Of a stretch of DNA of 32,000 nucleotides, positions 1 through 32,000 are shown piece after piece. Under the pieces are notes generated by a model. The model was not told the origin of the DNA. It saw only the letters and a program-made list of their open reading frames with translations, and did not search any database. Where the stretch lies: positions 92,229-124,228 of the forward strand of contig NZ_CP098519.1 of NCBI RefSeq assembly GCF_023703795.1, written 5' to 3'. This DNA comes from Haloplanus pelagicus. Its GTDB lineage: Archaea; Halobacteriota; Halobacteria; Halobacteriales; Haloferacaceae. The position numbers were made by a program, and so were the translations under genes. Position 1 is the stretch's first letter. Each line of letters begins with the position of its first letter.

Positions 1-257
1 CGGAGTCGTCGTCGGAGTTCGATAAGGAGCCAGAGTGCCTCATCCGCGTCAAAGTCAGTTTCAGTAGCTTGGAGGTTTTGGACTGCTTCGTCAAGTGTAG
101 TTCGCGTCGTGGCTACGCCTAGCTCGGTAGAGGGTGACTCGTAGGGTGGATAGGACTTGTAGGGTCCCATCAAATAGACCAAAAGTCGGGGCTTGGAGAT
201 CTCTGTCTCGCTGAGGTAGGGGCTTGTATCGAGTGCCTCGATCAACCGCTCTTCCAT
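1..257 (-). CDS. Conserved haloarchaeal hypothetical protein, cut by the window edge (C-terminus missing)
   Basis: Reverse-strand reading from ATG at 257: MEERLIEALDTSPYLSETEISKPRLLVYLMGPYKSYPPYESPSTELGVATTRTTLDEAVQNLQATETDFDADEALWLLIELRRR..., open to the window edge. Not in the supplied ORF track. Confidence 0.6.
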   Translation of the reverse strand, partial: MEERLIEALDTSPYLSETEISKPRLLVYLMGPYKSYPPYESPSTELGVATTRTTLDEAVQNLQATETDFDADEALWLLIELRRRL

Positions 258-351
258 TATCCGTTACTCAATTCGGTGGACCAAATAGTTGGATGGTCTC
301 GCCGCAACCATAGTAAAAAATCTTAAGATGGTAGGGAACCAACTGACTTAT

Positions 352-807
352 ATGACTAACTCGCCCGACCGAACGTCAATTCCTGACGGCGGTTCGCTCC
401 GACGGCGTGACGACCCTAATGAGGGCGATAACGGGTTCGACCTTGACGTTGAACTCCCTGAAGACAGCCTGTTCGATCTTGACGATTACTTGAAGATGTA
501 CGAAGTGGCGTCTAAGCCCAAGCAATATCTGATCCTTGAGGCGCTTGCGGAGAATAATCAACTCAGCACCAGCGAACTGTCAATGGTACTTGGTGAGGAG
601 GATAATGCGCTCCACTATCCGCTCCGGACGCTCAAAGATGTCGCACTCATCAAGAACCGACGCGATCCGAATACGGGGACTGAAGAGACCTATTCGTACT
701 ACGAACTGACGGAGCTAGGACGGATCGTGTTGACCGAGGGGATCCGCGAGGGTGTCCAAATACTGGCTCGGCAAGAAGCATCTCTCGAAGACAAATATAG
801 CAAGTAA
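352..807 (+). CDS. Winged-helix (ArsR/MarR-like) transcriptional regulator
   Basis: ORF 289..807; likely leaderless start at ATG 352 (MTNSPDRTS...) about 25 nt after an AT-rich TATA-like stretch. LLILEALAENNQLSTSELSMVLGEE...LHYPLRTLKDVALIKNRRD...YYELTELGRIVL is a typical wHTH pattern. Confidence 0.7.
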   Translation: MTNSPDRTSIPDGGSLRRRDDPNEGDNGFDLDVELPEDSLFDLDDYLKMYEVASKPKQYLILEALAENNQLSTSELSMVLGEEDNALHYPLRTLKDVALIKNRRDPNTGTEETYSYYELTELGRIVLTEGIREGVQILARQEASLEDKYSK

Positions 808-840
808 ATCGCCCCGAGGCCCTCGACAGTTTTTGTACAT

Positions 841-1497
841 TCACCCTTCACTAATCACTGGGTCAAGCGATTTCATCGAAAAATCTGATTTCGAGCAGTA
901 TCGTTCGGCGACGTCCATCAGCGCTCGTGTGCGGCGAATATCGGCGACGTTGTGGAGTACGACCGCTTCGAAATCACCAGTCTCCCACGCGTCGACGGCC
1001 TCGCTACTTTTCCCAATTGGATCGACTGTGCCGTGGCCGGAAGCCACGAGCTCGTCATACACTCCAGTGAGGCTGTTCTCGCTCGTGTTGAATCGTGAGG
1101 AGAAGACCTCCATCACGTCGATGTACGGCAGCTCGGTGAACGGCCACTCGCGTTCATGATGACTCAACCGCGTTCGAAGAAATGGCAGATCGAATCCTCC
1201 CTTCCAGGTTTCCCCGTTGTAGGCAACGAGCTTGACATCTCGCTGTGCGATCGTGGCGTCGACGAACGTCTTGACTGCGTCCAACAGTGCGCCCTCATCG
1301 TCATGAACAGAGAGCGTTACTGGCGTGGCGAGATGCTCATTCACGCGCTGTTCGATATCTGCGGCACACGCACTCCCGTCTGTATTGAGGAACACTCTCG
1401 AGCCGATCTCGGCGTCGAAGCCGACGACGGTCAGCTGGTCAGTCGTCGAAAACCCCGTCGTCTCGATGTCGAATGCGATCGTCGCGAGTGTACTCAT
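841..1497 (-). CDS. RNase H-like 3'-5' exonuclease-type protein (DEDD/DnaQ-like)
   Basis: N-terminal IAFDIETTGF (DxE motif), KLVAYNGETWKGGFDLPFLRTRL (N/D motif), HNVADIRRTRALMD. Confidence 0.7.
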   Translation of the reverse strand: MSTLATIAFDIETTGFSTTDQLTVVGFDAEIGSRVFLNTDGSACAADIEQRVNEHLATPVTLSVHDDEGALLDAVKTFVDATIAQRDVKLVAYNGETWKGGFDLPFLRTRLSHHEREWPFTELPYIDVMEVFSSRFNTSENSLTGVYDELVASGHGTVDPIGKSSEAVDAWETGDFEAVVLHNVADIRRTRALMDVAERYCSKSDFSMKSLDPVISEG

Positions 1498-1838
1498 TGG
1501 GGTGGCTCGCTGGTTTCTTCATCGGATACTTGCGCATCGGTGTGCTGTTCGTCGAGCCAGTGTTCGAGCGCTTCGAGGCGTTCCTCGTGGTCTTCCAACG
1601 TGGCCTCCTGTTCGAGATCGATACTGAATAGCGCCGGCACCAGTGGATTCTGATGGTTCAACAGCCCGCTCGCGTCAGCGTGTTCGCGAGCGTACTCGAA
1701 CAGTTGGTCGAAGCGTGGTTGGTCGCGACGACGGAGCGCCCGTCGGAACTCCGCCCAGCGGTCTTCGATAGCCCGCAGTGCATCCCGATATGTCGGATTC
1801 GTGCGTCCCATTGTTAGCGCCCCCCAGGTGCTGTCCAC
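1494..1838 (-). CDS. Hypothetical protein
   Basis: ORF MDSTWGALTMGRTNPTYRDALRAIEDRWAEFRRAL...; 4-nt overlap with the exonuclease-like gene suggests co-transcription. Confidence 0.5.
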   Translation of the reverse strand: MDSTWGALTMGRTNPTYRDALRAIEDRWAEFRRALRRRDQPRFDQLFEYAREHADASGLLNHQNPLVPALFSIDLEQEATLEDHEERLEALEHWLDEQHTDAQVSDEETSEPPQ

Positions 1839-2752
1839 GCATCGAGGAGCGGACTCGCGGTGAGCGACGTCGTCTCGCCGTCAGCGGTCACGCTTGTTCC
1901 AACAACTGCCGGACTCGACGTCGACGACGGGGGTGTCGCCGGTTCGAGGCCAACCTGCGTCGCCCGCGTAGCGAGTAGCTGTCGCCAGTAGGCAAATGTG
2001 GTCTGGTAGTACGAACCGTCATCAACGGGATAGACGAGTGTCTCGAACTCGTCACCGACGAGTCGCGGCCCCATCCGTGTTTGCTCACACTCAAGATGGT
2101 GATTGGCGGCCGTCGCGACCGCTGCTGTGAACTCATCGATCGTACTCCGAGTAACGAGTACCGGGATGTCATAGCTGTCAGCGTACGTCGCTAGCCGAGC
2201 GAGAGTTCTCGCTTGTAGTGTTTCTGCGTGGTGCTCGCTGAGCGTCTCGTCGCTGCGGTACTGGGCGTCGACGGCCGGCGCGACGATGAGCGACGGGGTG
2301 TGTGGAGACGAGTCATCGTCTTGACCCATTGAATGTCGATCGGATGTGCTGGTGACAGCGGTCGATTTCTGGATGGCCTGGTTTACTGCTGTCGGGAGAT
2401 CGTCGACAGCGCCGTAGTGCTGGTACGCGGTAAATCCGCGTGCGACGTGGATGCGGTCGAGCAACCGCTGGCTCGGTGTGATCTGAGCCAGCGTCGTCGT
2501 CGTCGCGTGGCCGTTCGCATCAACCCAGAAGGCGGGCCCATCGTGTAACAAGAGATGGTCAAGCACGAGCGACTGGAGGATTGGGACGCCACGCCCCCCG
2601 TCTATGTCCAGCAGCGTGATGCCGTCGTCGAGTGACGGTAGCAGCATCGCTTCTGTGGCTGGGTCGGCTTGATCAGCCAAGGTCCGATTGCGGTCAGCCC
2701 CCCGTGTCGGCTTGTCGGCCGCCATTCGGTTCGATGGTGGGTGGTCTCCCAT
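1814..2752 (-). CDS. Hypothetical protein, possibly RecA/RadA-like fold
   Basis: Acidic haloarchaeal protein, SLDDGITLLDIDGGRGVPILQSLVLDHLLLHDGPAFWVDANGHATTTTLAQI...; resembles RecA-fold paralogues but no canonical Walker A is seen. Confidence 0.45.
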   Translation of the reverse strand: MGDHPPSNRMAADKPTRGADRNRTLADQADPATEAMLLPSLDDGITLLDIDGGRGVPILQSLVLDHLLLHDGPAFWVDANGHATTTTLAQITPSQRLLDRIHVARGFTAYQHYGAVDDLPTAVNQAIQKSTAVTSTSDRHSMGQDDDSSPHTPSLIVAPAVDAQYRSDETLSEHHAETLQARTLARLATYADSYDIPVLVTRSTIDEFTAAVATAANHHLECEQTRMGPRLVGDEFETLVYPVDDGSYYQTTFAYWRQLLATRATQVGLEPATPPSSTSSPAVVGTSVTADGETTSLTASPLLDAWTAPGGR

Positions 2753-3036
2753 ACTCGATAACTAGTCACCCTCTCAATAAGCGACGGCGCGGTGCTTCCG
2801 TGTTTCAGGGAATAGCCTCTAGTGGCTACAGAATGGCCCAGTAAGCGTATATTTGGCCTGGCTGTTGCTTCCGAGAAAACTTCCACAGTTCTGACTCTGT
2901 TGAAATTCTCGACTGATGATTGTTCGGAAAGGGCATGCTGAATACAACGCGCGTATCCTGTGTAGAATTGCTCCAGTATTGAGCGAACATACCATGGCTA
3001 ACTCGACTTCAAAACCGAGAGTAGCTACCAATAAGA

Positions 3037-4074
3037 TTATTTTACGTACCTATCCACGACATCGTGTAGGTTTTCGTCATTAATGAATTCAGTTAGTTCT
3101 ATGCCATCGATCAATTCAACATCCAAATCCTGAGCAGCTTTTCGTGCATTTTCTGTGAATTGAGCAGTAGTTACTAGAAATGACTTGTCACCATCCACCA
3201 TTTTATCAATTGCTCCATAGTTCCTTATCGTACCTAGATTAATAGTGCTATCTGGTTGATATCGCTTGACTTGAATAGCATGTTTTTCACGCCAAGGATC
3301 CTGCCGTTGAGCAATTACATCTATGCCCAAGTCATCTTCATCTGGAACCACATTAGCACTAAATCCTATCTCCTTCCAACAATCCGCTATGAAGTGTTCA
3401 AATTCGGTAGGATCCATGGCATATAGTTTTTCTAATAATTCTTTATTAGGCAACGCTTGGTATTGCTTGCCTTCTTCTACTCTTTGAATAAAAGTGTCAT
3501 ACCAAGATAAAACTCCCAAATCACTCAAATTAATTATATATCTGCCGATAGCATTGTCTTCCCCATCTCTAACGGACGTACGAAGTCCTTCCATTAACTC
3601 ATATGCATCCTCCAAAAGGTCTATTGAGGGTTTCCCAAGCAGATGATATACAGAAAACCAATCCATCTCATCTCTTCTAATACAAAAACGCAACATTTCT
3701 CTAGCATTGAGAATTTTATCGTGATCTAAGTCATTAGCAGAGGGATTAGTATAATCAGGGAGTTCTATTACATATCTTGAAGCCTCAAGAAATCTATCTT
3801 TGTTCCCTCCCAATTCTTTCATTCCAAAATCGTCCGCCGACACGTGGAGTTCGTTGTTTTTTCGGCTTACTCGGTATACGTGGGCATCCAAGGGCCTATT
3901 GAGCTCAACAGGCTGTCGGTTCGATAGACGAATATCCCACTCATTATCAAGATCGTCAGGCCTCTCGCATTCGTATACTGTGAAACTTCCACGTTCAGTG
4001 CTCTTCTTAACAGGGATTACAGTTACCTGTTCACCTATTAGATCAGATCGGGGGTGGGATACATTAATCACCAT
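3037..4074 (-). CDS. Mrr-type restriction endonuclease-like protein (PD-(D/E)XK)
   Basis: C-terminal FEHFIADCWKEIGFSANVVPDEDDLGIDVIAQRQDPWREKHAIQVKRYQPDSTINLGTIRNYGAIDKM matches the Mrr_cat pattern D...QVK. Confidence 0.75.
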   Translation of the reverse strand: MVINVSHPRSDLIGEQVTVIPVKKSTERGSFTVYECERPDDLDNEWDIRLSNRQPVELNRPLDAHVYRVSRKNNELHVSADDFGMKELGGNKDRFLEASRYVIELPDYTNPSANDLDHDKILNAREMLRFCIRRDEMDWFSVYHLLGKPSIDLLEDAYELMEGLRTSVRDGEDNAIGRYIINLSDLGVLSWYDTFIQRVEEGKQYQALPNKELLEKLYAMDPTEFEHFIADCWKEIGFSANVVPDEDDLGIDVIAQRQDPWREKHAIQVKRYQPDSTINLGTIRNYGAIDKMVDGDKSFLVTTAQFTENARKAAQDLDVELIDGIELTEFINDENLHDVVDRYVK

Positions 4075-4277
4075 GATGATTCGTTATCCGCTAATAACTA
4101 CAGTATTTCGCCGGCAAATTCTCTGAGCGGTTGCCTAGAGGTCTGAGAATAAGTAGTCTGTACTAGACAATATTACACAATACAGTCTGATGAACCTACC
4201 CTCTACATTTAGCAACGGTACCTATCATTACCAAAACATTTTAACAGAGTCTAAATCCTCGTTCTTGTTGATCCAGC

Positions 4278-4310
4278 TTAACCAACATTAGCACTAATCT
4301 TGTTGGTTAA
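4278..4310. repeat. Perfect 10-bp inverted repeat with nested dyad
   Basis: TTAACCAACA (4278-4287) and TGTTGGTTAA (4301-4310), with inner ATTAG (4287-4291) / CTAAT (4294-4298). Confidence 0.85.
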
Positions 4311-4399
4311 TTCGGCACGTGTTCTGGATCTAGCGGGATTCCGAGACAGAAGAGTTCGAGGGGGGGAACGCTTTTATTCGGCCTCTATTATCCGCATGT

Positions 4400-5107
4400 G
4401 TGACTAATTCCGACCAATCTGCTTTTGAGACTTTGATTGACGAGATTCATACTGATTTCTCCGACAATCCGGTTAACTACGGAAACGAGGATCCAGTCAT
4501 TCCGGAGTTGATCCACCGGCTTCGACAGAAAATAGATGTAGACTATCTCCCAGTAGAGTATCGTCAAGAGTACGCCGATAACGAACAGTGGCGAGTCCGT
4601 GATTTTTCGACTCGTGTTGATAACATTGGCCAGGCAACTCGAATCCGTCCAGAAGTTCTCTTTGTACATGAGGGAGAGCGGTGGAAGTACGAGCGAACAC
4701 TTGCTGGGGAAATCAAATCGACAGTGCCAAAATTTGATCTCGTTGTTTTCAACCCAGAACCACCGCTGATTGCGCAGAGCAAGGCGGAAGGCCCTGGTAA
4801 TTATTGGGATACTGAGAACGACATCTCGGTGCTTTGTGAGGTTAAACACTCAAAAAACGAATCCTCGAACTTCTTTGCTGAATCAAATGGTGCCGATGAT
4901 GTACAGGCGCTATCGCAGTATCCCGGCTCTGTAGAGCGGCGGGTATTCTTGTTCTTCGACTGGTGGCCAATCGATGGGAACCAATCCCATCGATACGAGC
5001 GCCACCGAGACCGATTGATAGAGAATGTCGGAGTGATATCAGAGCCAGTAGATGTTATTTTTCTCTCCCGTATTGGCGACTACCACACATTCACTATCGG
5101 ATACTGA
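4400..5107 (+). CDS. Hypothetical protein with a possible PD-(D/E)XK nuclease-like core
   Basis: GTG start 4400 with a TTTTATT-like box about 27 nt upstream. Motif PKFDLVVFNPEPP...DISVLCEVKHSKNESS (D...ExK). Confidence 0.55.
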   Translation: MTNSDQSAFETLIDEIHTDFSDNPVNYGNEDPVIPELIHRLRQKIDVDYLPVEYRQEYADNEQWRVRDFSTRVDNIGQATRIRPEVLFVHEGERWKYERTLAGEIKSTVPKFDLVVFNPEPPLIAQSKAEGPGNYWDTENDISVLCEVKHSKNESSNFFAESNGADDVQALSQYPGSVERRVFLFFDWWPIDGNQSHRYERHRDRLIENVGVISEPVDVIFLSRIGDYHTFTIGY

Positions 5108-5264
5108 AGCGTCTCAGTTGGGCTTTTCAGACTATTATCGGCTGAAACGTCTGATCGCTGGAGACTGTGTATTGAACATAACTGGTCAGAATGTAACCCG
5201 TGTTGAGGATTTCAACAGAGCTGAATTAGCGTATTTACACTCCTACTACCGACTTAACAGATTG

Positions 5265-6293
5265 TTACGAAACTGGCGACGCAGCTGCTGAATCAACGAG
5301 TGAGTACTCGCGGTCTCGACTCGTGCCTTCTGCTTCGAGGAGATTGTACTGTGCCATCTTCGAAAGGTAGGTCCGGACAGTGCGTTTCGTCCGCGGATCG
5401 TCGACCGCCCCAGTATAGTGGTCGTGAATCTCGCTGGGTCCAAGTGGCCCGTGGTCGCGAACAATATCGTATACGACCCGCTGGTGTGGCGTAAGCGAGT
5501 CAAGGCTCTTCTGCTTAATTTGGGCCCGAGCATCTTCAGCGGCATCTAGGAGGATGTCGTTAGTGATCTCCTCGTGATTTTCGCGATCAGCCGTGCTGGC
5601 TGCGCTGCGAAGCATCCCGATAGCCAGACGAGCATCACCAGCGGCCGCATCGGCGATCTGATAGAGCTGCTCGTCGGTGATGACGTCGTTTTCAAGGCCC
5701 CATTTCGTTCGAGCACTCAGAATATCGTAGAGTTGCTCGTTGTGGTACTTGTCCATCCGGACGTGTTCGCTTGAGCGCAGCCGACTTACGAGCCGGTCGT
5801 CGACGCGGCTGAACAGCTCTTCTTCCTTGTTCGCGATACAGATCACCGCGAACTGCTCCATACTGTGGAGGTCGTAGATGAGGCTCGGGTCTTCGAGTTG
5901 GTCGACCTCGTCGAGGATGACAACGGTTCGAGGACCGTCGTACTGTTGGAGCCGATCAATGAGCTCGTCGTGGGGTGTCGACTGCCGATGAATGTCTATC
6001 GTCGCGCCGATGTCGTCGAGGATCTGGTACAGCGTTCGGAAGCGGCTGTAGTTTCGCCAGCAGTTGACGTAGGTGGCCTCGACGTCGAGCACTTCCTCGC
6101 GGAGCCGTTCGGTAACGAACTTCGAGACACAGGTTTTACCGACACCGCTCGGACCGGTGACGATAGCCGTGTCAGCTGGCTCTCCGTTCGTGATCGGTTC
6201 GAGAACGCTCGAGAGGTGGTTGACTTCGGCGTCGCGATGCTCGACTTCTCGAGGGACGAACCCGGCGCGGAGGACGCGAGCATCACGGATCAT
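5265..6293 (-). CDS. Orc1/Cdc6 family replication initiator / AAA+ ATPase
   Basis: TAIVTGPSGVGKTCVSKFVTE (Walker A), RTVVILDEVDQLED (Walker B), ICIANKEE (sensor 1), GDARLAIGMLRSAAS (sensor 2), C-terminal wHTH. Confidence 0.9.
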   Translation of the reverse strand: MIRDARVLRAGFVPREVEHRDAEVNHLSSVLEPITNGEPADTAIVTGPSGVGKTCVSKFVTERLREEVLDVEATYVNCWRNYSRFRTLYQILDDIGATIDIHRQSTPHDELIDRLQQYDGPRTVVILDEVDQLEDPSLIYDLHSMEQFAVICIANKEEELFSRVDDRLVSRLRSSEHVRMDKYHNEQLYDILSARTKWGLENDVITDEQLYQIADAAAGDARLAIGMLRSAASTADRENHEEITNDILLDAAEDARAQIKQKSLDSLTPHQRVVYDIVRDHGPLGPSEIHDHYTGAVDDPRTKRTVRTYLSKMAQYNLLEAEGTSRDREYSLVDSAAASPVS

Positions 6294-6448
6294 TTGTTTC
6301 TGACAGACTAATTTCCGGTCAGGTTATAAAAACCTCACCGGGTCAGTTCCGGAAAATTCCTCATCGCCGTTGAATTGCTTCTTCTATAGTGTCGCTGTCT
6401 CCCGATTCTGATTGTGGAAACGCTCCACTTCCGGAAACGTCCAAAAAC

Positions 6449-6635
6449 TCACTCGGCTCTCTCTAGCCCGGCGTCTTCACCGTCAACCTCGATGACATCA
6501 CCGTCGCCAACGTTCAGCGCGTTACGAAGCTTCTCGAGATGGTCATCTGCCTCCTCGCGGATCTCCTTCGCGGTGGTGAGATCAACCTCTCCATCTTCGA
6601 GTGTCTCGGCGGCCTCTTCAACAGCGTCCTGTGAT
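6449..6635 (-). pseudogene. Exodeoxyribonuclease VII small subunit (XseB-like), N-terminally truncated remnant
   Basis: Reverse translation QDAVEEAAETLEDGEVDLTTAKEIREEADDHLEKLRNALNVGDGDVIEVDGEDAGLERAE* resembles XseB. No ATG/GTG/TTG in frame between the upstream TAG and this segment, and it overlaps the 3' end of the hydrolase gene. Confidence 0.55.
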
Positions 6636-7415
6636 GAACGACGAAAGGACGTGGTTGAACCGCTCAGGCTCCTCTAAGAAGGGACAATGACCACTATTGG
6701 TGAAGCGCTCAAGCTCGGCGTCAGGTGTATTGTCGGCAACGTATTCGACACCACCATTCTCTAGCATCGTTTCGTCTTCACCAAGACACACGAGGGTAGG
6801 AACATCCACGTCGGGAACCATTTCCCGGTAGTCGCGTACTGATTGGTCGAAAAGAATCGCGCTCGTGATCGGTGGTGGGACTCGTGTGATCTCGTCGAAG
6901 AGCGTCTGTTCGACAGTATTCGGTTCATCCACGAGCATCTCGTCAATGAGGGACCACGCCAGCTCGTGTGGATTTGTTTGTGCGAGCTCCATGAGTCCAC
7001 GAAGTTCATCAAAGCCGAACACACCGTGCTCGTAATCCTCCTGTTCAAGATCCAGTGGCTGTTGTTCGACACTTACGAAGCCGCGGAATCGGTCTGTCCC
7101 AAACTGACGAACGTATTCCCATGCCACGAGCGACCCCATCGACCAGCCGACCAGAATAACATCAGAAAGACCCTGTGCGTCAAGGAACGCCTCCAGGTCA
7201 CGAGCATACTGAGGCAGGGTATGTCCGGTTTCGGTTTTCTCGGAACGACCATGGCCTCTGAAATCGAGGGTGATCACCCGATACTCGTCGCTGAGAGGCT
7301 GCTGTTCGCTGAAGAACCGGCTACTCATCAACACTCCGTGAAGGAAGACAACCGGTACTCCGTCTCCATCCGATTCGTAGTACAACTCCGCCCCGTTGAC
7401 CGATTCAGTTGGCAT
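6618..7415 (-). CDS. Alpha/beta hydrolase
   Basis: GVPVVFLHGVLMSSRFF...VITLDFRGHGRS...VILVGWSMGSLVAWEYV (nucleophile elbow GWSMG), C-terminal SGHCPFLEEPERF. Confidence 0.9.
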   Translation of the reverse strand: MPTESVNGAELYYESDGDGVPVVFLHGVLMSSRFFSEQQPLSDEYRVITLDFRGHGRSEKTETGHTLPQYARDLEAFLDAQGLSDVILVGWSMGSLVAWEYVRQFGTDRFRGFVSVEQQPLDLEQEDYEHGVFGFDELRGLMELAQTNPHELAWSLIDEMLVDEPNTVEQTLFDEITRVPPPITSAILFDQSVRDYREMVPDVDVPTLVCLGEDETMLENGGVEYVADNTPDAELERFTNSGHCPFLEEPERFNHVLSSFITGRC

Positions 7416-7587
7416 ATCGGAAGATATGTATGATCGCTGTTAGTTGTTGTGCCGAATGCTGCTGATATCCAGTTGTTCCACTCTAGTATAGCACATTATG
7501 CCTCAGAACAGGGTATCCGCTATTGACTCTCCTCAGTCGCTTCCGTTGACGCCACCTTCTTGACGATATTGACCGAACATCGATTGT

Positions 7588-8223
7588 ATGAATGTTCTCG
7601 TCGCTGGTTCGCATGGACAAGTTGGCCAACACGTGACCCGTCTGCTTGCTGAGAGCGATCACAGCGTTCAGGGGATGGTGCGTGTGGAATCGCAAGCACC
7701 AGATATCAGGGATTTGGATGCTGAGCCGGTTGTAGCGGATCTCACCGGTGATGTCTCACACGCCGTTGAAGAAATTGACGCGATCATTTTCGCTGCGGGA
7801 TCGGGTGGTGAAGACGTGTGGGGTGTTGACCGCGACGGTGCGATTAACATCATTGACGAGGCGGTATCTGCGGGGGTAGAACGGTTTGTGATGCTTAGTT
7901 CGATTAATGCCGATCAGCCTGAGAATAGCCCCGAGGCGTTGCGAGAGTATCTCCGCGCAAAGGGTGAGGCCGACGAGTATCTCCAACAGAGCAACCTGAC
8001 GTACACTATCGTTCGTCCTGGACCGCTGACAAACGAAGGTGGTACCAAACGAATCAAAACAGGTACTGATCTCGACAGAGACGCGATTGAGATCCCGCGA
8101 GAAGATGTCGCCCGGACACTGATCGCGACGCTCGGGGCTGAGAGTACGTATGATGAAACGTTCGAACTTGCGGCCGGTGAGGTGTCGATCGGTGAGGCGT
8201 TAGAGACGCCACACCATACGTAG
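7588..8223 (+). CDS. NAD(P)-binding / SDR-family oxidoreductase (YwnB/HSCARG-like)
   Basis: MNVLVAGSHGQVGQHVTRLLAESDHSVQGMVR (Rossmann motif), DAIIFAAGSGG, ...YTIVRPGPLTNEGG. Confidence 0.85.
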   Translation: MNVLVAGSHGQVGQHVTRLLAESDHSVQGMVRVESQAPDIRDLDAEPVVADLTGDVSHAVEEIDAIIFAAGSGGEDVWGVDRDGAINIIDEAVSAGVERFVMLSSINADQPENSPEALREYLRAKGEADEYLQQSNLTYTIVRPGPLTNEGGTKRIKTGTDLDRDAIEIPREDVARTLIATLGAESTYDETFELAAGEVSIGEALETPHHT

Positions 8224-8388
8224 TCTGACGACCGGATTCGTGGACGGCTATCCTTTTTGATGGTGTCCGTACGGGTGTTGAAGTCCTTTGGCTGTACCAC
8301 ACCCCTCTGTCGACGCTATCGCCAAGCGCATCCGGATTGCCGGGGTGGTTTGACGCATGTTTCGCCGTTGGCGGCGACCCCCTCGTGA

Positions 8389-8628
8389 ATGAGTTGCTAC
8401 CGGACGGCCGGCCGCTTCTTGTTGCTGGGTGCGGTCTGGGGGACGGCGTTCATGGCGACGGACGTCGGCCTCGCAGATCTCCCCGTGGTACCGTTCGCAG
8501 CCGTGCGCTTTGATGTCGCTGCCGCGCTGCTGTTCGCCGCCGTTCTCGTCTCTGGTTCGGATGTCTATCCTCGGACTCTTCTGGTTTCAGTTTCACCCTC
8601 CTTGACGAACTCTTTTGTCGGTCTTTAA
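8389..8628 (+). pseudogene. Truncated EamA/DMT-family transporter fragment
   Basis: LLLGAVWGTAFMATDVGLADLPVVPFAAVRFDVAAALLFAAVLV is the first DMT helical pair. The frame then runs into an unrelated SVSPSLTNSFVGL tail and stops after 79 aa instead of about 300. Confidence 0.6.
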
Positions 8629-8640
8629 CGGTGTGGCAGT

Positions 8641-10014
8641 ATGCGACGATACGGTATCATTCTGCTACTTATCATTGTAGTCGTGGCCGCTGGCACTACG
8701 GCTACAACGGGTCAACAAGTCCAAGACAGAGCCCCCGAAAGTTGCATAGATGCTTTTACAGCCCAACAGTGGGAGTCGGCTCAGCTTACGGGAGAGATAC
8801 GACTCGCTGAGGATGACACAGTCCAAATCACATACGATGGCCACGGTGAATTGACCCCATTCGAGGTTGACCCACCGACTGCGGCTACCGTTGTCAACAC
8901 GACTGGGTTCTCGAACACTGCGGATGGGACCTACACCTTTGGTGGACGGCAGGCAACACCGACCCTCACGTATCGCGTACAAACTGGATTATCCACCAAT
9001 GAATCTTATGCGAGCGGTGAGTCGTGGCTTCATACTCCGCTCCCTTCGTACATTCAGACCCGCGTCCACCACATCACCCCCGAAGGCGGCCACGTTGGTA
9101 CGCAATTCGCCTATCTTGGAAATTATTCAGCTGTAACGCTTCAAGATGGATGCCACGAAGTCACGGGCATCATCGCTGACGAGAGCCGGTCGGCGGTTGA
9201 CAGTGAGCAAATCGAGCGGCAGCTCCGATACGCGATGACTGAGTACGATGTTGGACACCGTTACAGCAAGACAACAGTCTTCGTAACACCGGGAAAAGTC
9301 GATCCCACTTCCAGTGGTGAAGCACACAAAGCGGACGCGTGGGCGTCCAGTCGACATGGGCCATCGAATACCACCCATATCGTACTCCACGAGTACTTAC
9401 ATACGAGACATTCTTTCGGTGATGCTTCACTAGGCGAGATGAGTTGGTTCAATGAGGGGACAACGGAGTATATGTCTCTACGACTAATGCTGGGCGCTGG
9501 GACACTTTCGCCACGAGAATACAACAACCGATTGGAGAACGCCGCAGGGGGGCGTGCTGTCCTATCGAACCGGTCAACGTGGACCGATCATCGTACCCCA
9601 TACCAGCGGGGAACGTTGTTTAATGCCCATTTAGACCACCGTATCCGAAACGCTACAGACGGCGAGAGTACGCTCGAAGATGTCGTCGCTGTCGCGAACG
9701 CTAAACAGGGGAGCCAGTTCCTTCCGTCTGAACGTGCGGTATTCGATATTGTCGCAACTGTTTCCAATACAGACACAGCGACATGGGCAAACAGTACTGT
9801 AGATAGCAGTCAGGCTTTCGGAATTTCACCAATCCAACAAAAGACCACTCCTGAATGGGAGTACCGGATCTCAATCGCTCACGAAAATCTAAGCGAACAA
9901 CCTCTACTTGGTGTCTTCTTCGGATTGGTGCTTGGGGTTCTGCTGATGACAATTTCCGAAGAGTACGTCAATGGGTCGGAGGATGACAGCCCAGAAAAAT
10001 CAGAAAACAGCTAG
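8641..10014 (+). CDS. Membrane-anchored gluzincin-like zinc metalloprotease
   Basis: N-terminal hydrophobic segment, NTTHIVLHEYLHTRHSF (HExxH) followed by LSWFNEGTTEYMS (downstream E), C-terminal TM LLGVFFGLVLGVLLMTI. Confidence 0.75.
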   Translation: MRRYGIILLLIIVVVAAGTTATTGQQVQDRAPESCIDAFTAQQWESAQLTGEIRLAEDDTVQITYDGHGELTPFEVDPPTAATVVNTTGFSNTADGTYTFGGRQATPTLTYRVQTGLSTNESYASGESWLHTPLPSYIQTRVHHITPEGGHVGTQFAYLGNYSAVTLQDGCHEVTGIIADESRSAVDSEQIERQLRYAMTEYDVGHRYSKTTVFVTPGKVDPTSSGEAHKADAWASSRHGPSNTTHIVLHEYLHTRHSFGDASLGEMSWFNEGTTEYMSLRLMLGAGTLSPREYNNRLENAAGGRAVLSNRSTWTDHRTPYQRGTLFNAHLDHRIRNATDGESTLEDVVAVANAKQGSQFLPSERAVFDIVATVSNTDTATWANSTVDSSQAFGISPIQQKTTPEWEYRISIAHENLSEQPLLGVFFGLVLGVLLMTISEEYVNGSEDDSPEKSENS

Positions 10015-10183
10015 TTAGTAGGCGGCTAAGTCCTCTATTAAAGAAGGCGCTCATTCAGGGTATCCGAATCTGTCAGTACACGCTGCGAGAGTGAGCATTG
10101 GTTCTGTAGGGCCGAGACTGACTGGGCGAAGTCACCCTGATGCTGAATAATATTGGTGAAGCGCCGTACTGTCCGCCTTCTGG

Positions 10184-10453
10184 TCACTTGTCCGGCTTCG
10201 TCCCGGTTCGCAGATTCTCGCGGTACTCAGCCCACGCCTCGTACATTTCGATCTGATCGTTTTTCGACATTGTCTCATCGGTGTCCGGGTCGAAGAACGG
10301 AAGTTCTTCTTTCTCCGGCATCGCCATCACTTGGCTGAGCGGATAGAGCTCAGAGTAGTAGTTTTCGAGGACCCATTCTTCACCGTGATCTTCGACAGCT
10401 TCGGTAATGAATGGGGCTGCTTCCGGGTACTCGTCGGCAAGGGTATCGGGCAT
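10184..10453 (-). CDS. Hypothetical protein
   Basis: ORF MPDTLADEYPEAAPFITEAVEDHGEEWVLENYYSELYPL...; acidic haloarchaeal composition. Confidence 0.55.
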   Translation of the reverse strand: MPDTLADEYPEAAPFITEAVEDHGEEWVLENYYSELYPLSQVMAMPEKEELPFFDPDTDETMSKNDQIEMYEAWAEYRENLRTGTKPDK

Positions 10454-10482
10454 TGTGAACTGTAGTGGGAAGAGTGGCCGGC

Positions 10483-10839
10483 CTACGCGTCGGTGAACTC
10501 AGCAAGCGAGTGGTTGGGACTGCTGTGGTTCCACTTTCCGATCTGAATGAGATCGAAGGTCTCGATGTCGTCTTCAACAGCGGCGTCAAGTGTGGCAGTA
10601 ATGTCGGCAGAGAGACTGTCGACACGGATCGCCGTCACTGGGTGACCTCCAAGCTTGTAGCCGGTTGCGAGACTCGTGGGAGAGACGACGATTACCGCAC
10701 CACCATCGACAGCGTCGAGGGCGAGTTGGGCATCCCGATGCTGGAGGACGGTCGCATCCAGCTCATCGACAGGGAAGAGACAGACTGCTGTCCCGTACTC
10801 AATGCTCGCCCCCGCTGTGTAGAAATGCCCTATAGACAT
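10483..10839 (-). CDS. Hypothetical protein
   Basis: ORF MSIGHFYTAGASIEYGTAVCLFPVDELDATVLQHRDAQLALDAV...; acidic composition is more plausible than the overlapping + frame. Likely co-transcribed with 10184..10453. Confidence 0.6.
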   Translation of the reverse strand: MSIGHFYTAGASIEYGTAVCLFPVDELDATVLQHRDAQLALDAVDGGAVIVVSPTSLATGYKLGGHPVTAIRVDSLSADITATLDAAVEDDIETFDLIQIGKWNHSSPNHSLAEFTDA

Positions 10840-10953
10840 AATCAGCTGCTACTATATGCCCTATGGACATTAATATTGCGGCTCCAATCAATACCGAGTC
10901 ATGCGACTCGGCCAGCCCGTAAGTTGAATATCCAGCCCGTTTCAGCGCTGTGT

Positions 10954-11775
10954 GTGGCTCGAAATCTGTACGAGAGTACCGCGGCGGCACTCGCGACTGG
11001 ATCTGTGGAACACATTTCGTACGAGACCCCACCGAGCACTGCTGCCGAGTGGCTCGTGACGAATGGCTACGATGCGGCGCCAGTTGACCGGGACGGCGAC
11101 CCAGTTGGATTCATCCACGAAGATGACGTCGACACCGACGATACTGGTGACACGCTTGAGGCGGCGCTCACACCGCTCACTATTGACTACATGATTAGCG
11201 GTGACACGTCGTTCGCGGAGAGTCTCGCAGCGCTAATCGAGGAGCCGGTCTATTTCCTTGGGGGCCACAACCGGATCACCGGCATCCTCACCCGTGCGGA
11301 TCTGAATACCCCACCCGCACGGATGTATCTCTTCGATCGGATCACGTACTTGGAAGAACATCTGCGAGAGATCATCTCGTCGGAGGTTTCCGATTGGAAG
11401 CAGACTCCTGTGAGTACCGACGAAATCGATGGTATCGAAACCCGGTATGCGGATGCCAAAGCCGCTAACGTGGAATTATCAGAGATTCACTACGCCCAAT
11501 TTTCGACACTCAGTACGATTGTGTCGAGCGTCGAGGCCTGTTGGCAAGAGTGCGGGTTTTTAATGGCAGGTGAGGCGCAGTCGCGGCTTCACGACATTAC
11601 GGAACTCCGGAACGATGTCGCCCACGCCAATCTCCTCGTTGAGCATACGGAAGATGATAAGTTTCTGAGTAGCGGCCGGACGACTGAGAATCTGTATACT
11701 CTCCTTGCGGACATCGAACAGATCCTGACCAGCCTACAGGGTGCGGGGTACGCGCCGGAGACTGCCACAGAGTAG
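10954..11775 (+). CDS. CBS domain protein with C-terminal HEPN-like Rx4H segment
   Basis: GTG start 10954 (VARNLYESTAAALATGSVEHISYETPPSTAAEWLVTNGYDAAPVDRDGDPVGFI...GHNRITGILTRADLNTPPARMYLFDRITYLEEHLREII). C-terminal LHDITELRNDVAHANLL contains RNDVAH. The track ORF start (10465) runs antisense to another gene and is judged wrong. Confidence 0.7.
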   Translation: MARNLYESTAAALATGSVEHISYETPPSTAAEWLVTNGYDAAPVDRDGDPVGFIHEDDVDTDDTGDTLEAALTPLTIDYMISGDTSFAESLAALIEEPVYFLGGHNRITGILTRADLNTPPARMYLFDRITYLEEHLREIISSEVSDWKQTPVSTDEIDGIETRYADAKAANVELSEIHYAQFSTLSTIVSSVEACWQECGFLMAGEAQSRLHDITELRNDVAHANLLVEHTEDDKFLSSGRTTENLYTLLADIEQILTSLQGAGYAPETATE

Positions 11776-11826
11776 CAATCCGTCGGACGTCCAACTACTA
11801 TCATCCCTCGCTGATTCGTCTGATCT

Positions 11827-12807
11827 ATGAGTGACTCAGCGGCAGGCGTCCTCCTTGGTCTCGCCTGCGGTGATGCCCTCGGCCGTCCGGTAGAGTTCCA
11901 GCAAACAACCTCCATCCAGCGCCGGCACGGCTGCGTTACGGAGATGCTGGCCAACGGGACCCATGGCCAACCGGCTGGCACGATCACGGACGACACCGAG
12001 ATGGCGCTGTGTGTGGCTCGAAGCCTCGTTGGTTCGGGCCACTTCGACCCCGTTGACGTCGCAGACCGATTCGTTGAGTGGTATCAATCAGACCCGTTTG
12101 ACATTGGACTACTCACTAGCACAGTCCTCAGGCGACTCCGAGATGGTGACGCGTGGGATGAGGCTGGGATCGATGAGTGGAAACACCTCCCAGAGGGATC
12201 CAATGCGGGCAACGGCAGCGTCATGCGATGTGCCCCGTACGGGATCGCGTTTGCTGGTGAGTCCGATGTACTCGTGACTGCGAGTCGTGTGTCGTCGGCG
12301 ATCACGCATGCCGACCCGCGCTGCCAATGGGGATGTGTGATTCTAAACGCGACGCTCGCTGGCCTGCTCGGGGGTAAGGAACAGCCGCTTGCGTCCGCGC
12401 TTGAACTCGCAGTGAATGCGCCTGCTGAACTCCGGAGCGCGTGTGAAGCTGTTCAGGCAATTGTGGAAGGGTCTGAGTCTGCGGCGGATCTTGAACTCGC
12501 TAATTCGGGCTATGTCGTCACAACACTTCAGGCGGGGCTCTATCACGGATTGACTGCTGAGAGTGCGGAGGACGCCATCGTCGATGCGGTGATGCTGGGT
12601 GGTGATACAGATACGATTGCGGCCGTTGCTGGGGCTGTTGCGGGGGCACGGTTTGGCGCGTCCGGGCTTCCCGATCGTTGGTTCCGGGCAATCGATGAGA
12701 CGGCCGAACTCACAAAGTTAGGCCAGCAACTCGATACGATGGATTTGTCGCTTCCTGAGTCAGTCGCTGAGAATCTTTCGAGTAGCCAATTTGATTTACA
12801 AGCCTAA
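11827..12807 (+). CDS. ADP-ribosylglycohydrolase family protein (DraG/ARH)
   Basis: GVLLGLACGDALGRPVEF, GTITDDTEMALCVA, SNAGNGSVMRCAPYG-like (NAGNGSVMRCAPYG), GGDTDTIAAVAGAVAGARFG. Confidence 0.93.
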   Translation: MSDSAAGVLLGLACGDALGRPVEFQQTTSIQRRHGCVTEMLANGTHGQPAGTITDDTEMALCVARSLVGSGHFDPVDVADRFVEWYQSDPFDIGLLTSTVLRRLRDGDAWDEAGIDEWKHLPEGSNAGNGSVMRCAPYGIAFAGESDVLVTASRVSSAITHADPRCQWGCVILNATLAGLLGGKEQPLASALELAVNAPAELRSACEAVQAIVEGSESAADLELANSGYVVTTLQAGLYHGLTAESAEDAIVDAVMLGGDTDTIAAVAGAVAGARFGASGLPDRWFRAIDETAELTKLGQQLDTMDLSLPESVAENLSSSQFDLQA

Positions 12808-12863
12808 TTTAGAATTTTTAACCAACAACTGGGGATATTTCGAGCTATTGTAGGTTAAAGTGA

Positions 12864-13046
12864 CTACTCTACTTCATCAGTTTCGGCCCGTCCGTGCCGT
12901 CTATCTATCTCATCAAACATATCGAGTGTCTTTCGGATTGATGCCCGAACCGCATCGCTTCGATTGACGAATTTTCCCTCGTCACCGACGTGTTCATCGA
13001 GGTCATCAAGCAGTTCTTGGGGGATCTCGACGCTGACCTTCGGCAT
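12864..13046 (-). CDS. Ribbon-helix-helix (CopG-like) DNA-binding protein
   Basis: MPKVSVEIPQELLDDLDEHVGDEGKFVNRSDAVRASIRKTLDMFDEIDRRHGR. Confidence 0.88.
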   Translation of the reverse strand: MPKVSVEIPQELLDDLDEHVGDEGKFVNRSDAVRASIRKTLDMFDEIDRRHGRAETDEVE

Positions 13047-13155
13047 ACCCTATAATCGCAGAGGAATCTCTTCAGAATGTCGCACAGTACAACGGTTCCC
13101 TTCACACCTAGGATGACCCACAGTAGATAGCGAACCAAGCGTGCTGATTAATAAA

Positions 13156-13845
13156 CTACGAGAACTCCGGCCGTTCCGCGTACGCAATCGGATCGCGTGA
13201 CTCGGCATTCCGGAATGCTTCGAGTCGGAACGCACACGCATCACACGTTCCGCACGCCGGTTCCTCATCCCGGTAACACGACCACGTCATGTCGTATGGC
13301 ACACCGAGCTCCAACCCCCGCTCGGCGATCTCCGTTTTCGACCATTCGACGAACGGCGCTTTCAACTCGATCTGTGTCTCCGGTTTTGTCCCGACATCGA
13401 TCACGTTCTGAAAAGCGTCGAAAAACGCCGGGCGACAGTCAGGGTATCCGGAGAAATCCTCCGAATGTGCGCCGATAAACAGCGCCTCTGAATCAGTCGC
13501 CTCCGCGTACGACGTCGCCATCGACAACAAATTCGCATTCCGGAAGGGGACGTACGATGTCGGAATGTCGTCACTCTCAAGATCTGCGTCGGCCACGTCC
13601 ATCTCCTCGTCGGTCAAACTCGACGCACCGATCTGGGAGAGATGTCCCGTTTCGATATGGAGGAAGTCAGCCGCATCAACTTCCTCCGCGAGCGCTTTCG
13701 CACACTCGTACTCCTTGTCTTCGGTGCGCTGACCGTACGACGTATGGAGGAAGTACGGCTCGTAGCCCTGCACGATCGCCTCGTAGACAGCCGTCGCACT
13801 ATCCATCCCACCAGACACCAGAATCACCGCGCTTTTGTTGCTCAT
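13156..13845 (-). CDS. queC: 7-cyano-7-deazaguanine (preQ0) synthase
   Basis: AVILVSGGMDSATAVYEA (PP-loop), SYGQRT, VPFRNANLLSMATSYAEA, SCYRDEEPACGTCDACAFRLEAF (zinc cysteines). Confidence 0.96.
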   Translation of the reverse strand: MSNKSAVILVSGGMDSATAVYEAIVQGYEPYFLHTSYGQRTEDKEYECAKALAEEVDAADFLHIETGHLSQIGASSLTDEEMDVADADLESDDIPTSYVPFRNANLLSMATSYAEATDSEALFIGAHSEDFSGYPDCRPAFFDAFQNVIDVGTKPETQIELKAPFVEWSKTEIAERGLELGVPYDMTWSCYRDEEPACGTCDACAFRLEAFRNAESRDPIAYAERPEFS

Positions 13846-13939
13846 ATCTGCTTGGTTGCGTCGAATCGATTATCGCTCTGTTCACCACACCGCACTCGCG
13901 GCACCGTGCTCTTCTGACCGGCCTCTAAGGATAACGTGC

Positions 13940-14716
13940 TCATGTCCCCGGTGCGTCGTTCCATAGGTCCACGTGGAGTCGCGGCGTGTACCGGTAGCCG
14001 TACTCCATCGCCAGCTCGGCGACCTCGCTTCGCGTCCCGTCGAGTTGCTCGCGCGTCATGCCCTCCGGCATCAACAACACGTCATCATCGGCGACAGTCG
14101 TCGCCGTCGCTTTTTGTACTCGGTCAACCAGGTCCGTAATCTCCGGGAGGTCCGTCTCGTCGGTCACGACGAACTTGAGTTGCGTCTCGTACGTATCGAC
14201 CATCTGGGACAACGCATCCATGTCAATTCGATTCTGTTCGTGTTTCTCCTCCCACTCGCCCTCCCCCTTCGGGTCACGATCGGGTGTTGGCGTGCTGCTC
14301 GCCAGCTTCGGGCTGATACTCGCTAAATCGATCGGCGCGTCCCGGTAGATTGTCCCGTTCGTTTCCACCGTCGTGTGATAGCCGTCTGCGGCGAGTCGTT
14401 CGAGGAGTTCGACTGACTCCTCATGGATGAGTGGCTCCCCACCTGTGAGGACGACGTGGCCAGCCTGTTCGTGGGACTGTACTTCTTCCACGATCGAGTC
14501 GATGTCGCGCCACGCCCCGGTCGGCTCCCACGAGGTATGGTACGAATCACAGAACCAACACCGCAGATTACATCCAGAGGTCCGTACGAAGACGGAGGGG
14601 ACGCCTGCGAGCGTTCCCTCGCCCTGTAACGAGTAGAACACCTCGTTGATCGGGAGGCCCTCACCAGTCGCGTCAGCGTCTGTTGCGGGCTCTTCGATAT
14701 CACTAGCAACCGGCAT
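13940..14716 (-). CDS. queE: 7-carboxy-7-deazaguanine synthase (radical SAM)
   Basis: NEVFYSLQGEGTLAGVPSVFVRTSGCNLRCWFCDSYHTSWEP, HVVLTGGEPLIH, TTVETNGT, ISPKL. Confidence 0.96.
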   Translation of the reverse strand: MPVASDIEEPATDADATGEGLPINEVFYSLQGEGTLAGVPSVFVRTSGCNLRCWFCDSYHTSWEPTGAWRDIDSIVEEVQSHEQAGHVVLTGGEPLIHEESVELLERLAADGYHTTVETNGTIYRDAPIDLASISPKLASSTPTPDRDPKGEGEWEEKHEQNRIDMDALSQMVDTYETQLKFVVTDETDLPEITDLVDRVQKATATTVADDDVLLMPEGMTREQLDGTRSEVAELAMEYGYRYTPRLHVDLWNDAPGT

Positions 14717-15177
14717 CAGTACGACGCACAGAGCTCCTTGGTCTCGCTCACCGACACCGACACATCCGTCACGGTATCCGGGAACTCATCGAGCATGCGT
14801 TGTTCGAGGAGGAGGCTCATCACCTCCGCCGTCGGCGGGTGTTCCAACACCACGAGCGCGTCGCCGTCACCAGACGCCTCGAACGCATCTACAAGCGGGT
14901 CGCCCTCCTCAACCAGGAACCGGTGATCCCACGCGTCGATGACGTCCGTGACGTCGCCTTTGTCGACGACCCAGCCCTCCTCGGTGAGTTCACCGGTCAC
15001 TTCGACAGTGATCTCGTAGTTGTGGCCGTGTGGCCGCGAACACTTCCCGTCGTGATGTAGGATTCGATGACCCGAACTGATCCGGATTGGATTGTCGCCT
15101 CCGATTTTGAGTGTCCGCTGGCCTGCCTCGACCAAGTTTTCAGCCGTAGAATCATCTTGTGATATGCTTTGAGACAT
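14716..15177 (-). CDS. queD: 6-carboxy-tetrahydropterin synthase
   Basis: FSSGHRI-like ISSGHRILHHDGKCSRPHGHNYEITVEVTGEL, GWVVDKGDVTDVIDAWDHRFLVEEGDPL, HPPTAEVMS. Overlaps queE start (TGATG). Confidence 0.94.
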   Translation of the reverse strand: MSQSISQDDSTAENLVEAGQRTLKIGGDNPIRISSGHRILHHDGKCSRPHGHNYEITVEVTGELTEEGWVVDKGDVTDVIDAWDHRFLVEEGDPLVDAFEASGDGDALVVLEHPPTAEVMSLLLEQRMLDEFPDTVTDVSVSVSETKELCASY

Positions 15178-15259
15178 ACTCGAAGATTACCAATCGCAGA
15201 TATAAATATTAGGATCCAGCTTAATTATCGAGTACGGGCCTGTTCACTAGTTTTGGATT

Positions 15260-15424
15260 ATGAACACTTATTCACAAAGTATGGCACCTTTCACACGGAT
15301 TTTCGCCGGATTGGTGAGAGACACTTTTCCGCCAAATGTTGAGGAGCTCTCGACCGATCAAGAAGATGAACAACACCATCCAAGATTACAAATATACACT
15401 ACGATAAGAATAGACAATGAGTAA
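15260..15424 (+). CDS. Candidate small protein (54 aa)
   Basis: Open frame below the 60-aa cutoff of the track: MNTYSQSMAPFTRIFAGLVRDTFPPNVEELSTDQEDEQHHPRLQIYTTIRIDNE*. Its stop overlaps the next ORF's ATG (aATGAGTAA at 15416-15424). Confidence 0.4.
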   Translation: MNTYSQSMAPFTRIFAGLVRDTFPPNVEELSTDQEDEQHHPRLQIYTTIRIDNE

Positions 15425-15788
15425 ACGAGAAGATCAACGAGAGAGTAGCTTGTCCTTGAGTGAAATAGACTCCACGCGAGCCCCTGATGAAAAGCAAATG
15501 GACGGCAAATCTGGAGAGATGCTGTATCAGCTCAAATTTCACAAAAGGCAGGGAGCAACCACCGAGGTGGGAAAAGTAACTGAAATCGGATCGTTAGAGG
15601 ATTCGCCTCCCGTTGATCTTCAGGCACTTCAGACAGATACCTATACTCACTATGCTATCTTCCGTTTGAAAGATCGATCAACGACACTGATTGTACAAGA
15701 CGAATCTGGAAATACGCACAAAGCGCTTTCACTTGGCAAAGATACTGTGAAAGTACCTTACAAAGTGAGTATTACCATCCAATCTTAG
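15417..15788 (+). CDS. Hypothetical protein at island start
   Basis: ORF MSKREDQRESSLSLSEIDSTRAPDEKQMDGKSGEMLYQLKFHKRQGATTEVGKVTEIGS...; no recognised family. Confidence 0.6.
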   Translation: MSKREDQRESSLSLSEIDSTRAPDEKQMDGKSGEMLYQLKFHKRQGATTEVGKVTEIGSLEDSPPVDLQALQTDTYTHYAIFRLKDRSTTLIVQDESGNTHKALSLGKDTVKVPYKVSITIQS

Positions 15789-15946
15789 TAACAGTTCCCA
15801 GCTGATAGACCCCAAAGTGGTCTTGCTACTTCCAGTCTCTGAGAAGTAATGCTCCGTTCGCTGAGCAGGTTGTGGCTCATTGTAGTATCGCAAAATTTTC
15901 GCGTATATTGTTAGCTACACTAGAATAAATGAAATAGTCTCGTGAA

Positions 15947-15970
15947 ATCACAAACATAGATCACAAACAT
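15947..15970. repeat. Tandem 11-nt direct repeat upstream of dpdA-like gene (candidate operator)
   Basis: ATCACAAACAT at 15947-15957 and again at 15960-15970, separated by 2 nt. Confidence 0.6.
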
Positions 15971-16137
15971 TCCACTCTATATTCGAACGTAGCATCGGTT
16001 ACTCACCTTCTGTGGATTCAACGGAACAAGAATCGGGATAATAGTAATGTTATCATAATATATCTGTGCTTACACTCACTGTATTGAAGACACAAATGAT
16101 ATGACGAGTGAGGTAGGGTATCTGAGTAAGTAGCTTC

Positions 16138-17205
16138 ATGCGACGATACCAATTCGATGACGTCGGCGAGATAGAATTCGTGGCGTCTGTCGCGCAAATC
16201 AATCGTTCTCAGCTTATCGATATCGTGGAGGACCTCGAGGAATACAACCTTGTAGAGTATGCTCTTGGTCGGATGATGTTTTGTCCGCTTACCTCCTCAG
16301 AGATTGCGGTTGATTATCTTGAATCGCTTTCATCGTCCTACGATCTCACATTCGCTTGTGATTCGGGAGGGTATGAGTCTCAAGTCAACGATGAATATAC
16401 GATGAAAGACATCTATACATTTGATCGAGAATACTACTTGTCGACAGACTGGCCTGACGAATTAGTTCTGCCCGACCAAGTGCCCGTAGAAGGAGACGAC
16501 GAGGCAACGATAGAGCAGAAGGTCCAGGACACAATCTCTCTCTCTCGAATGCTCTATAATGAACTACCAAGCGACAAGCAAGAGCGCGCAGTGCCAGTAA
16601 TCCAGGGGCATACTAAACAACAAATCGTTGAGTGTCTCGATGTTTATAGGAAGTTTGACAAAATAAATAAAATTGGGTTTGGGAGCTTTGGTACCGGAGG
16701 AGTAAATGGGGGTGTGAATTATTTGAATGAGGAGAATCTCGAACTACTACAATTCGTTGTGAAAGAGGCTCGGAAGTATGATCTAGACGTCCATGCATTC
16801 GGAATTGGCGGGCCAACTTCAATTCCTATCCTATATCAGTGTGGTGTTGATACGTTCGATTCGACTGGCTGGATACGATCTGGGGGTTATGGAAATATCT
16901 TTTTCCCATTTAAAAGTCGGCTTAATGTTACGCACCTTCGCAATCGGTCCGGTCCTACAGTCTTCCGAGAGGAATTGAGGGAAATAAAAGAGGAGACCGG
17001 ACATGAATGTCCGTACTGTCGGTCATTCGAATCCCTGCAAAACAGTCGTCAACATCGAATTTTACATAATCTTATTGTCATGCGTGAGATGACAGACATG
17101 ATCCTAGAATATTCGCTCGAAGAACTCATCGAGATGATGAATCCTAACTCAAAGTATACCGGCTACCTAAAGAAATTTACATCAACCGAGTCGGTCCGGA
17201 ACTGA
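16138..17205 (+). CDS. dpdA: DpdA-like TGT-fold transglycosylase (predicted 7-deazaguanine insertion into DNA)
   Basis: TGT-type motifs: TFACDSGGYES (D75, cf. TDSGGFQ), VPVIQGHT (cf. IVQG), FGIGGPTSIPILYQCGVDTFDSTGWIRSGGYGNIFFPF (D241, cf. GxDMFDCVxPTRxARxG.LF), and HECPYC...H zinc-like region. Only 355 aa, with no PUA or ArcTGT C-terminal domains. Confidence 0.85.
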   Translation: MRRYQFDDVGEIEFVASVAQINRSQLIDIVEDLEEYNLVEYALGRMMFCPLTSSEIAVDYLESLSSSYDLTFACDSGGYESQVNDEYTMKDIYTFDREYYLSTDWPDELVLPDQVPVEGDDEATIEQKVQDTISLSRMLYNELPSDKQERAVPVIQGHTKQQIVECLDVYRKFDKINKIGFGSFGTGGVNGGVNYLNEENLELLQFVVKEARKYDLDVHAFGIGGPTSIPILYQCGVDTFDSTGWIRSGGYGNIFFPFKSRLNVTHLRNRSGPTVFREELREIKEETGHECPYCRSFESLQNSRQHRILHNLIVMREMTDMILEYSLEELIEMMNPNSKYTGYLKKFTSTESVRN

Positions 17206-17252
17206 TTATCTAGAGGTAGATATTTGTTTGAGGTGTCTAATTGAATGACGAG

Positions 17253-18101
17253 ATGAGTCATTACACTTCAAAATTCCATATTAGTGACCCTGGCCCACAG
17301 GAGTTGTATGAATATTTGGATACTGTGGAGGCAACATCGCCATCATCGAATCCAGAACTTCTTGAATCGGCCAGAGACCTTGGCCACTCAATCGGGAGCA
17401 AGGAGAAATCTACAGAAGGTTCGGTGCTTGGCCGGCTCGGGATTGTAGATCCCACCGATCAATTTCAGTTTACTGAACTCGGTGACTCCCTGGTCGATAT
17501 CATGTATAGGGATCGGAACCTGTTTAATACGGTACTTCATTTTCTTTATTACTCTGCTTTTGAGAGATACCCAGACAGATATGTATTTATGTCGTATACA
17601 TACAGAGAGATGACCAACTATCTCTATGATAATTCCCCGTTTAGCACTTTTCGGGGAGAGCGTGGAACAATTGTTGGTGAAGTCACCGAATTAGCAGAAC
17701 AGAGTCCAGATGTCGACGTTTCCAAGACACGAAGCGGCGTGTCACTTAGTACAAAGAGTTTCAATAATTATCTGCAGTATCTTGCGGAACTATCCCCCGA
17801 GGTGCTAGTGGAGGATGACTCTGGGAGTCCCGGATTCGAGCGACGTGCGTTCTGCCCTCCGGAACTTATGATCTTGGCCGTGGATCATATCTATAAGCAA
17901 AACGAGACAGATTATGAGACGCTCCTCAGAGTGACAGATGATACCAAAGTTCGAATTCAACAGATGTGCCTCCTCTCTGATGATGGGTTCGATGAGGTAA
18001 CCGAGTACGCTGAACAGGCGTATCCATTCTTCTCAAAGAAACATGACTTTGGTCTCAACCTTCGATTAGACCGAGAAGTAACTCTTGATGACCTCCAATA
18101 G
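17253..18101 (+). CDS. DUF4007-like / winged-helix protein, possible defence regulator or adaptor
   Basis: MSHYTSKFHISDPGPQELYEYLDTVEATSPSS...VLGRLGIVDPTDQFQFTELGDSLVDIMYRDRNLFNTVLHFLYYSAFE, similar in layout to DUF4007 proteins. Track ORF starts at TTG 17241; ATG 17253 is preferred. Confidence 0.55.
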   Translation: MSHYTSKFHISDPGPQELYEYLDTVEATSPSSNPELLESARDLGHSIGSKEKSTEGSVLGRLGIVDPTDQFQFTELGDSLVDIMYRDRNLFNTVLHFLYYSAFERYPDRYVFMSYTYREMTNYLYDNSPFSTFRGERGTIVGEVTELAEQSPDVDVSKTRSGVSLSTKSFNNYLQYLAELSPEVLVEDDSGSPGFERRAFCPPELMILAVDHIYKQNETDYETLLRVTDDTKVRIQQMCLLSDDGFDEVTEYAEQAYPFFSKKHDFGLNLRLDREVTLDDLQ

Positions 18102-18102
18102 C

Positions 18103-18504
18103 ATGTCGTCACCTGTTGCAGAACTACTACAGAAATCTAATGAGGCAAAGCGGCGACTACAAGATGACCTCCTGACCGACGATCAGATCGCAGTACGCTC
18201 GAAACTTTTGGAATTTGCTGATCAGGACGGCGGTCATTACAACTTGTATGGAGCAAGAGGTGTTGGCAAGACCACGCTGGCTAAATATATGATGGTTCAT
18301 CAGAACGGGTGGGGATACGCTCCATGGCTACCCGTGAAAAATGCCTCAACACGAGTCCTCTTCGTCGATAATGTACCGGCAACCAGGACAGCGTCACGCA
18401 GAGCGCGTGAAATTATTGGATTTGACACTCCAGACACGGTGATTTCAGTTTCGCGCAAACCGGTTCCGGAAACAAAAGCGCGTGTTACACTCTCTGACAA
18501 CTGA
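18103..18504 (+). CDS. Minimal P-loop/AAA-like ATPase (about 133 aa)
   Basis: HYNLYGARGVGKTTLAKYMMVHQ (Walker A), STRVLFVDNVPATR (degenerate Walker B), TVISVSRKPVPET. ATG 18103 lies 1 nt after the preceding stop. Confidence 0.6.
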   Translation: MSSPVAELLQKSNEAKRRLQDDLLTDDQIAVRSKLLEFADQDGGHYNLYGARGVGKTTLAKYMMVHQNGWGYAPWLPVKNASTRVLFVDNVPATRTASRRAREIIGFDTPDTVISVSRKPVPETKARVTLSDN

Positions 18505-18591
18505 TACTTACAGGAGATATTCCCCTTCTCTACTCTCTGTCGATCATCCAATAATTTATTAACAGAGAAGTGCCAGAAGGGTATAGTTACT

Positions 18592-21500
18592 ATGGGACAG
18601 GCGAATGCGCAAAATATCGAGTCCTCTCTTCGAGAACTCAATGACACGCTGAACAAAGATGAGGGGATTGTCAATACATCAAGCGCTCACCGATTTTTAG
18701 ACCAGCCGAGCGATATCGAGACCGAATACATTGAGTACGCTCGGACTCACCTGATCCAGCCAGACATTCAACGGTTTATCGATTCGTTGACTGGAGCCCT
18801 CGAAGATGAAGATCTGAATAAATCTGTTCCTGGATACATTGTGGGCCCCTACGGGTTTGGGAAGACCAGTACAACGGGAAAAGTTTGGTACCTTCTTGAC
18901 CAGGAAGACAACTACATTACTACCCCTCCGATCTATTTCGATGAACTACAGTCAATTGTCGACGCCGTGTACGGATGGATGCGGTTCCGCTTGAGGGACC
19001 GAGAAGAGCATCTAGAAACCCTCGAACAGCGGTACCAGGCCAAAGTGACCAGTAACGTCGAAGATATTGTTGACCAAACTGGATTCGATGACAAAGATCA
19101 AACCCGGGAAGAGTTCGAGCGACTAATCGAGTCGGGATCGATTGATATCGAATTCTCGGTCCAACACGTTCTGGATTTCCTTTCTGAATGTAATCAGATC
19201 GCAAAAGACGCTGGGTACAAAGGCCTCGTCGTTATTGCCGACGAACTTCAGCAGTTCATATCCAGTCACTCGTCTGACAAAGAAGCATACTCTAAGCTAC
19301 GTGATATTGCAAAAAGCACAGCCCTCGGCCTGAACGAAGGCGACGGCTTGGGTCTTCTGTTCACCATGGACGATGGTCTCCACGGAGACCTGGACGTGAA
19401 TGCAGACGATGTTCTTGCGCGGTTAGCAGAACAGAACGTTCAACTCAACTTAGCGAATGTTTACAACCGAGATTTCCCGACTAAGCTGTGGGAAAGTCTG
19501 GCTGAAACTTACGGTTTCAAGGACAGACGCTACGAAGTAATTACCGAGGATACGCTAGACGCAATTGGTCAGATCTGTGAACGTGGACCTCCTCTTTCAA
19601 ACGGCCCTCGTTCAGTTGTGGACATTCTCACGATCGCTATCGAGCACTACCTCTCTGAGTCGGAGGCGTTTGATGCTCTTGACCTCGCCAATGCGTACTA
19701 TAATGGCGTTGTCCGATTCAAAGGAGACCACATCAAAACCGCAATCACAGAGGCGATTAATTCTGATCAAATAAGTACCCCCGATCGTGAGAATTTCATC
19801 AAGCTGTGTGGGGTATTCCCTCGAGGAGTCTCAGATGACCTACTGAAGCAGTATGGGGTTCACGAGGCGAAAGAACAGGTCAAAGGAGAACTTCACGGAC
19901 AGCTCATCATCACACACGAGGAAGGGCGCACGCTCAAACGTCTTGAGCGGGAAGGAGAGGATCGTGGGATCAAAGACGAACTGTTCACACAGTTCTATCG
20001 GGATTATGACACCACAGACATCTACGATTCGAACGCTTCTGAGACGTTCCGAGAATTTGTTGTTTCGGAAGAACTCTTCCCCGCTGTTCGAGGAAAGAGT
20101 CTGAGCAGCTGGGTTACCGAACACGCCTTTGAACCCGAAACTGGAGGAGTGTACGCGGCAGTCTTTCGTGGGTCATTCAACGGGCAAGAGTACCCTGAGC
20201 GGCTTATTGAAATCCGAATGGGCACGGATGCTACATCAGTTAAATCGCCCGATGAAGGCACAGATACTGACCTCACGATTGGCTTTGCCGTTAACATGGA
20301 GAAGCAGACTGAAGTCACCCCTCACATCGAACGGGTATCTACTGACGAGGTTCTTCTACATCTAGACTTAGCTGATTCTTTCGACAGCCTCCCGAGCAAT
20401 ATCGTTATGTTGGAAGATTACATGAGTCCGGAAGATGTCAGCCCCCATCTGCTGCTCTCCTTACATCACTTCATGCGTAATTGGGAGGAGAACCAAACAG
20501 TCAATCCCAACCAGGAGACACAGTTGGAATATATCCGTGACCAGTTAGTCACGCAAAGCATTCAGAAGGCGTTTGGCCCTCCCCTGAATGGGGACGACTT
20601 CCTCGATGAATCAGGGAGTAGTCGCCGGACCGTTGATCCGTCAAAGGTCGTCGAGAAAATCTTCAACCGTGTAATCGAAGAGGTCTATCCTGATTATAAA
20701 ACTCTCTTCATCTCGGACAATTACCAGACCTTCTTAGATGACTATGAATCTCTCCTAGTAGGAAACGATCCGAATATCCGGATCTCACAAAAGCGGGGTA
20801 ATACCCCAATTGAAGGGACAAAAAGCGATATTTCCAACGCGATCGGGGTATCTAGTAACTCGACAGCAAAAACACGTCTTGATAAACAATTTGAAGATCT
20901 CGTTGACACTGAAGTCTGGCAGGGCAAGGATGCCAGGGTTCGATTGACCCTTCATCCCCTTGAGGAACTTCTTAAAGACCATATCGAGGAGCAAGAGAAG
21001 GAAACTGTCGCCGTCAGTGAGTTATATGATGTAGCCGGGGAGAAAGGGTACCGGCAGGAAGAAGTTGACTGGGCAGTCCGCCTCCTTGTTGGTCGAGATT
21101 TCATCAAGCATGATCAAAACGATGAAACGGTCGAACTGAGCGACATTGCTATCGACATCGACCAAGTCAAATCTCGGCTGGAATCACTCCGAAACACGGC
21201 TGCGGAGCTCAACGAAATCTCGAACGAGTGGAGTGAGTATGACTCGATCACTAATGAGTTGAATCGCCTTGAGGAGGAACTCAGCGGAACGACGAATGAC
21301 GACATTGAGATACTCGATGATCTTAACGCCGAGCTAGAAGAGGTAGATTCGCAGATCTCGACGCAGATCAAGGCCACAAGTGCGACCCTTCGTGAACGTG
21401 CCCGAGGAACAATAGACAGACTCAAAGGACTTTCATCCAGCAACAAGCCTCGCGATCTGAAAAAGACTGTCGAGAAGTCTAATGTTCCGTTCGGCCTCCA

Positions 21501-22683
21501 TATCAAAGACATCGAGACTGAACTATCATCCAACTTTACAAAAGCAACTACAGAGGCCGACTCTGCCCGCTCAGATCTTGATACAGATCTCGAGATTGCA
21601 TCTGGCACGGCAGCTCTGAGTGAGATTAATACTCTACAGGACTCAATTGAGGAGGCGAAAGAAATCGCTGAGCAGGTTGATGAAGAATTAGAGGATATCA
21701 AAGAGGACGCGGCTGACTACGCGGATTGGTGTCGACTTGCAAATGACATGGACGCTGCTCGTTCGGATATTGTTCAGTATGCAAATACTCATCCTGACAA
21801 CAGTGCCGCGATGTCAATCAGGGATGAGCTTACCGCTCTGATGAGTGAGATTCAGACTGAGTTCCAGAAGGGCAGTGACCACGATGACTTCCCTCAGGCA
21901 CTGCGGAATGCCGAAATGTATCGGCAGCAGTTCGAAGACCTCAAAGACCAATTCGAGGAGATAACTCAGGGGGACGAAGAGAACTTCAATTACCGGAAGA
22001 ATGTGCTTGAGAACACGCTGAAGATTGGTACTTCCGGCCACCCAAGTATCAGACAAAACTTGAGTCCTAACAATGCTGAGAAGTCACGTAATGACCTCAA
22101 GCATGAGTTCCGCCGCCAGCTGGTTGAGAACAGCGATGGAATCGAAGATGTAAAGTCCGATATCAAATCGATTGAGACCAGCATTGAGTATGCTGAGTTG
22201 TTGAATCAGGTTCCGGATGAAGCTGACCCGACTCCGGCTGATATCCGCGATCAGATAGTCGATTTCGAATCTACTATTGAAGATATCCATCAGGCTGTCA
22301 GTCAAATGGATATCACTTCGGCTATCCGACTTCCGACTGAGGGTGGCCGTTCGAACTCGTTCCCCAACACCGATGAGAAATTGAGTCTCTCGATTGACAA
22401 CCGCGAGGTGAACGTCGGCGAACGAATCGACGAAATCCGAGATTCAATTGAGGCACTCCATCAAGACGTTCGTGAGTGGCGACAGGTTACTGAGACTCCC
22501 CCAGAAGATCTTGAATATATTATGGATGAACTGGACTATCGGGATCAGTCTGACTTGGAGAGCGTCCTAATTTCAGTCTCTGAAAAGAAAGGTGACACCG
22601 ACGTTGCAGAGTTCTTTGCCGATCTGGAAACCTTATTCGAGGGGAACCACATCACGGTCTCGATCAAAAGCGAACATAGGTAA
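18592..22683 (+). CDS. BrxC/PglY-like large ATPase
   Basis: 1363 aa. VPGYIVGPYGFGKTSTTGKVWYLL (Walker A, aa 85-92), GYKGLVVIADELQQFISSH (Walker B), long C-terminal coiled-coil-like region. Directly followed by a PglZ-domain gene. Confidence 0.75.
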   Translation: MGQANAQNIESSLRELNDTLNKDEGIVNTSSAHRFLDQPSDIETEYIEYARTHLIQPDIQRFIDSLTGALEDEDLNKSVPGYIVGPYGFGKTSTTGKVWYLLDQEDNYITTPPIYFDELQSIVDAVYGWMRFRLRDREEHLETLEQRYQAKVTSNVEDIVDQTGFDDKDQTREEFERLIESGSIDIEFSVQHVLDFLSECNQIAKDAGYKGLVVIADELQQFISSHSSDKEAYSKLRDIAKSTALGLNEGDGLGLLFTMDDGLHGDLDVNADDVLARLAEQNVQLNLANVYNRDFPTKLWESLAETYGFKDRRYEVITEDTLDAIGQICERGPPLSNGPRSVVDILTIAIEHYLSESEAFDALDLANAYYNGVVRFKGDHIKTAITEAINSDQISTPDRENFIKLCGVFPRGVSDDLLKQYGVHEAKEQVKGELHGQLIITHEEGRTLKRLEREGEDRGIKDELFTQFYRDYDTTDIYDSNASETFREFVVSEELFPAVRGKSLSSWVTEHAFEPETGGVYAAVFRGSFNGQEYPERLIEIRMGTDATSVKSPDEGTDTDLTIGFAVNMEKQTEVTPHIERVSTDEVLLHLDLADSFDSLPSNIVMLEDYMSPEDVSPHLLLSLHHFMRNWEENQTVNPNQETQLEYIRDQLVTQSIQKAFGPPLNGDDFLDESGSSRRTVDPSKVVEKIFNRVIEEVYPDYKTLFISDNYQTFLDDYESLLVGNDPNIRISQKRGNTPIEGTKSDISNAIGVSSNSTAKTRLDKQFEDLVDTEVWQGKDARVRLTLHPLEELLKDHIEEQEKETVAVSELYDVAGEKGYRQEEVDWAVRLLVGRDFIKHDQNDETVELSDIAIDIDQVKSRLESLRNTAAELNEISNEWSEYDSITNELNRLEEELSGTTNDDIEILDDLNAELEEVDSQISTQIKATSATLRERARGTIDRLKGLSSSNKPRDLKKTVEKSNVPFGLHIKDIETELSSNFTKATTEADSARSDLDTDLEIASGTAALSEINTLQDSIEEAKEIAEQVDEELEDIKEDAADYADWCRLANDMDAARSDIVQYANTHPDNSAAMSIRDELTALMSEIQTEFQKGSDHDDFPQALRNAEMYRQQFEDLKDQFEEITQGDEENFNYRKNVLENTLKIGTSGHPSIRQNLSPNNAEKSRNDLKHEFRRQLVENSDGIEDVKSDIKSIETSIEYAELLNQVPDEADPTPADIRDQIVDFESTIEDIHQAVSQMDITSAIRLPTEGGRSNSFPNTDEKLSLSIDNREVNVGERIDEIRDSIEALHQDVREWRQVTETPPEDLEYIMDELDYRDQSDLESVLISVSEKKGDTDVAEFFADLETLFEGNHITVSIKSEHR

Positions 22684-22688
22684 CTCCC

Positions 22689-23864
22689 GTGTCTACCCGC
22701 ACTATTGAGTCACTGTCTGCCTTGGCTGAAGCGACACGTGACGGACCAGTTGTCGCAAATATCGGAGGGCTCGAGTCTCGAGTACTACAAAACAGGCATG
22801 GTATCGATACCCTTGAATCGCTTGAAGAGTTTTACCGCCTCTATGAGTCTCCGACTAATTTGTTTGAAACCGATGTGATCATTCGGGATCAGGGATCTAA
22901 GCCGTCCTTTGATAGGTCACTTACGCTCTACAACCCACCTTCGATAGAACAGGTCGAATACACTGGCACCGTGTACGATAGGTCGCTTAATGGACTCATA
23001 TCAGAAGGGTCGATTTCTTGGGACGATGTGGAGAGCACAACCACTTGTCAATCAGAGGTCGGCGATCTCATCACGGAGGCGGCATCTGATGTTGATGTTA
23101 TTGCGCTGGTTATTGTTGATGGCCTCTCCTATCAGGATTGGACAGACTCAGGCTATGAGGCAGAGCCAATCTATGTTGATTGCCCAACACGTACAGATTG
23201 TGGCTACCCAAATGTCGTCCGTGGGGCATCCAACGGGAAGCATCTCCAATATCGGCTTTTCAACGAGGGATATAAAACCCGGAAGGCGTTCACCTACTGG
23301 GAACGTAAGGATAACGACCTTTCTGACGAATTGCACGATGGTTTCTCCAAGAACGACGTAATCGGAAACATCCAGGACTTTGCTGATTCCATCTCATATT
23401 TACAGACCCACGATTGGTATCGACCGAAGACCTATCTCCAGTTCACTCTTACCGGTCCTGAACGTGTAGCGCACCGAATGAAGGAGGATCCTGTGATCCA
23501 GAGTGAGGTAGACGCAGTTCATCAAAAGTTGTCTGACCTCCGTGAAACAATCAGCAAAGAAACGGACTCATTCCGTATTTTCGCTGTTGCCGACCATGGT
23601 ATTCTCTGGCGGATGGATACTGACTTTGAGGCACTTGATGAAAAGTGGAAGCAGGGAATTCGTCGGGACTATGAAGACCCTCCAGCCAGCGCATCTGTTC
23701 CTGAGTCCGTTGGTGAAACATCCTTCTGGGCTGGTCAGCAATATCTCCGGCTTTATCACCCACACATATTCAATAACCTACGAAGTAACGAACCAGGAGT
23801 ACACGGTGGCTTTTCGTACCAAGAGTCCATTGTTCCGTTAATTGAATACGAGGATCTGAAATGA
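22689..23864 (+). CDS. pglZ: PglZ-domain protein (alkaline phosphatase superfamily, compact)
   Basis: GTG start 22689. VIALVIVDGLSYQDW, PTRTDCGYPNVVRGASNGK, FRIFAVADHGILW, EPGVHGGFSYQESIVPLIEYE, in PglZ order. 391 aa. Confidence 0.82.
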   Translation: MSTRTIESLSALAEATRDGPVVANIGGLESRVLQNRHGIDTLESLEEFYRLYESPTNLFETDVIIRDQGSKPSFDRSLTLYNPPSIEQVEYTGTVYDRSLNGLISEGSISWDDVESTTTCQSEVGDLITEAASDVDVIALVIVDGLSYQDWTDSGYEAEPIYVDCPTRTDCGYPNVVRGASNGKHLQYRLFNEGYKTRKAFTYWERKDNDLSDELHDGFSKNDVIGNIQDFADSISYLQTHDWYRPKTYLQFTLTGPERVAHRMKEDPVIQSEVDAVHQKLSDLRETISKETDSFRIFAVADHGILWRMDTDFEALDEKWKQGIRRDYEDPPASASVPESVGETSFWAGQQYLRLYHPHIFNNLRSNEPGVHGGFSYQESIVPLIEYEDLK

Positions 23865-25030
23865 CACAAGAAATATTCATTGGCGAGGAACGTGATAGCG
23901 GCGAGGAAACGCTTATTGACACTTCGAAGGCCCGTGCTCTCTTCGTTTGTGGGAAGCGAGGGACCGGCAAGAGCTATTCGTTGGGAAACGTCATCGAGGA
24001 GGTCAACCGAGAGATGCCCGACACAGTTCCCCTTGTTGTTGACCCGATGGGGATTTACTGGACGATGGCCGAACCAAATGACGAACAGCAAGATCTCCTC
24101 TGGGATTGGGGAATGCAGCCGACTGGGTTTGACACTACACTCCTCGTTCCGGGCGATCCAACAGAACGTTACGGACCTGAAGTCTACGATGAGATGATGC
24201 GCCGCGGTATCGAAATCGAGAGCCTGCGTCTCAATCCTTCTGACATTTCTCCCGATGGGTGGTGTGAACTCTTCGATCTCAATATAAACAAACCGATGGG
24301 TATTGCGTTGTACCGAGCTGTCCGTTCGCTAAACGAATCTCAAGACTTCTTTGACCTGGACGAGCTCATCGAAGAAGTTGAATACGACGAAAAAGCAAAC
24401 GAGCGGACTGTGGACGCTCTTGTCAATCGTCTGGAGATGGCACACGAATGGGGCATCTTTAGTGACTCATATACAGACATCTGGAACAATCTCGATCCTT
24501 CTCGGGTTAATATTCTCGACGTGAGTGTTCTCGACCCAGGGAAGTACGGTCTTCGTAATTTGGTCGTCTACGTACTGACAAAAAAAATATTTGATGAGCG
24601 ATCGAAAGCGCGCCGTCGAGAGGAACTACAGTTGTCCTCTGATATTCCGAAGGTCTGGCTATTCATCGATGAAGCACACAATTTTGCACCGTCCGGGTCG
24701 TCCTCGCTTGCGAAGGATATCTTGATTCGATGGATCAAGGAGGGACGTCAGCCGGGGCTGTCGCTCGGCATAGCAACTCAACAGCCAAGTGCTGTATCCT
24801 CAGATGTCGTGTCCCAAATGGACTTGATTTTCTGTCACAAAATCACTACTCGCACTGATATTCAGTCGCTGAACGAACTAAGTCAGGAGTACATGGGGAG
24901 TCAGCTGAAGACCTATATCAAGAAAATCGATAAAGTTGGTGAAGCAGTCTGCGTCGATGACGAAAGAGAAGTAGTAACGCAGGTTCAAATGCGACCACGT
25001 ATGAGTCAGCATGGTGGCAGCGGGGCATGA
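23861..25030 (+). CDS. HerA-like P-loop ATPase/translocase
   Basis: ARALFVCGKRGTGKSYSLGNVIEEV (Walker A), VPLVVDPMGIYWTM, VWLFIDEAHNFAPSGSSSLAKDILIRWIKEGRQPGLSLGIATQQPSAVSSDVVSQMDLIFCHKI. ATGA overlap with the pglZ stop. Confidence 0.88.
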   Translation: MTQEIFIGEERDSGEETLIDTSKARALFVCGKRGTGKSYSLGNVIEEVNREMPDTVPLVVDPMGIYWTMAEPNDEQQDLLWDWGMQPTGFDTTLLVPGDPTERYGPEVYDEMMRRGIEIESLRLNPSDISPDGWCELFDLNINKPMGIALYRAVRSLNESQDFFDLDELIEEVEYDEKANERTVDALVNRLEMAHEWGIFSDSYTDIWNNLDPSRVNILDVSVLDPGKYGLRNLVVYVLTKKIFDERSKARRREELQLSSDIPKVWLFIDEAHNFAPSGSSSLAKDILIRWIKEGRQPGLSLGIATQQPSAVSSDVVSQMDLIFCHKITTRTDIQSLNELSQEYMGSQLKTYIKKIDKVGEAVCVDDEREVVTQVQMRPRMSQHGGSGA

Positions 25031-25563
25031 CAACAAATATTCAACGATCAAACAATTCTACGGCAGTGCCAACTACAGTCGACCTCCAGATCTCTGACTT
25101 CCTTGTCAAATCAATTAGTAAAAGTGAGAGATCGGTATCAGAATTGAATTCTTTTTTTAATTCTAATCAGATCAAATCTGAACTCCATTGGTTCACTCAT
25201 CGGGACACCCTGGAACGTGCAGCGTCACGGCCTGACCGACGGTTGTTTTATTTTGCACCCCACGATGCGATCATCGGCGGACTCATGATTTGGTGTGAAT
25301 CGAGAGTGCTTGACCAAACGGAAGCACAAATACGCCTTGTTGCTGTTTCACCAGATTATCGAGGCTATGGAATCGGACAGTACTTAGTGAAAAAGGCTAT
25401 TGAATTTGCAAAAGAGCATAATAAGGAATCAATAATCGCGGACGTTGCAGCCGAAGCTCCCGCAGTACAATTCTGGGAGGCTATCGGGTTTCACAAAGTT
25501 GATTCGTACTTTACAAATGGTGGTCGAGAAATGTATCAGATGGAACGGCACCTGAGTAAGTGA
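25027..25563 (+). CDS. GNAT-family acyltransferase
   Basis: IRLVAVSPDYRGYGIGQYLVKKAIEFAKEHNKESIIADVAAEAPAVQFWEAIGFHKVDSYF. ATGA overlap with the HerA-like gene. Confidence 0.88.
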   Translation: MTTNIQRSNNSTAVPTTVDLQISDFLVKSISKSERSVSELNSFFNSNQIKSELHWFTHRDTLERAASRPDRRLFYFAPHDAIIGGLMIWCESRVLDQTEAQIRLVAVSPDYRGYGIGQYLVKKAIEFAKEHNKESIIADVAAEAPAVQFWEAIGFHKVDSYFTNGGREMYQMERHLSK

Positions 25564-25597
25564 GAGCGTTTATTAGAGGGGACCCATAGATTGTACT

Positions 25598-25996
25598 ATG
25601 TCACAGTCCTCTTCCAGTTCTGAACGAAGTTCCTTACTGGACTCTTTTGAAGCCCCGGAGACGTCAGTCGCTCAGGTGTATACGTTTGAAACAGACGAGG
25701 TAACAGCACTCTGTCCGTTCGACTTCGGAGGGCCTGATTACTATGAGTTCACTCTAAAATACGTTCCTTCCGAAGACTGTGTCGAGAGCAAGAGCCTGAA
25801 AAAGTTCCTTGAATCGTATCGTGATGTTGAGATCACTGCCGAAGGACTTGGTGCCGAGATGTATGAAGAAATCACCGAGACAATATCTCCTAAAAAAATG
25901 TACATCCGGCTCGAACAGGCACGGCGAGGTGGGATTGAAGAAACTGTTGAGTTCGGTGATATAGAATTGAAGTCCGCAAGAGAGCAGGTACAATAA
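25598..25996 (+). CDS. QueF/QueF-L-like T-fold enzyme acting on preQ0 (reductase or amidinotransferase)
   Basis: EVTALCPFDFGGPDYYEFTLKYVPSEDCVESKSLKKFLESYRD...RLEQARRGGI aligns with QueF (EFTSLCP..GQPDFA..ISYIPD..CVESKSLKLYLFSFR...RGGI). C39 and D47 match the catalytic Cys/Asp. Confidence 0.85.
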   Translation: MSQSSSSSERSSLLDSFEAPETSVAQVYTFETDEVTALCPFDFGGPDYYEFTLKYVPSEDCVESKSLKKFLESYRDVEITAEGLGAEMYEEITETISPKKMYIRLEQARRGGIEETVEFGDIELKSAREQVQ

Positions 25997-26568
25997 AATA
26001 AATAAAAGGAAATCATCCCTATATTCGAAGGACTAGTCAACCAAACCGCCTCCGCCCAGACGACCAAGCGCAACTCTTCGAGGTCTAAGTCCTCTTCTGA
26101 TTCATCAATAAGTTCGAAGGCCCACAAGACCACAGTTTGTCTTCCAAGCAATATAGAGGGGTTGGCAGAAAGTCGCACGGATGGACGGGAAAACTACGTC
26201 GCTGAGGATCGTCCTGACAGTCACCGTCAGCGTGTTTTTGAGTCTCAGAGTATTCGAGGTAAAACATCCGAATCACGTAGACCACTTCGCTCATAGACAA
26301 GTCTTGAGGGGGTGATCTCTTGAGCTTAAGCATTGCGAGAATCTAGCCCTTTTCGAATTATTCGCAAACCTCCGCTATTTATGTACACCTCGAGTGGGCC
26401 AGAACTCGGTCGTATTGGCCCAATCTACGATTCTCAAAGGGCCCAGATTATTAGCAATCACTACTAGTTCGAGGAGCAATCTCGATATGAGAATCCGAGG
26501 GCATCGCAGATACGCAGAGTGAATAGTATCTAACAAAGATTTAACCGATACCGCGGACTCCACGTGAT

Positions 26569-29154
26569 GTGCCATTTCCCCGCGCTAAATCATCCCGTCA
26601 ACTCTACGACGAAGTCAAATCGTATGACCGAGTGATTACCCCAGACGGACCGCTCGCGAGTGCCCTCAACCGCCAGCTTGATCGGTCACACCTCGGTCCG
26701 TTTGCTATACCCCCACGTCGCCTTGCGGTCGGTCGCCGGCAAGAATCTGAGGACCGCCTCGCGTTTCTCGGCATGATCGCAAATGAAGATATTTCGTGGA
26801 AACGGTGCGCCTACGCAGTCGGGAATATCCTCCAGTGTTGGGAACACCAAGGATCCCACGAGGCTATCTTCGAGTACGACGCATACATCGACGAGGCTAC
26901 CGAACGAGCTGTTGAGCGAATCGGTGACCTTGAGACGGCCTCGATGAAGCTCACAACCGACACTATCGATTCAGATCTCGATGTGGTCGTTGTCGAGCCG
27001 GAGATGCTTACAAAACTCGAACGAGCGTATCTGCCTACTGAGTACGATACGGTCAGTCTCTTTGCCGACACAGAGTTTGAGCTGCCCCCGTTTCGGATCC
27101 ATGATTCACCGACAGCGATCATCGAAACGGTGGTGAATGCGGTCACCGAAACAAACGCCGAAAACGTCGGGATCGTCCTCGATCAGGAAAGTGAGTACTC
27201 GCCGCTTATTGAGTCCGCACTCGAGGCAGCCGACATCCCGTTTTTCGGCGGACCGGGCTTTACTGATCGCAGCGAACACCGCTTGTTTCTTCATTTCCTC
27301 CGGACTGCCCACCGTGGAACTGACACTCGGATCAGCGAGATTCGGTCGCTGCTGACAGCTTTTGACTGTGATGTGGCCGACCGTGAGGCAGACAAGCGGC
27401 TCCACGAACTCGATGATGAACAATTGTCGTGGCTGATCGACTTCTGTCACGAGATCCAGGAGTACACGTTTTCGGACGCGCTCTCGGTGTTCGAACACCG
27501 CACCGACGACGTGCTTGATGCCTTTCGAACGGAGCTTGATGAGCTTGGTATCGCCGACGAGACTGTCACGGAAGCGCGCCTCGACGAACTGTCGTTCTAT
27601 CTACAGACGTATGAGGTCCCTGTTGACCGGGATAACGAAGGCGTCCTGCTCGCCGACGCAAAGTCAGCATCATACGTCGGTCGTGAGGTTGTCTTCTATC
27701 TTGGCCTCGATGACCGGTGGACGCATTCGGCACCGCGTCGTCCGTGGGTTGATCAGGATGCTCAGTTCACGCGGAATCTCAAGAGCTTCCAGTTGCTGTT
27801 ACAGAGTGGGAGTCAACAACACTATCTCGTTCAGGATGCGACCGGCGGATCACCCGTCACCCCATGTCTGTACTTCGAAGAGCTCCTCGAGCAAGAGTAT
27901 GATCGCTTCTCAGAGCTGCCGTCTACCACCCATCAACTCCGATCTGAATCACACGATGGGGCTGTATTCAACACAGAGGCAGTTGACGTGTCTTCTGAAC
28001 CAGTAGAGACGATTAGTAAGTCGAGTCTCAACACCTACGTGAACTCACCCCGAGACTACTACTTCAGCCGGATCGTCGACGGCCCAGAGAAAGACTATCT
28101 CACTGAGGGTACCCTACTCCATGACTTTGCGGAGTTCTACGTTACCCATCCAGCGGTCGTCGACGACGCGGCGCTGACAGACGTCGTTGATCTCATGCTT
28201 GATGAAGTCCGTCCCCTGATCCGCTCTGTTGATGAACAGACTCGCCGGACGGAGTACCGTCTAAGCCTCGAAACAATCGTCTCGTACCTTGATGACAACC
28301 CTCCGACAGACGGAGCGTTCCTTACGCCCTCCAGCAGTACTGAGAACGCTATTGCCGACTACTTCGGGTATGATATCGAGTCGTCGGTAACTGAACGCCG
28401 GTTTGTTGATGAGGATCGTGGTATCAACGGAATGATCGACCTTGTCCAGTCGCAAACCGAGCTGCTGGATTACAAAAGCGGGAGCGAGAACGACGCCAAT
28501 TCGATCGTCCAAGACGCCGCGATCGACGAACTCTCCAACGAACCTGACTTTCAGGCGTTGCTATATCTCACTTACTGGAGCTCACAAACGCCCGCTCAAC
28601 AGCTTTCGTTCACGTTCTTCTACGTTACTGAACTCGTCGACGACGCCATCGCCGGTGACGTCGATATCGACGACGTGCTGACGACGGTGACGTATTACCC
28701 CGGATCTCTCACAGATCACGTCCGAACAGAGGAGTTCTTCGAGTACCTTTGTGAGGAGGGGGCTAACGACTGCCAGAAGACCCTCTCGAAGATCGATTAT
28801 CAGACGTACGCTGCTCTCTTCGATGCCGCACCACTCGTCGAGACAACTGACAGCGACGAACTCATCGAGTCAGAGTTTGGCCGGACGATGATCGAACGAC
28901 TTGAGGCGGAGATTAGTGACTTCGTCTATGTAACGACGGGAAGCAAACAGGTCATGCGGGAAATCGCCCGGAAACAGAAGGGTGCGTTTTTTGAACCTGA
29001 CCTAGATGCGTTTGAGTCGTTTGTTGAAGAGCGGCTAACAGAGCTCAACCGACGTCGCACCGGCGACGAACCGTTTCCCATCGAGGGACTTGCCGGCGAG
29101 CCGAATTACCGGCGGGTAGACAATCGGGATTTGCTCTTGGAGGGTGAACAATGA
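26569..29154 (+). CDS. AddB/RexB-like PD-(D/E)XK nuclease family protein
   Basis: 861 aa. SKSSLNTYVNSPRDYYFSRIVDGPEKDYLTEGTLLHDFAEFYV and RGINGMIDLVQSQTELLDYKSGSEND (GxxDxxx...DYKSG). Overlaps the downstream UvrD-like helicase by ATGA. Confidence 0.78.
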   Translation: MPFPRAKSSRQLYDEVKSYDRVITPDGPLASALNRQLDRSHLGPFAIPPRRLAVGRRQESEDRLAFLGMIANEDISWKRCAYAVGNILQCWEHQGSHEAIFEYDAYIDEATERAVERIGDLETASMKLTTDTIDSDLDVVVVEPEMLTKLERAYLPTEYDTVSLFADTEFELPPFRIHDSPTAIIETVVNAVTETNAENVGIVLDQESEYSPLIESALEAADIPFFGGPGFTDRSEHRLFLHFLRTAHRGTDTRISEIRSLLTAFDCDVADREADKRLHELDDEQLSWLIDFCHEIQEYTFSDALSVFEHRTDDVLDAFRTELDELGIADETVTEARLDELSFYLQTYEVPVDRDNEGVLLADAKSASYVGREVVFYLGLDDRWTHSAPRRPWVDQDAQFTRNLKSFQLLLQSGSQQHYLVQDATGGSPVTPCLYFEELLEQEYDRFSELPSTTHQLRSESHDGAVFNTEAVDVSSEPVETISKSSLNTYVNSPRDYYFSRIVDGPEKDYLTEGTLLHDFAEFYVTHPAVVDDAALTDVVDLMLDEVRPLIRSVDEQTRRTEYRLSLETIVSYLDDNPPTDGAFLTPSSSTENAIADYFGYDIESSVTERRFVDEDRGINGMIDLVQSQTELLDYKSGSENDANSIVQDAAIDELSNEPDFQALLYLTYWSSQTPAQQLSFTFFYVTELVDDAIAGDVDIDDVLTTVTYYPGSLTDHVRTEEFFEYLCEEGANDCQKTLSKIDYQTYAALFDAAPLVETTDSDELIESEFGRTMIERLEAEISDFVYVTTGSKQVMREIARKQKGAFFEPDLDAFESFVEERLTELNRRRTGDEPFPIEGLAGEPNYRRVDNRDLLLEGEQ

Positions 29155-32000
29155 GCAACCTCGAACCGAATCCGGCACAGCGCGAACTCATCAACGCAAT
29201 CGAGGGGCTGTACCTCGTCGATGCGGGCGCTGGCACTGGGAAGACCTTCACCGTCACCCGCCGATACGCGCATATCGTCGAACAGGATGGGGTAGCTCCG
29301 TCCGACGTCCTGTTGGTCACGTTCACGAACAACGCTGCCGAGGAGATGCGCGACCGGATTGTGCAGAACAGCGAGTACGGTATGCGGGAGCTCTCGAACG
29401 CCCCAATTCAGACGTTCCACTCGTTAGCACACGATATCCTTGACGAACACGGCCATGATGCTCCGACATATCTCGGCGTGGAGGAGACGATCACCGGATC
29501 GACGCGGATCATCGAAGACGACATCATCGAAGAGGCGCTGTTTCGAGAGTTCATCGGCCAGTTCATCGACTCGCACCCTGAGTACAACGAGTTCTTCACA
29601 GCGATTTCGGAGACGACAGAGCTGCTCGATCTCATCAAAGAGCTGTCTGCGAAGGGTGTCTTTCCCACCGCAAACGGCTGGTACCGCGACGGTGAGTCAC
29701 ACCTCGACGGTGACGTTGCGGCGTTCGAGACGTTGTTCGCCGATATAAACGAACCTCGAAACGGTGGCAGCAAGCAGTCTAAGCTCCGCAAGAAGCTCAA
29801 CGACTACGGGGATGAGAAAACCTACCTCCCAGACGCCCCTGAAAAGTGGGAGCTTCGGGGGGACGGCAAGCAGATCCCAGCGGATGTCGCAGAACGCGTC
29901 TTTGAGGACGATCGAACGGCACTCAAGCAGTTCGTCCATGACGTGTATCACGCCTATCTTGAGTTTGCGCTTCGACGGAATTACCTGAACTTCGGGTTCC
30001 TTCAGCTGTTCGCGTTCGTCCTGCTGTGTGAAGACCACGACCTCCGAGAACGGCTAGGATACGAGTACGTGATGGTCGATGAGTTTCAGGACTCGAGTGA
30101 AATCCAGTTCAAGCTGATGCTTCTTCTAGCCGGCACAGATAACATCTGTGTGGTCGGTGACTGGAAACAGAGTATCTACAGCTTCCAATACGCCGATGTC
30201 GACAACATCCGTGAGTTCGATGATCGACTCCACCGATTTGTCGATGAACTCAACCGAGACGCAGAGCGAATCGCGTTCTCGCCGACGAAGGCTGCCGGCA
30301 AACGGTTGACGCGAAACTATCGGTCGACACAGTCTATCTTGGAGTTCTCCACACATGCGCTGACGGCGCGCGCGACGAAAAGCGAGTCGCTAGATACTGA
30401 AGCAATTTCTGAGACAGTCACACCGTTGGAGGCTGATACGGACCGTGATGATAGTCGTATCGAGGCGCTCACGAGCGAAGACGAACACGAGGCGATCCTC
30501 GCGAAAATCGACGACATCGTCGATAATGACGACTACGCCGTTGAGGGTGACGACGGCGAGTACCACGCGCCAAAATACGGCGATATCGCCGTATTGACCC
30601 GAACTCGCGATTTCGGTCGGGACCTACTCGACACGGCGAACGCGTACGACCTCCCGATGGCGTATGAAGGTGGCATTGAGGTGTTCCGAACGGACGCCGC
30701 AAAGCTACTGTTAGCGTGGCTTCGGATCCTCGAACGTGACGCCGATCGCGGCTGGGCGCTCGTCTTAGAGGAGGCTGGGTACACGATCGACGAGGTGAAG
30801 GCGATCATCGATCGCGACGCGTACCCTGACGCGATGATTACCTTCCGCGAAGACCTCCAAGAGATGGAGACATTCGGCGGTGTCGCCCGTCGCGTGTTCG
30901 ATCGATACGACCGGAGCGGCCCAACTGCGGACGTCGTTCTCGACACTATTCAGTCAGTCTATGGGACGACAACGTTCACCCGTGGAGAATTGATTCAGTT
31001 CATCGAAGCAGCGATCGAAGATGGCAGTACCCACGAGGTAGACGCTGGTGCGGGGACAAATGCGGTGACTGTTCAGACAATCCATGCGACGAAAGGACTC
31101 GAATACCCGATCGTCATCCTCGCGAATATGAACACGAACAAGTTCCCATCGACGGGCGGTAGTGGGAGCGATATTGCGTACACCGATCCGATCGGACTCC
31201 GACAGCGAAAGGTGTACTCTGAAGAGGCTCACGATGTTCCACACGTCTACGACAACTGGCAGACAGACGTTCTCAACAAGTGTCTCCCTCCGAACTATGA
31301 TGAGGAACGCCGACTCCTCTACGTCGCTATTACGCGCGCTGAGAGCCACGTCATTTTGACCGGCGGTGAGGATCCGAATGTGTTCCTCGATGACCTTCCA
31401 GTTGACATCGAACCAGTTGATCCAGATCTGTCGACCTTCGACCCGATAGAGGACGAGCATTCACCGTTTACGGTTGATATTCCGGATCCAGATGGGCCGG
31501 CACGCTACTCTCCTCATACGTTCATTGACGACGCGGTATTCGAAGGGAACACCGGTGGTCGTGGAATGGAGTTTGGGTCGGAAGTCCACGAATTCGCGGA
31601 ACAGTATGTTCTCGATAAGGCTGTCGACACCGAGGGCAACCCTGACAAAGAGAATGTGAAGGAATTCTTGGATTCACTTGATGGCGAGAGGAAAGCTGAG
31701 ATCGACGCGTTTCTTCCGCTGACCGTCGATGACAAGGAGGTGACGATCGGTGGGATCATCGATTTACTCCATATTACGTCTGACCAGATCGATATCATCG
31801 ACTACAAAACTGACCTCACGACCCACGCCGAAGACGAGTACGAGAAACAGCTCAGTATTTACTACCACGTCGTTGCCGACCAATATCCAGATCGAGAAGT
31901 CACTGCCTCAATCTTCTACACCAATGATGGTAACCAGCGCAGGATCACCCATCTCAGCAAATCCGAACTCAAAGACCTGATCCGAACTCACCGTACCTGA
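29151..32000 (+). CDS. UvrD/REP superfamily 1 helicase with C-terminal PD-(D/E)XK nuclease (AddA-like)
   Basis: NPAQRELINAIEGLYLVDAGAGTGKTFTVTRRYAHIV, YVMVDEFQDSSEIQFKLM, VVGDWKQSIYSFQYAD, TRNYRSTQSIL, VTVQTIHATKGLEYPIV, RRLLYVAITRAESHVILTG; C-terminal IGGIIDLLHITSDQIDIIDYKTD. Stop codon at 31998-32000. Confidence 0.92.
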   Translation: MSNLEPNPAQRELINAIEGLYLVDAGAGTGKTFTVTRRYAHIVEQDGVAPSDVLLVTFTNNAAEEMRDRIVQNSEYGMRELSNAPIQTFHSLAHDILDEHGHDAPTYLGVEETITGSTRIIEDDIIEEALFREFIGQFIDSHPEYNEFFTAISETTELLDLIKELSAKGVFPTANGWYRDGESHLDGDVAAFETLFADINEPRNGGSKQSKLRKKLNDYGDEKTYLPDAPEKWELRGDGKQIPADVAERVFEDDRTALKQFVHDVYHAYLEFALRRNYLNFGFLQLFAFVLLCEDHDLRERLGYEYVMVDEFQDSSEIQFKLMLLLAGTDNICVVGDWKQSIYSFQYADVDNIREFDDRLHRFVDELNRDAERIAFSPTKAAGKRLTRNYRSTQSILEFSTHALTARATKSESLDTEAISETVTPLEADTDRDDSRIEALTSEDEHEAILAKIDDIVDNDDYAVEGDDGEYHAPKYGDIAVLTRTRDFGRDLLDTANAYDLPMAYEGGIEVFRTDAAKLLLAWLRILERDADRGWALVLEEAGYTIDEVKAIIDRDAYPDAMITFREDLQEMETFGGVARRVFDRYDRSGPTADVVLDTIQSVYGTTTFTRGELIQFIEAAIEDGSTHEVDAGAGTNAVTVQTIHATKGLEYPIVILANMNTNKFPSTGGSGSDIAYTDPIGLRQRKVYSEEAHDVPHVYDNWQTDVLNKCLPPNYDEERRLLYVAITRAESHVILTGGEDPNVFLDDLPVDIEPVDPDLSTFDPIEDEHSPFTVDIPDPDGPARYSPHTFIDDAVFEGNTGGRGMEFGSEVHEFAEQYVLDKAVDTEGNPDKENVKEFLDSLDGERKAEIDAFLPLTVDDKEVTIGGIIDLLHITSDQIDIIDYKTDLTTHAEDEYEKQLSIYYHVVADQYPDREVTASIFYTNDGNQRRITHLSKSELKDLIRTHRT

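Follow-up and report, generated by a model that had tools for sequence, protein, structure and literature searches.

The window analysed here is a stretch of 32,000 nucleotides from Haloplanus pelagicus, in which, by ORF calls, positions 16138-25996 are filled exactly by eight open reading frames on the plus strand (Table 1). In order these encode a TGT-like protein, a 282-aa wHTH protein, a small P-loop NTPase, a 1363-aa BrxC-like protein, a PglZ-like protein, HerA, a GNAT and QueF, with adjacent frames overlapping by up to 17 nt or lying up to 87 nt apart and a GC content of 44-49% within the array against 55-61% in the flanks. The arrangement is found in about 80 loci of haloarchaea, methanococci, Chloroflexota, Poribacteria, Armatimonadota and other groups, and since it recurs so widely it is not due to chance. 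The gene content of the interval is confirmed and strongly conserved, and the association of the TGT-like gene with BrxC-like, PglZ and HerA genes that was reported in the first-pass annotation is real, being that of a co-directional, low-GC array. The reported absence of a PglX methyltransferase and of Dnd genes agrees with the HMM scans, in which, among the window ORFs covered, methyltransferase, PAPS reductase and Dnd gave no match. Three features had been overlooked: the queC-queE-queD genes upstream, a 123-aa gene next to the island and the GNAT as a regular component. The 123-aa protein had no match in Pfam and NCBIfam scans; homologues sharing 37-77% identity with it occur no more than about 2 kb from the island in loci L002, L071, L072 and L074, and 124-aa genes occupy the equivalent position in L079 and L081.

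Table 1. Features of the island and its upstream flank, with window coordinates, strand and supporting match or observation.
Feature	Coordinates	Strand	Support
queC (preQ0 synthase), host-like GC, outside the low-GC island	13156..13845	-	Pfam QueC 3.8e-72
queE-like radical SAM enzyme (7-carboxy-7-deazaguanine synthase)	13940..14716	-	Pfam Radical_SAM 1e-17
queD (PTPS family, 6-carboxytetrahydropterin synthase)	14716..15177	-	Pfam PTPS 4.6e-21
123-aa protein, no assigned function	15417..15788	+	Recurs at one end of haloarchaeal islands
TGT-superfamily transglycosylase, proposed DNA guanine/7-deazaguanine exchanger	16138..17205	+	Pfam TGT 1.4e-10
282-aa wHTH protein, proposed site-recognition subunit	17253..18101	+	Next to TGT in 54/55 complete loci
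Small P-loop NTPase, active BrxB/STAND-like component	18085..18504	+	Walker motifs
1363-aa BrxC/PglY-family ATPase, C-terminal half long and helical	18592..22683	+	Pfam BrxC_BrxD
PglZ-like alkaline-phosphatase-superfamily protein (phosphodiesterase), proposed effector	22689..23864	+	PADLOC PglZ 3.9e-6
HerA/FtsK-type translocase ATPase	23861..25030	+	Pfam DUF87 4.2e-12; PADLOC HerA 1.2e-19
GNAT acyltransferase, obligate partner of the TGT-like clade	25027..25563	+	Pfam Acetyltransf_1 2.3e-14
Unimodular QueF (NADPH-dependent preQ0 to preQ1 nitrile reductase)	25598..25996	+	Pfam QueF 6.3e-17; TIGR03139 81.9 bits

The TGT-like protein retains the family-invariant motifs DSGGY (D75) and FDS (D241, aligned to D249 of arcTGT) together with an invariant Zn site, H289-x-C291-xx-C294...H310. 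The AF2 model of its 355 residues (pLDDT 87.9) has the TGT fold and consists of catalytic core throughout, and neither a PUA domain nor the C-terminal (C2/C3) tRNA-binding domains are present. In Foldseek searches with this model the best matches were tRNA TGTs (about 1e-11), followed by the phage DpdA classes (about 1e-9). Identity as the host tRNA enzyme is ruled out by the missing domains and by a score of 23 bits against the arcTGT equivalog, for which the cut-off is 350. The label DpdA, given in the first-pass annotation, does not hold either, as the DpdA equivalog model returned 23.5 bits against a cut-off of 200; the arcTGT, generic TGT and DpdA models score the protein equally weakly. 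By sequence it belongs to none of the classes DpdA1-4, and among viral ones only that of the Thermocrinis virus TGBSV matches. The protein represents a separate TGT clade, and because this clade is equally distant from bacterial DpdA and tRNA TGTs, DNA as the substrate is suggested only by context.

The assignments of the BrxC-like, PglZ and wHTH proteins are based on weak HMM scores. The BrxC-like protein scored 27.3 bits against Pfam BrxC_BrxD (cut-off 22.2), a model matched by 9 of 23 family members, and has conserved Walker A (G88/G90/K91/T92) and Walker B (D217/E218) residues. Among 31 members of the PglZ-like family Pfam PglZ matched nine and Phosphodiest likewise nine; the residues D144-G-L, T169, D302-H303-G and H372-G-G are invariant, and the best PDB profile matches were PorX-type PglZ domains, with PglZ 9zn5 at E=0.08. 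The wHTH reading frame opens at a TTG at 17241, and the ATG at 17253 agrees with the 282-aa homologues. This protein had no HMM match, Pfam DUF4007 matched no member of its family, and its model is confident only for a C-terminal winged helix. HerA has intact Walker A (GKRGTGKS) and Walker B (LFIDEAH) motifs, with PDB HerA matches as low as 1.2e-14. The small NTPase has an invariant Walker A (GARGVGKT) and an equally invariant Walker B (D95), and its short length of 137-139 aa is normal for the close clade (L074, L076). Between alleles the wHTH, BrxC-like and PglZ proteins are 24-32% identical (the wHTH 25-28%) where HerA retains 62-65%, the pattern expected of specificity subunits. The GNAT carries the CoA motif YRGYGIG.

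A co-occurrence census of 55 complete loci separates the island into two parts. The GNAT (adjoining or fused to the TGT-like gene, 52 loci), the wHTH (54) and the BrxC-like protein (52) form with the TGT a core module present in 52-54 of the 55 loci. Separate from this core is a swappable module, found in 37 loci and made up of the small NTPase, PglZ and HerA; PglZ was counted in 37 and HerA in 34, and the NTPase accompanied PglZ in 37/37 loci against 1/18 of the PglZ-negative ones. In some of the latter, SF2/SNF2-type helicases (DEAD+MZB/DUF1998, SNF2+NOV_C) adjoin the core, and one is DISARM-like. The TGT-like gene is syntenic with BrxC-like, PglZ and HerA genes across phyla, as the first reading required of a functional link, but the division it proposed, with DpdA marking and BrxC/PglZ/HerA restricting, has to be redrawn, since BrxC-like and wHTH follow the TGT and only NTPase, PglZ and HerA are separable. 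TGT-GNAT fusions exist, and the GNAT is fused to the wHTH protein in one case. In TGBSV a GNAT+TGT pair lies inside the DNA-replication module without BREX-like genes.

QueF accompanies the system in 13/13 haloarchaeal loci with usable flanks as opposed to 0/68 other loci; methanococcal islands lack it and have an HGD-D/BcrAD pair instead. The QueF of the window is predicted to be catalytically intact, retaining Cys39, the E-S-K-S-L-K-K-F NADPH motif and a Glu aligned to B. subtilis E97, and is 33-40% identical to phage QueFs (dPreQ1 viruses/phages). Haloarchaeal loci contain two QueF lineages, mutually only 30% identical, which vary in position and orientation. Directly upstream of the island lie queC, queE and queD (13156-15177, minus strand), the queE-like protein being 93% identical to its island-adjacent homologue in Halorubrum sp. 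SY-15 (L002). Such preQ0 genes adjoin the island in seven haloarchaeal contexts including the window (also L002, L074, L076, L079 and L081), one of which, L079, has folE as well and all the genes on a single strand; they are non-adjacent in 6 of the 13 haloarchaeal loci. This linkage makes dPreQ1, or a derivative of it, a likelier mark in haloarchaea than dPreQ0. The residues at the presumed base pocket of the TGT are invariant in all lineages, and preQ0 may therefore be the inserted base in every case, QueF then having some other role.

The analysis establishes what the genes are, that their catalytic motifs are intact, how often the components co-occur and that QueF/preQ0 genes are linked to the system, and we infer a DNA substrate, a preQ1-derived base, a mark meaning 'self' and the action of PglZ and HerA. 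The locus is probably a defence island that resembles restriction-modification and belongs to the published "BREX-Related Capture" (BRC) type, a seven-component architecture known from computational prediction (Nucleic Acids Res 2026;54(3):gkag035, PMC12839542), with a marking and an effector module. The former would comprise QueF, GNAT, TGT, wHTH and BrxC-like ATPase: preQ0 made by the neighbouring host queD/E/C would be reduced to preQ1 by the island QueF, and the TGT-like enzyme would exchange guanine in host DNA for a preQ1-type 7-deazaguanine. The fast-evolving wHTH may target the sites and the BrxC-like ATPase provide the energy, roles that would parallel those of SspB/SspC with SspD and of BrxP/BrxC in type-4 BREX, and the GNAT may have the base itself, the DNA or a partner protein as its substrate. 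The effector module of small NTPase, PglZ and HerA would then act on unmarked DNA. A 7-deazaguanine self-mark is the best reading because the TGT-like protein is not the host tRNA enzyme, is syntenic with the other genes, keeps its catalytic Asp and Zn residues and is linked to QueF/preQ0 genes. Of the interpretation in the first-pass annotation, self-mark and synteny are supported; novelty, the marking/effector split as drawn there, the Pbe analogy and the name DpdA are not.

The separability of the modules also bears on a rather unlikely alternative, in which host DNA does receive a 7-deazaguanine but PglZ/HerA do not read it as 'self'. The base would be a shield from other nucleases or epigenetic, and PglZ/HerA/NTPase an independent 'capture' defence sharing the island and some subunits. 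Core modules without PglZ/HerA in 18/55 loci, the solitary GNAT-TGT pair of TGBSV and the finding that HerA occurs in every BRC locus and TGT/GNAT in a subset only (PMC12839542) are in keeping with this. Yet PglZ and HerA, when present, belong to a single tight array in which stop codons overlap the next start, and the PglZ-less loci examined have other candidate restriction proteins, which fits a mark read by some effector.

It is improbable that the TGT is directed at invaders, exchanging or stripping the 7-deazaguanines of haloarchaeal tailed viruses and so marking or exposing their DNA for PglZ/HerA. Haloviruses such as HVTV-1 have dPreQ1 at about 30% of G positions, the pathway is encoded by Druskaviridae, and defence enzymes targeting 7-deazaguanine DNA are known, for example Dag glycosylases; however, biosynthetic QueF and adjacent preQ0 genes point to supply of the base rather than its removal, and the system is found also in lineages without known viruses of this type. 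Modification of tRNA or another RNA by TGT, QueF and GNAT (for instance to produce a queuosine-like tRNA base in an archaeon), as mere neighbours of a BREX-like system, would accord with the Foldseek ranking and the equally weak model scores. It is nevertheless highly improbable given the catalytic core devoid of tRNA-binding domains, the strict linkage to wHTH and BrxC-like genes across phyla, the GNAT fusions and the viral copy among replication genes.

The proposed self-marking island shares with bacterial Dpd (dpdA-dpdK), a dPreQ0/dADG restriction-modification system (Thiaville 2016, Yuan 2018, as cited in PMC12839542), a TGT-superfamily enzyme and an ATPase that would insert a preQ0-pathway-fed 7-deazaguanine into host DNA, and the logic of self-marking and restriction. 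It differs in having no DpdB, DpdC or DpdD-K helicases/nucleases, its tailoring enzymes being QueF and GNAT. Type-4 BREX (BrxP-BrxC-PglZ-BrxL) and SspABCD likewise combine a modification enzyme, a DUF4007-type DNA-binding protein, a BrxC/SspC-type ATPase and PglZ, but their modification enzyme is of the PAPS-reductase type and introduces phosphorothioates where the window has a transglycosylase; its wHTH has no DUF4007 HMM match, and HerA stands in place of the BrxL of type-4 BREX. Canonical QueF with a putative DNA transglycosylase recalls the viruses with DpdA and QueF in whose DNA dPreQ1 has been measured (HVTV-1, Dp-1 and Cellulophaga phages). Those genes are viral and serve anti-restriction, whereas these lie on a cellular island joined to a BREX-like module. 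The haloarchaeal DndCDEA-PbeABCD defence also has a non-methyl DNA modification marking self, as proposed here, and had been drawn on as an analogy, but it has no homologous component in common with the island, PbeA being an HKD nuclease-SF2 helicase, PbeC a CxC ABC ATPase and PbeD DndE.

The closest relative is BRC itself, and the system is therefore not new. The window has all seven components in the usual order (TGT, DUF4007-like wHTH, small STAND-like NTPase, BrxC-like/DUF6079, PglZ, HerA, GNAT), the wHTH being termed 'DUF4007/BrxA-like' in PMC12839542. The alignments there include haloarchaeal members and the Halorubrum ezzemoulense PglZ WP_271955572.1, which shares one 90%-identity cluster with the PglZ of the window. 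A TGT/GNAT self-mark was proposed for BRC, 'perhaps restricted to dPreQ0 alone'. QueF and adjacent preQ0 genes, present in the window, are unmentioned in that paper. It suggests that the small NTPase takes the place of DpdB, whereas in our census the NTPase tracks PglZ/HerA and not the TGT; viewed from the TGT, nearly every locus has GNAT, wHTH and BrxC-like, and PglZ/HerA are optional. The locus is no discovery, but it merits experiments, and the analysis adds to the BRC description the core and swappable modules, the QueF linkage, the adjacency of preQ0 genes, a mark leaning towards dPreQ1 and the unrelatedness to Pbe.

The eight same-strand open reading frames of the array, at window positions 16138-25996, overlap by at most 17 nt or are separated by at most 87 nt, and their GC content is 44-49% against 55-61% in the flanks. 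Gene content was as the first-pass annotation had it, since HMM scans and intact motifs confirmed an array of TGT-family, BrxC-like, PglZ, HerA and QueF proteins. The Walker A and B motifs are intact in the BrxC-like ATPase and in HerA, as is the CoA motif in the GNAT, and the alkaline-phosphatase motifs of the PglZ-like protein are invariant with D144, T169, D302-H303 and H372 all kept. The island proteins are exact matches to RefSeq entries of Haloplanus pelagicus (Haloplanus sp. HW8-1), which RefSeq labels 'hypothetical protein', HerA alone being an 'ATP-binding protein'. The small NTPase was suspected of being a truncated pseudogene since it is some 30 aa shorter than its distant homologues, a reading rejected because the members of the close clade keep this short form of 137-138 aa. 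Several Halorubrum ezzemoulense strains have counterparts of the island proteins at 90% identity or more, which points to a recent transfer of the island between Haloplanus and Halorubrum. A tRNA gene and flanking direct repeats were looked for at the borders and neither was found. The locus is a member of the catalogued BREX-Related Capture (BRC) family, described in the single matching paper retrieved by full-text search (Nucleic Acids Res 2026;54(3):gkag035, PMC12839542; bioRxiv October 2025).

Features of the window and of homologous loci (L numbers), with positions in the respective sequence
Locus	Feature	Position	Strand	Evidence or placement
Window	RNase_H_2-superfamily protein	841-1497	-	upstream of island
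Window	Mrr-type (modification-dependent, type IV) restriction endonuclease	3037-4074	-	Mrr_cat 1.2e-22
Window	Orc1/Cdc6 paralogue	5265-6293	-	upstream of island
Window	ADP-ribosylglycohydrolase	11827-12807	+	upstream of island
Window	queC, queE, queD	13156-15177	-	directly upstream of island
Window	123-aa protein	15417-15788	+	no family match
Window	TGT-superfamily protein	16138-17205	+	Pfam TGT 1.4e-10
Window	282-aa wHTH protein	17241/17253-18101	+	no family match in HMM scans
Window	Small P-loop NTPase	18085-18504	+	Walker A and B conserved
Window	BrxC/BrxD-family ATPase, 1363 aa	18592-22683	+	BrxC_BrxD 27.3 bits (Pfam cut-off 22.2)
Window	PglZ-like protein	22689-23864	+	PADLOC PglZ 3.9e-6
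Window	HerA/FtsK translocase	23861-25030	+	DUF87 4.2e-12; PADLOC HerA 1.2e-19
Window	GNAT	25027-25563	+	HMM 2e-14
Window	QueF	25598-25996	+	Pfam 6e-17; TIGR03139 81.9 bits, slightly below the 86.9-bit cut-off
Window	AddB-like (PD-(D/E)XK + UvrD_C) and AddA-like (UvrD helicase + PD-(D/E)XK) pair	26569-32000	+	directly downstream of island
L071 (Halovivax cerinus)	Two QueF copies	8461-8847, 9576-10004		beside one island
L080 (Halovenus halobia)	Island with second gene set	1-9853		
L077 (virus, BK013347.1)	GNAT + TGT	3953-5130		
L024 (methanococcal)	HGD-D + BcrAD/BadFG	7624-9452		upstream of GNAT-TGT
L032 (methanococcal)	HGD-D + BcrAD/BadFG	7797-9463		upstream of GNAT-TGT
L041 (methanococcal)	HGD-D + BcrAD/BadFG	7658-9364		upstream of GNAT-TGT
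L048	Double-pair or PglZ-less set (Anaerolineae)	2-5353		
L014	Double-pair or PglZ-less set (Anaerolineae)	3504-7991		
L003	Sigma-70-type protein	2765-5269		
L033	Sigma-70-type protein	716-4024		
L065	Sigma-70-type protein	6896-9796		
L014	Sigma-70-type protein	8010-9851		
L050	Sigma-70-type protein	7086-9863		
L057	Sigma-70-type protein	7770-9902		

The Mrr-type gene lies in a low-GC patch of its own (about 40% GC), apart from the island. The AddB/AddA-like pair also flanks the islands of two homologous loci (L079 and L082) and lies near that of Halorubrum sp. SY-15 (L002); it is absent in other genera and thus probably belongs to the local surroundings and not to the system. The upstream region that carries the Orc1/Cdc6, RNase_H_2 and ADP-ribosylglycohydrolase genes may belong to a longer stretch that is variable or mobile.

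In the TGT-family protein the catalytic residues D75 (DSGGY) and D241 (FDS, aligned to D249 of the archaeal tRNA enzyme, arcTGT) are invariant, as is the zinc site H289/C291/C294/H310 (H-x-C-xx-C...H). The proposal of a DNA-modifying enzyme depended on the protein not clustering with tRNA TGTs, and the arcTGT equivalog model TIGR00432 is indeed not reached (23 bits against a cut-off of 350), so that the host arcTGT is out; the C-terminal C2, C3 and PUA domains are absent from the 355-aa protein, which is the catalytic core only in its AF2 model (pLDDT 87.9, TGT fold). The label 'DpdA' has to be given up as well, since the protein is no orthologue of bacterial DpdA: model NF041059 gives 23.5 bits against a cut-off of 200, and the PADLOC DpdA match (1.5e-5) covers a partial stretch only. 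When the family profile was compared with the PDB, arcTGT was the only match, a weak one spanning the catalytic FDS motif and the zinc site. Foldseek matched the model both to tRNA TGTs (about 1e-11) and to phage DpdA classes (about 1e-9), and the fold therefore cannot decide the substrate. DNA as the substrate is argued for by the strict linkage to DNA-binding and DNA-translocating partners and by a viral copy: the Thermocrinis Great Boiling Spring virus encodes a GNAT and a TGT of the island clade between genes for a sliding clamp, an SF2 helicase, a nuclease and a DNA polymerase (PolA). No other virus in IMG/VR and the GenBank phages carried this TGT clade. The presumed pocket residues, including the motif GFGSF-x-T-x-G, are invariant over all lineages of the TGT, which argues for a single common substrate, with preQ0 and preQ1 both compatible.

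A TGT-family profile retrieved 70 loci from species-representative genomes, mainly of Chloroflexota but also of Methanocaldococcus, Methanothermococcus, Poribacteria, Armatimonadota and haloarchaea, and further haloarchaeal loci were added through exact-protein look-ups. The component census was limited to the 55 loci whose sequence extends 8.5 kb or more downstream of the TGT, and in these the neighbourhood conservation that the first-pass annotation had set as a check was borne out: the TGT is accompanied by the wHTH protein in 54, by the BrxC-like ATPase in 52, by an adjacent or fused GNAT in 52, by PglZ in 37 and by HerA in 34. The small NTPase (38/55) is present in 37 of 37 PglZ-positive loci versus 1 of 18 PglZ-negative ones. 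In several loci without PglZ the core has helicase-type neighbours (DEAD, SNF2 + NOV_C or SNF2 proteins), one of them a 1784-aa DEAD + Helicase_C + MZB/DUF1998 protein resembling DISARM DrmA/B. From these co-occurrences and neighbours, the natural reading would be one of two modules, a writer cassette of GNAT, TGT, wHTH protein and BrxC-like ATPase and an exchangeable effector, here small NTPase, PglZ and HerA. The BrxC-like ATPase would then most naturally belong to the marking side, by analogy with SspC and BrxC in phosphorothioation. The effector originally proposed, PglZ/BrxC/HerA, thus loses BrxC, which tracks the TGT, and PglZ and HerA stand with the small NTPase as a separate predicted effector module. 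Because the small NTPase is tied to PglZ, the role of DpdB substitute suggested for it in PMC12839542 appears unlikely.

The placement of the GNAT varies, from upstream of the TGT to fusion with it (463-564 aa) or a position after HerA or the BrxC-like gene, and one protein fuses a wHTH domain to a GNAT. A second wHTH-BrxC pair occurs in some loci. In some Anaerolineae loci GNAT-TGT precedes two wHTH-BrxC pairs in a row (about 1170 and 1350 aa), and others lack PglZ and HerA and have DEAD+MZB/DUF1998 or SNF2+NOV_C neighbours (L012, L013, L014, L017, L019, L021, L037 and L048 for the combined set). In Halovenus halobia, HerA-GNAT is followed by a second wHTH-like/NTPase/BrxC set with a long PglZ of 813 aa and then QueF, an order suggestive of a tandem or a hybrid. 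In bacterial loci the gene directly upstream of the TGT often encodes a large protein with sigma-70 regions 2-4, to which repeated RNA polymerase alpha-CTD domains and a HARE-HTH are added in some cases.

The wHTH protein has the size, position and conservation expected of the DUF4007/BrxA-like tripartite HTH protein of BRC, but the DUF4007 label was not reproduced by any of five approaches, which spanned Pfam, homologues, PDB profiles and AF2. Pfam DUF4007 matched neither the window protein at E-values up to 10, nor any of 31 locus homologues, nor any of 53 distant homologues from a profile search of 1.84 billion proteins; a PDB profile search did not support the assignment, and the AF2 model (pLDDT 52) is poor outside the C-terminal winged helix. 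Between alleles with TGTs 43% identical, the wHTH, BrxC-like and PglZ proteins share 27-30% identity versus 64% for HerA, and such fast divergence would be expected of specificity subunits.

What distinguishes the haloarchaeal islands is QueF, the nitrile reductase that converts preQ0 to preQ1. All haloarchaeal loci whose flanks could be used have it next to the system (the window, L001, L002, L071 with two copies, L072, L073, L074, L076, L079, L080, L081 and L082), and it was found beside 0 of 68 other loci, a sensitive profile included; the reverse search from QueF led again to a BRC-type system in every context read. The window protein has C39, the NADPH motif ESKSLKKF, with K at position 7 as its single deviation from E(S/L)K(S/A)hK(L/Y)(Y/F/W), and a Glu that corresponds to E97 in B. 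subtilis. The haloarchaeal islands draw on two QueF lineages, just 30% identical to each other, which differ in position and orientation and which both occur beside one island in Halovivax cerinus. Since each lineage retains the Cys, the NADPH motif and the Glu, they are genuine nitrile reductases and not QueF-L amidinotransferases.

The preQ0 genes queC, queE and queD, of host-like GC and overlooked in the first-pass annotation, directly precede the window island. Such genes adjoin the island also in L002, whose allele is only 43% identical, and in L074, L076, L079 and L081, in both orientations; in L079 the order on one strand is system, QueF, a 124-aa gene, queD, queE, folE and queC. Archaeal preQ0 serves archaeosine, and archaea are not known to need preQ1. 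An island-borne QueF therefore suggests a haloarchaeal mark that is dPreQ1 or a derivative, not the 'dPreQ0 alone' perhaps envisaged in PMC12839542. Haloviruses such as HVTV-1 have dPreQ1 at about 30% of their G positions according to the virus literature, and host and virus may thus share the same 7-deazaguanine chemistry. The 123-aa protein has homologues at one island end in L002, L071, L072 and L074, with genes of similar size at the island end in L079 and L081, and may have a regulatory or accessory role in the haloarchaeal islands.

QueF was not found in the three methanococcal islands. In these, the two genes that immediately precede GNAT-TGT encode a 2-hydroxyacyl-CoA dehydratase-like protein (HGD-D) and a BcrAD/BadFG activator ATPase. 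Homology among the three begins exactly at this pair and stops at HerA (in L041 where the retrieved sequence ends), and the pair therefore belongs to the island. It could, speculatively, be an alternative tailoring enzyme or an acyl-CoA supplier for the GNAT. Acylation of the preQ1 aminomethyl group by the GNAT would parallel the formyl- and methyl-dPreQ1 reported from phage DNA in the phage literature.

A 7-deazaguanine self-mark is the best-supported reading of the island from its gene content and is probably correct. If so, archaeal chromosomes would have their first 7-deazaguanine mark, and BREX-like systems their first case of a swapped base, not a methyl group or phosphorothioate, as self-mark. 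Far more tentative, and on balance unlikely to hold in full, is a joint reading in which the haloarchaeal island writes a base so far unreported from cellular genomes, dPreQ1 or GNAT-acylated dPreQ1, at sites picked by the wHTH and BrxC-like proteins. GNAT-TGT-wHTH-BrxC would be a portable 'writer' plugged by lineage into PglZ/HerA, DISARM-like or SNF2 effectors, and archaea without a host QueF would carry tailoring enzymes of their own, namely QueF from two independent lineages in haloarchaea and the HGD-D/BcrAD pair in methanococci. Many haloarchaeal viruses carry dPreQ1, and a host 'self' of the same chemistry would open a directly testable arms race of mimicry. Good haloarchaeal genetics and a named species make the locus a tractable experimental target, and the QueF/preQ0 linkage indicates which nucleosides to look for.

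Among known systems, the comparison with archaeal PbeABCD made in the first-pass annotation fails. By published descriptions PbeABCD comprises an HKD nuclease-SF2 helicase, a small protein, a CxC ABC ATPase and DndE, proteins unrelated to those of the island, which has no HKD-SF2 helicase, CxC ABC ATPase or DndE domain; the same descriptions rule out PbeABCD as a DUF4007/BrxC/PglZ/HerA set. Canonical BREX (types 1-6) has, besides BrxC and PglZ, either PglX, a methyltransferase, or the PAPS reductase BrxP. The scanned window ORFs gave no hit to either kind of enzyme or to a Dnd protein, in line with the claimed absence of PglX and Dnd genes. The bacterial dpd components were rightly said to be missing, as PADLOC and Pfam matched DpdB, DpdC or DpdD-K in none of the island proteins. 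BRC is defined by PglZ, a DUF6079/BrxC-like ATPase, a STAND NTPase, DUF4007, HerA/FtsK, GNAT and TGT, and is distributed over 45 taxa, including three archaeal classes (PMC12839542). The island has the HerA/FtsK translocase universal in that family, the pair of short PglZ and BrxC-like ATPase (without a match to the DUF6079 HMM, though above the Pfam cut-off for BrxC_BrxD), a small, active STAND-like NTPase, and both the TGT and the GNAT found in a subset of BRC loci. Haloarchaeal members, including H. ezzemoulense WP_271955572.1, are contained in the supplementary alignments of PMC12839542, and the window PglZ falls with that protein into one 90% cluster. That work, computational throughout, proposed that GNAT and TGT may set the self/non-self mark, and a literature search found no experimental paper on BRC; the self-mark idea of the first-pass annotation is thus sound but not new. 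PMC12839542 does not mention QueF or the preQ0 link, and the present analysis adds to it a two-module structure, new assignments for the BrxC-like ATPase and the small NTPase, the near-universal GNAT partnership and the haloarchaeal QueF/preQ0 linkage.

What the first reader, a model, noticed from the sequence alone, without database searches (positions are those of the whole stretch)
16138..17205. Archaeal DpdA-like protein: short TGT fold with both catalytic aspartates and no PUA domain
Archaeal tRNA-guanine transglycosylase (ArcTGT) is longer and carries C-terminal C1/C2/PUA domains. This protein stops after the TIM-barrel-like region at 355 aa, keeps D75 (CDSGG, codon 16360-16362) and D241 (FDSTG, codon 16858-16860), and replaces the VMPTRNARNG-type tract with TGWIRSGGYGNIF. 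Its zinc region reads H-x-C-P-Y-C...H rather than C-x-C-x2-C...H. These features fit a DNA-specific branch of the family.
Basis: partly seen in the sequence, partly recalled or inferred. Interest (0 to 1): 0.85.

Follow-up and report, generated by a model that had tools for sequence, protein, structure and literature searches.

The report
Defence-island guanine transglycosylase, probably acting on DNA
This gene encodes a stripped-down relative of the enzymes that swap guanine for 7-deazaguanine in tRNA; it sits in a BREX-like anti-virus gene island of a salt-loving archaeon next to the genes that make the replacement base, so it most likely marks the cell's own DNA, although nobody has yet tested any member of this family.

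Summary
ORF 16138-17205 (+) encodes a 355-aa TGT-fold protein (Pfam PF01702 above threshold; AF2 pLDDT 91). It has D75, D241, a third invariant Asp (D113) and a His-Cys-Cys-His zinc site, and no PUA or C-terminal domains.

It is not ArcTGT, bacterial TGT, bDpdA, DpdA4 or Cap10. It belongs to a small separate clade, about equally distant from all of them.

Context is the main result. The gene opens a tightly packed nine-gene, low-GC operon: TGT, DUF4007-like, P-loop NTPase, BrxC/DUF6079-like, PglZ-like, HerA, GNAT, QueF-like. This matches the "BREX-Related Capture" (BRC) system described computationally in NAR 2026 (PMC12839542), which already proposes TGT/GNAT as a DpdA-like self-marking module.

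New here:
- In Halobacteria the island always carries a reductase-type QueF (6/6 loci).
- It abuts the queD-queE-queC operon in 4/6 loci.
- GNAT accompanies or is fused to the TGT in most loci, and the pair occurs in one virus.

Best reading: a DNA-guanine transglycosylase that inserts a 7-deazaguanine, probably preQ1-derived and possibly N-acetylated. The DNA target is inferred, not shown. The gene is a new member of a described but untested kind.

The parts
16138..17205 (+). TGT-fold transglycosylase, 355 aa (the finding). Key residues: D75, D113 and D241; Zn ligands H289, C291, C294 and H310.
   Evidence: Pfam PF01702, E = 1.4e-10. Invariant residues in 58 homologues. AF2 pLDDT 91. Foldseek finds TGTs at E ~1e-11, TM 0.55-0.67.
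17241..18101 (+). 286-aa protein that follows the TGT gene in nearly all related loci. The BRC paper calls this component DUF4007/BrxA-like.
   Evidence: A homologue lies downstream of the TGT in 64 of 69 genome loci. There is no Pfam hit even at E <= 1. AF2 pLDDT is 79. The best global PDB match is SspB (a DUF4007 protein), TMq 0.42-0.48, which is not significant.
18085..18504 (+). Small P-loop NTPase, 139 aa, pI 9.5. This is the STAND/BrxB-like component.
   Evidence: AAA_25 at 26.8 bits and weak nSTAND3/NB-ARC hits. Homologues occur in 44 loci.
18592..22683 (+). 1363-aa BrxC/DUF6079-like ATPase.
   Evidence: Pfam BrxC_BrxD: 27.3 bits, above the gathering score of 22.2. A homologue is present in 58 of 69 loci.
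22689..23864 (+). 391-aa PglZ-like protein.
   Evidence: PADLOC PglZ, E = 3.9e-6. Homologues carry faint PF08665 marks.
23861..25030 (+). HerA/FtsK-type ATPase, 389 aa.
   Evidence: Pfam DUF87, E = 4e-12. PADLOC HerA 1e-19, mad8 1e-18, DndH 3e-7.
25027..25563 (+). GNAT N-acetyltransferase, 178 aa, with an intact acetyl-CoA motif (R-G-Y-G-I-G).
   Evidence: Pfam Acetyltransf_1, E = 2e-14. Sequence. GNAT is present in 56 of 74 loci and is fused N-terminally to the TGT in P0099-P0109.
25598..25996 (+). QueF-like protein, 132 aa, of the unimodular preQ0-reductase type.
   Evidence: Pfam QueF, E = 6e-17. NCBIfam QueF-II: 81.9 bits against a cutoff of 86.9. Cys39, Asp47, the NADPH motif ESKSLKKF and Glu82 are conserved; His is replaced by Ala81.
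15417..15788 (+). 123-aa protein of unknown function that travels with the haloarchaeal islands.
   Evidence: Homologues lie next to the system in L002 and L071. It matches no family.
14716..15177 (-). QueD (6-carboxytetrahydropterin synthase).
   Evidence: Pfam PTPS, E = 5e-21. TIGR03367: 73.8 bits.
13940..14716 (-). QueE (radical-SAM 7-carboxy-7-deazaguanine synthase).
   Evidence: Radical_SAM, E = 1e-17. QueE models at 1e-30 to 1e-17, below their cutoffs. 93% identical to the QueE of Halorubrum sp. SY-15.
13156..13845 (-). QueC (preQ0 synthase).
   Evidence: Pfam QueC, E = 4e-72. TIGR00364: 185 bits, above the cutoff of 150.

Best explanation
The protein is the base-exchange enzyme of a BREX-like "BRC" defence island in a haloarchaeon.

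Proposed mechanism:
1. QueD, QueE and QueC, encoded next door, make preQ0.
2. The island's own QueF reduces preQ0 to preQ1. Haloarchaea otherwise have no use for preQ1.
3. The TGT-fold enzyme removes a guanine from double-stranded chromosomal DNA. It does this through a covalent Asp241-deoxyribose intermediate, with Asp75 as general acid/base and Asp113 reading the base.
4. The enzyme then inserts the 7-deazaguanine.
5. The GNAT, which is always nearby and is fused to the TGT in some bacteria, acetylates the product, most plausibly on the aminomethyl group of preQ1.
6. The resulting mark takes the place of PglX methylation in BREX. It lets the BrxC/PglZ/HerA machinery spare self DNA.
7. The DUF4007-like protein and the small NTPase encoded directly downstream probably help the enzyme reach bases in duplex DNA, as DpdB does for DpdA.

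What is shown: the fold, the conserved catalytic residues, the gene neighbourhood and its conservation.

What is inferred: the DNA target, the identity of the base, the acetylation, and the self-marking role.
For: Enzyme:
- The TGT fold and Pfam membership are established.
- All three active-site Asp residues and the four Zn ligands are invariant in 58 homologues. These Asp residues are the ones shown by mutagenesis to be essential in DpdA and the TGTs (paper PMC10164549).

Operon:
- Eight of the nine genes, from the TGT gene to the QueF gene, are separated by -17 to +87 nt.
- Their GC content is 44-50%, against 53-61% in the flanks.
- None of the nine genes matches a methyltransferase family in Pfam, so TGT/GNAT is the only candidate modification module.

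Conserved synteny:
- The order TGT, DUF4007-like, BrxC-like, with or without STAND, PglZ and HerA, recurs in 69 genome loci from Halobacteria, Methanococcales, Chloroflexota, Poribacteria, Armatimonadota and others.
- It matches the seven-component BRC system of PMC12839542.

Substrate supply:
- QueF lies next to the system in 6 of 6 Halobacteria loci. queD/E(/C) is adjacent in 4 of 6, in three different arrangements.
- The queDEC proteins of the window are 84-93% identical to those of Halorubrum sp. SY-15, whereas the island proteins are only 27-64% identical. Both islands abut the 5' end of queD.
- QueF keeps the Cys, Asp, Glu and NADPH motif of the reductases and is closer to B. subtilis QueF than to QueF-L.

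GNAT linkage:
- GNAT is found in 56 of 74 loci, and TGT-GNAT fusions exist.

Virus:
- A GNAT plus TGT pair sits beside the clamp, helicase and DNA polymerase genes of Thermocrinis Great Boiling Spring virus.
Against: - No member of this clade has been tested, and nothing here shows DNA rather than RNA or protein as the target.
- Sequence and structure are no closer to proven DNA enzymes than to tRNA enzymes. The family profile scores DpdA 7ui4 at E = 0.097 but ArcTGT at E = 1e-4. Phage DpdA models align at TM 0.4-0.6, about the same as bacterial TGT.
- The window's QueF has Ala where B. subtilis QueF has His96, so its activity is uncertain.
- queDEC has host-like GC and may simply be the housekeeping archaeosine operon beside an insertion hot spot.
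- Methanococcales loci keep the GNAT but have no QueF. This refuted my first idea that GNAT occurs only where preQ1 is available, and it weakens the acetyl-preQ1 step.
- The protein is acidic (pI 4.6), as expected in a halophile, so charge gives no hint of DNA binding.
Confidence: 0.6

Rival explanations
1. It is a restriction-side enzyme rather than a marking enzyme. On this reading it attacks invading DNA. It either excises guanine or virus-borne 7-deazaguanines and leaves abasic sites or covalent adducts, or it overwrites the virus's own modification.
For: - Haloarchaeal viruses such as HVTV-1 carry dPreQ1 in about 30% of their G positions (PMC10516641).
- Defence glycosylases that target 7-deazaguanine DNA exist (bioRxiv 10.1101/2025.10.29.685425).
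- The island carries no obvious nuclease other than PglZ.
Against: - The constant linkage to QueF and the frequent linkage to queDEC point to a supply of base for insertion, not to simple excision.
- The known anti-deazaguanine glycosylases are not of the TGT fold.
- The virus-encoded GNAT/TGT pair argues for a protective modification.
Confidence: 0.1
2. It works on a protein-linked or free nucleobase, as Cap10 does in type IV CBASS. On this reading it binds or transfers a 7-deazaguanine attached to a partner protein of the system, and the GNAT acts on protein.
For: - Cap10 shows that a TGT fold with an intact pocket can be rewired for protein deazaguanylation (bioRxiv 10.1101/2025.04.06.647259).
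- There is weak sequence similarity to Cap10 9ntn (E = 0.16-0.17) and to PADLOC CBASS-type TGT models (E = 1.6e-5).
- The nearest GNAT relatives by HMM include RimI, a protein N-acetyltransferase.
Against: - There is no CD-NTase and no Cap9-type QueC. The QueC here passes the true QueC equivalog threshold, 185 bits against 150.
- Bacterial loci have no QueC-like neighbour at all.
- Cap10 similarity is no better than similarity to any other TGT.
Confidence: 0.08
3. It is an RNA enzyme: a second tRNA-guanine transglycosylase that modifies host or viral tRNA or other RNA, for example as an infection-triggered switch.
For: - All experimentally characterised cellular archaeal TGTs act on tRNA.
- The family profile's best PDB hit is ArcTGT, at E = 1e-4. 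The next-but-one sequence shell consists of short ArcTGT-like proteins.
Against: - It lacks the C1/C2/PUA tRNA-binding domains.
- It scores 23 bits against a cutoff of 350 on the TgtA model.
- It occurs only inside BRC-type islands with DNA translocase and BREX-like parts.
- The clade is rare and patchy: 102 representatives at E <= 1e-30 among 1.84 billion. That is unlike a housekeeping tRNA enzyme.
Confidence: 0.07
4. It is a true DNA transglycosylase, but the base is plain preQ0, as for all characterised DpdAs. In that case QueF acts afterwards on the DNA, or is unrelated, and the GNAT has a regulatory or protein target.
For: - All DpdAs characterised so far insert preQ0 (PMC10516641).
- Methanococcales loci lack QueF.
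- The window's QueF lacks the His found in B. subtilis QueF.
Against: - QueF is present in 6 of 6 Halobacteria loci. It keeps the NADPH motif typical of free-base reductases.
- TGT-GNAT fusions suggest consecutive chemistry on one substrate.
Confidence: 0.15

Closest known systems
TGT component of the BREX-Related Capture (BRC) system (computational description, NAR 2026, PMC12839542)
   Same: The gene set and order are the same: TGT, DUF4007-like, STAND NTPase, DUF6079/BrxC-like, PglZ, HerA, GNAT. Occasional GNAT-TGT fusions also occur. The paper's own lists include haloarchaeal genomes, for example Halogeometricum sp. S1BR25-6, whose TGT is my hit P0086.
   Different: In what I could search (main text and the six supplementary files held as text), the paper does not mention QueF, QueC/D/E, preQ1 or archaeosine genes. 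It says GNAT and TGT occur only in a subset of BRC loci. It assumes dPreQ0. No experiment exists for any member.
Bacterial Dpd system: DpdA (DNA-guanine transglycosylase, PDB 7ui4) with DpdB and DpdC
   Same: Both are TGT-fold enzymes without tRNA-binding extras and without the N-terminal beta-lid. The three Asp residues and a Zn site are conserved. Both lie in a restriction-modification-like defence island and depend on the preQ0 pathway.
   Different: - NF041059 scores 23.5 bits against a cutoff of 200.
- No gene of the island matches a ParB-like (DpdB-type) or DUF328 (DpdC-type) family in Pfam.
- The restriction partners are BREX-like plus HerA rather than DpdD-K.
- The first Zn ligand is His, not Cys.
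- A GNAT and a QueF accompany the enzyme.
Viral DpdA pathways that yield dPreQ1 and its N-substituted forms (HVTV-1 DpdA4 + QueF; DpdM methyl-, DpdN formyl-preQ1)
   Same: QueF and a transglycosylase are co-encoded in a haloarchaeal setting. There is precedent for modifying the aminomethyl nitrogen of dPreQ1 (PMC10516641).
   Different: - This protein is not DpdA4: there is no DUF6610 hit.
- It has no detectable similarity to phage DpdA1-3 at E <= 0.01.
- It is cellular and defensive rather than viral and counter-defensive.
- The tailoring enzyme would be a GNAT (acetyl), which has not been reported.
Archaeosine tRNA-guanine transglycosylase (ArcTGT/TgtA, PDB 1iq8)
   Same: It is the best PDB sequence match of the family profile (E = 1e-4). 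The catalytic-domain motifs DSGG, P(L)D and FDS, and the Zn knuckle, are shared.
   Different: 355 aa against 582 aa. There are no C1/C2/PUA domains. It scores 23 bits against a cutoff of 350. Its context is a defence island.
Cap10 of type IV CBASS (PDB 9ntn)
   Same: A TGT-fold protein recruited into an anti-virus system that uses 7-deazaguanine chemistry.
   Different: Cap10 binds a deazaguanylated CD-NTase N-terminus and works with the QueC-like Cap9. Neither partner is present here, and the similarity is marginal (E = 0.16).

Membership tests
TGT superfamily (Pfam PF01702) | Score above the Pfam gathering threshold | tested here: met
   41.2 bits against 26.3, E = 1.4e-10, residues 111-320.
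TGT superfamily (Pfam PF01702) | (beta/alpha)8 barrel with three active-site Asp residues (general acid/base, base recognition, nucleophile) | tested here: met
   The AF2 model has eight strands and pLDDT 91. D75, D113 and D241 are invariant. D241 aligns to Zm D280.
TGT superfamily (Pfam PF01702) | Structural Zn site C-x-C-x2-C...H | tested here: met
   The site is present as H289-x-C291-x2-C294...H310 and is invariant. The first ligand is His instead of the Cys seen in outgroups.
ArcTGT / TgtA (TIGR00432) | Equivalog score of at least 350 bits | tested here: not met
   23.3 bits.
ArcTGT / TgtA (TIGR00432) | C-terminal C1, C2 and PUA domains | tested here: not met
   The protein ends at residue 355. 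It has no PUA hit and forms a single barrel plus Zn subdomain.
Bacterial TGT (TIGR00430) | Equivalog score of at least 306 bits | tested here: not met
   No hit at E <= 1. Foldseek gives TM 0.55-0.67 and 14% identity.
bDpdA (NCBIfam NF041059) | Equivalog score of at least 200 bits | tested here: not met
   23.5 bits. PADLOC DpdA E = 1.5e-5, 22 bits. Family profile against 7ui4: E = 0.097.
bDpdA (NCBIfam NF041059) | Partner genes dpdB (ParB-like ATPase) and dpdC (DUF328) in the cluster | tested here: not met
   No gene of the island matches a ParB-like or DUF328 family in Pfam. The BRC paper likewise reports none.
bDpdA (NCBIfam NF041059) | Guanine/preQ0 exchange in dsDNA | not testable with these tools
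   Needs an in vitro exchange assay or LC-MS of DNA.
DpdA4 (DUF6610, PF20314; archaeal viruses) | Match to PF20314 | tested here: not met
   The Pfam scan at E <= 1 lists only PF01702 and a chance Zn-ribbon hit. The HCTV-1 protein aligns structurally only at E = 2e-3.
Phage DpdA1-3 | Detectable sequence similarity to phage DpdA proteins | tested here: not met
   tblastn against 50,697 phage records at E <= 0.01 finds only the GNAT/TGT of Thermocrinis GBS virus. The phiST DpdA3 model aligns at TM 0.46.
Cap10 (type IV CBASS) | Operon with a CD-NTase and the QueC-like Cap9 | tested here: not met
   Neither is in the island. The QueC next door is a true QueC equivalog.
BRC (BREX-Related Capture) system | HerA/FtsK translocase (universal component) | tested here: met
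   23861-25030: DUF87 E = 4e-12; PADLOC HerA E = 1e-19.
BRC (BREX-Related Capture) system | DUF6079 / BrxC-like ATPase | tested here: met
   18592-22683: BrxC_BrxD 27.3 bits, above the gathering score of 22.2. No DUF6079 hit was listed in that Pfam scan.
BRC (BREX-Related Capture) system | PglZ | tested here: met
   22689-23864: PADLOC PglZ E = 3.9e-6. No Pfam hit at E <= 0.01. Homologues carry faint PF08665 marks.
BRC (BREX-Related Capture) system | STAND NTPase (BrxB counterpart) | tested here: inconclusive
   18085-18504 is a P-loop protein. AAA_25 scores 26.8 against 27; nSTAND3 E = 0.026. It is conserved in this position in 44 loci.
BRC (BREX-Related Capture) system | DUF4007 (BrxA counterpart) | tested here: inconclusive
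   17241-18101 has no Pfam hit at E <= 1. Its best global fold match is SspB (DUF4007), TMq 0.42-0.48, but with E ~1. Its position after the TGT is conserved in 64 of 69 loci.
BRC (BREX-Related Capture) system | GNAT and TGT (subset of loci) | tested here: met
   Both are present. Fusions exist in homologues.

The most novel reading that the evidence does not exclude
Haloarchaeal chromosomes that carry this island contain a DNA base not yet described: 7-(acetamidomethyl)-7-deazaguanine, i.e. N-acetyl-preQ1. The predicted deoxynucleoside [M+H]+ is about 338.15. The proposed route is QueF to the TGT-fold enzyme to the GNAT. The base would serve as the self-mark of a methyltransferase-free BREX-like system. 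If true, it would be the first 7-deazaguanine modification of cellular (non-viral) archaeal DNA, and the first acetylated one.
Probability: 0.15. Interest if true: 0.85.

Novelty: new member of a known kind. Interest (0 to 1): 0.55.

Why it matters
7-Deazaguanines in cellular DNA are known experimentally only from the bacterial Dpd system. In archaea they are known only from viruses.

This locus gives a compact, testable case: nine island genes plus the adjacent queDEC operon. In it, a BREX-like machine seems to have replaced DNA methylation with base exchange, and the chemistry can be predicted from the neighbours (QueF, then a GNAT).

Testing it would do four things:
- Show whether BREX-type immunity can read a non-methyl mark.
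- Define the substrate range of a fifth or sixth lineage of DNA-directed TGTs.
- Possibly add a new natural DNA base.
- Explain why haloarchaea, which make archaeosine and not queuosine, carry a preQ0 reductase.

The gene family itself has already been pointed out in a 2026 comparative-genomics paper. The value added here is therefore the biosynthetic linkage and the sharper prediction, not the discovery of the family.

Tried and rejected
- **GNAT tied to preQ1 availability.** I proposed that GNAT occurs only where QueF/preQ1 is available. An iterated profile search found GNAT directly upstream of the TGT in all three Methanococcales loci, which have no QueF. I rejected the idea.
- **Island boundaries.** I looked for att-type direct repeats or inverted repeats. 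Only short chance matches turned up. No tRNA gene lies in the window.
- **Expression signals.** The promoter/terminator scan uses bacterial consensus patterns. Counts matched the shuffles, so it is uninformative for an archaeon.
- **Source organism.** The exact protein is not in the contig collection. The GTDB representative scan did not return the window itself. The best clue is the 84-93% identity of QueC/E/D to Halorubrum sp. SY-15.
- **Virus search.** The IMG/VR scan found only the one Thermocrinis virus again. Virus-borne members are therefore rare.
- **Fold of the 286-aa neighbour.** No significant PDB match. The SspB resemblance is only suggestive.
- **Phylogeny.** I did not build a formal tree with DpdA1-4, QTRT2 and the others. 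Reference sequences were not retrievable, and identities of about 14% would not resolve it. HMM cut-offs and shell analysis were used instead.
- **Scripts.** The first iterative-profile script timed out on the long proteins. I re-ran it on the short ones only.
Full report
**1. The observation.**

Window 16138-17205 (+) is a clean 355-codon ORF.
- C74-D75-S-G-G, with D75 at 16360-16362.
- F240-D241-S-T-G, with D241 at 16858-16860.
- TGWIRSGGYGNIF at residues 243-255.
- H289-E-C291-P-Y-C294, followed by H310.

The protein passes the Pfam threshold for the TGT family: PF01702, 41.2 bits against 26.3, E = 1.4e-10. A phmmer alignment to Z. mobilis TGT places FDSTG on FDCVL, so D241 is the counterpart of the nucleophile D280. 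It places HECPYC on CHCAVC.

In an alignment of 58 homologues the following are invariant: D75, S76, G77, G78, L111-P112-D113, G157, GFGSF, H219, D241, W245, H289, C291, C294, H310 and N311. D113 is the third active-site aspartate, the base-recognition Asp equivalent to DpdA D130.

An AlphaFold2 model built on that alignment is confident: pLDDT 91, pTM 0.91. It is one (beta/alpha)8 barrel that begins directly at strand 1, followed by a Zn subdomain and C-terminal helices. There is no PUA or other extra domain.

**2. Which TGT is it?**

It is not a member of any curated subfamily:
- TgtA/ArcTGT: 23.3 bits against a cutoff of 350.
- DpdA NF041059: 23.5 bits against a cutoff of 200.
- Bacterial Tgt: no hit.
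- DpdA4/DUF6610: no hit.

tblastn against 50,697 phage genomes finds no phage DpdA. It finds only one GNAT/TGT gene, in Thermocrinis Great Boiling Spring virus.

A family profile searched against PDB sequences gives:

| Target | E-value |
|---|---|
| ArcTGT 1iq8 | 1e-4 |
| DpdA 7ui4 | 0.097 |
| Bacterial TGT | 0.13 |
| Cap10 9ntn | 0.17 |

These are all marginal.

Foldseek places the model at TM 0.55-0.67 and 14% identity from bacterial and human TGT. It sits at TM 0.4-0.6 from viral DpdA-like models. Only the Thermocrinis virus protein is close, at TMt 0.90.

An exhaustive HMM search of 1.84 billion cluster representatives finds 102 proteins at E <= 1e-30 and 647 at E <= 1e-3. This is a rare clade. 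The next sequence shell is unannotated. The shell beyond it consists of short ArcTGT-like proteins. Aligning these shows that His289 as the first Zn ligand is specific to this clade; the outgroups have Cys.

That test is not triggered. Equally, the protein is not inside DpdA.

**3. Context.**

GC content drops from 53-61% to 44-50% between about 15200 and 26500. Inside this stretch lie nine genes on the + strand. The eight from the TGT gene onward are separated by -17 to +87 nt.

| Coordinates | Product | Evidence |
|---|---|---|
| 15417-15788 | 123-aa unknown | |
| 16138-17205 | TGT | |
| 17241-18101 | 286-aa protein | no Pfam hit |
| 18085-18504 | 139-aa P-loop NTPase | |
| 18592-22683 | 1363-aa BrxC-like ATPase | Pfam BrxC_BrxD above threshold |
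| 22689-23864 | PglZ-like protein | PADLOC 3.9e-6 |
| 23861-25030 | HerA ATPase | |
| 25027-25563 | GNAT acetyltransferase | |
| 25598-25996 | QueF-like protein | |

Immediately upstream, on the other strand, lie QueD, QueE and QueC. None of the nine genes matches a methyltransferase family in Pfam.

This is the seven-component "BREX-Related Capture" (BRC) system. It was described purely by comparative genomics in Nucleic Acids Res 2026 (PMC12839542). That paper already proposes that TGT and GNAT mark host DNA in a DpdA-like way. Its supplementary lists include haloarchaeal genomes whose TGT I also recovered.

**4. Conservation of the context.**

A scan of one genome per GTDB species returned 69 loci encoding relatives. 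They come from Halobacteria, Methanococcales, many Chloroflexota, Poribacteria, Armatimonadota, Acidobacteriota and others.

Searching their ORFs with the window's proteins shows the following:
- The 286-aa protein's homologue follows the TGT in 64 of 69 loci.
- The BrxC-like protein is present in 58 of 69 loci.
- PglZ and HerA are present in the full-length form.

An iterated profile finds GNAT in 56 of 74 loci. It lies either just upstream of the TGT or after HerA. In P0099-P0109 it is fused to the TGT's N-terminus. Most loci without GNAT are truncated contigs. TGT and GNAT therefore form a functional pair more consistently than the paper states.

The pair also occurs on its own in a virus. 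There it sits next to the sliding clamp, helicase, nuclease and DNA polymerase genes. That is where one expects a DNA-modifying module.

**5. Link to 7-deazaguanine synthesis (not in the paper's text or in the supplements I could search).**

QueF and queD/E/C homologues appear only in the Halobacteria loci:
- QueF is present in 6 of 6: the window, L001, L002, L070, L071 and L076.
- queD/E(/C) is directly adjacent in 4 of 6.

Three different arrangements occur:
- queC-queE-queD divergent from the TGT (window, L071).
- GNAT-queD-queE-queC (L002).
- GNAT-QueF-queD-queE (L070).

Against Halorubrum sp. SY-15 (L002), the window's QueC, QueE and QueD are 92%, 93% and 84% identical. The island proteins are only 27-64% identical, with the TGT at 43%. 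Yet both islands abut the 5' end of queD, in opposite orientations.

By composition queDEC looks host-like (58-60% GC), while QueF is island-like. So queDEC is probably the resident archaeosine operon. The site next to it is either a hot spot or a selected location for these islands. QueF, in contrast, is brought in by the island.

This makes sense from established knowledge. Archaea insert preQ0 into tRNA and do not make queuosine, so they have no housekeeping QueF. Bacteria have one. This background is restated in PMC10516641.

The QueF here is of the reductase type:
- It scores 81.9 bits on the preQ1 synthase model, against a cutoff of 86.9.
- It matches B. subtilis QueF better than QueF-L.
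- It keeps Cys39, Asp47, Glu82 and the NADPH motif E-S-K-S-L-K-K-F.
- One caveat: the His equivalent to B. subtilis H96 is Ala81 in the window's clade.

**6. Mechanism proposed.**

Shown:
- An intact TGT catalytic centre.
- Co-operonic GNAT and QueF.
- An adjacent preQ0 pathway.
- BREX-like and HerA partners.
- No methyltransferase.

Inferred:
- preQ0 is made by QueDEC and reduced to preQ1 by QueF.
- The TGT-fold enzyme exchanges guanine in duplex DNA for the 7-deazaguanine, using the double-displacement chemistry proven for DpdA and the TGTs.
- The GNAT has an intact acetyl-CoA motif. Its nearest HMM relatives acetylate primary amines. It is proposed to acetylate the aminomethyl group.
- The mark plays the role of BREX methylation.

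Methyl and formyl derivatives of dPreQ1 are known in phages. I found no report of an acetyl derivative.

The always-adjacent 286-aa protein and the small NTPase are the best candidates for the DNA-opening helper that DpdB provides to DpdA. The weak global resemblance of the 286-aa model to SspB is compatible with this but not significant. SspB is the DUF4007 protein of the Ssp phosphorothioation system.

**7. Weak points and rivals.**
- Nothing here demonstrates DNA as the target.
- Similarity to proven DNA enzymes is no higher than to tRNA enzymes.
- Methanococcales loci keep the GNAT without QueF. This refuted my simple GNAT-needs-preQ1 correlation and lowers confidence in the acetyl-preQ1 step.
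- queDEC adjacency could be a hot-spot effect.

Rivals considered:
- A preQ0-only DNA enzyme (0.15).
- A restriction-side glycosylase-like role (0.10; compare).
- A Cap10-like protein-directed role (0.08; compare).
- A tRNA/RNA role (0.07).

**8. Verdict.**

It is right on fold, catalytic residues and exclusion from ArcTGT and bacterial TGT. It is plausible on DNA. It is wrong if read as membership of DpdA.

The gene is a new member of a clade and system already described computationally in 2026, so the finding is not categorically new. Its interest lies in the untested chemistry that the neighbours predict, and in being a compact archaeal test case.

Noticed in passing
L024:7624-9993, L032:7797-10010, L041:7658-9935: In all three Methanococcales loci the GNAT-TGT pair is preceded, on the same strand and with overlapping ORFs, by two genes. 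One is a 2-hydroxyacyl-CoA dehydratase D-component homologue (PF06050). The other is a BcrAD/BadFG-type activator ATPase (PF01869). They might supply an unusual acyl-CoA for the GNAT, or replace QueF. Neither idea is explained or tested.
   Followed up: partly
L003:2765-5269, L064:6896-9796, L077:4788-7334 and about 30 other bacterial loci: A 750-970-aa protein with sigma-70 region 2 and region 4 domains sits directly upstream of the TGT in 34 bacterial loci. It is not among the seven BRC components listed in the paper. It is absent from the archaeal loci.
   Followed up: partly
L006, L008 and about 10-14 further loci: A short form of the system has GNAT-TGT-DUF4007-like-BrxC-like but no STAND, PglZ or HerA. 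Instead it has a divergent ~1800-aa DEAD/DEAH helicase plus two unknown proteins.
   Followed up: partly
L074 (Haloarcula sinaiiensis plasmid pHsi139, NZ_CP073372.1 117123-135452), and hits H4-H9: Seven haloarchaeal plasmids carry a different TGT-like gene, about 32% identical over residues 212-332. In pHsi139 it lies beside QueE, QueD, an EVE-domain protein, a wHTH regulator and a "BREX system ATP-binding" protein. This looks like a second, smaller deazaguanine-linked island type.
   Followed up: partly
L073/L075 (Thermocrinis Great Boiling Spring virus BK013347.1, locus 3953-5249): This is the only virus found with this TGT clade. An acetyltransferase ORF and an "acetyltransferase/TGT" ORF lie next to the clamp, helicase, PD-(D/E)XK nuclease and PolA genes. 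The TGT match comes in two pieces and runs past the annotated CDS end, so the gene may be frameshifted or mis-annotated.
   Followed up: partly
L076:8461-8847 (-) and 9576-10004 (+): One haloarchaeal chromosome (CP101824.1) has two QueF paralogues beside the TGT. They represent two clades: one with the canonical His ("EIYHE") and one with Ala ("EITAE", as in the window). The same island also holds GmrSD and ApeA-like genes.
   Followed up: partly
window 15417-15788 (+): This 123-aa protein matches no family, but homologues lie next to the system in L002 (8866-9231, -) and L071 (19942, -). It may be a regulator or an extra component specific to the haloarchaeal islands.
   Followed up: partly
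window 3037-4074 (-): A Mrr-type restriction endonuclease (PF04471, E = 1e-22) lies in a separate low-GC patch (40% GC at 3001-4000). This is a second small defence insertion about 12 kb from the BRC island.
   Followed up: no
window 26569-29154 (+) and 29151-32000 (+, runs off the end): A pair of large helicase-nuclease proteins (UvrD_C + PD-(D/E)XK, and UvrD helicase + PD-(D/E)XK), AddAB-like, lies directly downstream of the island in host-type GC. In pHsi139 a PD-(D/E)XK family protein also flanks the QueE/QueD genes.
   Followed up: no
window 10465-11775 (+) and 11827-12807 (+): A 436-aa protein with weak CBS and HEPN-like hits is followed by an ADP-ribosylglycohydrolase (PF03747, E = 3e-77). 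This could be another conflict-related pair just left of queC.
   Followed up: no
window 5265-6293 (-), 289-807 (+), 841-1497 (-): An Orc1/Cdc6 paralogue, a TFIIE-alpha/wHTH-like protein and an RNase H-fold protein. These fit an archaeal, variable genomic region.
   Followed up: no
P0176 and neighbouring hits: The nearest outgroup shell of TGT-like proteins (E = 1e-48 to 1e-30 against the family profile) matches no NCBIfam model. At least one of them (P0176) has Asn where the nucleophile Asp should be ("SFNSST"). It may be an inactive paralogue family.
   Followed up: no

What the first reader, a model, noticed from the sequence alone, without database searches (positions are those of the whole stretch)
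17253..23864. DUF4007-like + small P-loop + BrxC-like + PglZ: possible Pbe-type four-gene effector
Four consecutive genes sit between dpdA and the HerA-like gene. The order (regulator-like wHTH protein, small ATPase, giant BrxC-like ATPase, compact PglZ) may correspond to the archaeal PbeABCD module that normally pairs with DndCDEA phosphorothioation. If so, the same effector has been re-paired with a chemically different DNA mark, showing modular swapping. I could not verify the Pbe correspondence and offer it as a hypothesis.
Basis: inference. Interest (0 to 1): 0.85.

Follow-up and report, generated by a model that had tools for sequence, protein, structure and literature searches.

The report
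BREX-like core of deazaguanine defence island
These four genes are real, but they are not the archaeal Pbe module: they are the BREX-like middle of a recently described, untested "BREX-related capture" defence island in a salt-loving archaeon. The island probably marks its own DNA with a 7-deazaguanine base.

Summary
The four genes exist exactly where stated, between a DpdA-like transglycosylase (TGT) and a HerA-like ATPase. They form one tightly packed operon in Haloplanus pelagicus. The gene labels mostly hold:
- The 1363-aa protein is BrxC-like; its model's best solved-structure match is Acinetobacter BrxC.
- The 391-aa protein is a PglZ with an intact active site.
- The 139-aa protein is a P-loop NTPase.
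- The 286-aa protein has an N-terminal winged helix. I could not confirm its "DUF4007" label.

The Pbe interpretation fails. PbeABCD is an HKD-helicase, a tiny protein, a CxC ABC ATPase and a DndE-like protein. None of these resembles the four genes here.

The locus matches the seven-component BREX-Related Capture (BRC) system published in NAR in 2026. Its PglZ is at least 90% identical to a sequence in that paper's alignment.

Comparison of 57 related loci adds two points:
- TGT/GNAT, the wHTH protein and BrxC-like form a constant core. The small NTPase, PglZ and HerA form one of two mutually exclusive partner sets; the other is Druantia-like DruF/L/E. The four genes are therefore not one effector.
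- Haloarchaeal loci also carry QueF and usually lie next to preQ0 synthesis genes; some also adjoin an AddAB-like pair. This suggests a dPreQ1-type mark.

The parts
13156..13845 (-). QueC (preQ0 synthesis). It lies next to the island and its membership is probable, not proven.
   Evidence: Pfam QueC 3.8e-72. QueC/QueE(/QueD, FolE) lie next to the system in the window, L001, L002/3 and L004, in different arrangements. GC is 0.58, against 0.44-0.50 for the core genes.
13940..14716 (-). QueE (radical SAM, preQ0 synthesis)
   Evidence: Pfam Radical_SAM 1e-17. The orthologue is adjacent in L001, L002 and L004.
14716..15177 (-). QueD / PTPS (preQ0 synthesis)
   Evidence: Pfam PTPS 4.6e-21. The orthologue is adjacent in L001 and L002. 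A QueD gene also sits directly upstream of the GNAT-TGT fusion in Acidobacteria loci L049, L051 and L055.
15417..15788 (+). Conserved small protein of unknown function (123 aa) at the low-GC edge of the island
   Evidence: No Pfam hit. Orthologues lie in L001 (79% identity) and L004 (48%) within the same island.
16138..17205 (+). DpdA-like transglycosylase (TGT family), the predicted base-exchange enzyme
   Evidence: Pfam TGT 1.4e-10; PADLOC DpdA 1.5e-5; NCBIfam DpdA scores only 23.5 bits against a cut-off of 200. In 46 family members these residues are invariant: D75 (DSGG motif), D241 (FDS motif) and the zinc ligands H289, C291, C294 and H310.
17253..18101 (+). wHTH protein, called "DUF4007/BrxA-like" in the BRC paper; a constant partner of BrxC-like
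   Evidence: The ORF opens at TTG 17241, but Met5 (ATG 17253) is invariant. In the AF2 model, residues 20-100 have pLDDT above 85 with a winged-helix pattern, while the C-terminal third is below 50. There are weak DtxR-type wHTH hits. It is present next to the BrxC-like gene in about 50 loci. DUF4007 membership was not confirmed.
18085..18504 (+). Small P-loop NTPase (the paper's "STAND NTPase/BrxB counterpart"). It co-occurs only with PglZ and HerA.
   Evidence: Pfam AAA_25 4.6e-6. Walker A G56..G61-K62-T63 and Walker B hhhhD95-N96 are conserved. It is the fastest-evolving component, at 33-40% identity among haloarchaea. hhalign against E. coli BrxB is negative, Prob 0.2.
18592..22683 (+). 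BrxC-like ORC/Cdc6-type AAA+ ATPase with a long helical C-terminal half; the predicted hub
   Evidence: Pfam BrxC_BrxD 2.3e-6, above the cut-off. Foldseek top hits are BrxC 9zll_D, 9zll_B and 9zdx_C (E 1.8e-6 to 9e-6), then Orc1/Cdc6. Walker A G88-G90-K91-T92 and Walker B D217-E218 are invariant. PADLOC SspC hits 8 of 21 family members. RefSeq names it "BREX system ATP-binding domain-containing protein", WP_251331426.1.
22689..23864 (+). Compact PglZ (alkaline-phosphatase superfamily), the predicted nicking or phosphodiesterase effector
   Evidence: PADLOC PglZ 3.9e-6. D144-G145, T169, H262 and H372-G373 are invariant; D302-H303-G304 and E379 are nearly invariant (90% or more). hhalign against E. 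coli HS PglZ gives Prob 91.6, E 8.3e-7. Weak PDB profile hits go only to PglZ-domain proteins: PorX 8ted, and PglZ 9zn5 and 9nv3.
23861..25030 (+). HerA/FtsK-type ATPase (389 aa), the predicted DNA translocase of the effector set
   Evidence: Pfam DUF87 4.2e-12; PADLOC HerA 1.2e-19, mad8 1.3e-18, DndH 2.8e-7. It is the most conserved component, at 83-84% identity to L001 and L002.
25027..25563 (+). GNAT acyltransferase, a constant partner of the TGT (fused to it in many bacteria)
   Evidence: Pfam Acetyltransf_1 2.3e-14. GNAT-TGT fusions of 460-560 aa occur in Poribacteria, Acidobacteria, Planctomycetota and other loci. The acetyl-CoA loop glycine G117 is conserved.
25598..25996 (+). Unimodular QueF-type protein, a predicted preQ0-to-preQ1 nitrile reductase. 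Haloarchaeal loci only.
   Evidence: Pfam QueF 6.3e-17; TIGR03139 scores 81.9 bits against a cut-off of 86.9. The best PDB hit is B. subtilis QueF 4f8b (9e-8), against 1.5e-4 for QueF-L 5jyx. The catalytic Cys (TALCP), the Asp (GGPDY) and the NADPH motif ESKSLKKF are kept, and His96 is replaced by Ala. It is present in 6 of 6 haloarchaeal loci and in none of the others at E below 1e-4.
26569..29154 (+). AddB-like PD-(D/E)XK nuclease subunit; possible accessory degradation module
   Evidence: Pfam PDDEXK_1 3.8e-11 and a weak UvrD_C hit. It is adjacent to the system in the window, L001 and L002/3, in three different orientations. GC is 0.55.
29151..32000 (+). AddA/UvrD-like helicase-nuclease (runs off the window end); possible accessory degradation module
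   Evidence: Pfam UvrD-helicase 2.4e-53, UvrD_C 6e-30, PDDEXK_1 4e-9. It overlaps the AddB-like gene by 4 nt. It has 74% and 61% identity to the orthologues in L001 and L002.

Best explanation
The four genes are the BREX-like middle of a roughly 10-kb, horizontally acquired defence operon in Haloplanus pelagicus. The operon runs TGT, wHTH protein, small NTPase, BrxC-like ATPase, PglZ, HerA, GNAT, QueF. It belongs to the computationally defined BREX-Related Capture (BRC) class.

**Proposed working (all inferred; nothing has been tested experimentally).**
1. QueC, QueD and QueE make preQ0, and the island's QueF reduces it to preQ1.
2. The DpdA-like TGT swaps a 7-deazaguanine base into host DNA. 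Its constant partner GNAT possibly acylates that base.
3. The BrxC-like AAA+ ATPase and its obligate wHTH partner form the hub of the system. They bind DNA, load or license the TGT in an ATP-dependent way, and check whether DNA carries the mark. This resembles BrxC in BREX, SspB/SspC in Ssp, and MtsA/MtsB in MANTIS.
4. The small NTPase and PglZ dock on the hub in the way BrxB-PglZ docks on BrxC. Together with the HerA translocase they capture and nick unmarked incoming DNA.
5. Neighbouring nucleases, here an AddAB-like pair, may finish the degradation.

The four genes are therefore two halves of two different modules, hub and effector, and not a self-contained effector. They have nothing to do with PbeABCD.
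For: **Identity with BRC.**
- All seven BRC components occur in the published combination (PMC12839542).
- The window's PglZ shares a 90% cluster with Halorubrum ezzemoulense WP_271955572.1, and L001 is Halorubrum sp. SD683. Both are named in the paper's alignments.

**BrxC-like.** The best solved-structure match is BrxC (9zll/9zdx, E 1.8e-6).

**PglZ.** The active-site residues are conserved, and hhalign against E. coli PglZ gives Prob 91.6.

**TGT.** The catalytic aspartates and zinc ligands are invariant in 46 homologues.

**Module boundaries.**
- In 57 related loci, GNAT/TGT, the wHTH protein and BrxC-like are constant.
- The set small NTPase + PglZ + HerA (18 loci) and the set DruF + DruL + DruE (25 loci) never co-occur (p = 2.4e-6).
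- BrxC-like proteins split into two clades that follow these partner sets.

**Precedents.**
- The solved complex 9zll contains BrxC, BrxB and the PglZ N-terminus.
- BrxC dimers bind PglZ-BrxB dimers, and the DUF499 ATPase MtsA with MtsB loads the methyltransferase in an ATP-dependent way (preprint 10.64898/2026.09.23.753747).

**QueF.**
- Nitrile-reductase residues and the NADPH motif are kept.
- Homologues include the validated phiSM QueF and haloviral QueFs (PMC10516641).
- Halovirus HVTV-1 DNA carries dPreQ1 at about 30% of its guanines (PMC6884629).
- Archaea normally lack QueF (PMC6884629), and the island supplies one in 6 of 6 haloarchaeal loci.

**Horizontal acquisition.**
- Core genes have GC 0.44-0.50, against 0.55-0.60 for the flanking genes.
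- Copies at least 90% identical occur in Halorubrum ezzemoulense.
Against: - No experiment exists for any BRC locus. Defence, the chemical mark and the roles of individual proteins are all inferred.
- The hub's role in modification is not shown. A Thermocrinis virus carries GNAT + TGT of this family without the wHTH protein or BrxC-like, so the TGT may work alone.
- I could not reproduce the DUF4007/BrxA and BrxB/STAND assignments.
- The small NTPase has Walker B "DN" rather than "DE". It also has a degenerate Walker A in Halorubrum SD683, so it may be a switch or may be inactive.
- Methanogen and bacterial loci have GNAT but no QueF nearby, so GNAT cannot generally depend on preQ1.
- QueC/D/E and the AddAB-like genes have host-like GC in the window, so they could be housekeeping neighbours.
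- QueF has Ala in place of His96.
Confidence: 0.7

Rival explanations
1. The four genes are a PbeABCD-type effector, which normally partners DndCDEA phosphorothioation and is here re-paired with a 7-deazaguanine mark.
For: Only superficial resemblance: four genes, one of them a large ATPase with a long helical region, in a haloarchaeon next to a DNA-modification gene. One of 21 BrxC-like family members gave a PADLOC PbeC hit at E 0.031.
Against: - PbeA is an HKD nuclease fused to an SF2 helicase, PbeB is a 66-aa protein, PbeC is a CxC Zn-hook ABC ATPase and PbeD is DndE-like.
- The genes here are a wHTH protein, a P-loop NTPase, an ORC/Cdc6-type AAA+ ATPase (structural best hit BrxC) and a PglZ.
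- The window proteins give no PADLOC Pbe hits.
- The window contains no dnd genes.
Confidence: 0.02
2. The published BRC partition. All four genes plus HerA form a pure sensing and restriction complex. TGT and GNAT alone write the mark (dPreQ0). The wHTH protein and BrxC-like play no part in modification.
For: - The BRC paper proposes this division, with the small NTPase possibly substituting for DpdB.
- A virus encodes GNAT + TGT of this family without the wHTH protein or BrxC-like, which suggests the enzyme pair is self-sufficient.
Against: - The wHTH protein and BrxC-like stay with TGT/GNAT when the effector set changes to DruF/L/E. They are therefore not tied to the PglZ/HerA machine.
- The small NTPase is absent from all 25 Druantia-type loci that still have the TGT, so it cannot be the general DpdB substitute.
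- In BREX-related MANTIS, the BrxC-type ATPase is required for modification.
- The presence of QueF argues against "dPreQ0 alone" in haloarchaea.
Confidence: 0.22
3. Not an immune system. The TGT, QueF and GNAT genes serve tRNA modification or deazapurine metabolism, and the BREX-like genes are an unrelated neighbouring DNA-maintenance module or remnant.
For: - The TGT scores far below the DpdA equivalog cut-off (23.5 against 200 bits).
- QueC/D/E next door have host-like GC.
Against: - Strict co-linearity, and in places fusion, of GNAT, TGT, the wHTH protein and BrxC-like holds across archaea and seven or more bacterial phyla.
- The partner sets are known defence machinery: PglZ/HerA, or Druantia DruE at about 1500 bits.
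- The island has low GC, and near-identical copies occur in another family of haloarchaea.
- The TGT also scores far below the arcTGT model (23.3 against 350 bits).
Confidence: 0.04

Closest known systems
BREX-Related Capture (BRC) system (NAR 2026, PMC12839542)
   Same: It has the same seven components: PglZ, a DUF6079/BrxC-like ATPase, a small NTPase, a "DUF4007" DNA-binding protein, HerA/FtsK, GNAT and TGT. Haloarchaeal members are listed in the paper, and the window's PglZ is at least 90% identical to one of them.
   Different: - The paper does not mention QueF, QueC/D/E, preQ1 or AddAB. It suggests the mark is dPreQ0 alone and that backup nucleases are mostly absent.
- It treats HerA as the universal anchor and TGT/GNAT as optional.
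- Starting from the BrxC-like protein, I find the opposite: TGT/GNAT, the wHTH protein and BrxC-like are the constant set.
BREX type 1 (BrxA, BrxB, BrxC, PglX, PglZ, BrxL)
   Same: It shares the BrxC-type AAA+ hub (best structural hit) and an active PglZ. A small NTPase occupies the position of BrxB, and a solved BrxC-BrxB-PglZ complex exists (9zll).
   Different: - The locus has no PglX methyltransferase and no BrxL.
- PglZ is half the length (391 aa against 865 aa).
- Sequence similarity to E. coli BrxC, BrxA and BrxB is not detectable by hhalign.
- A HerA ATPase and a base-exchange enzyme are added.
Ssp system and type-4 BREX (SspB/DUF4007 + SspC/BrxC-like ATPase + PAPS reductase, phosphorothioation)
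   Same: A DNA-binding protein and a BrxC-like ATPase form an obligate pair next to a non-methyl DNA-modifying enzyme. SspC is the PADLOC model most often hit by the BrxC-like family (8 of 21 members, best 1e-7).
   Different: - The locus has no PAPS reductase or cysteine desulfurase, and the mark is a deazaguanine base, not sulfur.
- The window's own BrxC-like protein does not reach the SspC model.
- Homology of the wHTH protein to SspB is unconfirmed.
Dpd system (DpdA-K, Salmonella Montevideo)
   Same: A TGT-family enzyme is expected to insert a preQ0-derived base into DNA as a self mark, and preQ0 genes lie nearby.
   Different: - The locus has no DpdB (ParB-like), no DpdC and no DpdD-K helicases.
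- The TGT is not an equivalog of DpdA.
- GNAT and QueF are present instead.
MANTIS / Gao_RL (preprint 10.64898/2026.09.23.753747)
   Same: It gives experimental precedent for a BrxC-related AAA+ ATPase and a small co-factor loading the modification enzyme on DNA in an ATP-dependent way, and also being needed for restriction.
   Different: MANTIS uses a methyltransferase and a PLD-helicase effector. Its ATPase is of the DUF499 type, and MtsB is unrelated to the proteins here.
PbeABCD (DndCDEA-associated, Haloterrigena jeotgali)
   Same: It is a haloarchaeal four-gene module next to a DNA-modification cluster.
   Different: Every component differs: HKD-SF2 helicase, 66-aa protein, CxC ABC ATPase and DndE-like protein.

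Membership tests
BRC (BREX-Related Capture) system | PglZ-domain protein (compact, with an N-terminal extra domain) | tested here: met
   PADLOC PglZ 3.9e-6. The catalytic residues are conserved. hhalign against E. coli PglZ gives Prob 91.6. The protein is in the same 90% cluster as WP_271955572.1, which is used in the paper. I did not test the N-terminal inactive-Swi2/Snf2 claim.
BRC (BREX-Related Capture) system | BrxC-like ORC/Cdc6 AAA+ ATPase (DUF6079) | tested here: met
   Pfam BrxC_BrxD is above its cut-off. Foldseek top hits are BrxC 9zll/9zdx, followed by Orc1/Cdc6.
BRC (BREX-Related Capture) system | Small STAND-type NTPase, homologue of BrxB | tested here: inconclusive
   The P-loop NTPase with Walker A and Walker B(DN) is confirmed. 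hhalign against E. coli BrxB is negative, and PDB profile hits are generic P-loops only.
BRC (BREX-Related Capture) system | DUF4007 / BrxA-like tripartite DNA-binding protein | tested here: inconclusive
   An N-terminal wHTH is likely. However, 0 of 28 members hit Pfam DUF4007 at E up to 1, and none of the 120 listed family members (180 found) has a precomputed Pfam domain. There is no PADLOC SspB or BrxA hit, hhalign against E. coli BrxA gives Prob 0.4, and Foldseek finds nothing. The model's C-terminal third is unreliable.
BRC (BREX-Related Capture) system | HerA/FtsK ATPase, GNAT and TGT in the same operon | tested here: met
   Pfam DUF87, Acetyltransf_1 and TGT hits. The genes overlap or abut the four focal genes.
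PbeABCD | PbeA: HKD nuclease fused to an SF2 helicase | tested here: not met
   None of the four genes has a helicase or HKD/PLD domain in Pfam or PADLOC. Definition.
PbeABCD | PbeC: CxC Zn-hook ABC (SMC-like) ATPase | tested here: not met
   The large ATPase is an ORC/Cdc6-type AAA+ protein. PADLOC PbeC hits only 1 of 21 family members, at E 0.031.
PbeABCD | PbeD: DndE-like protein, with linkage to dndCDEA | tested here: not met
   No DndE-like protein and no dnd genes were found among the window ORFs scanned.
BREX (types 1-6) | BrxC/PglY-type ATPase plus PglZ | tested here: met
BREX (types 1-6) | Type-defining modification enzyme: PglX/PglXI methyltransferase, or BrxP PAPS reductase | tested here: not met
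   No methyltransferase or PAPS reductase was found in any scanned ORF of the window.
Dpd system | DpdA equivalog together with DpdB (ParB-like ATPase) and DpdC (DUF328) | tested here: not met
   NCBIfam DpdA scores 23.5 bits against a cut-off of 200. No ParB-like or DUF328 protein is present in the window. The BRC paper also reports no DpdB or DpdC.
Ssp / type-4 BREX | SspC-type ATPase with SspB (DUF4007), plus PAPS reductase and cysteine desulfurase | tested here: not met
   PADLOC SspC hits 8 of 21 family members but not the window protein. SspB is not detected. The sulfur-transfer enzymes are absent.

The most novel reading that the evidence does not exclude
GNAT/TGT, the wHTH protein and the BrxC-like ATPase together form a portable, ATP-dependent base-exchange "writer/reader" module. 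This module has been plugged into at least two unrelated effector machines: small NTPase-PglZ-HerA in archaea and some bacteria, and Druantia-type DruF-DruL-DruE in Chloroflexota, Poribacteria, Acidobacteriota, Planctomycetota and others.

In haloarchaea the module, with an imported QueF, would write dPreQ1 or a new N-acyl-dPreQ1 into cellular DNA. That would be the first such mark in a cellular (non-viral) genome, and a mark distinct from the dPreQ1 used by haloviruses such as HVTV-1.
Probability: 0.3. Interest if true: 0.75.

Novelty: new member of a known kind. Interest (0 to 1): 0.45.

Why it matters
- **A tractable test case.** BRC systems have only been predicted. A haloarchaeal copy sits in a cultured organism (Haloplanus pelagicus, with near-identical copies in Halorubrum ezzemoulense), and a genetic host such as Haloferax volcanii is available. 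This makes it possible to test whether BREX-type machinery can use a base-exchange mark instead of methylation.
- **A checkable chemical prediction.** The QueF and GNAT genes predict dPreQ1 or acyl-dPreQ1 in chromosomal DNA, which mass spectrometry can check. dPreQ1 is so far known only from viruses.
- **A testable view of BrxC.** A sibling architecture couples the same core to Druantia-type genes. This suggests BrxC-type hubs are general adaptors between a DNA mark and interchangeable effectors, which bears on the unresolved mechanisms of both BREX and Druantia.
- **A correction.** Pbe is not a DUF4007/BrxC/PglZ module.

Tried and rejected
**Pbe correspondence: rejected.** The basis is the published Pbe architectures and the absence of PADLOC Pbe hits.

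**DUF4007 identity of the 286-aa protein: all tests negative or uninformative.**
- Pfam on 28 family members.
- PADLOC on the same members.
- Precomputed Pfam domains on the 120 listed homologues of 180 found.
- PDB profile search.
- AF2 model followed by Foldseek against the PDB.
- hhalign against E. coli BrxA.

**Other comparisons.**
- Small NTPase against E. coli BrxB by hhalign: negative.
- BrxC-like family against E. coli BrxC by hhalign: weak, Prob 1.7. The link was later settled by structure.

**Island borders.** No tRNA gene and no flanking direct repeats were found.

**Other candidate classifications.**
- BRIGADE, another haloarchaeal 7-deazaguanine system, needs YprA helicases and PLD nucleases, which are absent here.
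- I considered GNAT acting specifically on preQ1 in all family members. This is weakened because most loci have GNAT without QueF.

Full report
**What is in the window**

The window is from Haloplanus pelagicus (Haloplanus sp. HW8-1), from a contig of 124,451 bp. The proteins match WP_251331423.1 to WP_251331428.1 exactly. A low-GC stretch of about 11 kb (roughly 15.2-26.5 kb, GC 0.44-0.50) lies between flanks of GC 0.55-0.60.

Within this stretch is one co-oriented, tightly packed gene string:

| Coordinates | Product |
|---|---|
| 15417-15788 | conserved 123-aa ORF |
| 16138-17205 | TGT/DpdA-like transglycosylase |
| 17253-18101 | 286-aa wHTH protein |
| 18085-18504 | 139-aa P-loop NTPase |
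| 18592-22683 | 1363-aa BrxC-like ATPase |
| 22689-23864 | 391-aa PglZ |
| 23861-25030 | HerA |
| 25027-25563 | GNAT |
| 25598-25996 | QueF-type protein |

Divergently upstream lie QueD, QueE and QueC (13156-15177, minus strand). Downstream lies an AddB-like/AddA-like helicase-nuclease pair (26569 to beyond 32000). No methyltransferase, PAPS reductase, dnd gene, ParB-like protein or DUF328 protein was found in any scanned ORF of the window.

**Observation check**

The ATG at 17253 is an invariant Met in the family alignment, and 23864 is the PglZ stop.

- **BrxC-like.** The 1363-aa protein scores above the Pfam BrxC_BrxD cut-off. An AF2 model of residues 1-800 (pLDDT 84.2) has BrxC of the Acinetobacter BREX system as its four best matches among solved structures (9zll, 9zdx; E 1.8e-6 to 3e-5). 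Orc1/Cdc6 proteins follow. Walker A and Walker B (DE) are invariant. The C-terminal roughly 500 residues are helical and low in complexity, matching only apolipoprotein-like sequences.
- **PglZ.** The 391-aa protein has a PADLOC PglZ hit (3.9e-6). hhalign against E. coli HS PglZ gives Prob 91.6 and E 8e-7. Its only PDB profile hits are weak, but all are PglZ-domain proteins: PorX and PglZ. The metal and nucleophile residues are conserved: D144-G145, T169, H262 and H372-G373 are invariant, and D302-H303-G304 and E379 are nearly so (90% or more).
- **Small NTPase.** The 139-aa protein has a conserved Walker A motif and an hhhhDN Walker B motif.
- **wHTH protein.** The 286-aa protein has a confidently modelled N-terminal helical/winged-helix part (residues 20-100, pLDDT above 85) and an unreliable C-terminal third.

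I could not verify the "DUF4007", "BrxA-like" or "BrxB-like" labels with any available test. They rest on the structure modelling reported in the BRC paper.

**The Pbe hypothesis fails**

PbeABCD consists of a helicase-like PbeA, a 66-aa PbeB, an "SMC-like" PbeC and a 152-aa PbeD (PMC6459918). These were later re-annotated as an HKD nuclease fused to an SF2 helicase, a fast-evolving small protein, a CxC Zn-hook ABC ATPase and a DndE cognate (PMC10853773). Nothing in the four genes matches this.

PADLOC, which contains Pbe models, returned none for the window proteins. It returned a single E = 0.031 PbeC hit among 21 BrxC-like family members.

SspC is in fact the PADLOC model most often hit by this ATPase family (8 of 21 members, best 1e-7).

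**What it is**

A January 2026 NAR paper (PMC12839542; preprint October 2025) defines "BREX-Related Capture" (BRC) systems. [quoted passage not shown] The seven components are PglZ, a DUF6079/BrxC-like ATPase, a STAND NTPase, DUF4007, HerA/FtsK, GNAT and TGT. This is exactly the operon here.

The paper's alignments name Halorubrum sp. SD683, whose locus I fetched as L001. They also name Halorubrum ezzemoulense WP_271955572.1, which falls in the same 90% identity cluster as the window's PglZ. The finding is therefore a member of a known, purely computational class.

Near-identity (90-94%) between copies in Haloplanus and in Halorubrum ezzemoulense, together with the low GC, indicates recent horizontal transfer.

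**What the related loci add**

I collected 57 loci that encode relatives of the BrxC-like protein. I annotated them with iteratively built HMMs and with Pfam and PADLOC spot checks. Four results follow.

1. **A constant core.** The constant set is GNAT (separate from or fused to TGT), TGT, the wHTH protein and BrxC-like.
2. **Two exclusive partner sets.**
   - The small NTPase, PglZ and HerA occur together in 18 loci, counting the window.
   - In 25 other loci the same core sits next to DruF, DruL and DruE (PADLOC DruE4/DruE2 at about 1300-1540 bits).
   - No locus has both sets (Fisher p = 2.4e-6).
   - BrxC-like proteins fall into two clades that follow this split. One clade is long (about 1300-1380 aa) and the other is short (about 1155-1260 aa).
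   - Several Chloroflexota loci carry an extra wHTH/long-BrxC pair.
3. **QueF in haloarchaea only.** QueF is present in all six haloarchaeal loci and in no other locus at E below 1e-4. QueC/E(/D, FolE) genes lie next to the island in the window and three further haloarchaeal contexts, four contexts in all.
4. **Variable neighbouring nucleases.**
   - An AddAB-like pair lies next to the island in three contexts, in three different orientations.
   - Halorientalis (L005) and a Desulfotomaculum MAG (L047) have a calcineurin-type phosphoesterase there instead; the Halorientalis one is fused to an RNase H-like domain.
   - Two bacterial loci insert an Mrr_N protein between PglZ and HerA.

The BRC paper mentions none of QueF, QueC, preQ1 or AddAB. 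It regards TGT/GNAT as optional, HerA as universal and dPreQ0 as the likely mark.

**Mechanism (inferred)**

The TGT keeps the two catalytic aspartates and the zinc site in all 46 homologues, so base exchange is plausible.

QueF keeps the catalytic Cys and Asp and the NADPH motif (ESKSLKKF). It is closer to B. subtilis QueF than to the amidinotransferase QueF-L. It is also related to phage QueFs shown or inferred to make preQ1, in phiSM, Dp-1 and haloviruses.

Archaea normally insert preQ0 and lack QueF. An island-borne QueF therefore suggests a preQ1-type mark. There is precedent in halovirus HVTV-1, whose DNA has dPreQ1 at about 30% of guanines.

Phages formylate or methylate the aminomethyl group of dPreQ1, so GNAT acylation of that amine is chemically natural. 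However, most non-haloarchaeal loci have GNAT without QueF, which leaves the substrate of GNAT open.

The BrxC-like ATPase and its wHTH partner stay with the TGT whichever effector set is present. I therefore read them as the hub that couples the mark to restriction. There are three precedents:
- BREX BrxC binds BrxB-PglZ (solved complex 9zll).
- The DUF499 ATPase MtsA, with MtsB, loads the MANTIS methyltransferase in an ATP-dependent way.
- SspB and SspC act within the Ssp modification module.

On this reading the small NTPase, PglZ and HerA are the effector set. PglZ would nick DNA and HerA would translocate or capture it, as the BRC paper proposes, with neighbouring nucleases as optional finishers.

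A caveat is that a Thermocrinis virus carries GNAT + TGT of this family without the hub proteins. The enzyme pair may therefore work on its own, at least for bulk modification.

**Verdict**

The Pbe reading is wrong. The broader idea, BREX-type machinery re-paired with a 7-deazaguanine mark, is right but already published as BRC.

Three points are new here:
- The haloarchaeal QueF, preQ0 and AddAB-like genes.
- The different module boundary: a constant hub and a swappable effector set, in place of a single four-gene effector.
- The Druantia-coupled sibling architecture.

Nothing has been tested experimentally.

Noticed in passing
L008, L010-L014, L016, L018, L020, L022, L029, L033, L037, L040-L046, L049-L051, L053, L055 (e.g. 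L037:7311-22339): In 25 bacterial loci the same GNAT-TGT, wHTH and BrxC-like core lies next to Druantia-type DruF, DruL and DruE. PADLOC DruE4/DruE2 scores about 1300-1540 bits. These loci come from Chloroflexota, Poribacteria, Acidobacteriota, Planctomycetota and Latescibacterota, and have no small NTPase, PglZ or HerA. A full-text search for Druantia with DUF4007 returned nothing, and the Druantia-with-deazaguanine hits I looked at did not describe it.
   Followed up: partly
L010:14016-18877, L011, L013:13369-18152, L015, L016, L018, L022, L029: Several Chloroflexota Druantia-type loci carry a second wHTH/BrxC-like pair without its own TGT. Its long BrxC-like protein (about 1320-1360 aa) clusters with the PglZ/HerA-type clade. 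Its role is unknown.
   Followed up: partly
L023:5488-7241 and L006:16039-17735: The Methanocaldococcus indicus and Methanosarcina loci have no QueF. Both carry a pair made of an HGD-D-like protein (2-hydroxyacyl-CoA dehydratase family) and a BcrAD/BadFG activator ATPase, on opposite sides of the operon. This may be an alternative base-tailoring or reducing enzyme.
   Followed up: no
L059 (BK013347.1, Thermocrinis Great Boiling Spring virus) 3953-5130: A hot-spring virus encodes an acetyltransferase next to a TGT that is 37% identical to the window's TGT. The genes sit in its replication module, without the wHTH or BrxC-like proteins. It was the only viral hit for this TGT.
   Followed up: partly
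window 15417-15788; L001:17628-18002; L004:20705-21079: A conserved 123-aa protein with no detectable domain travels with the haloarchaeal island, at 79% and 48% identity.
   Followed up: no
window 3037-4074 (-) and 5265-6293 (-); L002:1604-3570: An Mrr-type restriction endonuclease lies in a very low-GC patch (0.40), with an Orc1/Cdc6 gene upstream of the island. The related metagenomic locus L002 also has Mrr_cat genes upstream. This may be a wider defence or mobile region.
   Followed up: no
window 11827-12807; L002:22946-23848: An ADP-ribosylglycohydrolase gene lies near the system in both the window and L002, on different sides.
   Followed up: no
L001:9273-9698: The Halorubrum sp. SD683 small NTPase has a degenerate Walker A motif (GRDETKLT instead of GxxGxGKT). 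Haloarchaeal versions also lack the C-terminal roughly 35 residues found elsewhere. This is the fastest-evolving component.
   Followed up: partly
L047:11674-12339, L019:15303-15866; L047:13561-14880, L005:14488-16593: Mrr_N-domain proteins are inserted between PglZ and HerA in two bacterial loci. Calcineurin-type phosphoesterases, one fused to an RNase H-like domain, take the place next to the operon that the AddAB-like pair occupies in the window.
   Followed up: no
window 16138-17205 and 22689-23864: RefSeq annotates shorter versions of two genes: the TGT as 326 aa (WP_251331423.1) and PglZ as 380 aa (WP_251331427.1). The full ORFs are 355 aa and 391 aa, and both full-length sequences are on record in the NCBI source. 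Start sites are therefore uncertain.
   Followed up: no
L010:13644-13988; L011:13563-14015: A small ORF directly after the BrxC-like gene in two Chloroflexus loci weakly matches my haloarchaeal QueF profile (E 8.5e-4 and 5e-3) but has no Pfam hit. It is unresolved.
   Followed up: partly

Follow-up and report, generated by a model that had tools for sequence, protein, structure and literature searches.

Why should an archaeon, which makes no queuosine, carry a gene of the preQ0 reductase family at the edge of a defence island, and into which nucleic acid would the product go? Haloarchaea normally make the archaeosine of their tRNA with ArcS, and archaea, having no queuosine to make, are otherwise without a preQ0-to-preQ1 step. 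The gene concerned (25598..25996, plus strand, ATG start) encodes a 132-aa protein that the PF14489 profile, residue alignment and an AF2 model identify as a QueF-type 7-cyano-7-deazaguanine (preQ0) reductase, and it lies in the window, i.e., the whole 32-kb stretch of DNA analysed here. To our knowledge, the only 7-deazaguanines found so far in cellular genomes are dPreQ0 and dADG, both belonging to the bacterial Dpd system, and DNA bases of the preQ1 type have so far been met in viruses only. An earlier note, made from the sequence alone, had proposed that the gene closes an island, serves the modification of DNA rather than tRNA and takes preQ0 one step further, either to preQ1 by a reductase or to dG+ by an enzyme resembling QueF-L.

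A genuine QueF with intact catalytic residues

The protein matches the PF14489 QueF profile at E=6.3e-17 with 62 bits (Pfam cutoff 27.3). Against TIGR03139, the equivalog model of unimodular QueF (preQ1 synthase), it scores 81.9 bits, 5 under the cutoff of 86.9; this is comparable to the 78.3 bits of HVTV-1 QueF, while phiSM QueF reaches 96.3 bits. A PADLOC scan of the island proteins left QueF itself unmatched. The reading frame is no chance ORF, since the annotation of Haloplanus pelagicus contains an identical protein and a search at E<=1e-3 gives 309 homologues, 120 of them listed.

In the HMMER alignment with B. subtilis QueF (4f8b; literature numbering, Met1 omitted), C39 and D47 correspond to Cys55 and Asp62, the segment E63-S-K-S-L-K-K-F70 to E78-S-K-S-L-K-L-Y85, and T80-A81-E82 to F95-H96-E97. 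Residues C39, D47, E63, S66, K68 and E82 are present in all of the 120 listed homologues, S64 in 117 of them, and position 65 is K or R throughout; the catalytic and NADPH-motif residues are likewise invariant in 56 QueF sequences derived from the loci described below. The protein fits seven of the eight positions of the QueF/NADPH-binding motif E(S/L)K(S/A)hK(L/Y)(Y/F/W) (PMC10516641). The remaining one, position 7, differs even within the clade to which the protein belongs, the (T/S)-A-E clade of haloarchaea and their viruses, where K, L, Q, E and R occur. The window gene is therefore a real QueF-type enzyme with its catalytic residues intact, and the catalytic Cys and Asp, the substrate-position Glu and the NADPH-type segment had been correctly picked out in the earlier note.

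The same note had read the His of the FHE motif as Ala. This is correct according to the 4f8b alignment, yet it carries no weight because QueF proteins vary at this site: among the 150 nearest representatives at 50% identity, the residue is mostly A (41), C (28), H (19), V (15) or G (10), and FHE itself appears just three times. The idea that the replacement alters the chemistry, for instance towards aldehyde release, was dropped in view of this variability and because phiSM QueF, which complements an E. coli delta-queF strain (PMC10516641), has Gln at the site. No paper naming a role for this histidine (E. coli His229) was found in the literature searched. The neighbouring Phe95 of B. subtilis QueF, which we take to stack on the substrate, is replaced by Thr or Ser in the (T/S)-A-E clade and by Ser in HVTV-1 QueF as well, so substrate handling could differ in this clade.

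QueF as the last gene of a BREX-related island

The GC content falls to 0.44-0.49 over about 15000-26000, compared with 0.55-0.61 outside, and homology at the nucleotide level with related metagenome contigs extends no further than 25976/25977 (L013, L017) or 26346 (L011). QueF thus does close the island, in which TGT/DpdA-like, BrxA-, BrxB- and BrxC-like, PglZ, HerA, GNAT and QueF genes follow one another on the plus strand. The 355-aa TGT-superfamily transglycosylase (16138..17205; PF01702 E=1.4e-10, PADLOC DpdA E=1.5e-5) keeps the motifs DSGG, GVD(S/T)FD and CPxC...H, which are invariant in five orthologues; its matches to DpdA and TGT models are weak, and it is from the context that we predict a DNA base-exchange enzyme. 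It is followed by a 286-aa protein (17241..18101) that has no Pfam match and is assigned to the DUF4007/BrxA-like place by position only; tblastn finds it at 26-61% identity in four related loci (L001, L004, L005, L006) and gives no match in L002/L003 or L007. The 139-aa P-loop NTPase behind it (18085..18504; AAA_25 and AAA_16 matches), placed only by a position conserved across loci, is probably the BrxB-like STAND NTPase. The large ATPase of 1363 aa (18592..22683; PF10923 BrxC_BrxD, E=2.3e-6) is BrxC/DUF6079-like and shares its position with loci in PMC12839542. Next come a 391-aa PglZ-like protein (22689..23864; PADLOC PglZ E=3.9e-6), whose orthologues have precomputed PF08665 matches marked weak or faint, and a HerA/FtsK-type translocase (23861..25030; PF01935 DUF87 E=4e-12, PADLOC HerA E=1e-19). 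The start of the 178-aa GNAT acetyltransferase (25027..25563; PF00583 E=2.3e-14) overlaps the stop of HerA, and its end lies 35 nt before the start of QueF. Its acetyl-CoA motif R-x-x-G-x-G is intact, R112 and G115 being shared by all the viral and methanogen relatives aligned with it, and a homologue, HVTV1_90, is found in QueF-bearing haloviruses.

Without QueF, this island is a "BREX-related capture" (BRC) system as described in PMC12839542 (NAR 2026). The BRC core is represented in the window by DUF87/HerA, PglZ (PADLOC) and BrxC_BrxD, the optional modification pair by TGT (PF01702) and GNAT (PF00583), and the loci are orthologous to those in the supplement of that paper, whose GNAT alignment includes Halogeometricum sp. 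S1BR25-6, Halorubrum sp. SD683, Halovivax cerinus and Haloprofundus halophilus.

Several neighbours recur with the cluster. A conserved 123-aa protein (15417..15788, plus strand), which has no Pfam match, adjoins it by tblastn in L001, L002, L004, L005, L007, L018, L022, L024, L028 and L031. The preQ0 synthesis genes queC, queE and queD (13156..15177, minus strand; PF06508 E=3.7e-72, Radical_SAM, PTPS) are divergent from the island and host-like in GC (0.57-0.61); queDEC also adjoin the cluster in L004 and L007, as does a queD fragment in L019. No GTP cyclohydrolase gene was found in the window. On the other side, an AddB-like (861 aa) and an AddA-like (at least 949 aa) helicase-nuclease gene run from 26569 to 32000 and past the window end (plus strand; PDDEXK_1, UvrD-helicase, UvrD_C). 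Homologues sit beside the cluster at four loci (L004, L005, L017, L019), and L075 has a PDDEXK_1/UvrD_C protein next to it; the pair may be an accessory nuclease or just a recurrent neighbour.

Recurrence with transglycosylases and acetyltransferases

All seven distinct genome loci examined that carry the TGT-BRC cluster also carry a QueF, and about 20 non-duplicate metagenome contigs show the HerA/BRC genes of this cluster together with GNAT and QueF. This synteny was established by protein look-ups and one metagenome scan; a scan of genome contigs with the TGT alignment gave just two loci, the peptide patterns being too strict, and a look-up of the exact window protein in the contig index found none. 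Three QueF lineages occupy the same role. The BRC loci of Halovivax, Halorientalis and Halorubrum SY-15 have a different, 142-aa QueF directly upstream of TGT, which scores 146 bits on the preQ1-synthase equivalog TIGR03139, and a Methanotrichaceae BRC locus has a third one, of the S-H-E type, that overlaps the GNAT gene. One locus of Halovivax cerinus contains both a canonical QueF and a QueF of the (T/S)-A-E clade, so the two could be not fully redundant. A separate function for the latter clade is nevertheless a minority possibility, as most loci have one type and both types are found in the same system.

The earlier note did not mention a link between QueF and the adjacent GNAT, which we regard as the more interesting lead. 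Thirty-four QueF genes are flanked on each side by 500 bp or more of sequence; a GNAT lies no farther than 350 bp away from 23 of these, and for six others one occurs elsewhere in the same cluster. The pairing extends over all three QueF lineages, over two transglycosylase families (TGT-type and DpdA4) and over haloarchaea and a methanogen. In halovirus-like elements, QueF of the window clade lies directly upstream of GNAT::DpdA4 (DUF6610) fusions, whose 5' end it overlaps in four of four reverse look-ups; the fusion of GNAT with DpdA4 is seen in no fewer than 118 of the 120 clusters listed at 90% identity, and GNAT-TGT fusions occur occasionally (PMC12839542). A scan of viral contigs with the fusion alignment returned no further contig beyond the one already known. 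Among cultured haloviruses, the eight records with QueF are exactly the eight with an island-type GNAT; the other 47 DpdA4-domain records, mostly Halorubrum and Haloarcula viruses, lie outside this set. The GNAT is not obligatory, since QueF-DpdA4 pairs exist without it in L034-L036, in L051 and on a Natronosalvus plasmid, where a QueF of the window clade is directly upstream of DpdA4.

These neighbourhoods favour DNA over tRNA as the target, as had been suggested: QueF is the last gene of a conserved TGT/DpdA-like and BREX-type block, and its closest relatives adjoin DpdA4. We consider it highly probable, judging from sequence and gene context, that the gene is a functional unimodular QueF converting preQ0 to preQ1 as an integral part of an archaeal BRC modification-restriction island. 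QueC, QueE and QueD together with GTP cyclohydrolase would supply preQ0, and QueF would reduce this 7-cyano-7-deazaguanine to 7-aminomethyl-7-deazaguanine (preQ1) at the expense of NADPH, either as the free base or perhaps in DNA. The TGT/DpdA-like transglycosylase would then exchange genomic guanines for a 7-deazaguanine and so mark self DNA, the product being dPreQ1 or an acylated derivative of it, and the BrxC-like, PglZ and HerA proteins would act against unmarked invading DNA. Related viral enzymes are compatible with such a scheme: dPreQ1 amounts to about 30% of G in HVTV-1 DNA (PMC6884629), experiments tie phage QueF proteins to the presence of dPreQ1 in DNA, and VH7D DpdA2, when produced in E. 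coli, places this base in DNA only with the host queF (PMC10516641). HVTV-1 QueF failed to complement E. coli delta-queF in the same study.

Which base would be made?

The earlier note had left the choice between a preQ1-forming reductase and a QueF-L-type amidinotransferase, which would use ammonia instead of NADPH to turn preQ0 in DNA or tRNA into dG+ or G+. The host is an archaeon, the protein does match QueF-L both by sequence (5jyx, E=1.5e-4) and by fold (Foldseek E=7.6e-7, TM 0.65 as TMq), HVTV-1 DNA contained a little dG+, and HHpred historically placed phage QueFs with QueF-L (PMC6884629). However, B. subtilis QueF is nearer on both counts (sequence E=9e-8), 4f8b being the closest PDB fold of the AF2 model (pLDDT 84.6) with TM 0.74 and E=1.6e-10, and the NADPH motif is conserved among the listed homologues where QueF-L carries AIEEFKKM. 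A neighbour-joining tree, rooted on QueF-L by choice and not by inference, also groups the window clade with QueF; bona fide QueF equivalogs replace the window type in sister loci, and phage and virus proteins of this type yielded dPreQ1 rather than dG+ (PMC6884629, PMC10516641). The proximity to QueF in sequence and fold and the retained NADPH motif favour the reductase, and we attach very little credence to a dG+ synthase. We find it just as hard to believe in a host role in RNA or metabolism, such as a preQ1-derived tRNA modification or a depletion of preQ0 that would starve viral DpdA4, for which the island adjacency would be incidental. The host-like GC of the neighbouring queCDE genes would agree with it, and the island TGT is too divergent for its substrate to be assigned by sequence. 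Yet QueF has island-like GC and sits inside a block whose homology ends at its stop codon or just past it, the synteny with TGT, GNAT and HerA spans genera and classes, and DpdA4 accompanies QueF of this clade in mobile elements without nearby tRNA-related genes.

Given a preQ1-forming QueF, the acetyltransferase that constantly accompanies it is a hint of a hitherto undescribed DNA base. The final mark could be an N-acyl-dPreQ1, most simply 7-(acetylaminomethyl)-7-deazaguanine, if GNAT acylates the amine made by QueF, be it in the free base prior to insertion or later, in DNA; we regard this as nearly an even question, tilting slightly towards doubt. It is favoured by the proximity of the two genes across lineages and transglycosylase families, by the fusions and the coincidence in halovirus records, and by the acetyl-CoA motif, intact in every GNAT aligned. 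There are also precedents, as the GNAT gp48 of PaMx11 acetylates 5-aminomethyl-dU in DNA to 5-acetylaminomethyl-dU (PMC8989533) and phages contain N-methyl- and N-formyl-dPreQ1, formed by DpdM and DpdN (PMC10516641). On the other hand, GNATs are promiscuous in their substrates and the best family matches here, to RimI and polyamine acetyltransferases, are weak; QueF-DpdA4 pairs can do without GNAT; and no report of acetyl-dPreQ1, or of any acetylated 7-deazaguanine, was found in the literature searched. The assay of HVTV-1 DNA reportedly quantified a fixed set of known nucleosides. This virus has a GNAT homologue, yet dPreQ1 was reported from it without an acetylated species (PMC6884629). That the GNAT is a toxin or a protein acetyltransferase unrelated to the base is less likely, since it occurs fused to DpdA4 and is encoded by viruses.

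More broadly, BRC islands and the viral and plasmid QueF/GNAT::DpdA4 cassette might both install the same undescribed N-acetyl- or other N-acyl-preQ1 in DNA, as a self mark in hosts and for evasion in viruses, a proposal that we put forward tentatively and would not yet bet on. If the N-acyl mark is true, the route to it from host preQ0 would require just two enzymes in addition to the transglycosylase, and viruses would use the same chemistry against restriction, possibly by mimicking the host mark. QueF, GNAT and DpdA4 also form a compact module that could use a common metabolite to equip DNA with a functionalised base.

Relation to known systems

The paradigm of the family is the unimodular QueF of B. 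subtilis (YkvM; TIGR03139/PF14489), with which the window protein shares the tunnel-fold, the NADPH motif, the Cys that forms the thioimide, the Asp and the Glu that binds preQ0. It differs in being 29% identical over the fold alignment, in having T-A-E for F-H-E and in its setting, a defence island of an archaeon without queuosine pathway instead of a queuosine operon. The archaeosine synthase QueF-L of Pyrobaculum calidifontis is archaeal too and has the same fold, Cys, Asp and Glu, but it lacks the NADPH motif kept here and acts on preQ0-tRNA with ammonia.

The viral systems of HVTV-1, Dp-1, phiSM and VH7D, with dPreQ1 in their DNA (Hutinet 2019, 2023), likewise set QueF beside a DNA transglycosylase and use a preQ1-type base, and HVTV-1 QueF also resembles the window protein in having a small residue, Ser, in place of the Phe and a score under the TIGR03139 cutoff. 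The two are about 26-30% identical and fall into separate clades of the tree, and whereas the viral QueFs belong to anti-restriction systems, the window QueF resides on a cellular replicon and is tied to restriction-type genes. PaMx11 gp48 and DpdM/DpdN act on the aminomethyl group that a DNA base carries in the major groove, as the GNAT might do here; its activity on a 7-deazaguanine is purely inferred.

Bacterial Dpd (dpdA-K; Salmonella Montevideo) is an island that similarly combines a preQ0-fed DNA transglycosylase of the TGT family with restriction. Its products are dPreQ0 and dADG and it has no QueF, whereas the restriction module in the window is of the BREX/HerA type, and neither DpdB (ParB-like) nor DpdC (DUF328) was matched by any cluster protein in the Pfam and PADLOC scans. 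BRC has the same loci and shares PglZ, BrxC-like DUF6079, HerA, GNAT and TGT and, judged by position, the STAND NTPase and DUF4007, seven components in all. The parts of the text and supplementary material of PMC12839542 that were searched do not mention QueF, which is present as an eighth component in every one of the archaeal TGT/GNAT loci examined, and it is this constancy that argues for a mark at the preQ1 level. If it holds in archaeal islands, some archaeal chromosomes would bear preQ1-derived DNA bases, the 2026 description of BRC would miss its chemistry-defining enzyme, and the unexplained GNAT of BRC would gain an obvious substrate in the amine created by QueF.

The QueF gene and its residues

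The gene at 25598-25996 (+) is an ORF of 132 aa with an ATG start, and the annotation of Haloplanus pelagicus contains the identical protein, labelled hypothetical. It matches the Pfam family QueF (PF14489) with E=6.3e-17 and 62 bits, the gathering score being 27.3. On TIGR03139, the NCBIfam equivalog for the unimodular QueF (preQ1 synthase), it reaches 81.9 bits and falls narrowly below the cutoff of 86.9; the QueF of the halovirus HVTV-1 also misses this cutoff narrowly, and its virus carries dPreQ1, the DNA form of preQ1.

When aligned by HMMER to B. subtilis QueF (PDB 4f8b; literature numbering, Met1 omitted), C39 corresponds to Cys55, D47 to Asp62, E63-SKSLKKF-70 to the NADPH motif E78-SKSLKLY-85 and T80-A81-E82 to F95-H96-E97. 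All residues named for this protein in the earlier note are thus confirmed, and its QueF assignment is borne out by the PF14489 match together with the retention of C39, D47 and E82. Homologues number 309 at E<=1e-3, their named sources being haloarchaeal genomes. Among the 120 of them listed, no substitution occurs at C39, D47, E63, S66, K68 or E82, and 117 have (T/S)-A-E where B. subtilis QueF has F-H-E. On sequence grounds, the ORF is judged real and under selection and the protein has the features that define the QueF family, its sole departure being the narrow miss of the curated equivalog cutoff.

preQ0 reductase or archaeosine synthase

Two activities had been proposed for this enzyme: reduction of the cyano group of preQ0 to the aminomethyl group of preQ1, or a reaction like that of the archaeosine synthase QueF-L, which makes the formamidine G+. 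Four lines of evidence favour the NADPH-dependent reductase, namely the NADPH motif, the sequence match, the predicted fold and the true QueFs of sister loci. The motif, E(S/L)K(S/A)hK(L/Y)(Y/F/W) (PMC10516641), matches at 7 of 8 positions and is conserved throughout the clade, whereas QueF-L, whose defining feature is the loss of this motif, reads AIEEFKKM at the site. The sequence matches B. subtilis QueF with E=9e-8, compared to 1.5e-4 for QueF-L. An AlphaFold model built from 31 sequences (pLDDT 84.6) finds its best PDB match in B. subtilis QueF (E=1.6e-10, TM 0.74), with QueF-L behind (7.6e-7, TMq 0.65). Finally, the reductase is favoured because sister loci of the BREX-related capture (BRC) type use other, unambiguous QueFs in the same system.

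The earlier note had also remarked on an Ala in place of the His of FHE. The change itself is real (A81 aligns with H96) but it does not hold as a signal, since the position is variable across QueF. Among the 150 closest representatives at 50% identity, out of 1.84 billion proteins, 41 have A there, 28 C, 19 H, 15 V and 10 G, and 'FHE' occurs three times; the Cys is present in 150/150, and the Asp and the motif Glu in 148/150 each. The phiSM QueF has Gln at this position and complements an E. coli delta-queF strain (PMC10516641). The substitution is accordingly read as uninformative. What marks the clade is Thr/Ser replacing the Phe of F-H-E; the HVTV-1 QueF likewise has Ser, and in HVTV-1 DNA dPreQ1 amounts to ~30% of G (PMC6884629).

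The island and related mobile elements

GC content is 0.44-0.49 in the block closed by QueF and 0.55-0.61 in the surrounding sequence. In order, the genes are queC, queE and queD (13156-15177, -), a conserved 123-aa protein without Pfam match (15417-15788, +), a TGT/DpdA-like predicted transglycosylase (16138-17205), a 286-aa protein (17241-18101), a P-loop NTPase (18085-18504), a BrxC-like ATPase of 1363 aa (18592-22683), a PglZ-like protein (22689-23864), HerA (23861-25030), a GNAT (25027-25563) and QueF, followed by an AddB-like and AddA-like pair (26569-32000+, +). The description of QueF as closing the island was accurate, because nucleotide homology with related metagenome contigs (retrieved loci are numbered L001-L077) ends at its stop codon in L013 and L017 and 350 nt past it in L011, which is 98% identical.

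At least 10 further loci (L001, L002, L004, L005, L007, L018, L022, L024, L028, L031) have the 123-aa protein, with 37-84% identity, beside the cluster or QueF; it may be a ninth, undescribed BRC component. QueE (13940-14716, -, and L007:19746-20519) is 93% and QueD 84% identical between Haloplanus and Halorubrum sp. SY-15 (L007), which looks high for two separate genera; L004 and L007 have queDEC next to the BRC cluster, and L019 has a queD fragment there. Despite their host-like GC, the preQ0 genes may be mobile together with the island. In the flanking pair, the AddB-like protein combines PDDEXK_1 with UvrD_C and the AddA-like protein a UvrD helicase with PDDEXK_1. Homologues lie beside the cluster in haloarchaeal loci (L004:1-165, L005:1824-7294, L017:5188-5460, L019:13290-15869), and a PDDEXK_1/UvrD_C protein adjoins it in a methanogen (L075:5124-6116); the pair may act as an accessory nuclease, or its site may be one favoured for insertion. 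In the metagenome contig L020, an entire BRC cluster precedes, in this order, a truncated QueF, GNAT fragments and a second, intact QueF (8091-8249, 9692-10363); the arrangement resembles a scar left by recombination where GNAT meets QueF. Upstream of the island, an Orc1/Cdc6-type AAA+ protein (5265-6293, -) and an ADP-ribosylglycohydrolase (11827-12807, +, E=2.6e-77) show no link to the QueF finding. A Mrr-type (type IV, modification-dependent) restriction endonuclease (3037-4074, -, Mrr_cat E=1e-22) occupies a separate patch of GC 0.40, so defence functions in the window are not limited to a single gene.

A metagenome scan with the QueF alignment revealed a second context, in which QueF is immediately followed by a ~350-aa GNAT-DUF6610 fusion. 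DUF6610 is DpdA4, the family of DNA transglycosylases found in archaeal viruses (PMC10516641). The fusion family is large, with both domains in at least 118 of the 120 clusters listed at 90% identity. When four fusion proteins on longer contigs were taken as starting points, each proved to have a QueF immediately upstream whose stop overlaps the start of the fusion gene. The surroundings (MCM, PCNA, integrase, DNA methyltransferase, a Mom-like gene) have a viral or proviral look, and no preQ0-synthesis genes were seen around these four loci. An NJ tree groups the BRC-linked QueFs into a subclade nested among those linked to DpdA4. From these sequences, the QueF, GNAT and DpdA4 cassette of haloarchaeal mobile elements appears to be new here.

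Hypersaline metagenomes are rich in the overlapping-gene cassette, whose contexts resemble viruses or proviruses and contain no preQ0-synthesis genes (L033:7550-8957; L069-L074; ~25 short loci among L030-L053, L057, L063 and L064); L074 additionally encodes a Mom-like protein (756-1259). QueF-DpdA4 pairs without GNAT occur in L034-L036, L051 and the 47.5-kb circular plasmid NZ_CP099999.1 of the cultured strain Natronosalvus halobius AGai3-5, which also encodes MCM and a C5 methyltransferase. Its QueF, annotated hypothetical, overlaps a DUF6610/DpdA4 gene without GNAT domain (L077 5983-7045), making the plasmid a ready control for dPreQ1 versus acyl-dPreQ1. A protein of the Vut_1/YhhQ family, that of a queuosine-precursor transporter, lies beside QueF on a viral contig with PolB (L067:10001-11166) and between QueF and the BRC TGT in L055:1443-3681; these two loci suggest a precursor-salvage variant.

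Proposed DNA marking and the BRC system

Functional statements on the island and its QueF are drawn from sequence and context. Most probably, the enzyme is a preQ0 reductase whose preQ1 the island's transglycosylase would use to mark DNA. Reduction may precede insertion into DNA, a free-base route favoured by the phage precedent of VH7D DpdA2, which in E. coli yields dPreQ1 in DNA when the host has queF, and in a delta-queF host dPreQ0 only, at a ~five-fold lower level (PMC10516641).

As a further step, the GNAT may acylate the aminomethyl group made by QueF, a proposal held tentatively, with slightly less than even confidence. It draws on the tight genomic coupling of the two genes and on the GNAT::DpdA4 fusions: for the 34 QueF genes with >=500 bp on both sides, a GNAT lies <=350 bp away in 23 and elsewhere in the cluster in 6 more. 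The amine is the one new nucleophile created by QueF, and the acetyl-CoA motif is intact in all aligned GNATs. Moreover, the GNAT gp48 of PaMx11 acetylates 5-aminomethyl-dU in DNA (PMC8989533), and N-methyl- and N-formyl-dPreQ1 occur in phages (PMC10516641). However, HVTV-1 possesses a GNAT homologue (HVTV1_90, 38% identity, E=1e-28) and yet dPreQ1 is reported as its main modification (PMC6884629), and QueF-DpdA4 pairs lacking GNAT exist. Among cultured haloviruses, the 8 QueF records (HVTV-1, HVTV-2, HCTV-1, HCTV-5, HCTV-16) are exactly the 8 with a homologue of the island GNAT, while the other 47 DpdA4-domain records, mostly Halorubrum and Haloarcula viruses, lie outside both sets; since the former viruses are related, this co-occurrence counts as one evolutionary event. 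The HVTV-1 nucleoside assay probably covered a fixed set of known nucleosides. No description of acetyl-dPreQ1 or GNAT::DUF6610 was found in the literature searched.

QueF is present in 7/7 distinct TGT-BRC genome loci (the window, L001, L002/L003, L004, L005, L006, L007), and ~20 non-duplicate metagenome contigs combine HerA/BRC genes with GNAT and QueF, in a sample that is all archaeal and biased, many loci having been found by searching with QueF itself. The genome-wide scan gave few loci, and the reverse tests comprise 4 fusion proteins and one methanogen GNAT. Three QueF lineages serve these loci. In the window and in the majority of the other loci it is the (T/S)-A-E clade, placed after GNAT. 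Halovivax, Halorientalis and Halorubrum SY-15 have, directly upstream of TGT, a 142-aa protein of Y-H-E type whose 146 bits on TIGR03139 make it a bona fide QueF. The third, an S-H-E QueF overlapping the GNAT gene, is from a member of the Methanotrichaceae (GCA_013178225.1), an archaeon outside the halophiles whose locus was retrieved on purpose to test the QueF prediction. Archaea do not synthesize queuosine and normally insert preQ0 straight into tRNA (PMC6884629), so a system requiring preQ1 must bring its own QueF. The strongest evidence that the system would require canonical QueF chemistry is that different QueFs were recruited to it independently and more than once. The Halovivax cerinus locus (L002/L003) has two paralogues (8844-9272, -, and 10001-10387, +), the canonical Y-H-E copy and a divergently transcribed member of the (T/S)-A-E clade reading T-G-E, which leaves some room for non-redundancy of the two types.

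Without QueF, the gene set of the island is that of the BRC system, composed of PglZ, DUF6079/BrxC-like, STAND NTPase, DUF4007, HerA, GNAT and TGT (PMC12839542); by conserved position, the P-loop NTPase and the 286-aa protein are the putative counterparts of the STAND NTPase and DUF4007. The GNAT alignment of that paper includes retrieved loci of Halogeometricum sp. S1BR25-6, Halorubrum sp. SD683, Halovivax cerinus and Haloprofundus halophilus; in the paper and the supplements searched, QueF has 0 occurrences. Its authors suggest a modification 'perhaps restricted to dPreQ0 alone' and leave the GNAT unexplained (PMC12839542). QueF is put forward here for the first time as a probable conserved eighth component of archaeal TGT/GNAT-type BRC systems, implying a preQ1-level, possibly acylated, mark on a cellular genome, which is likewise new. 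In Pfam and PADLOC scans, the island shows neither DpdB nor DpdC, and it is therefore assigned to BRC and not to the bacterial Dpd system.
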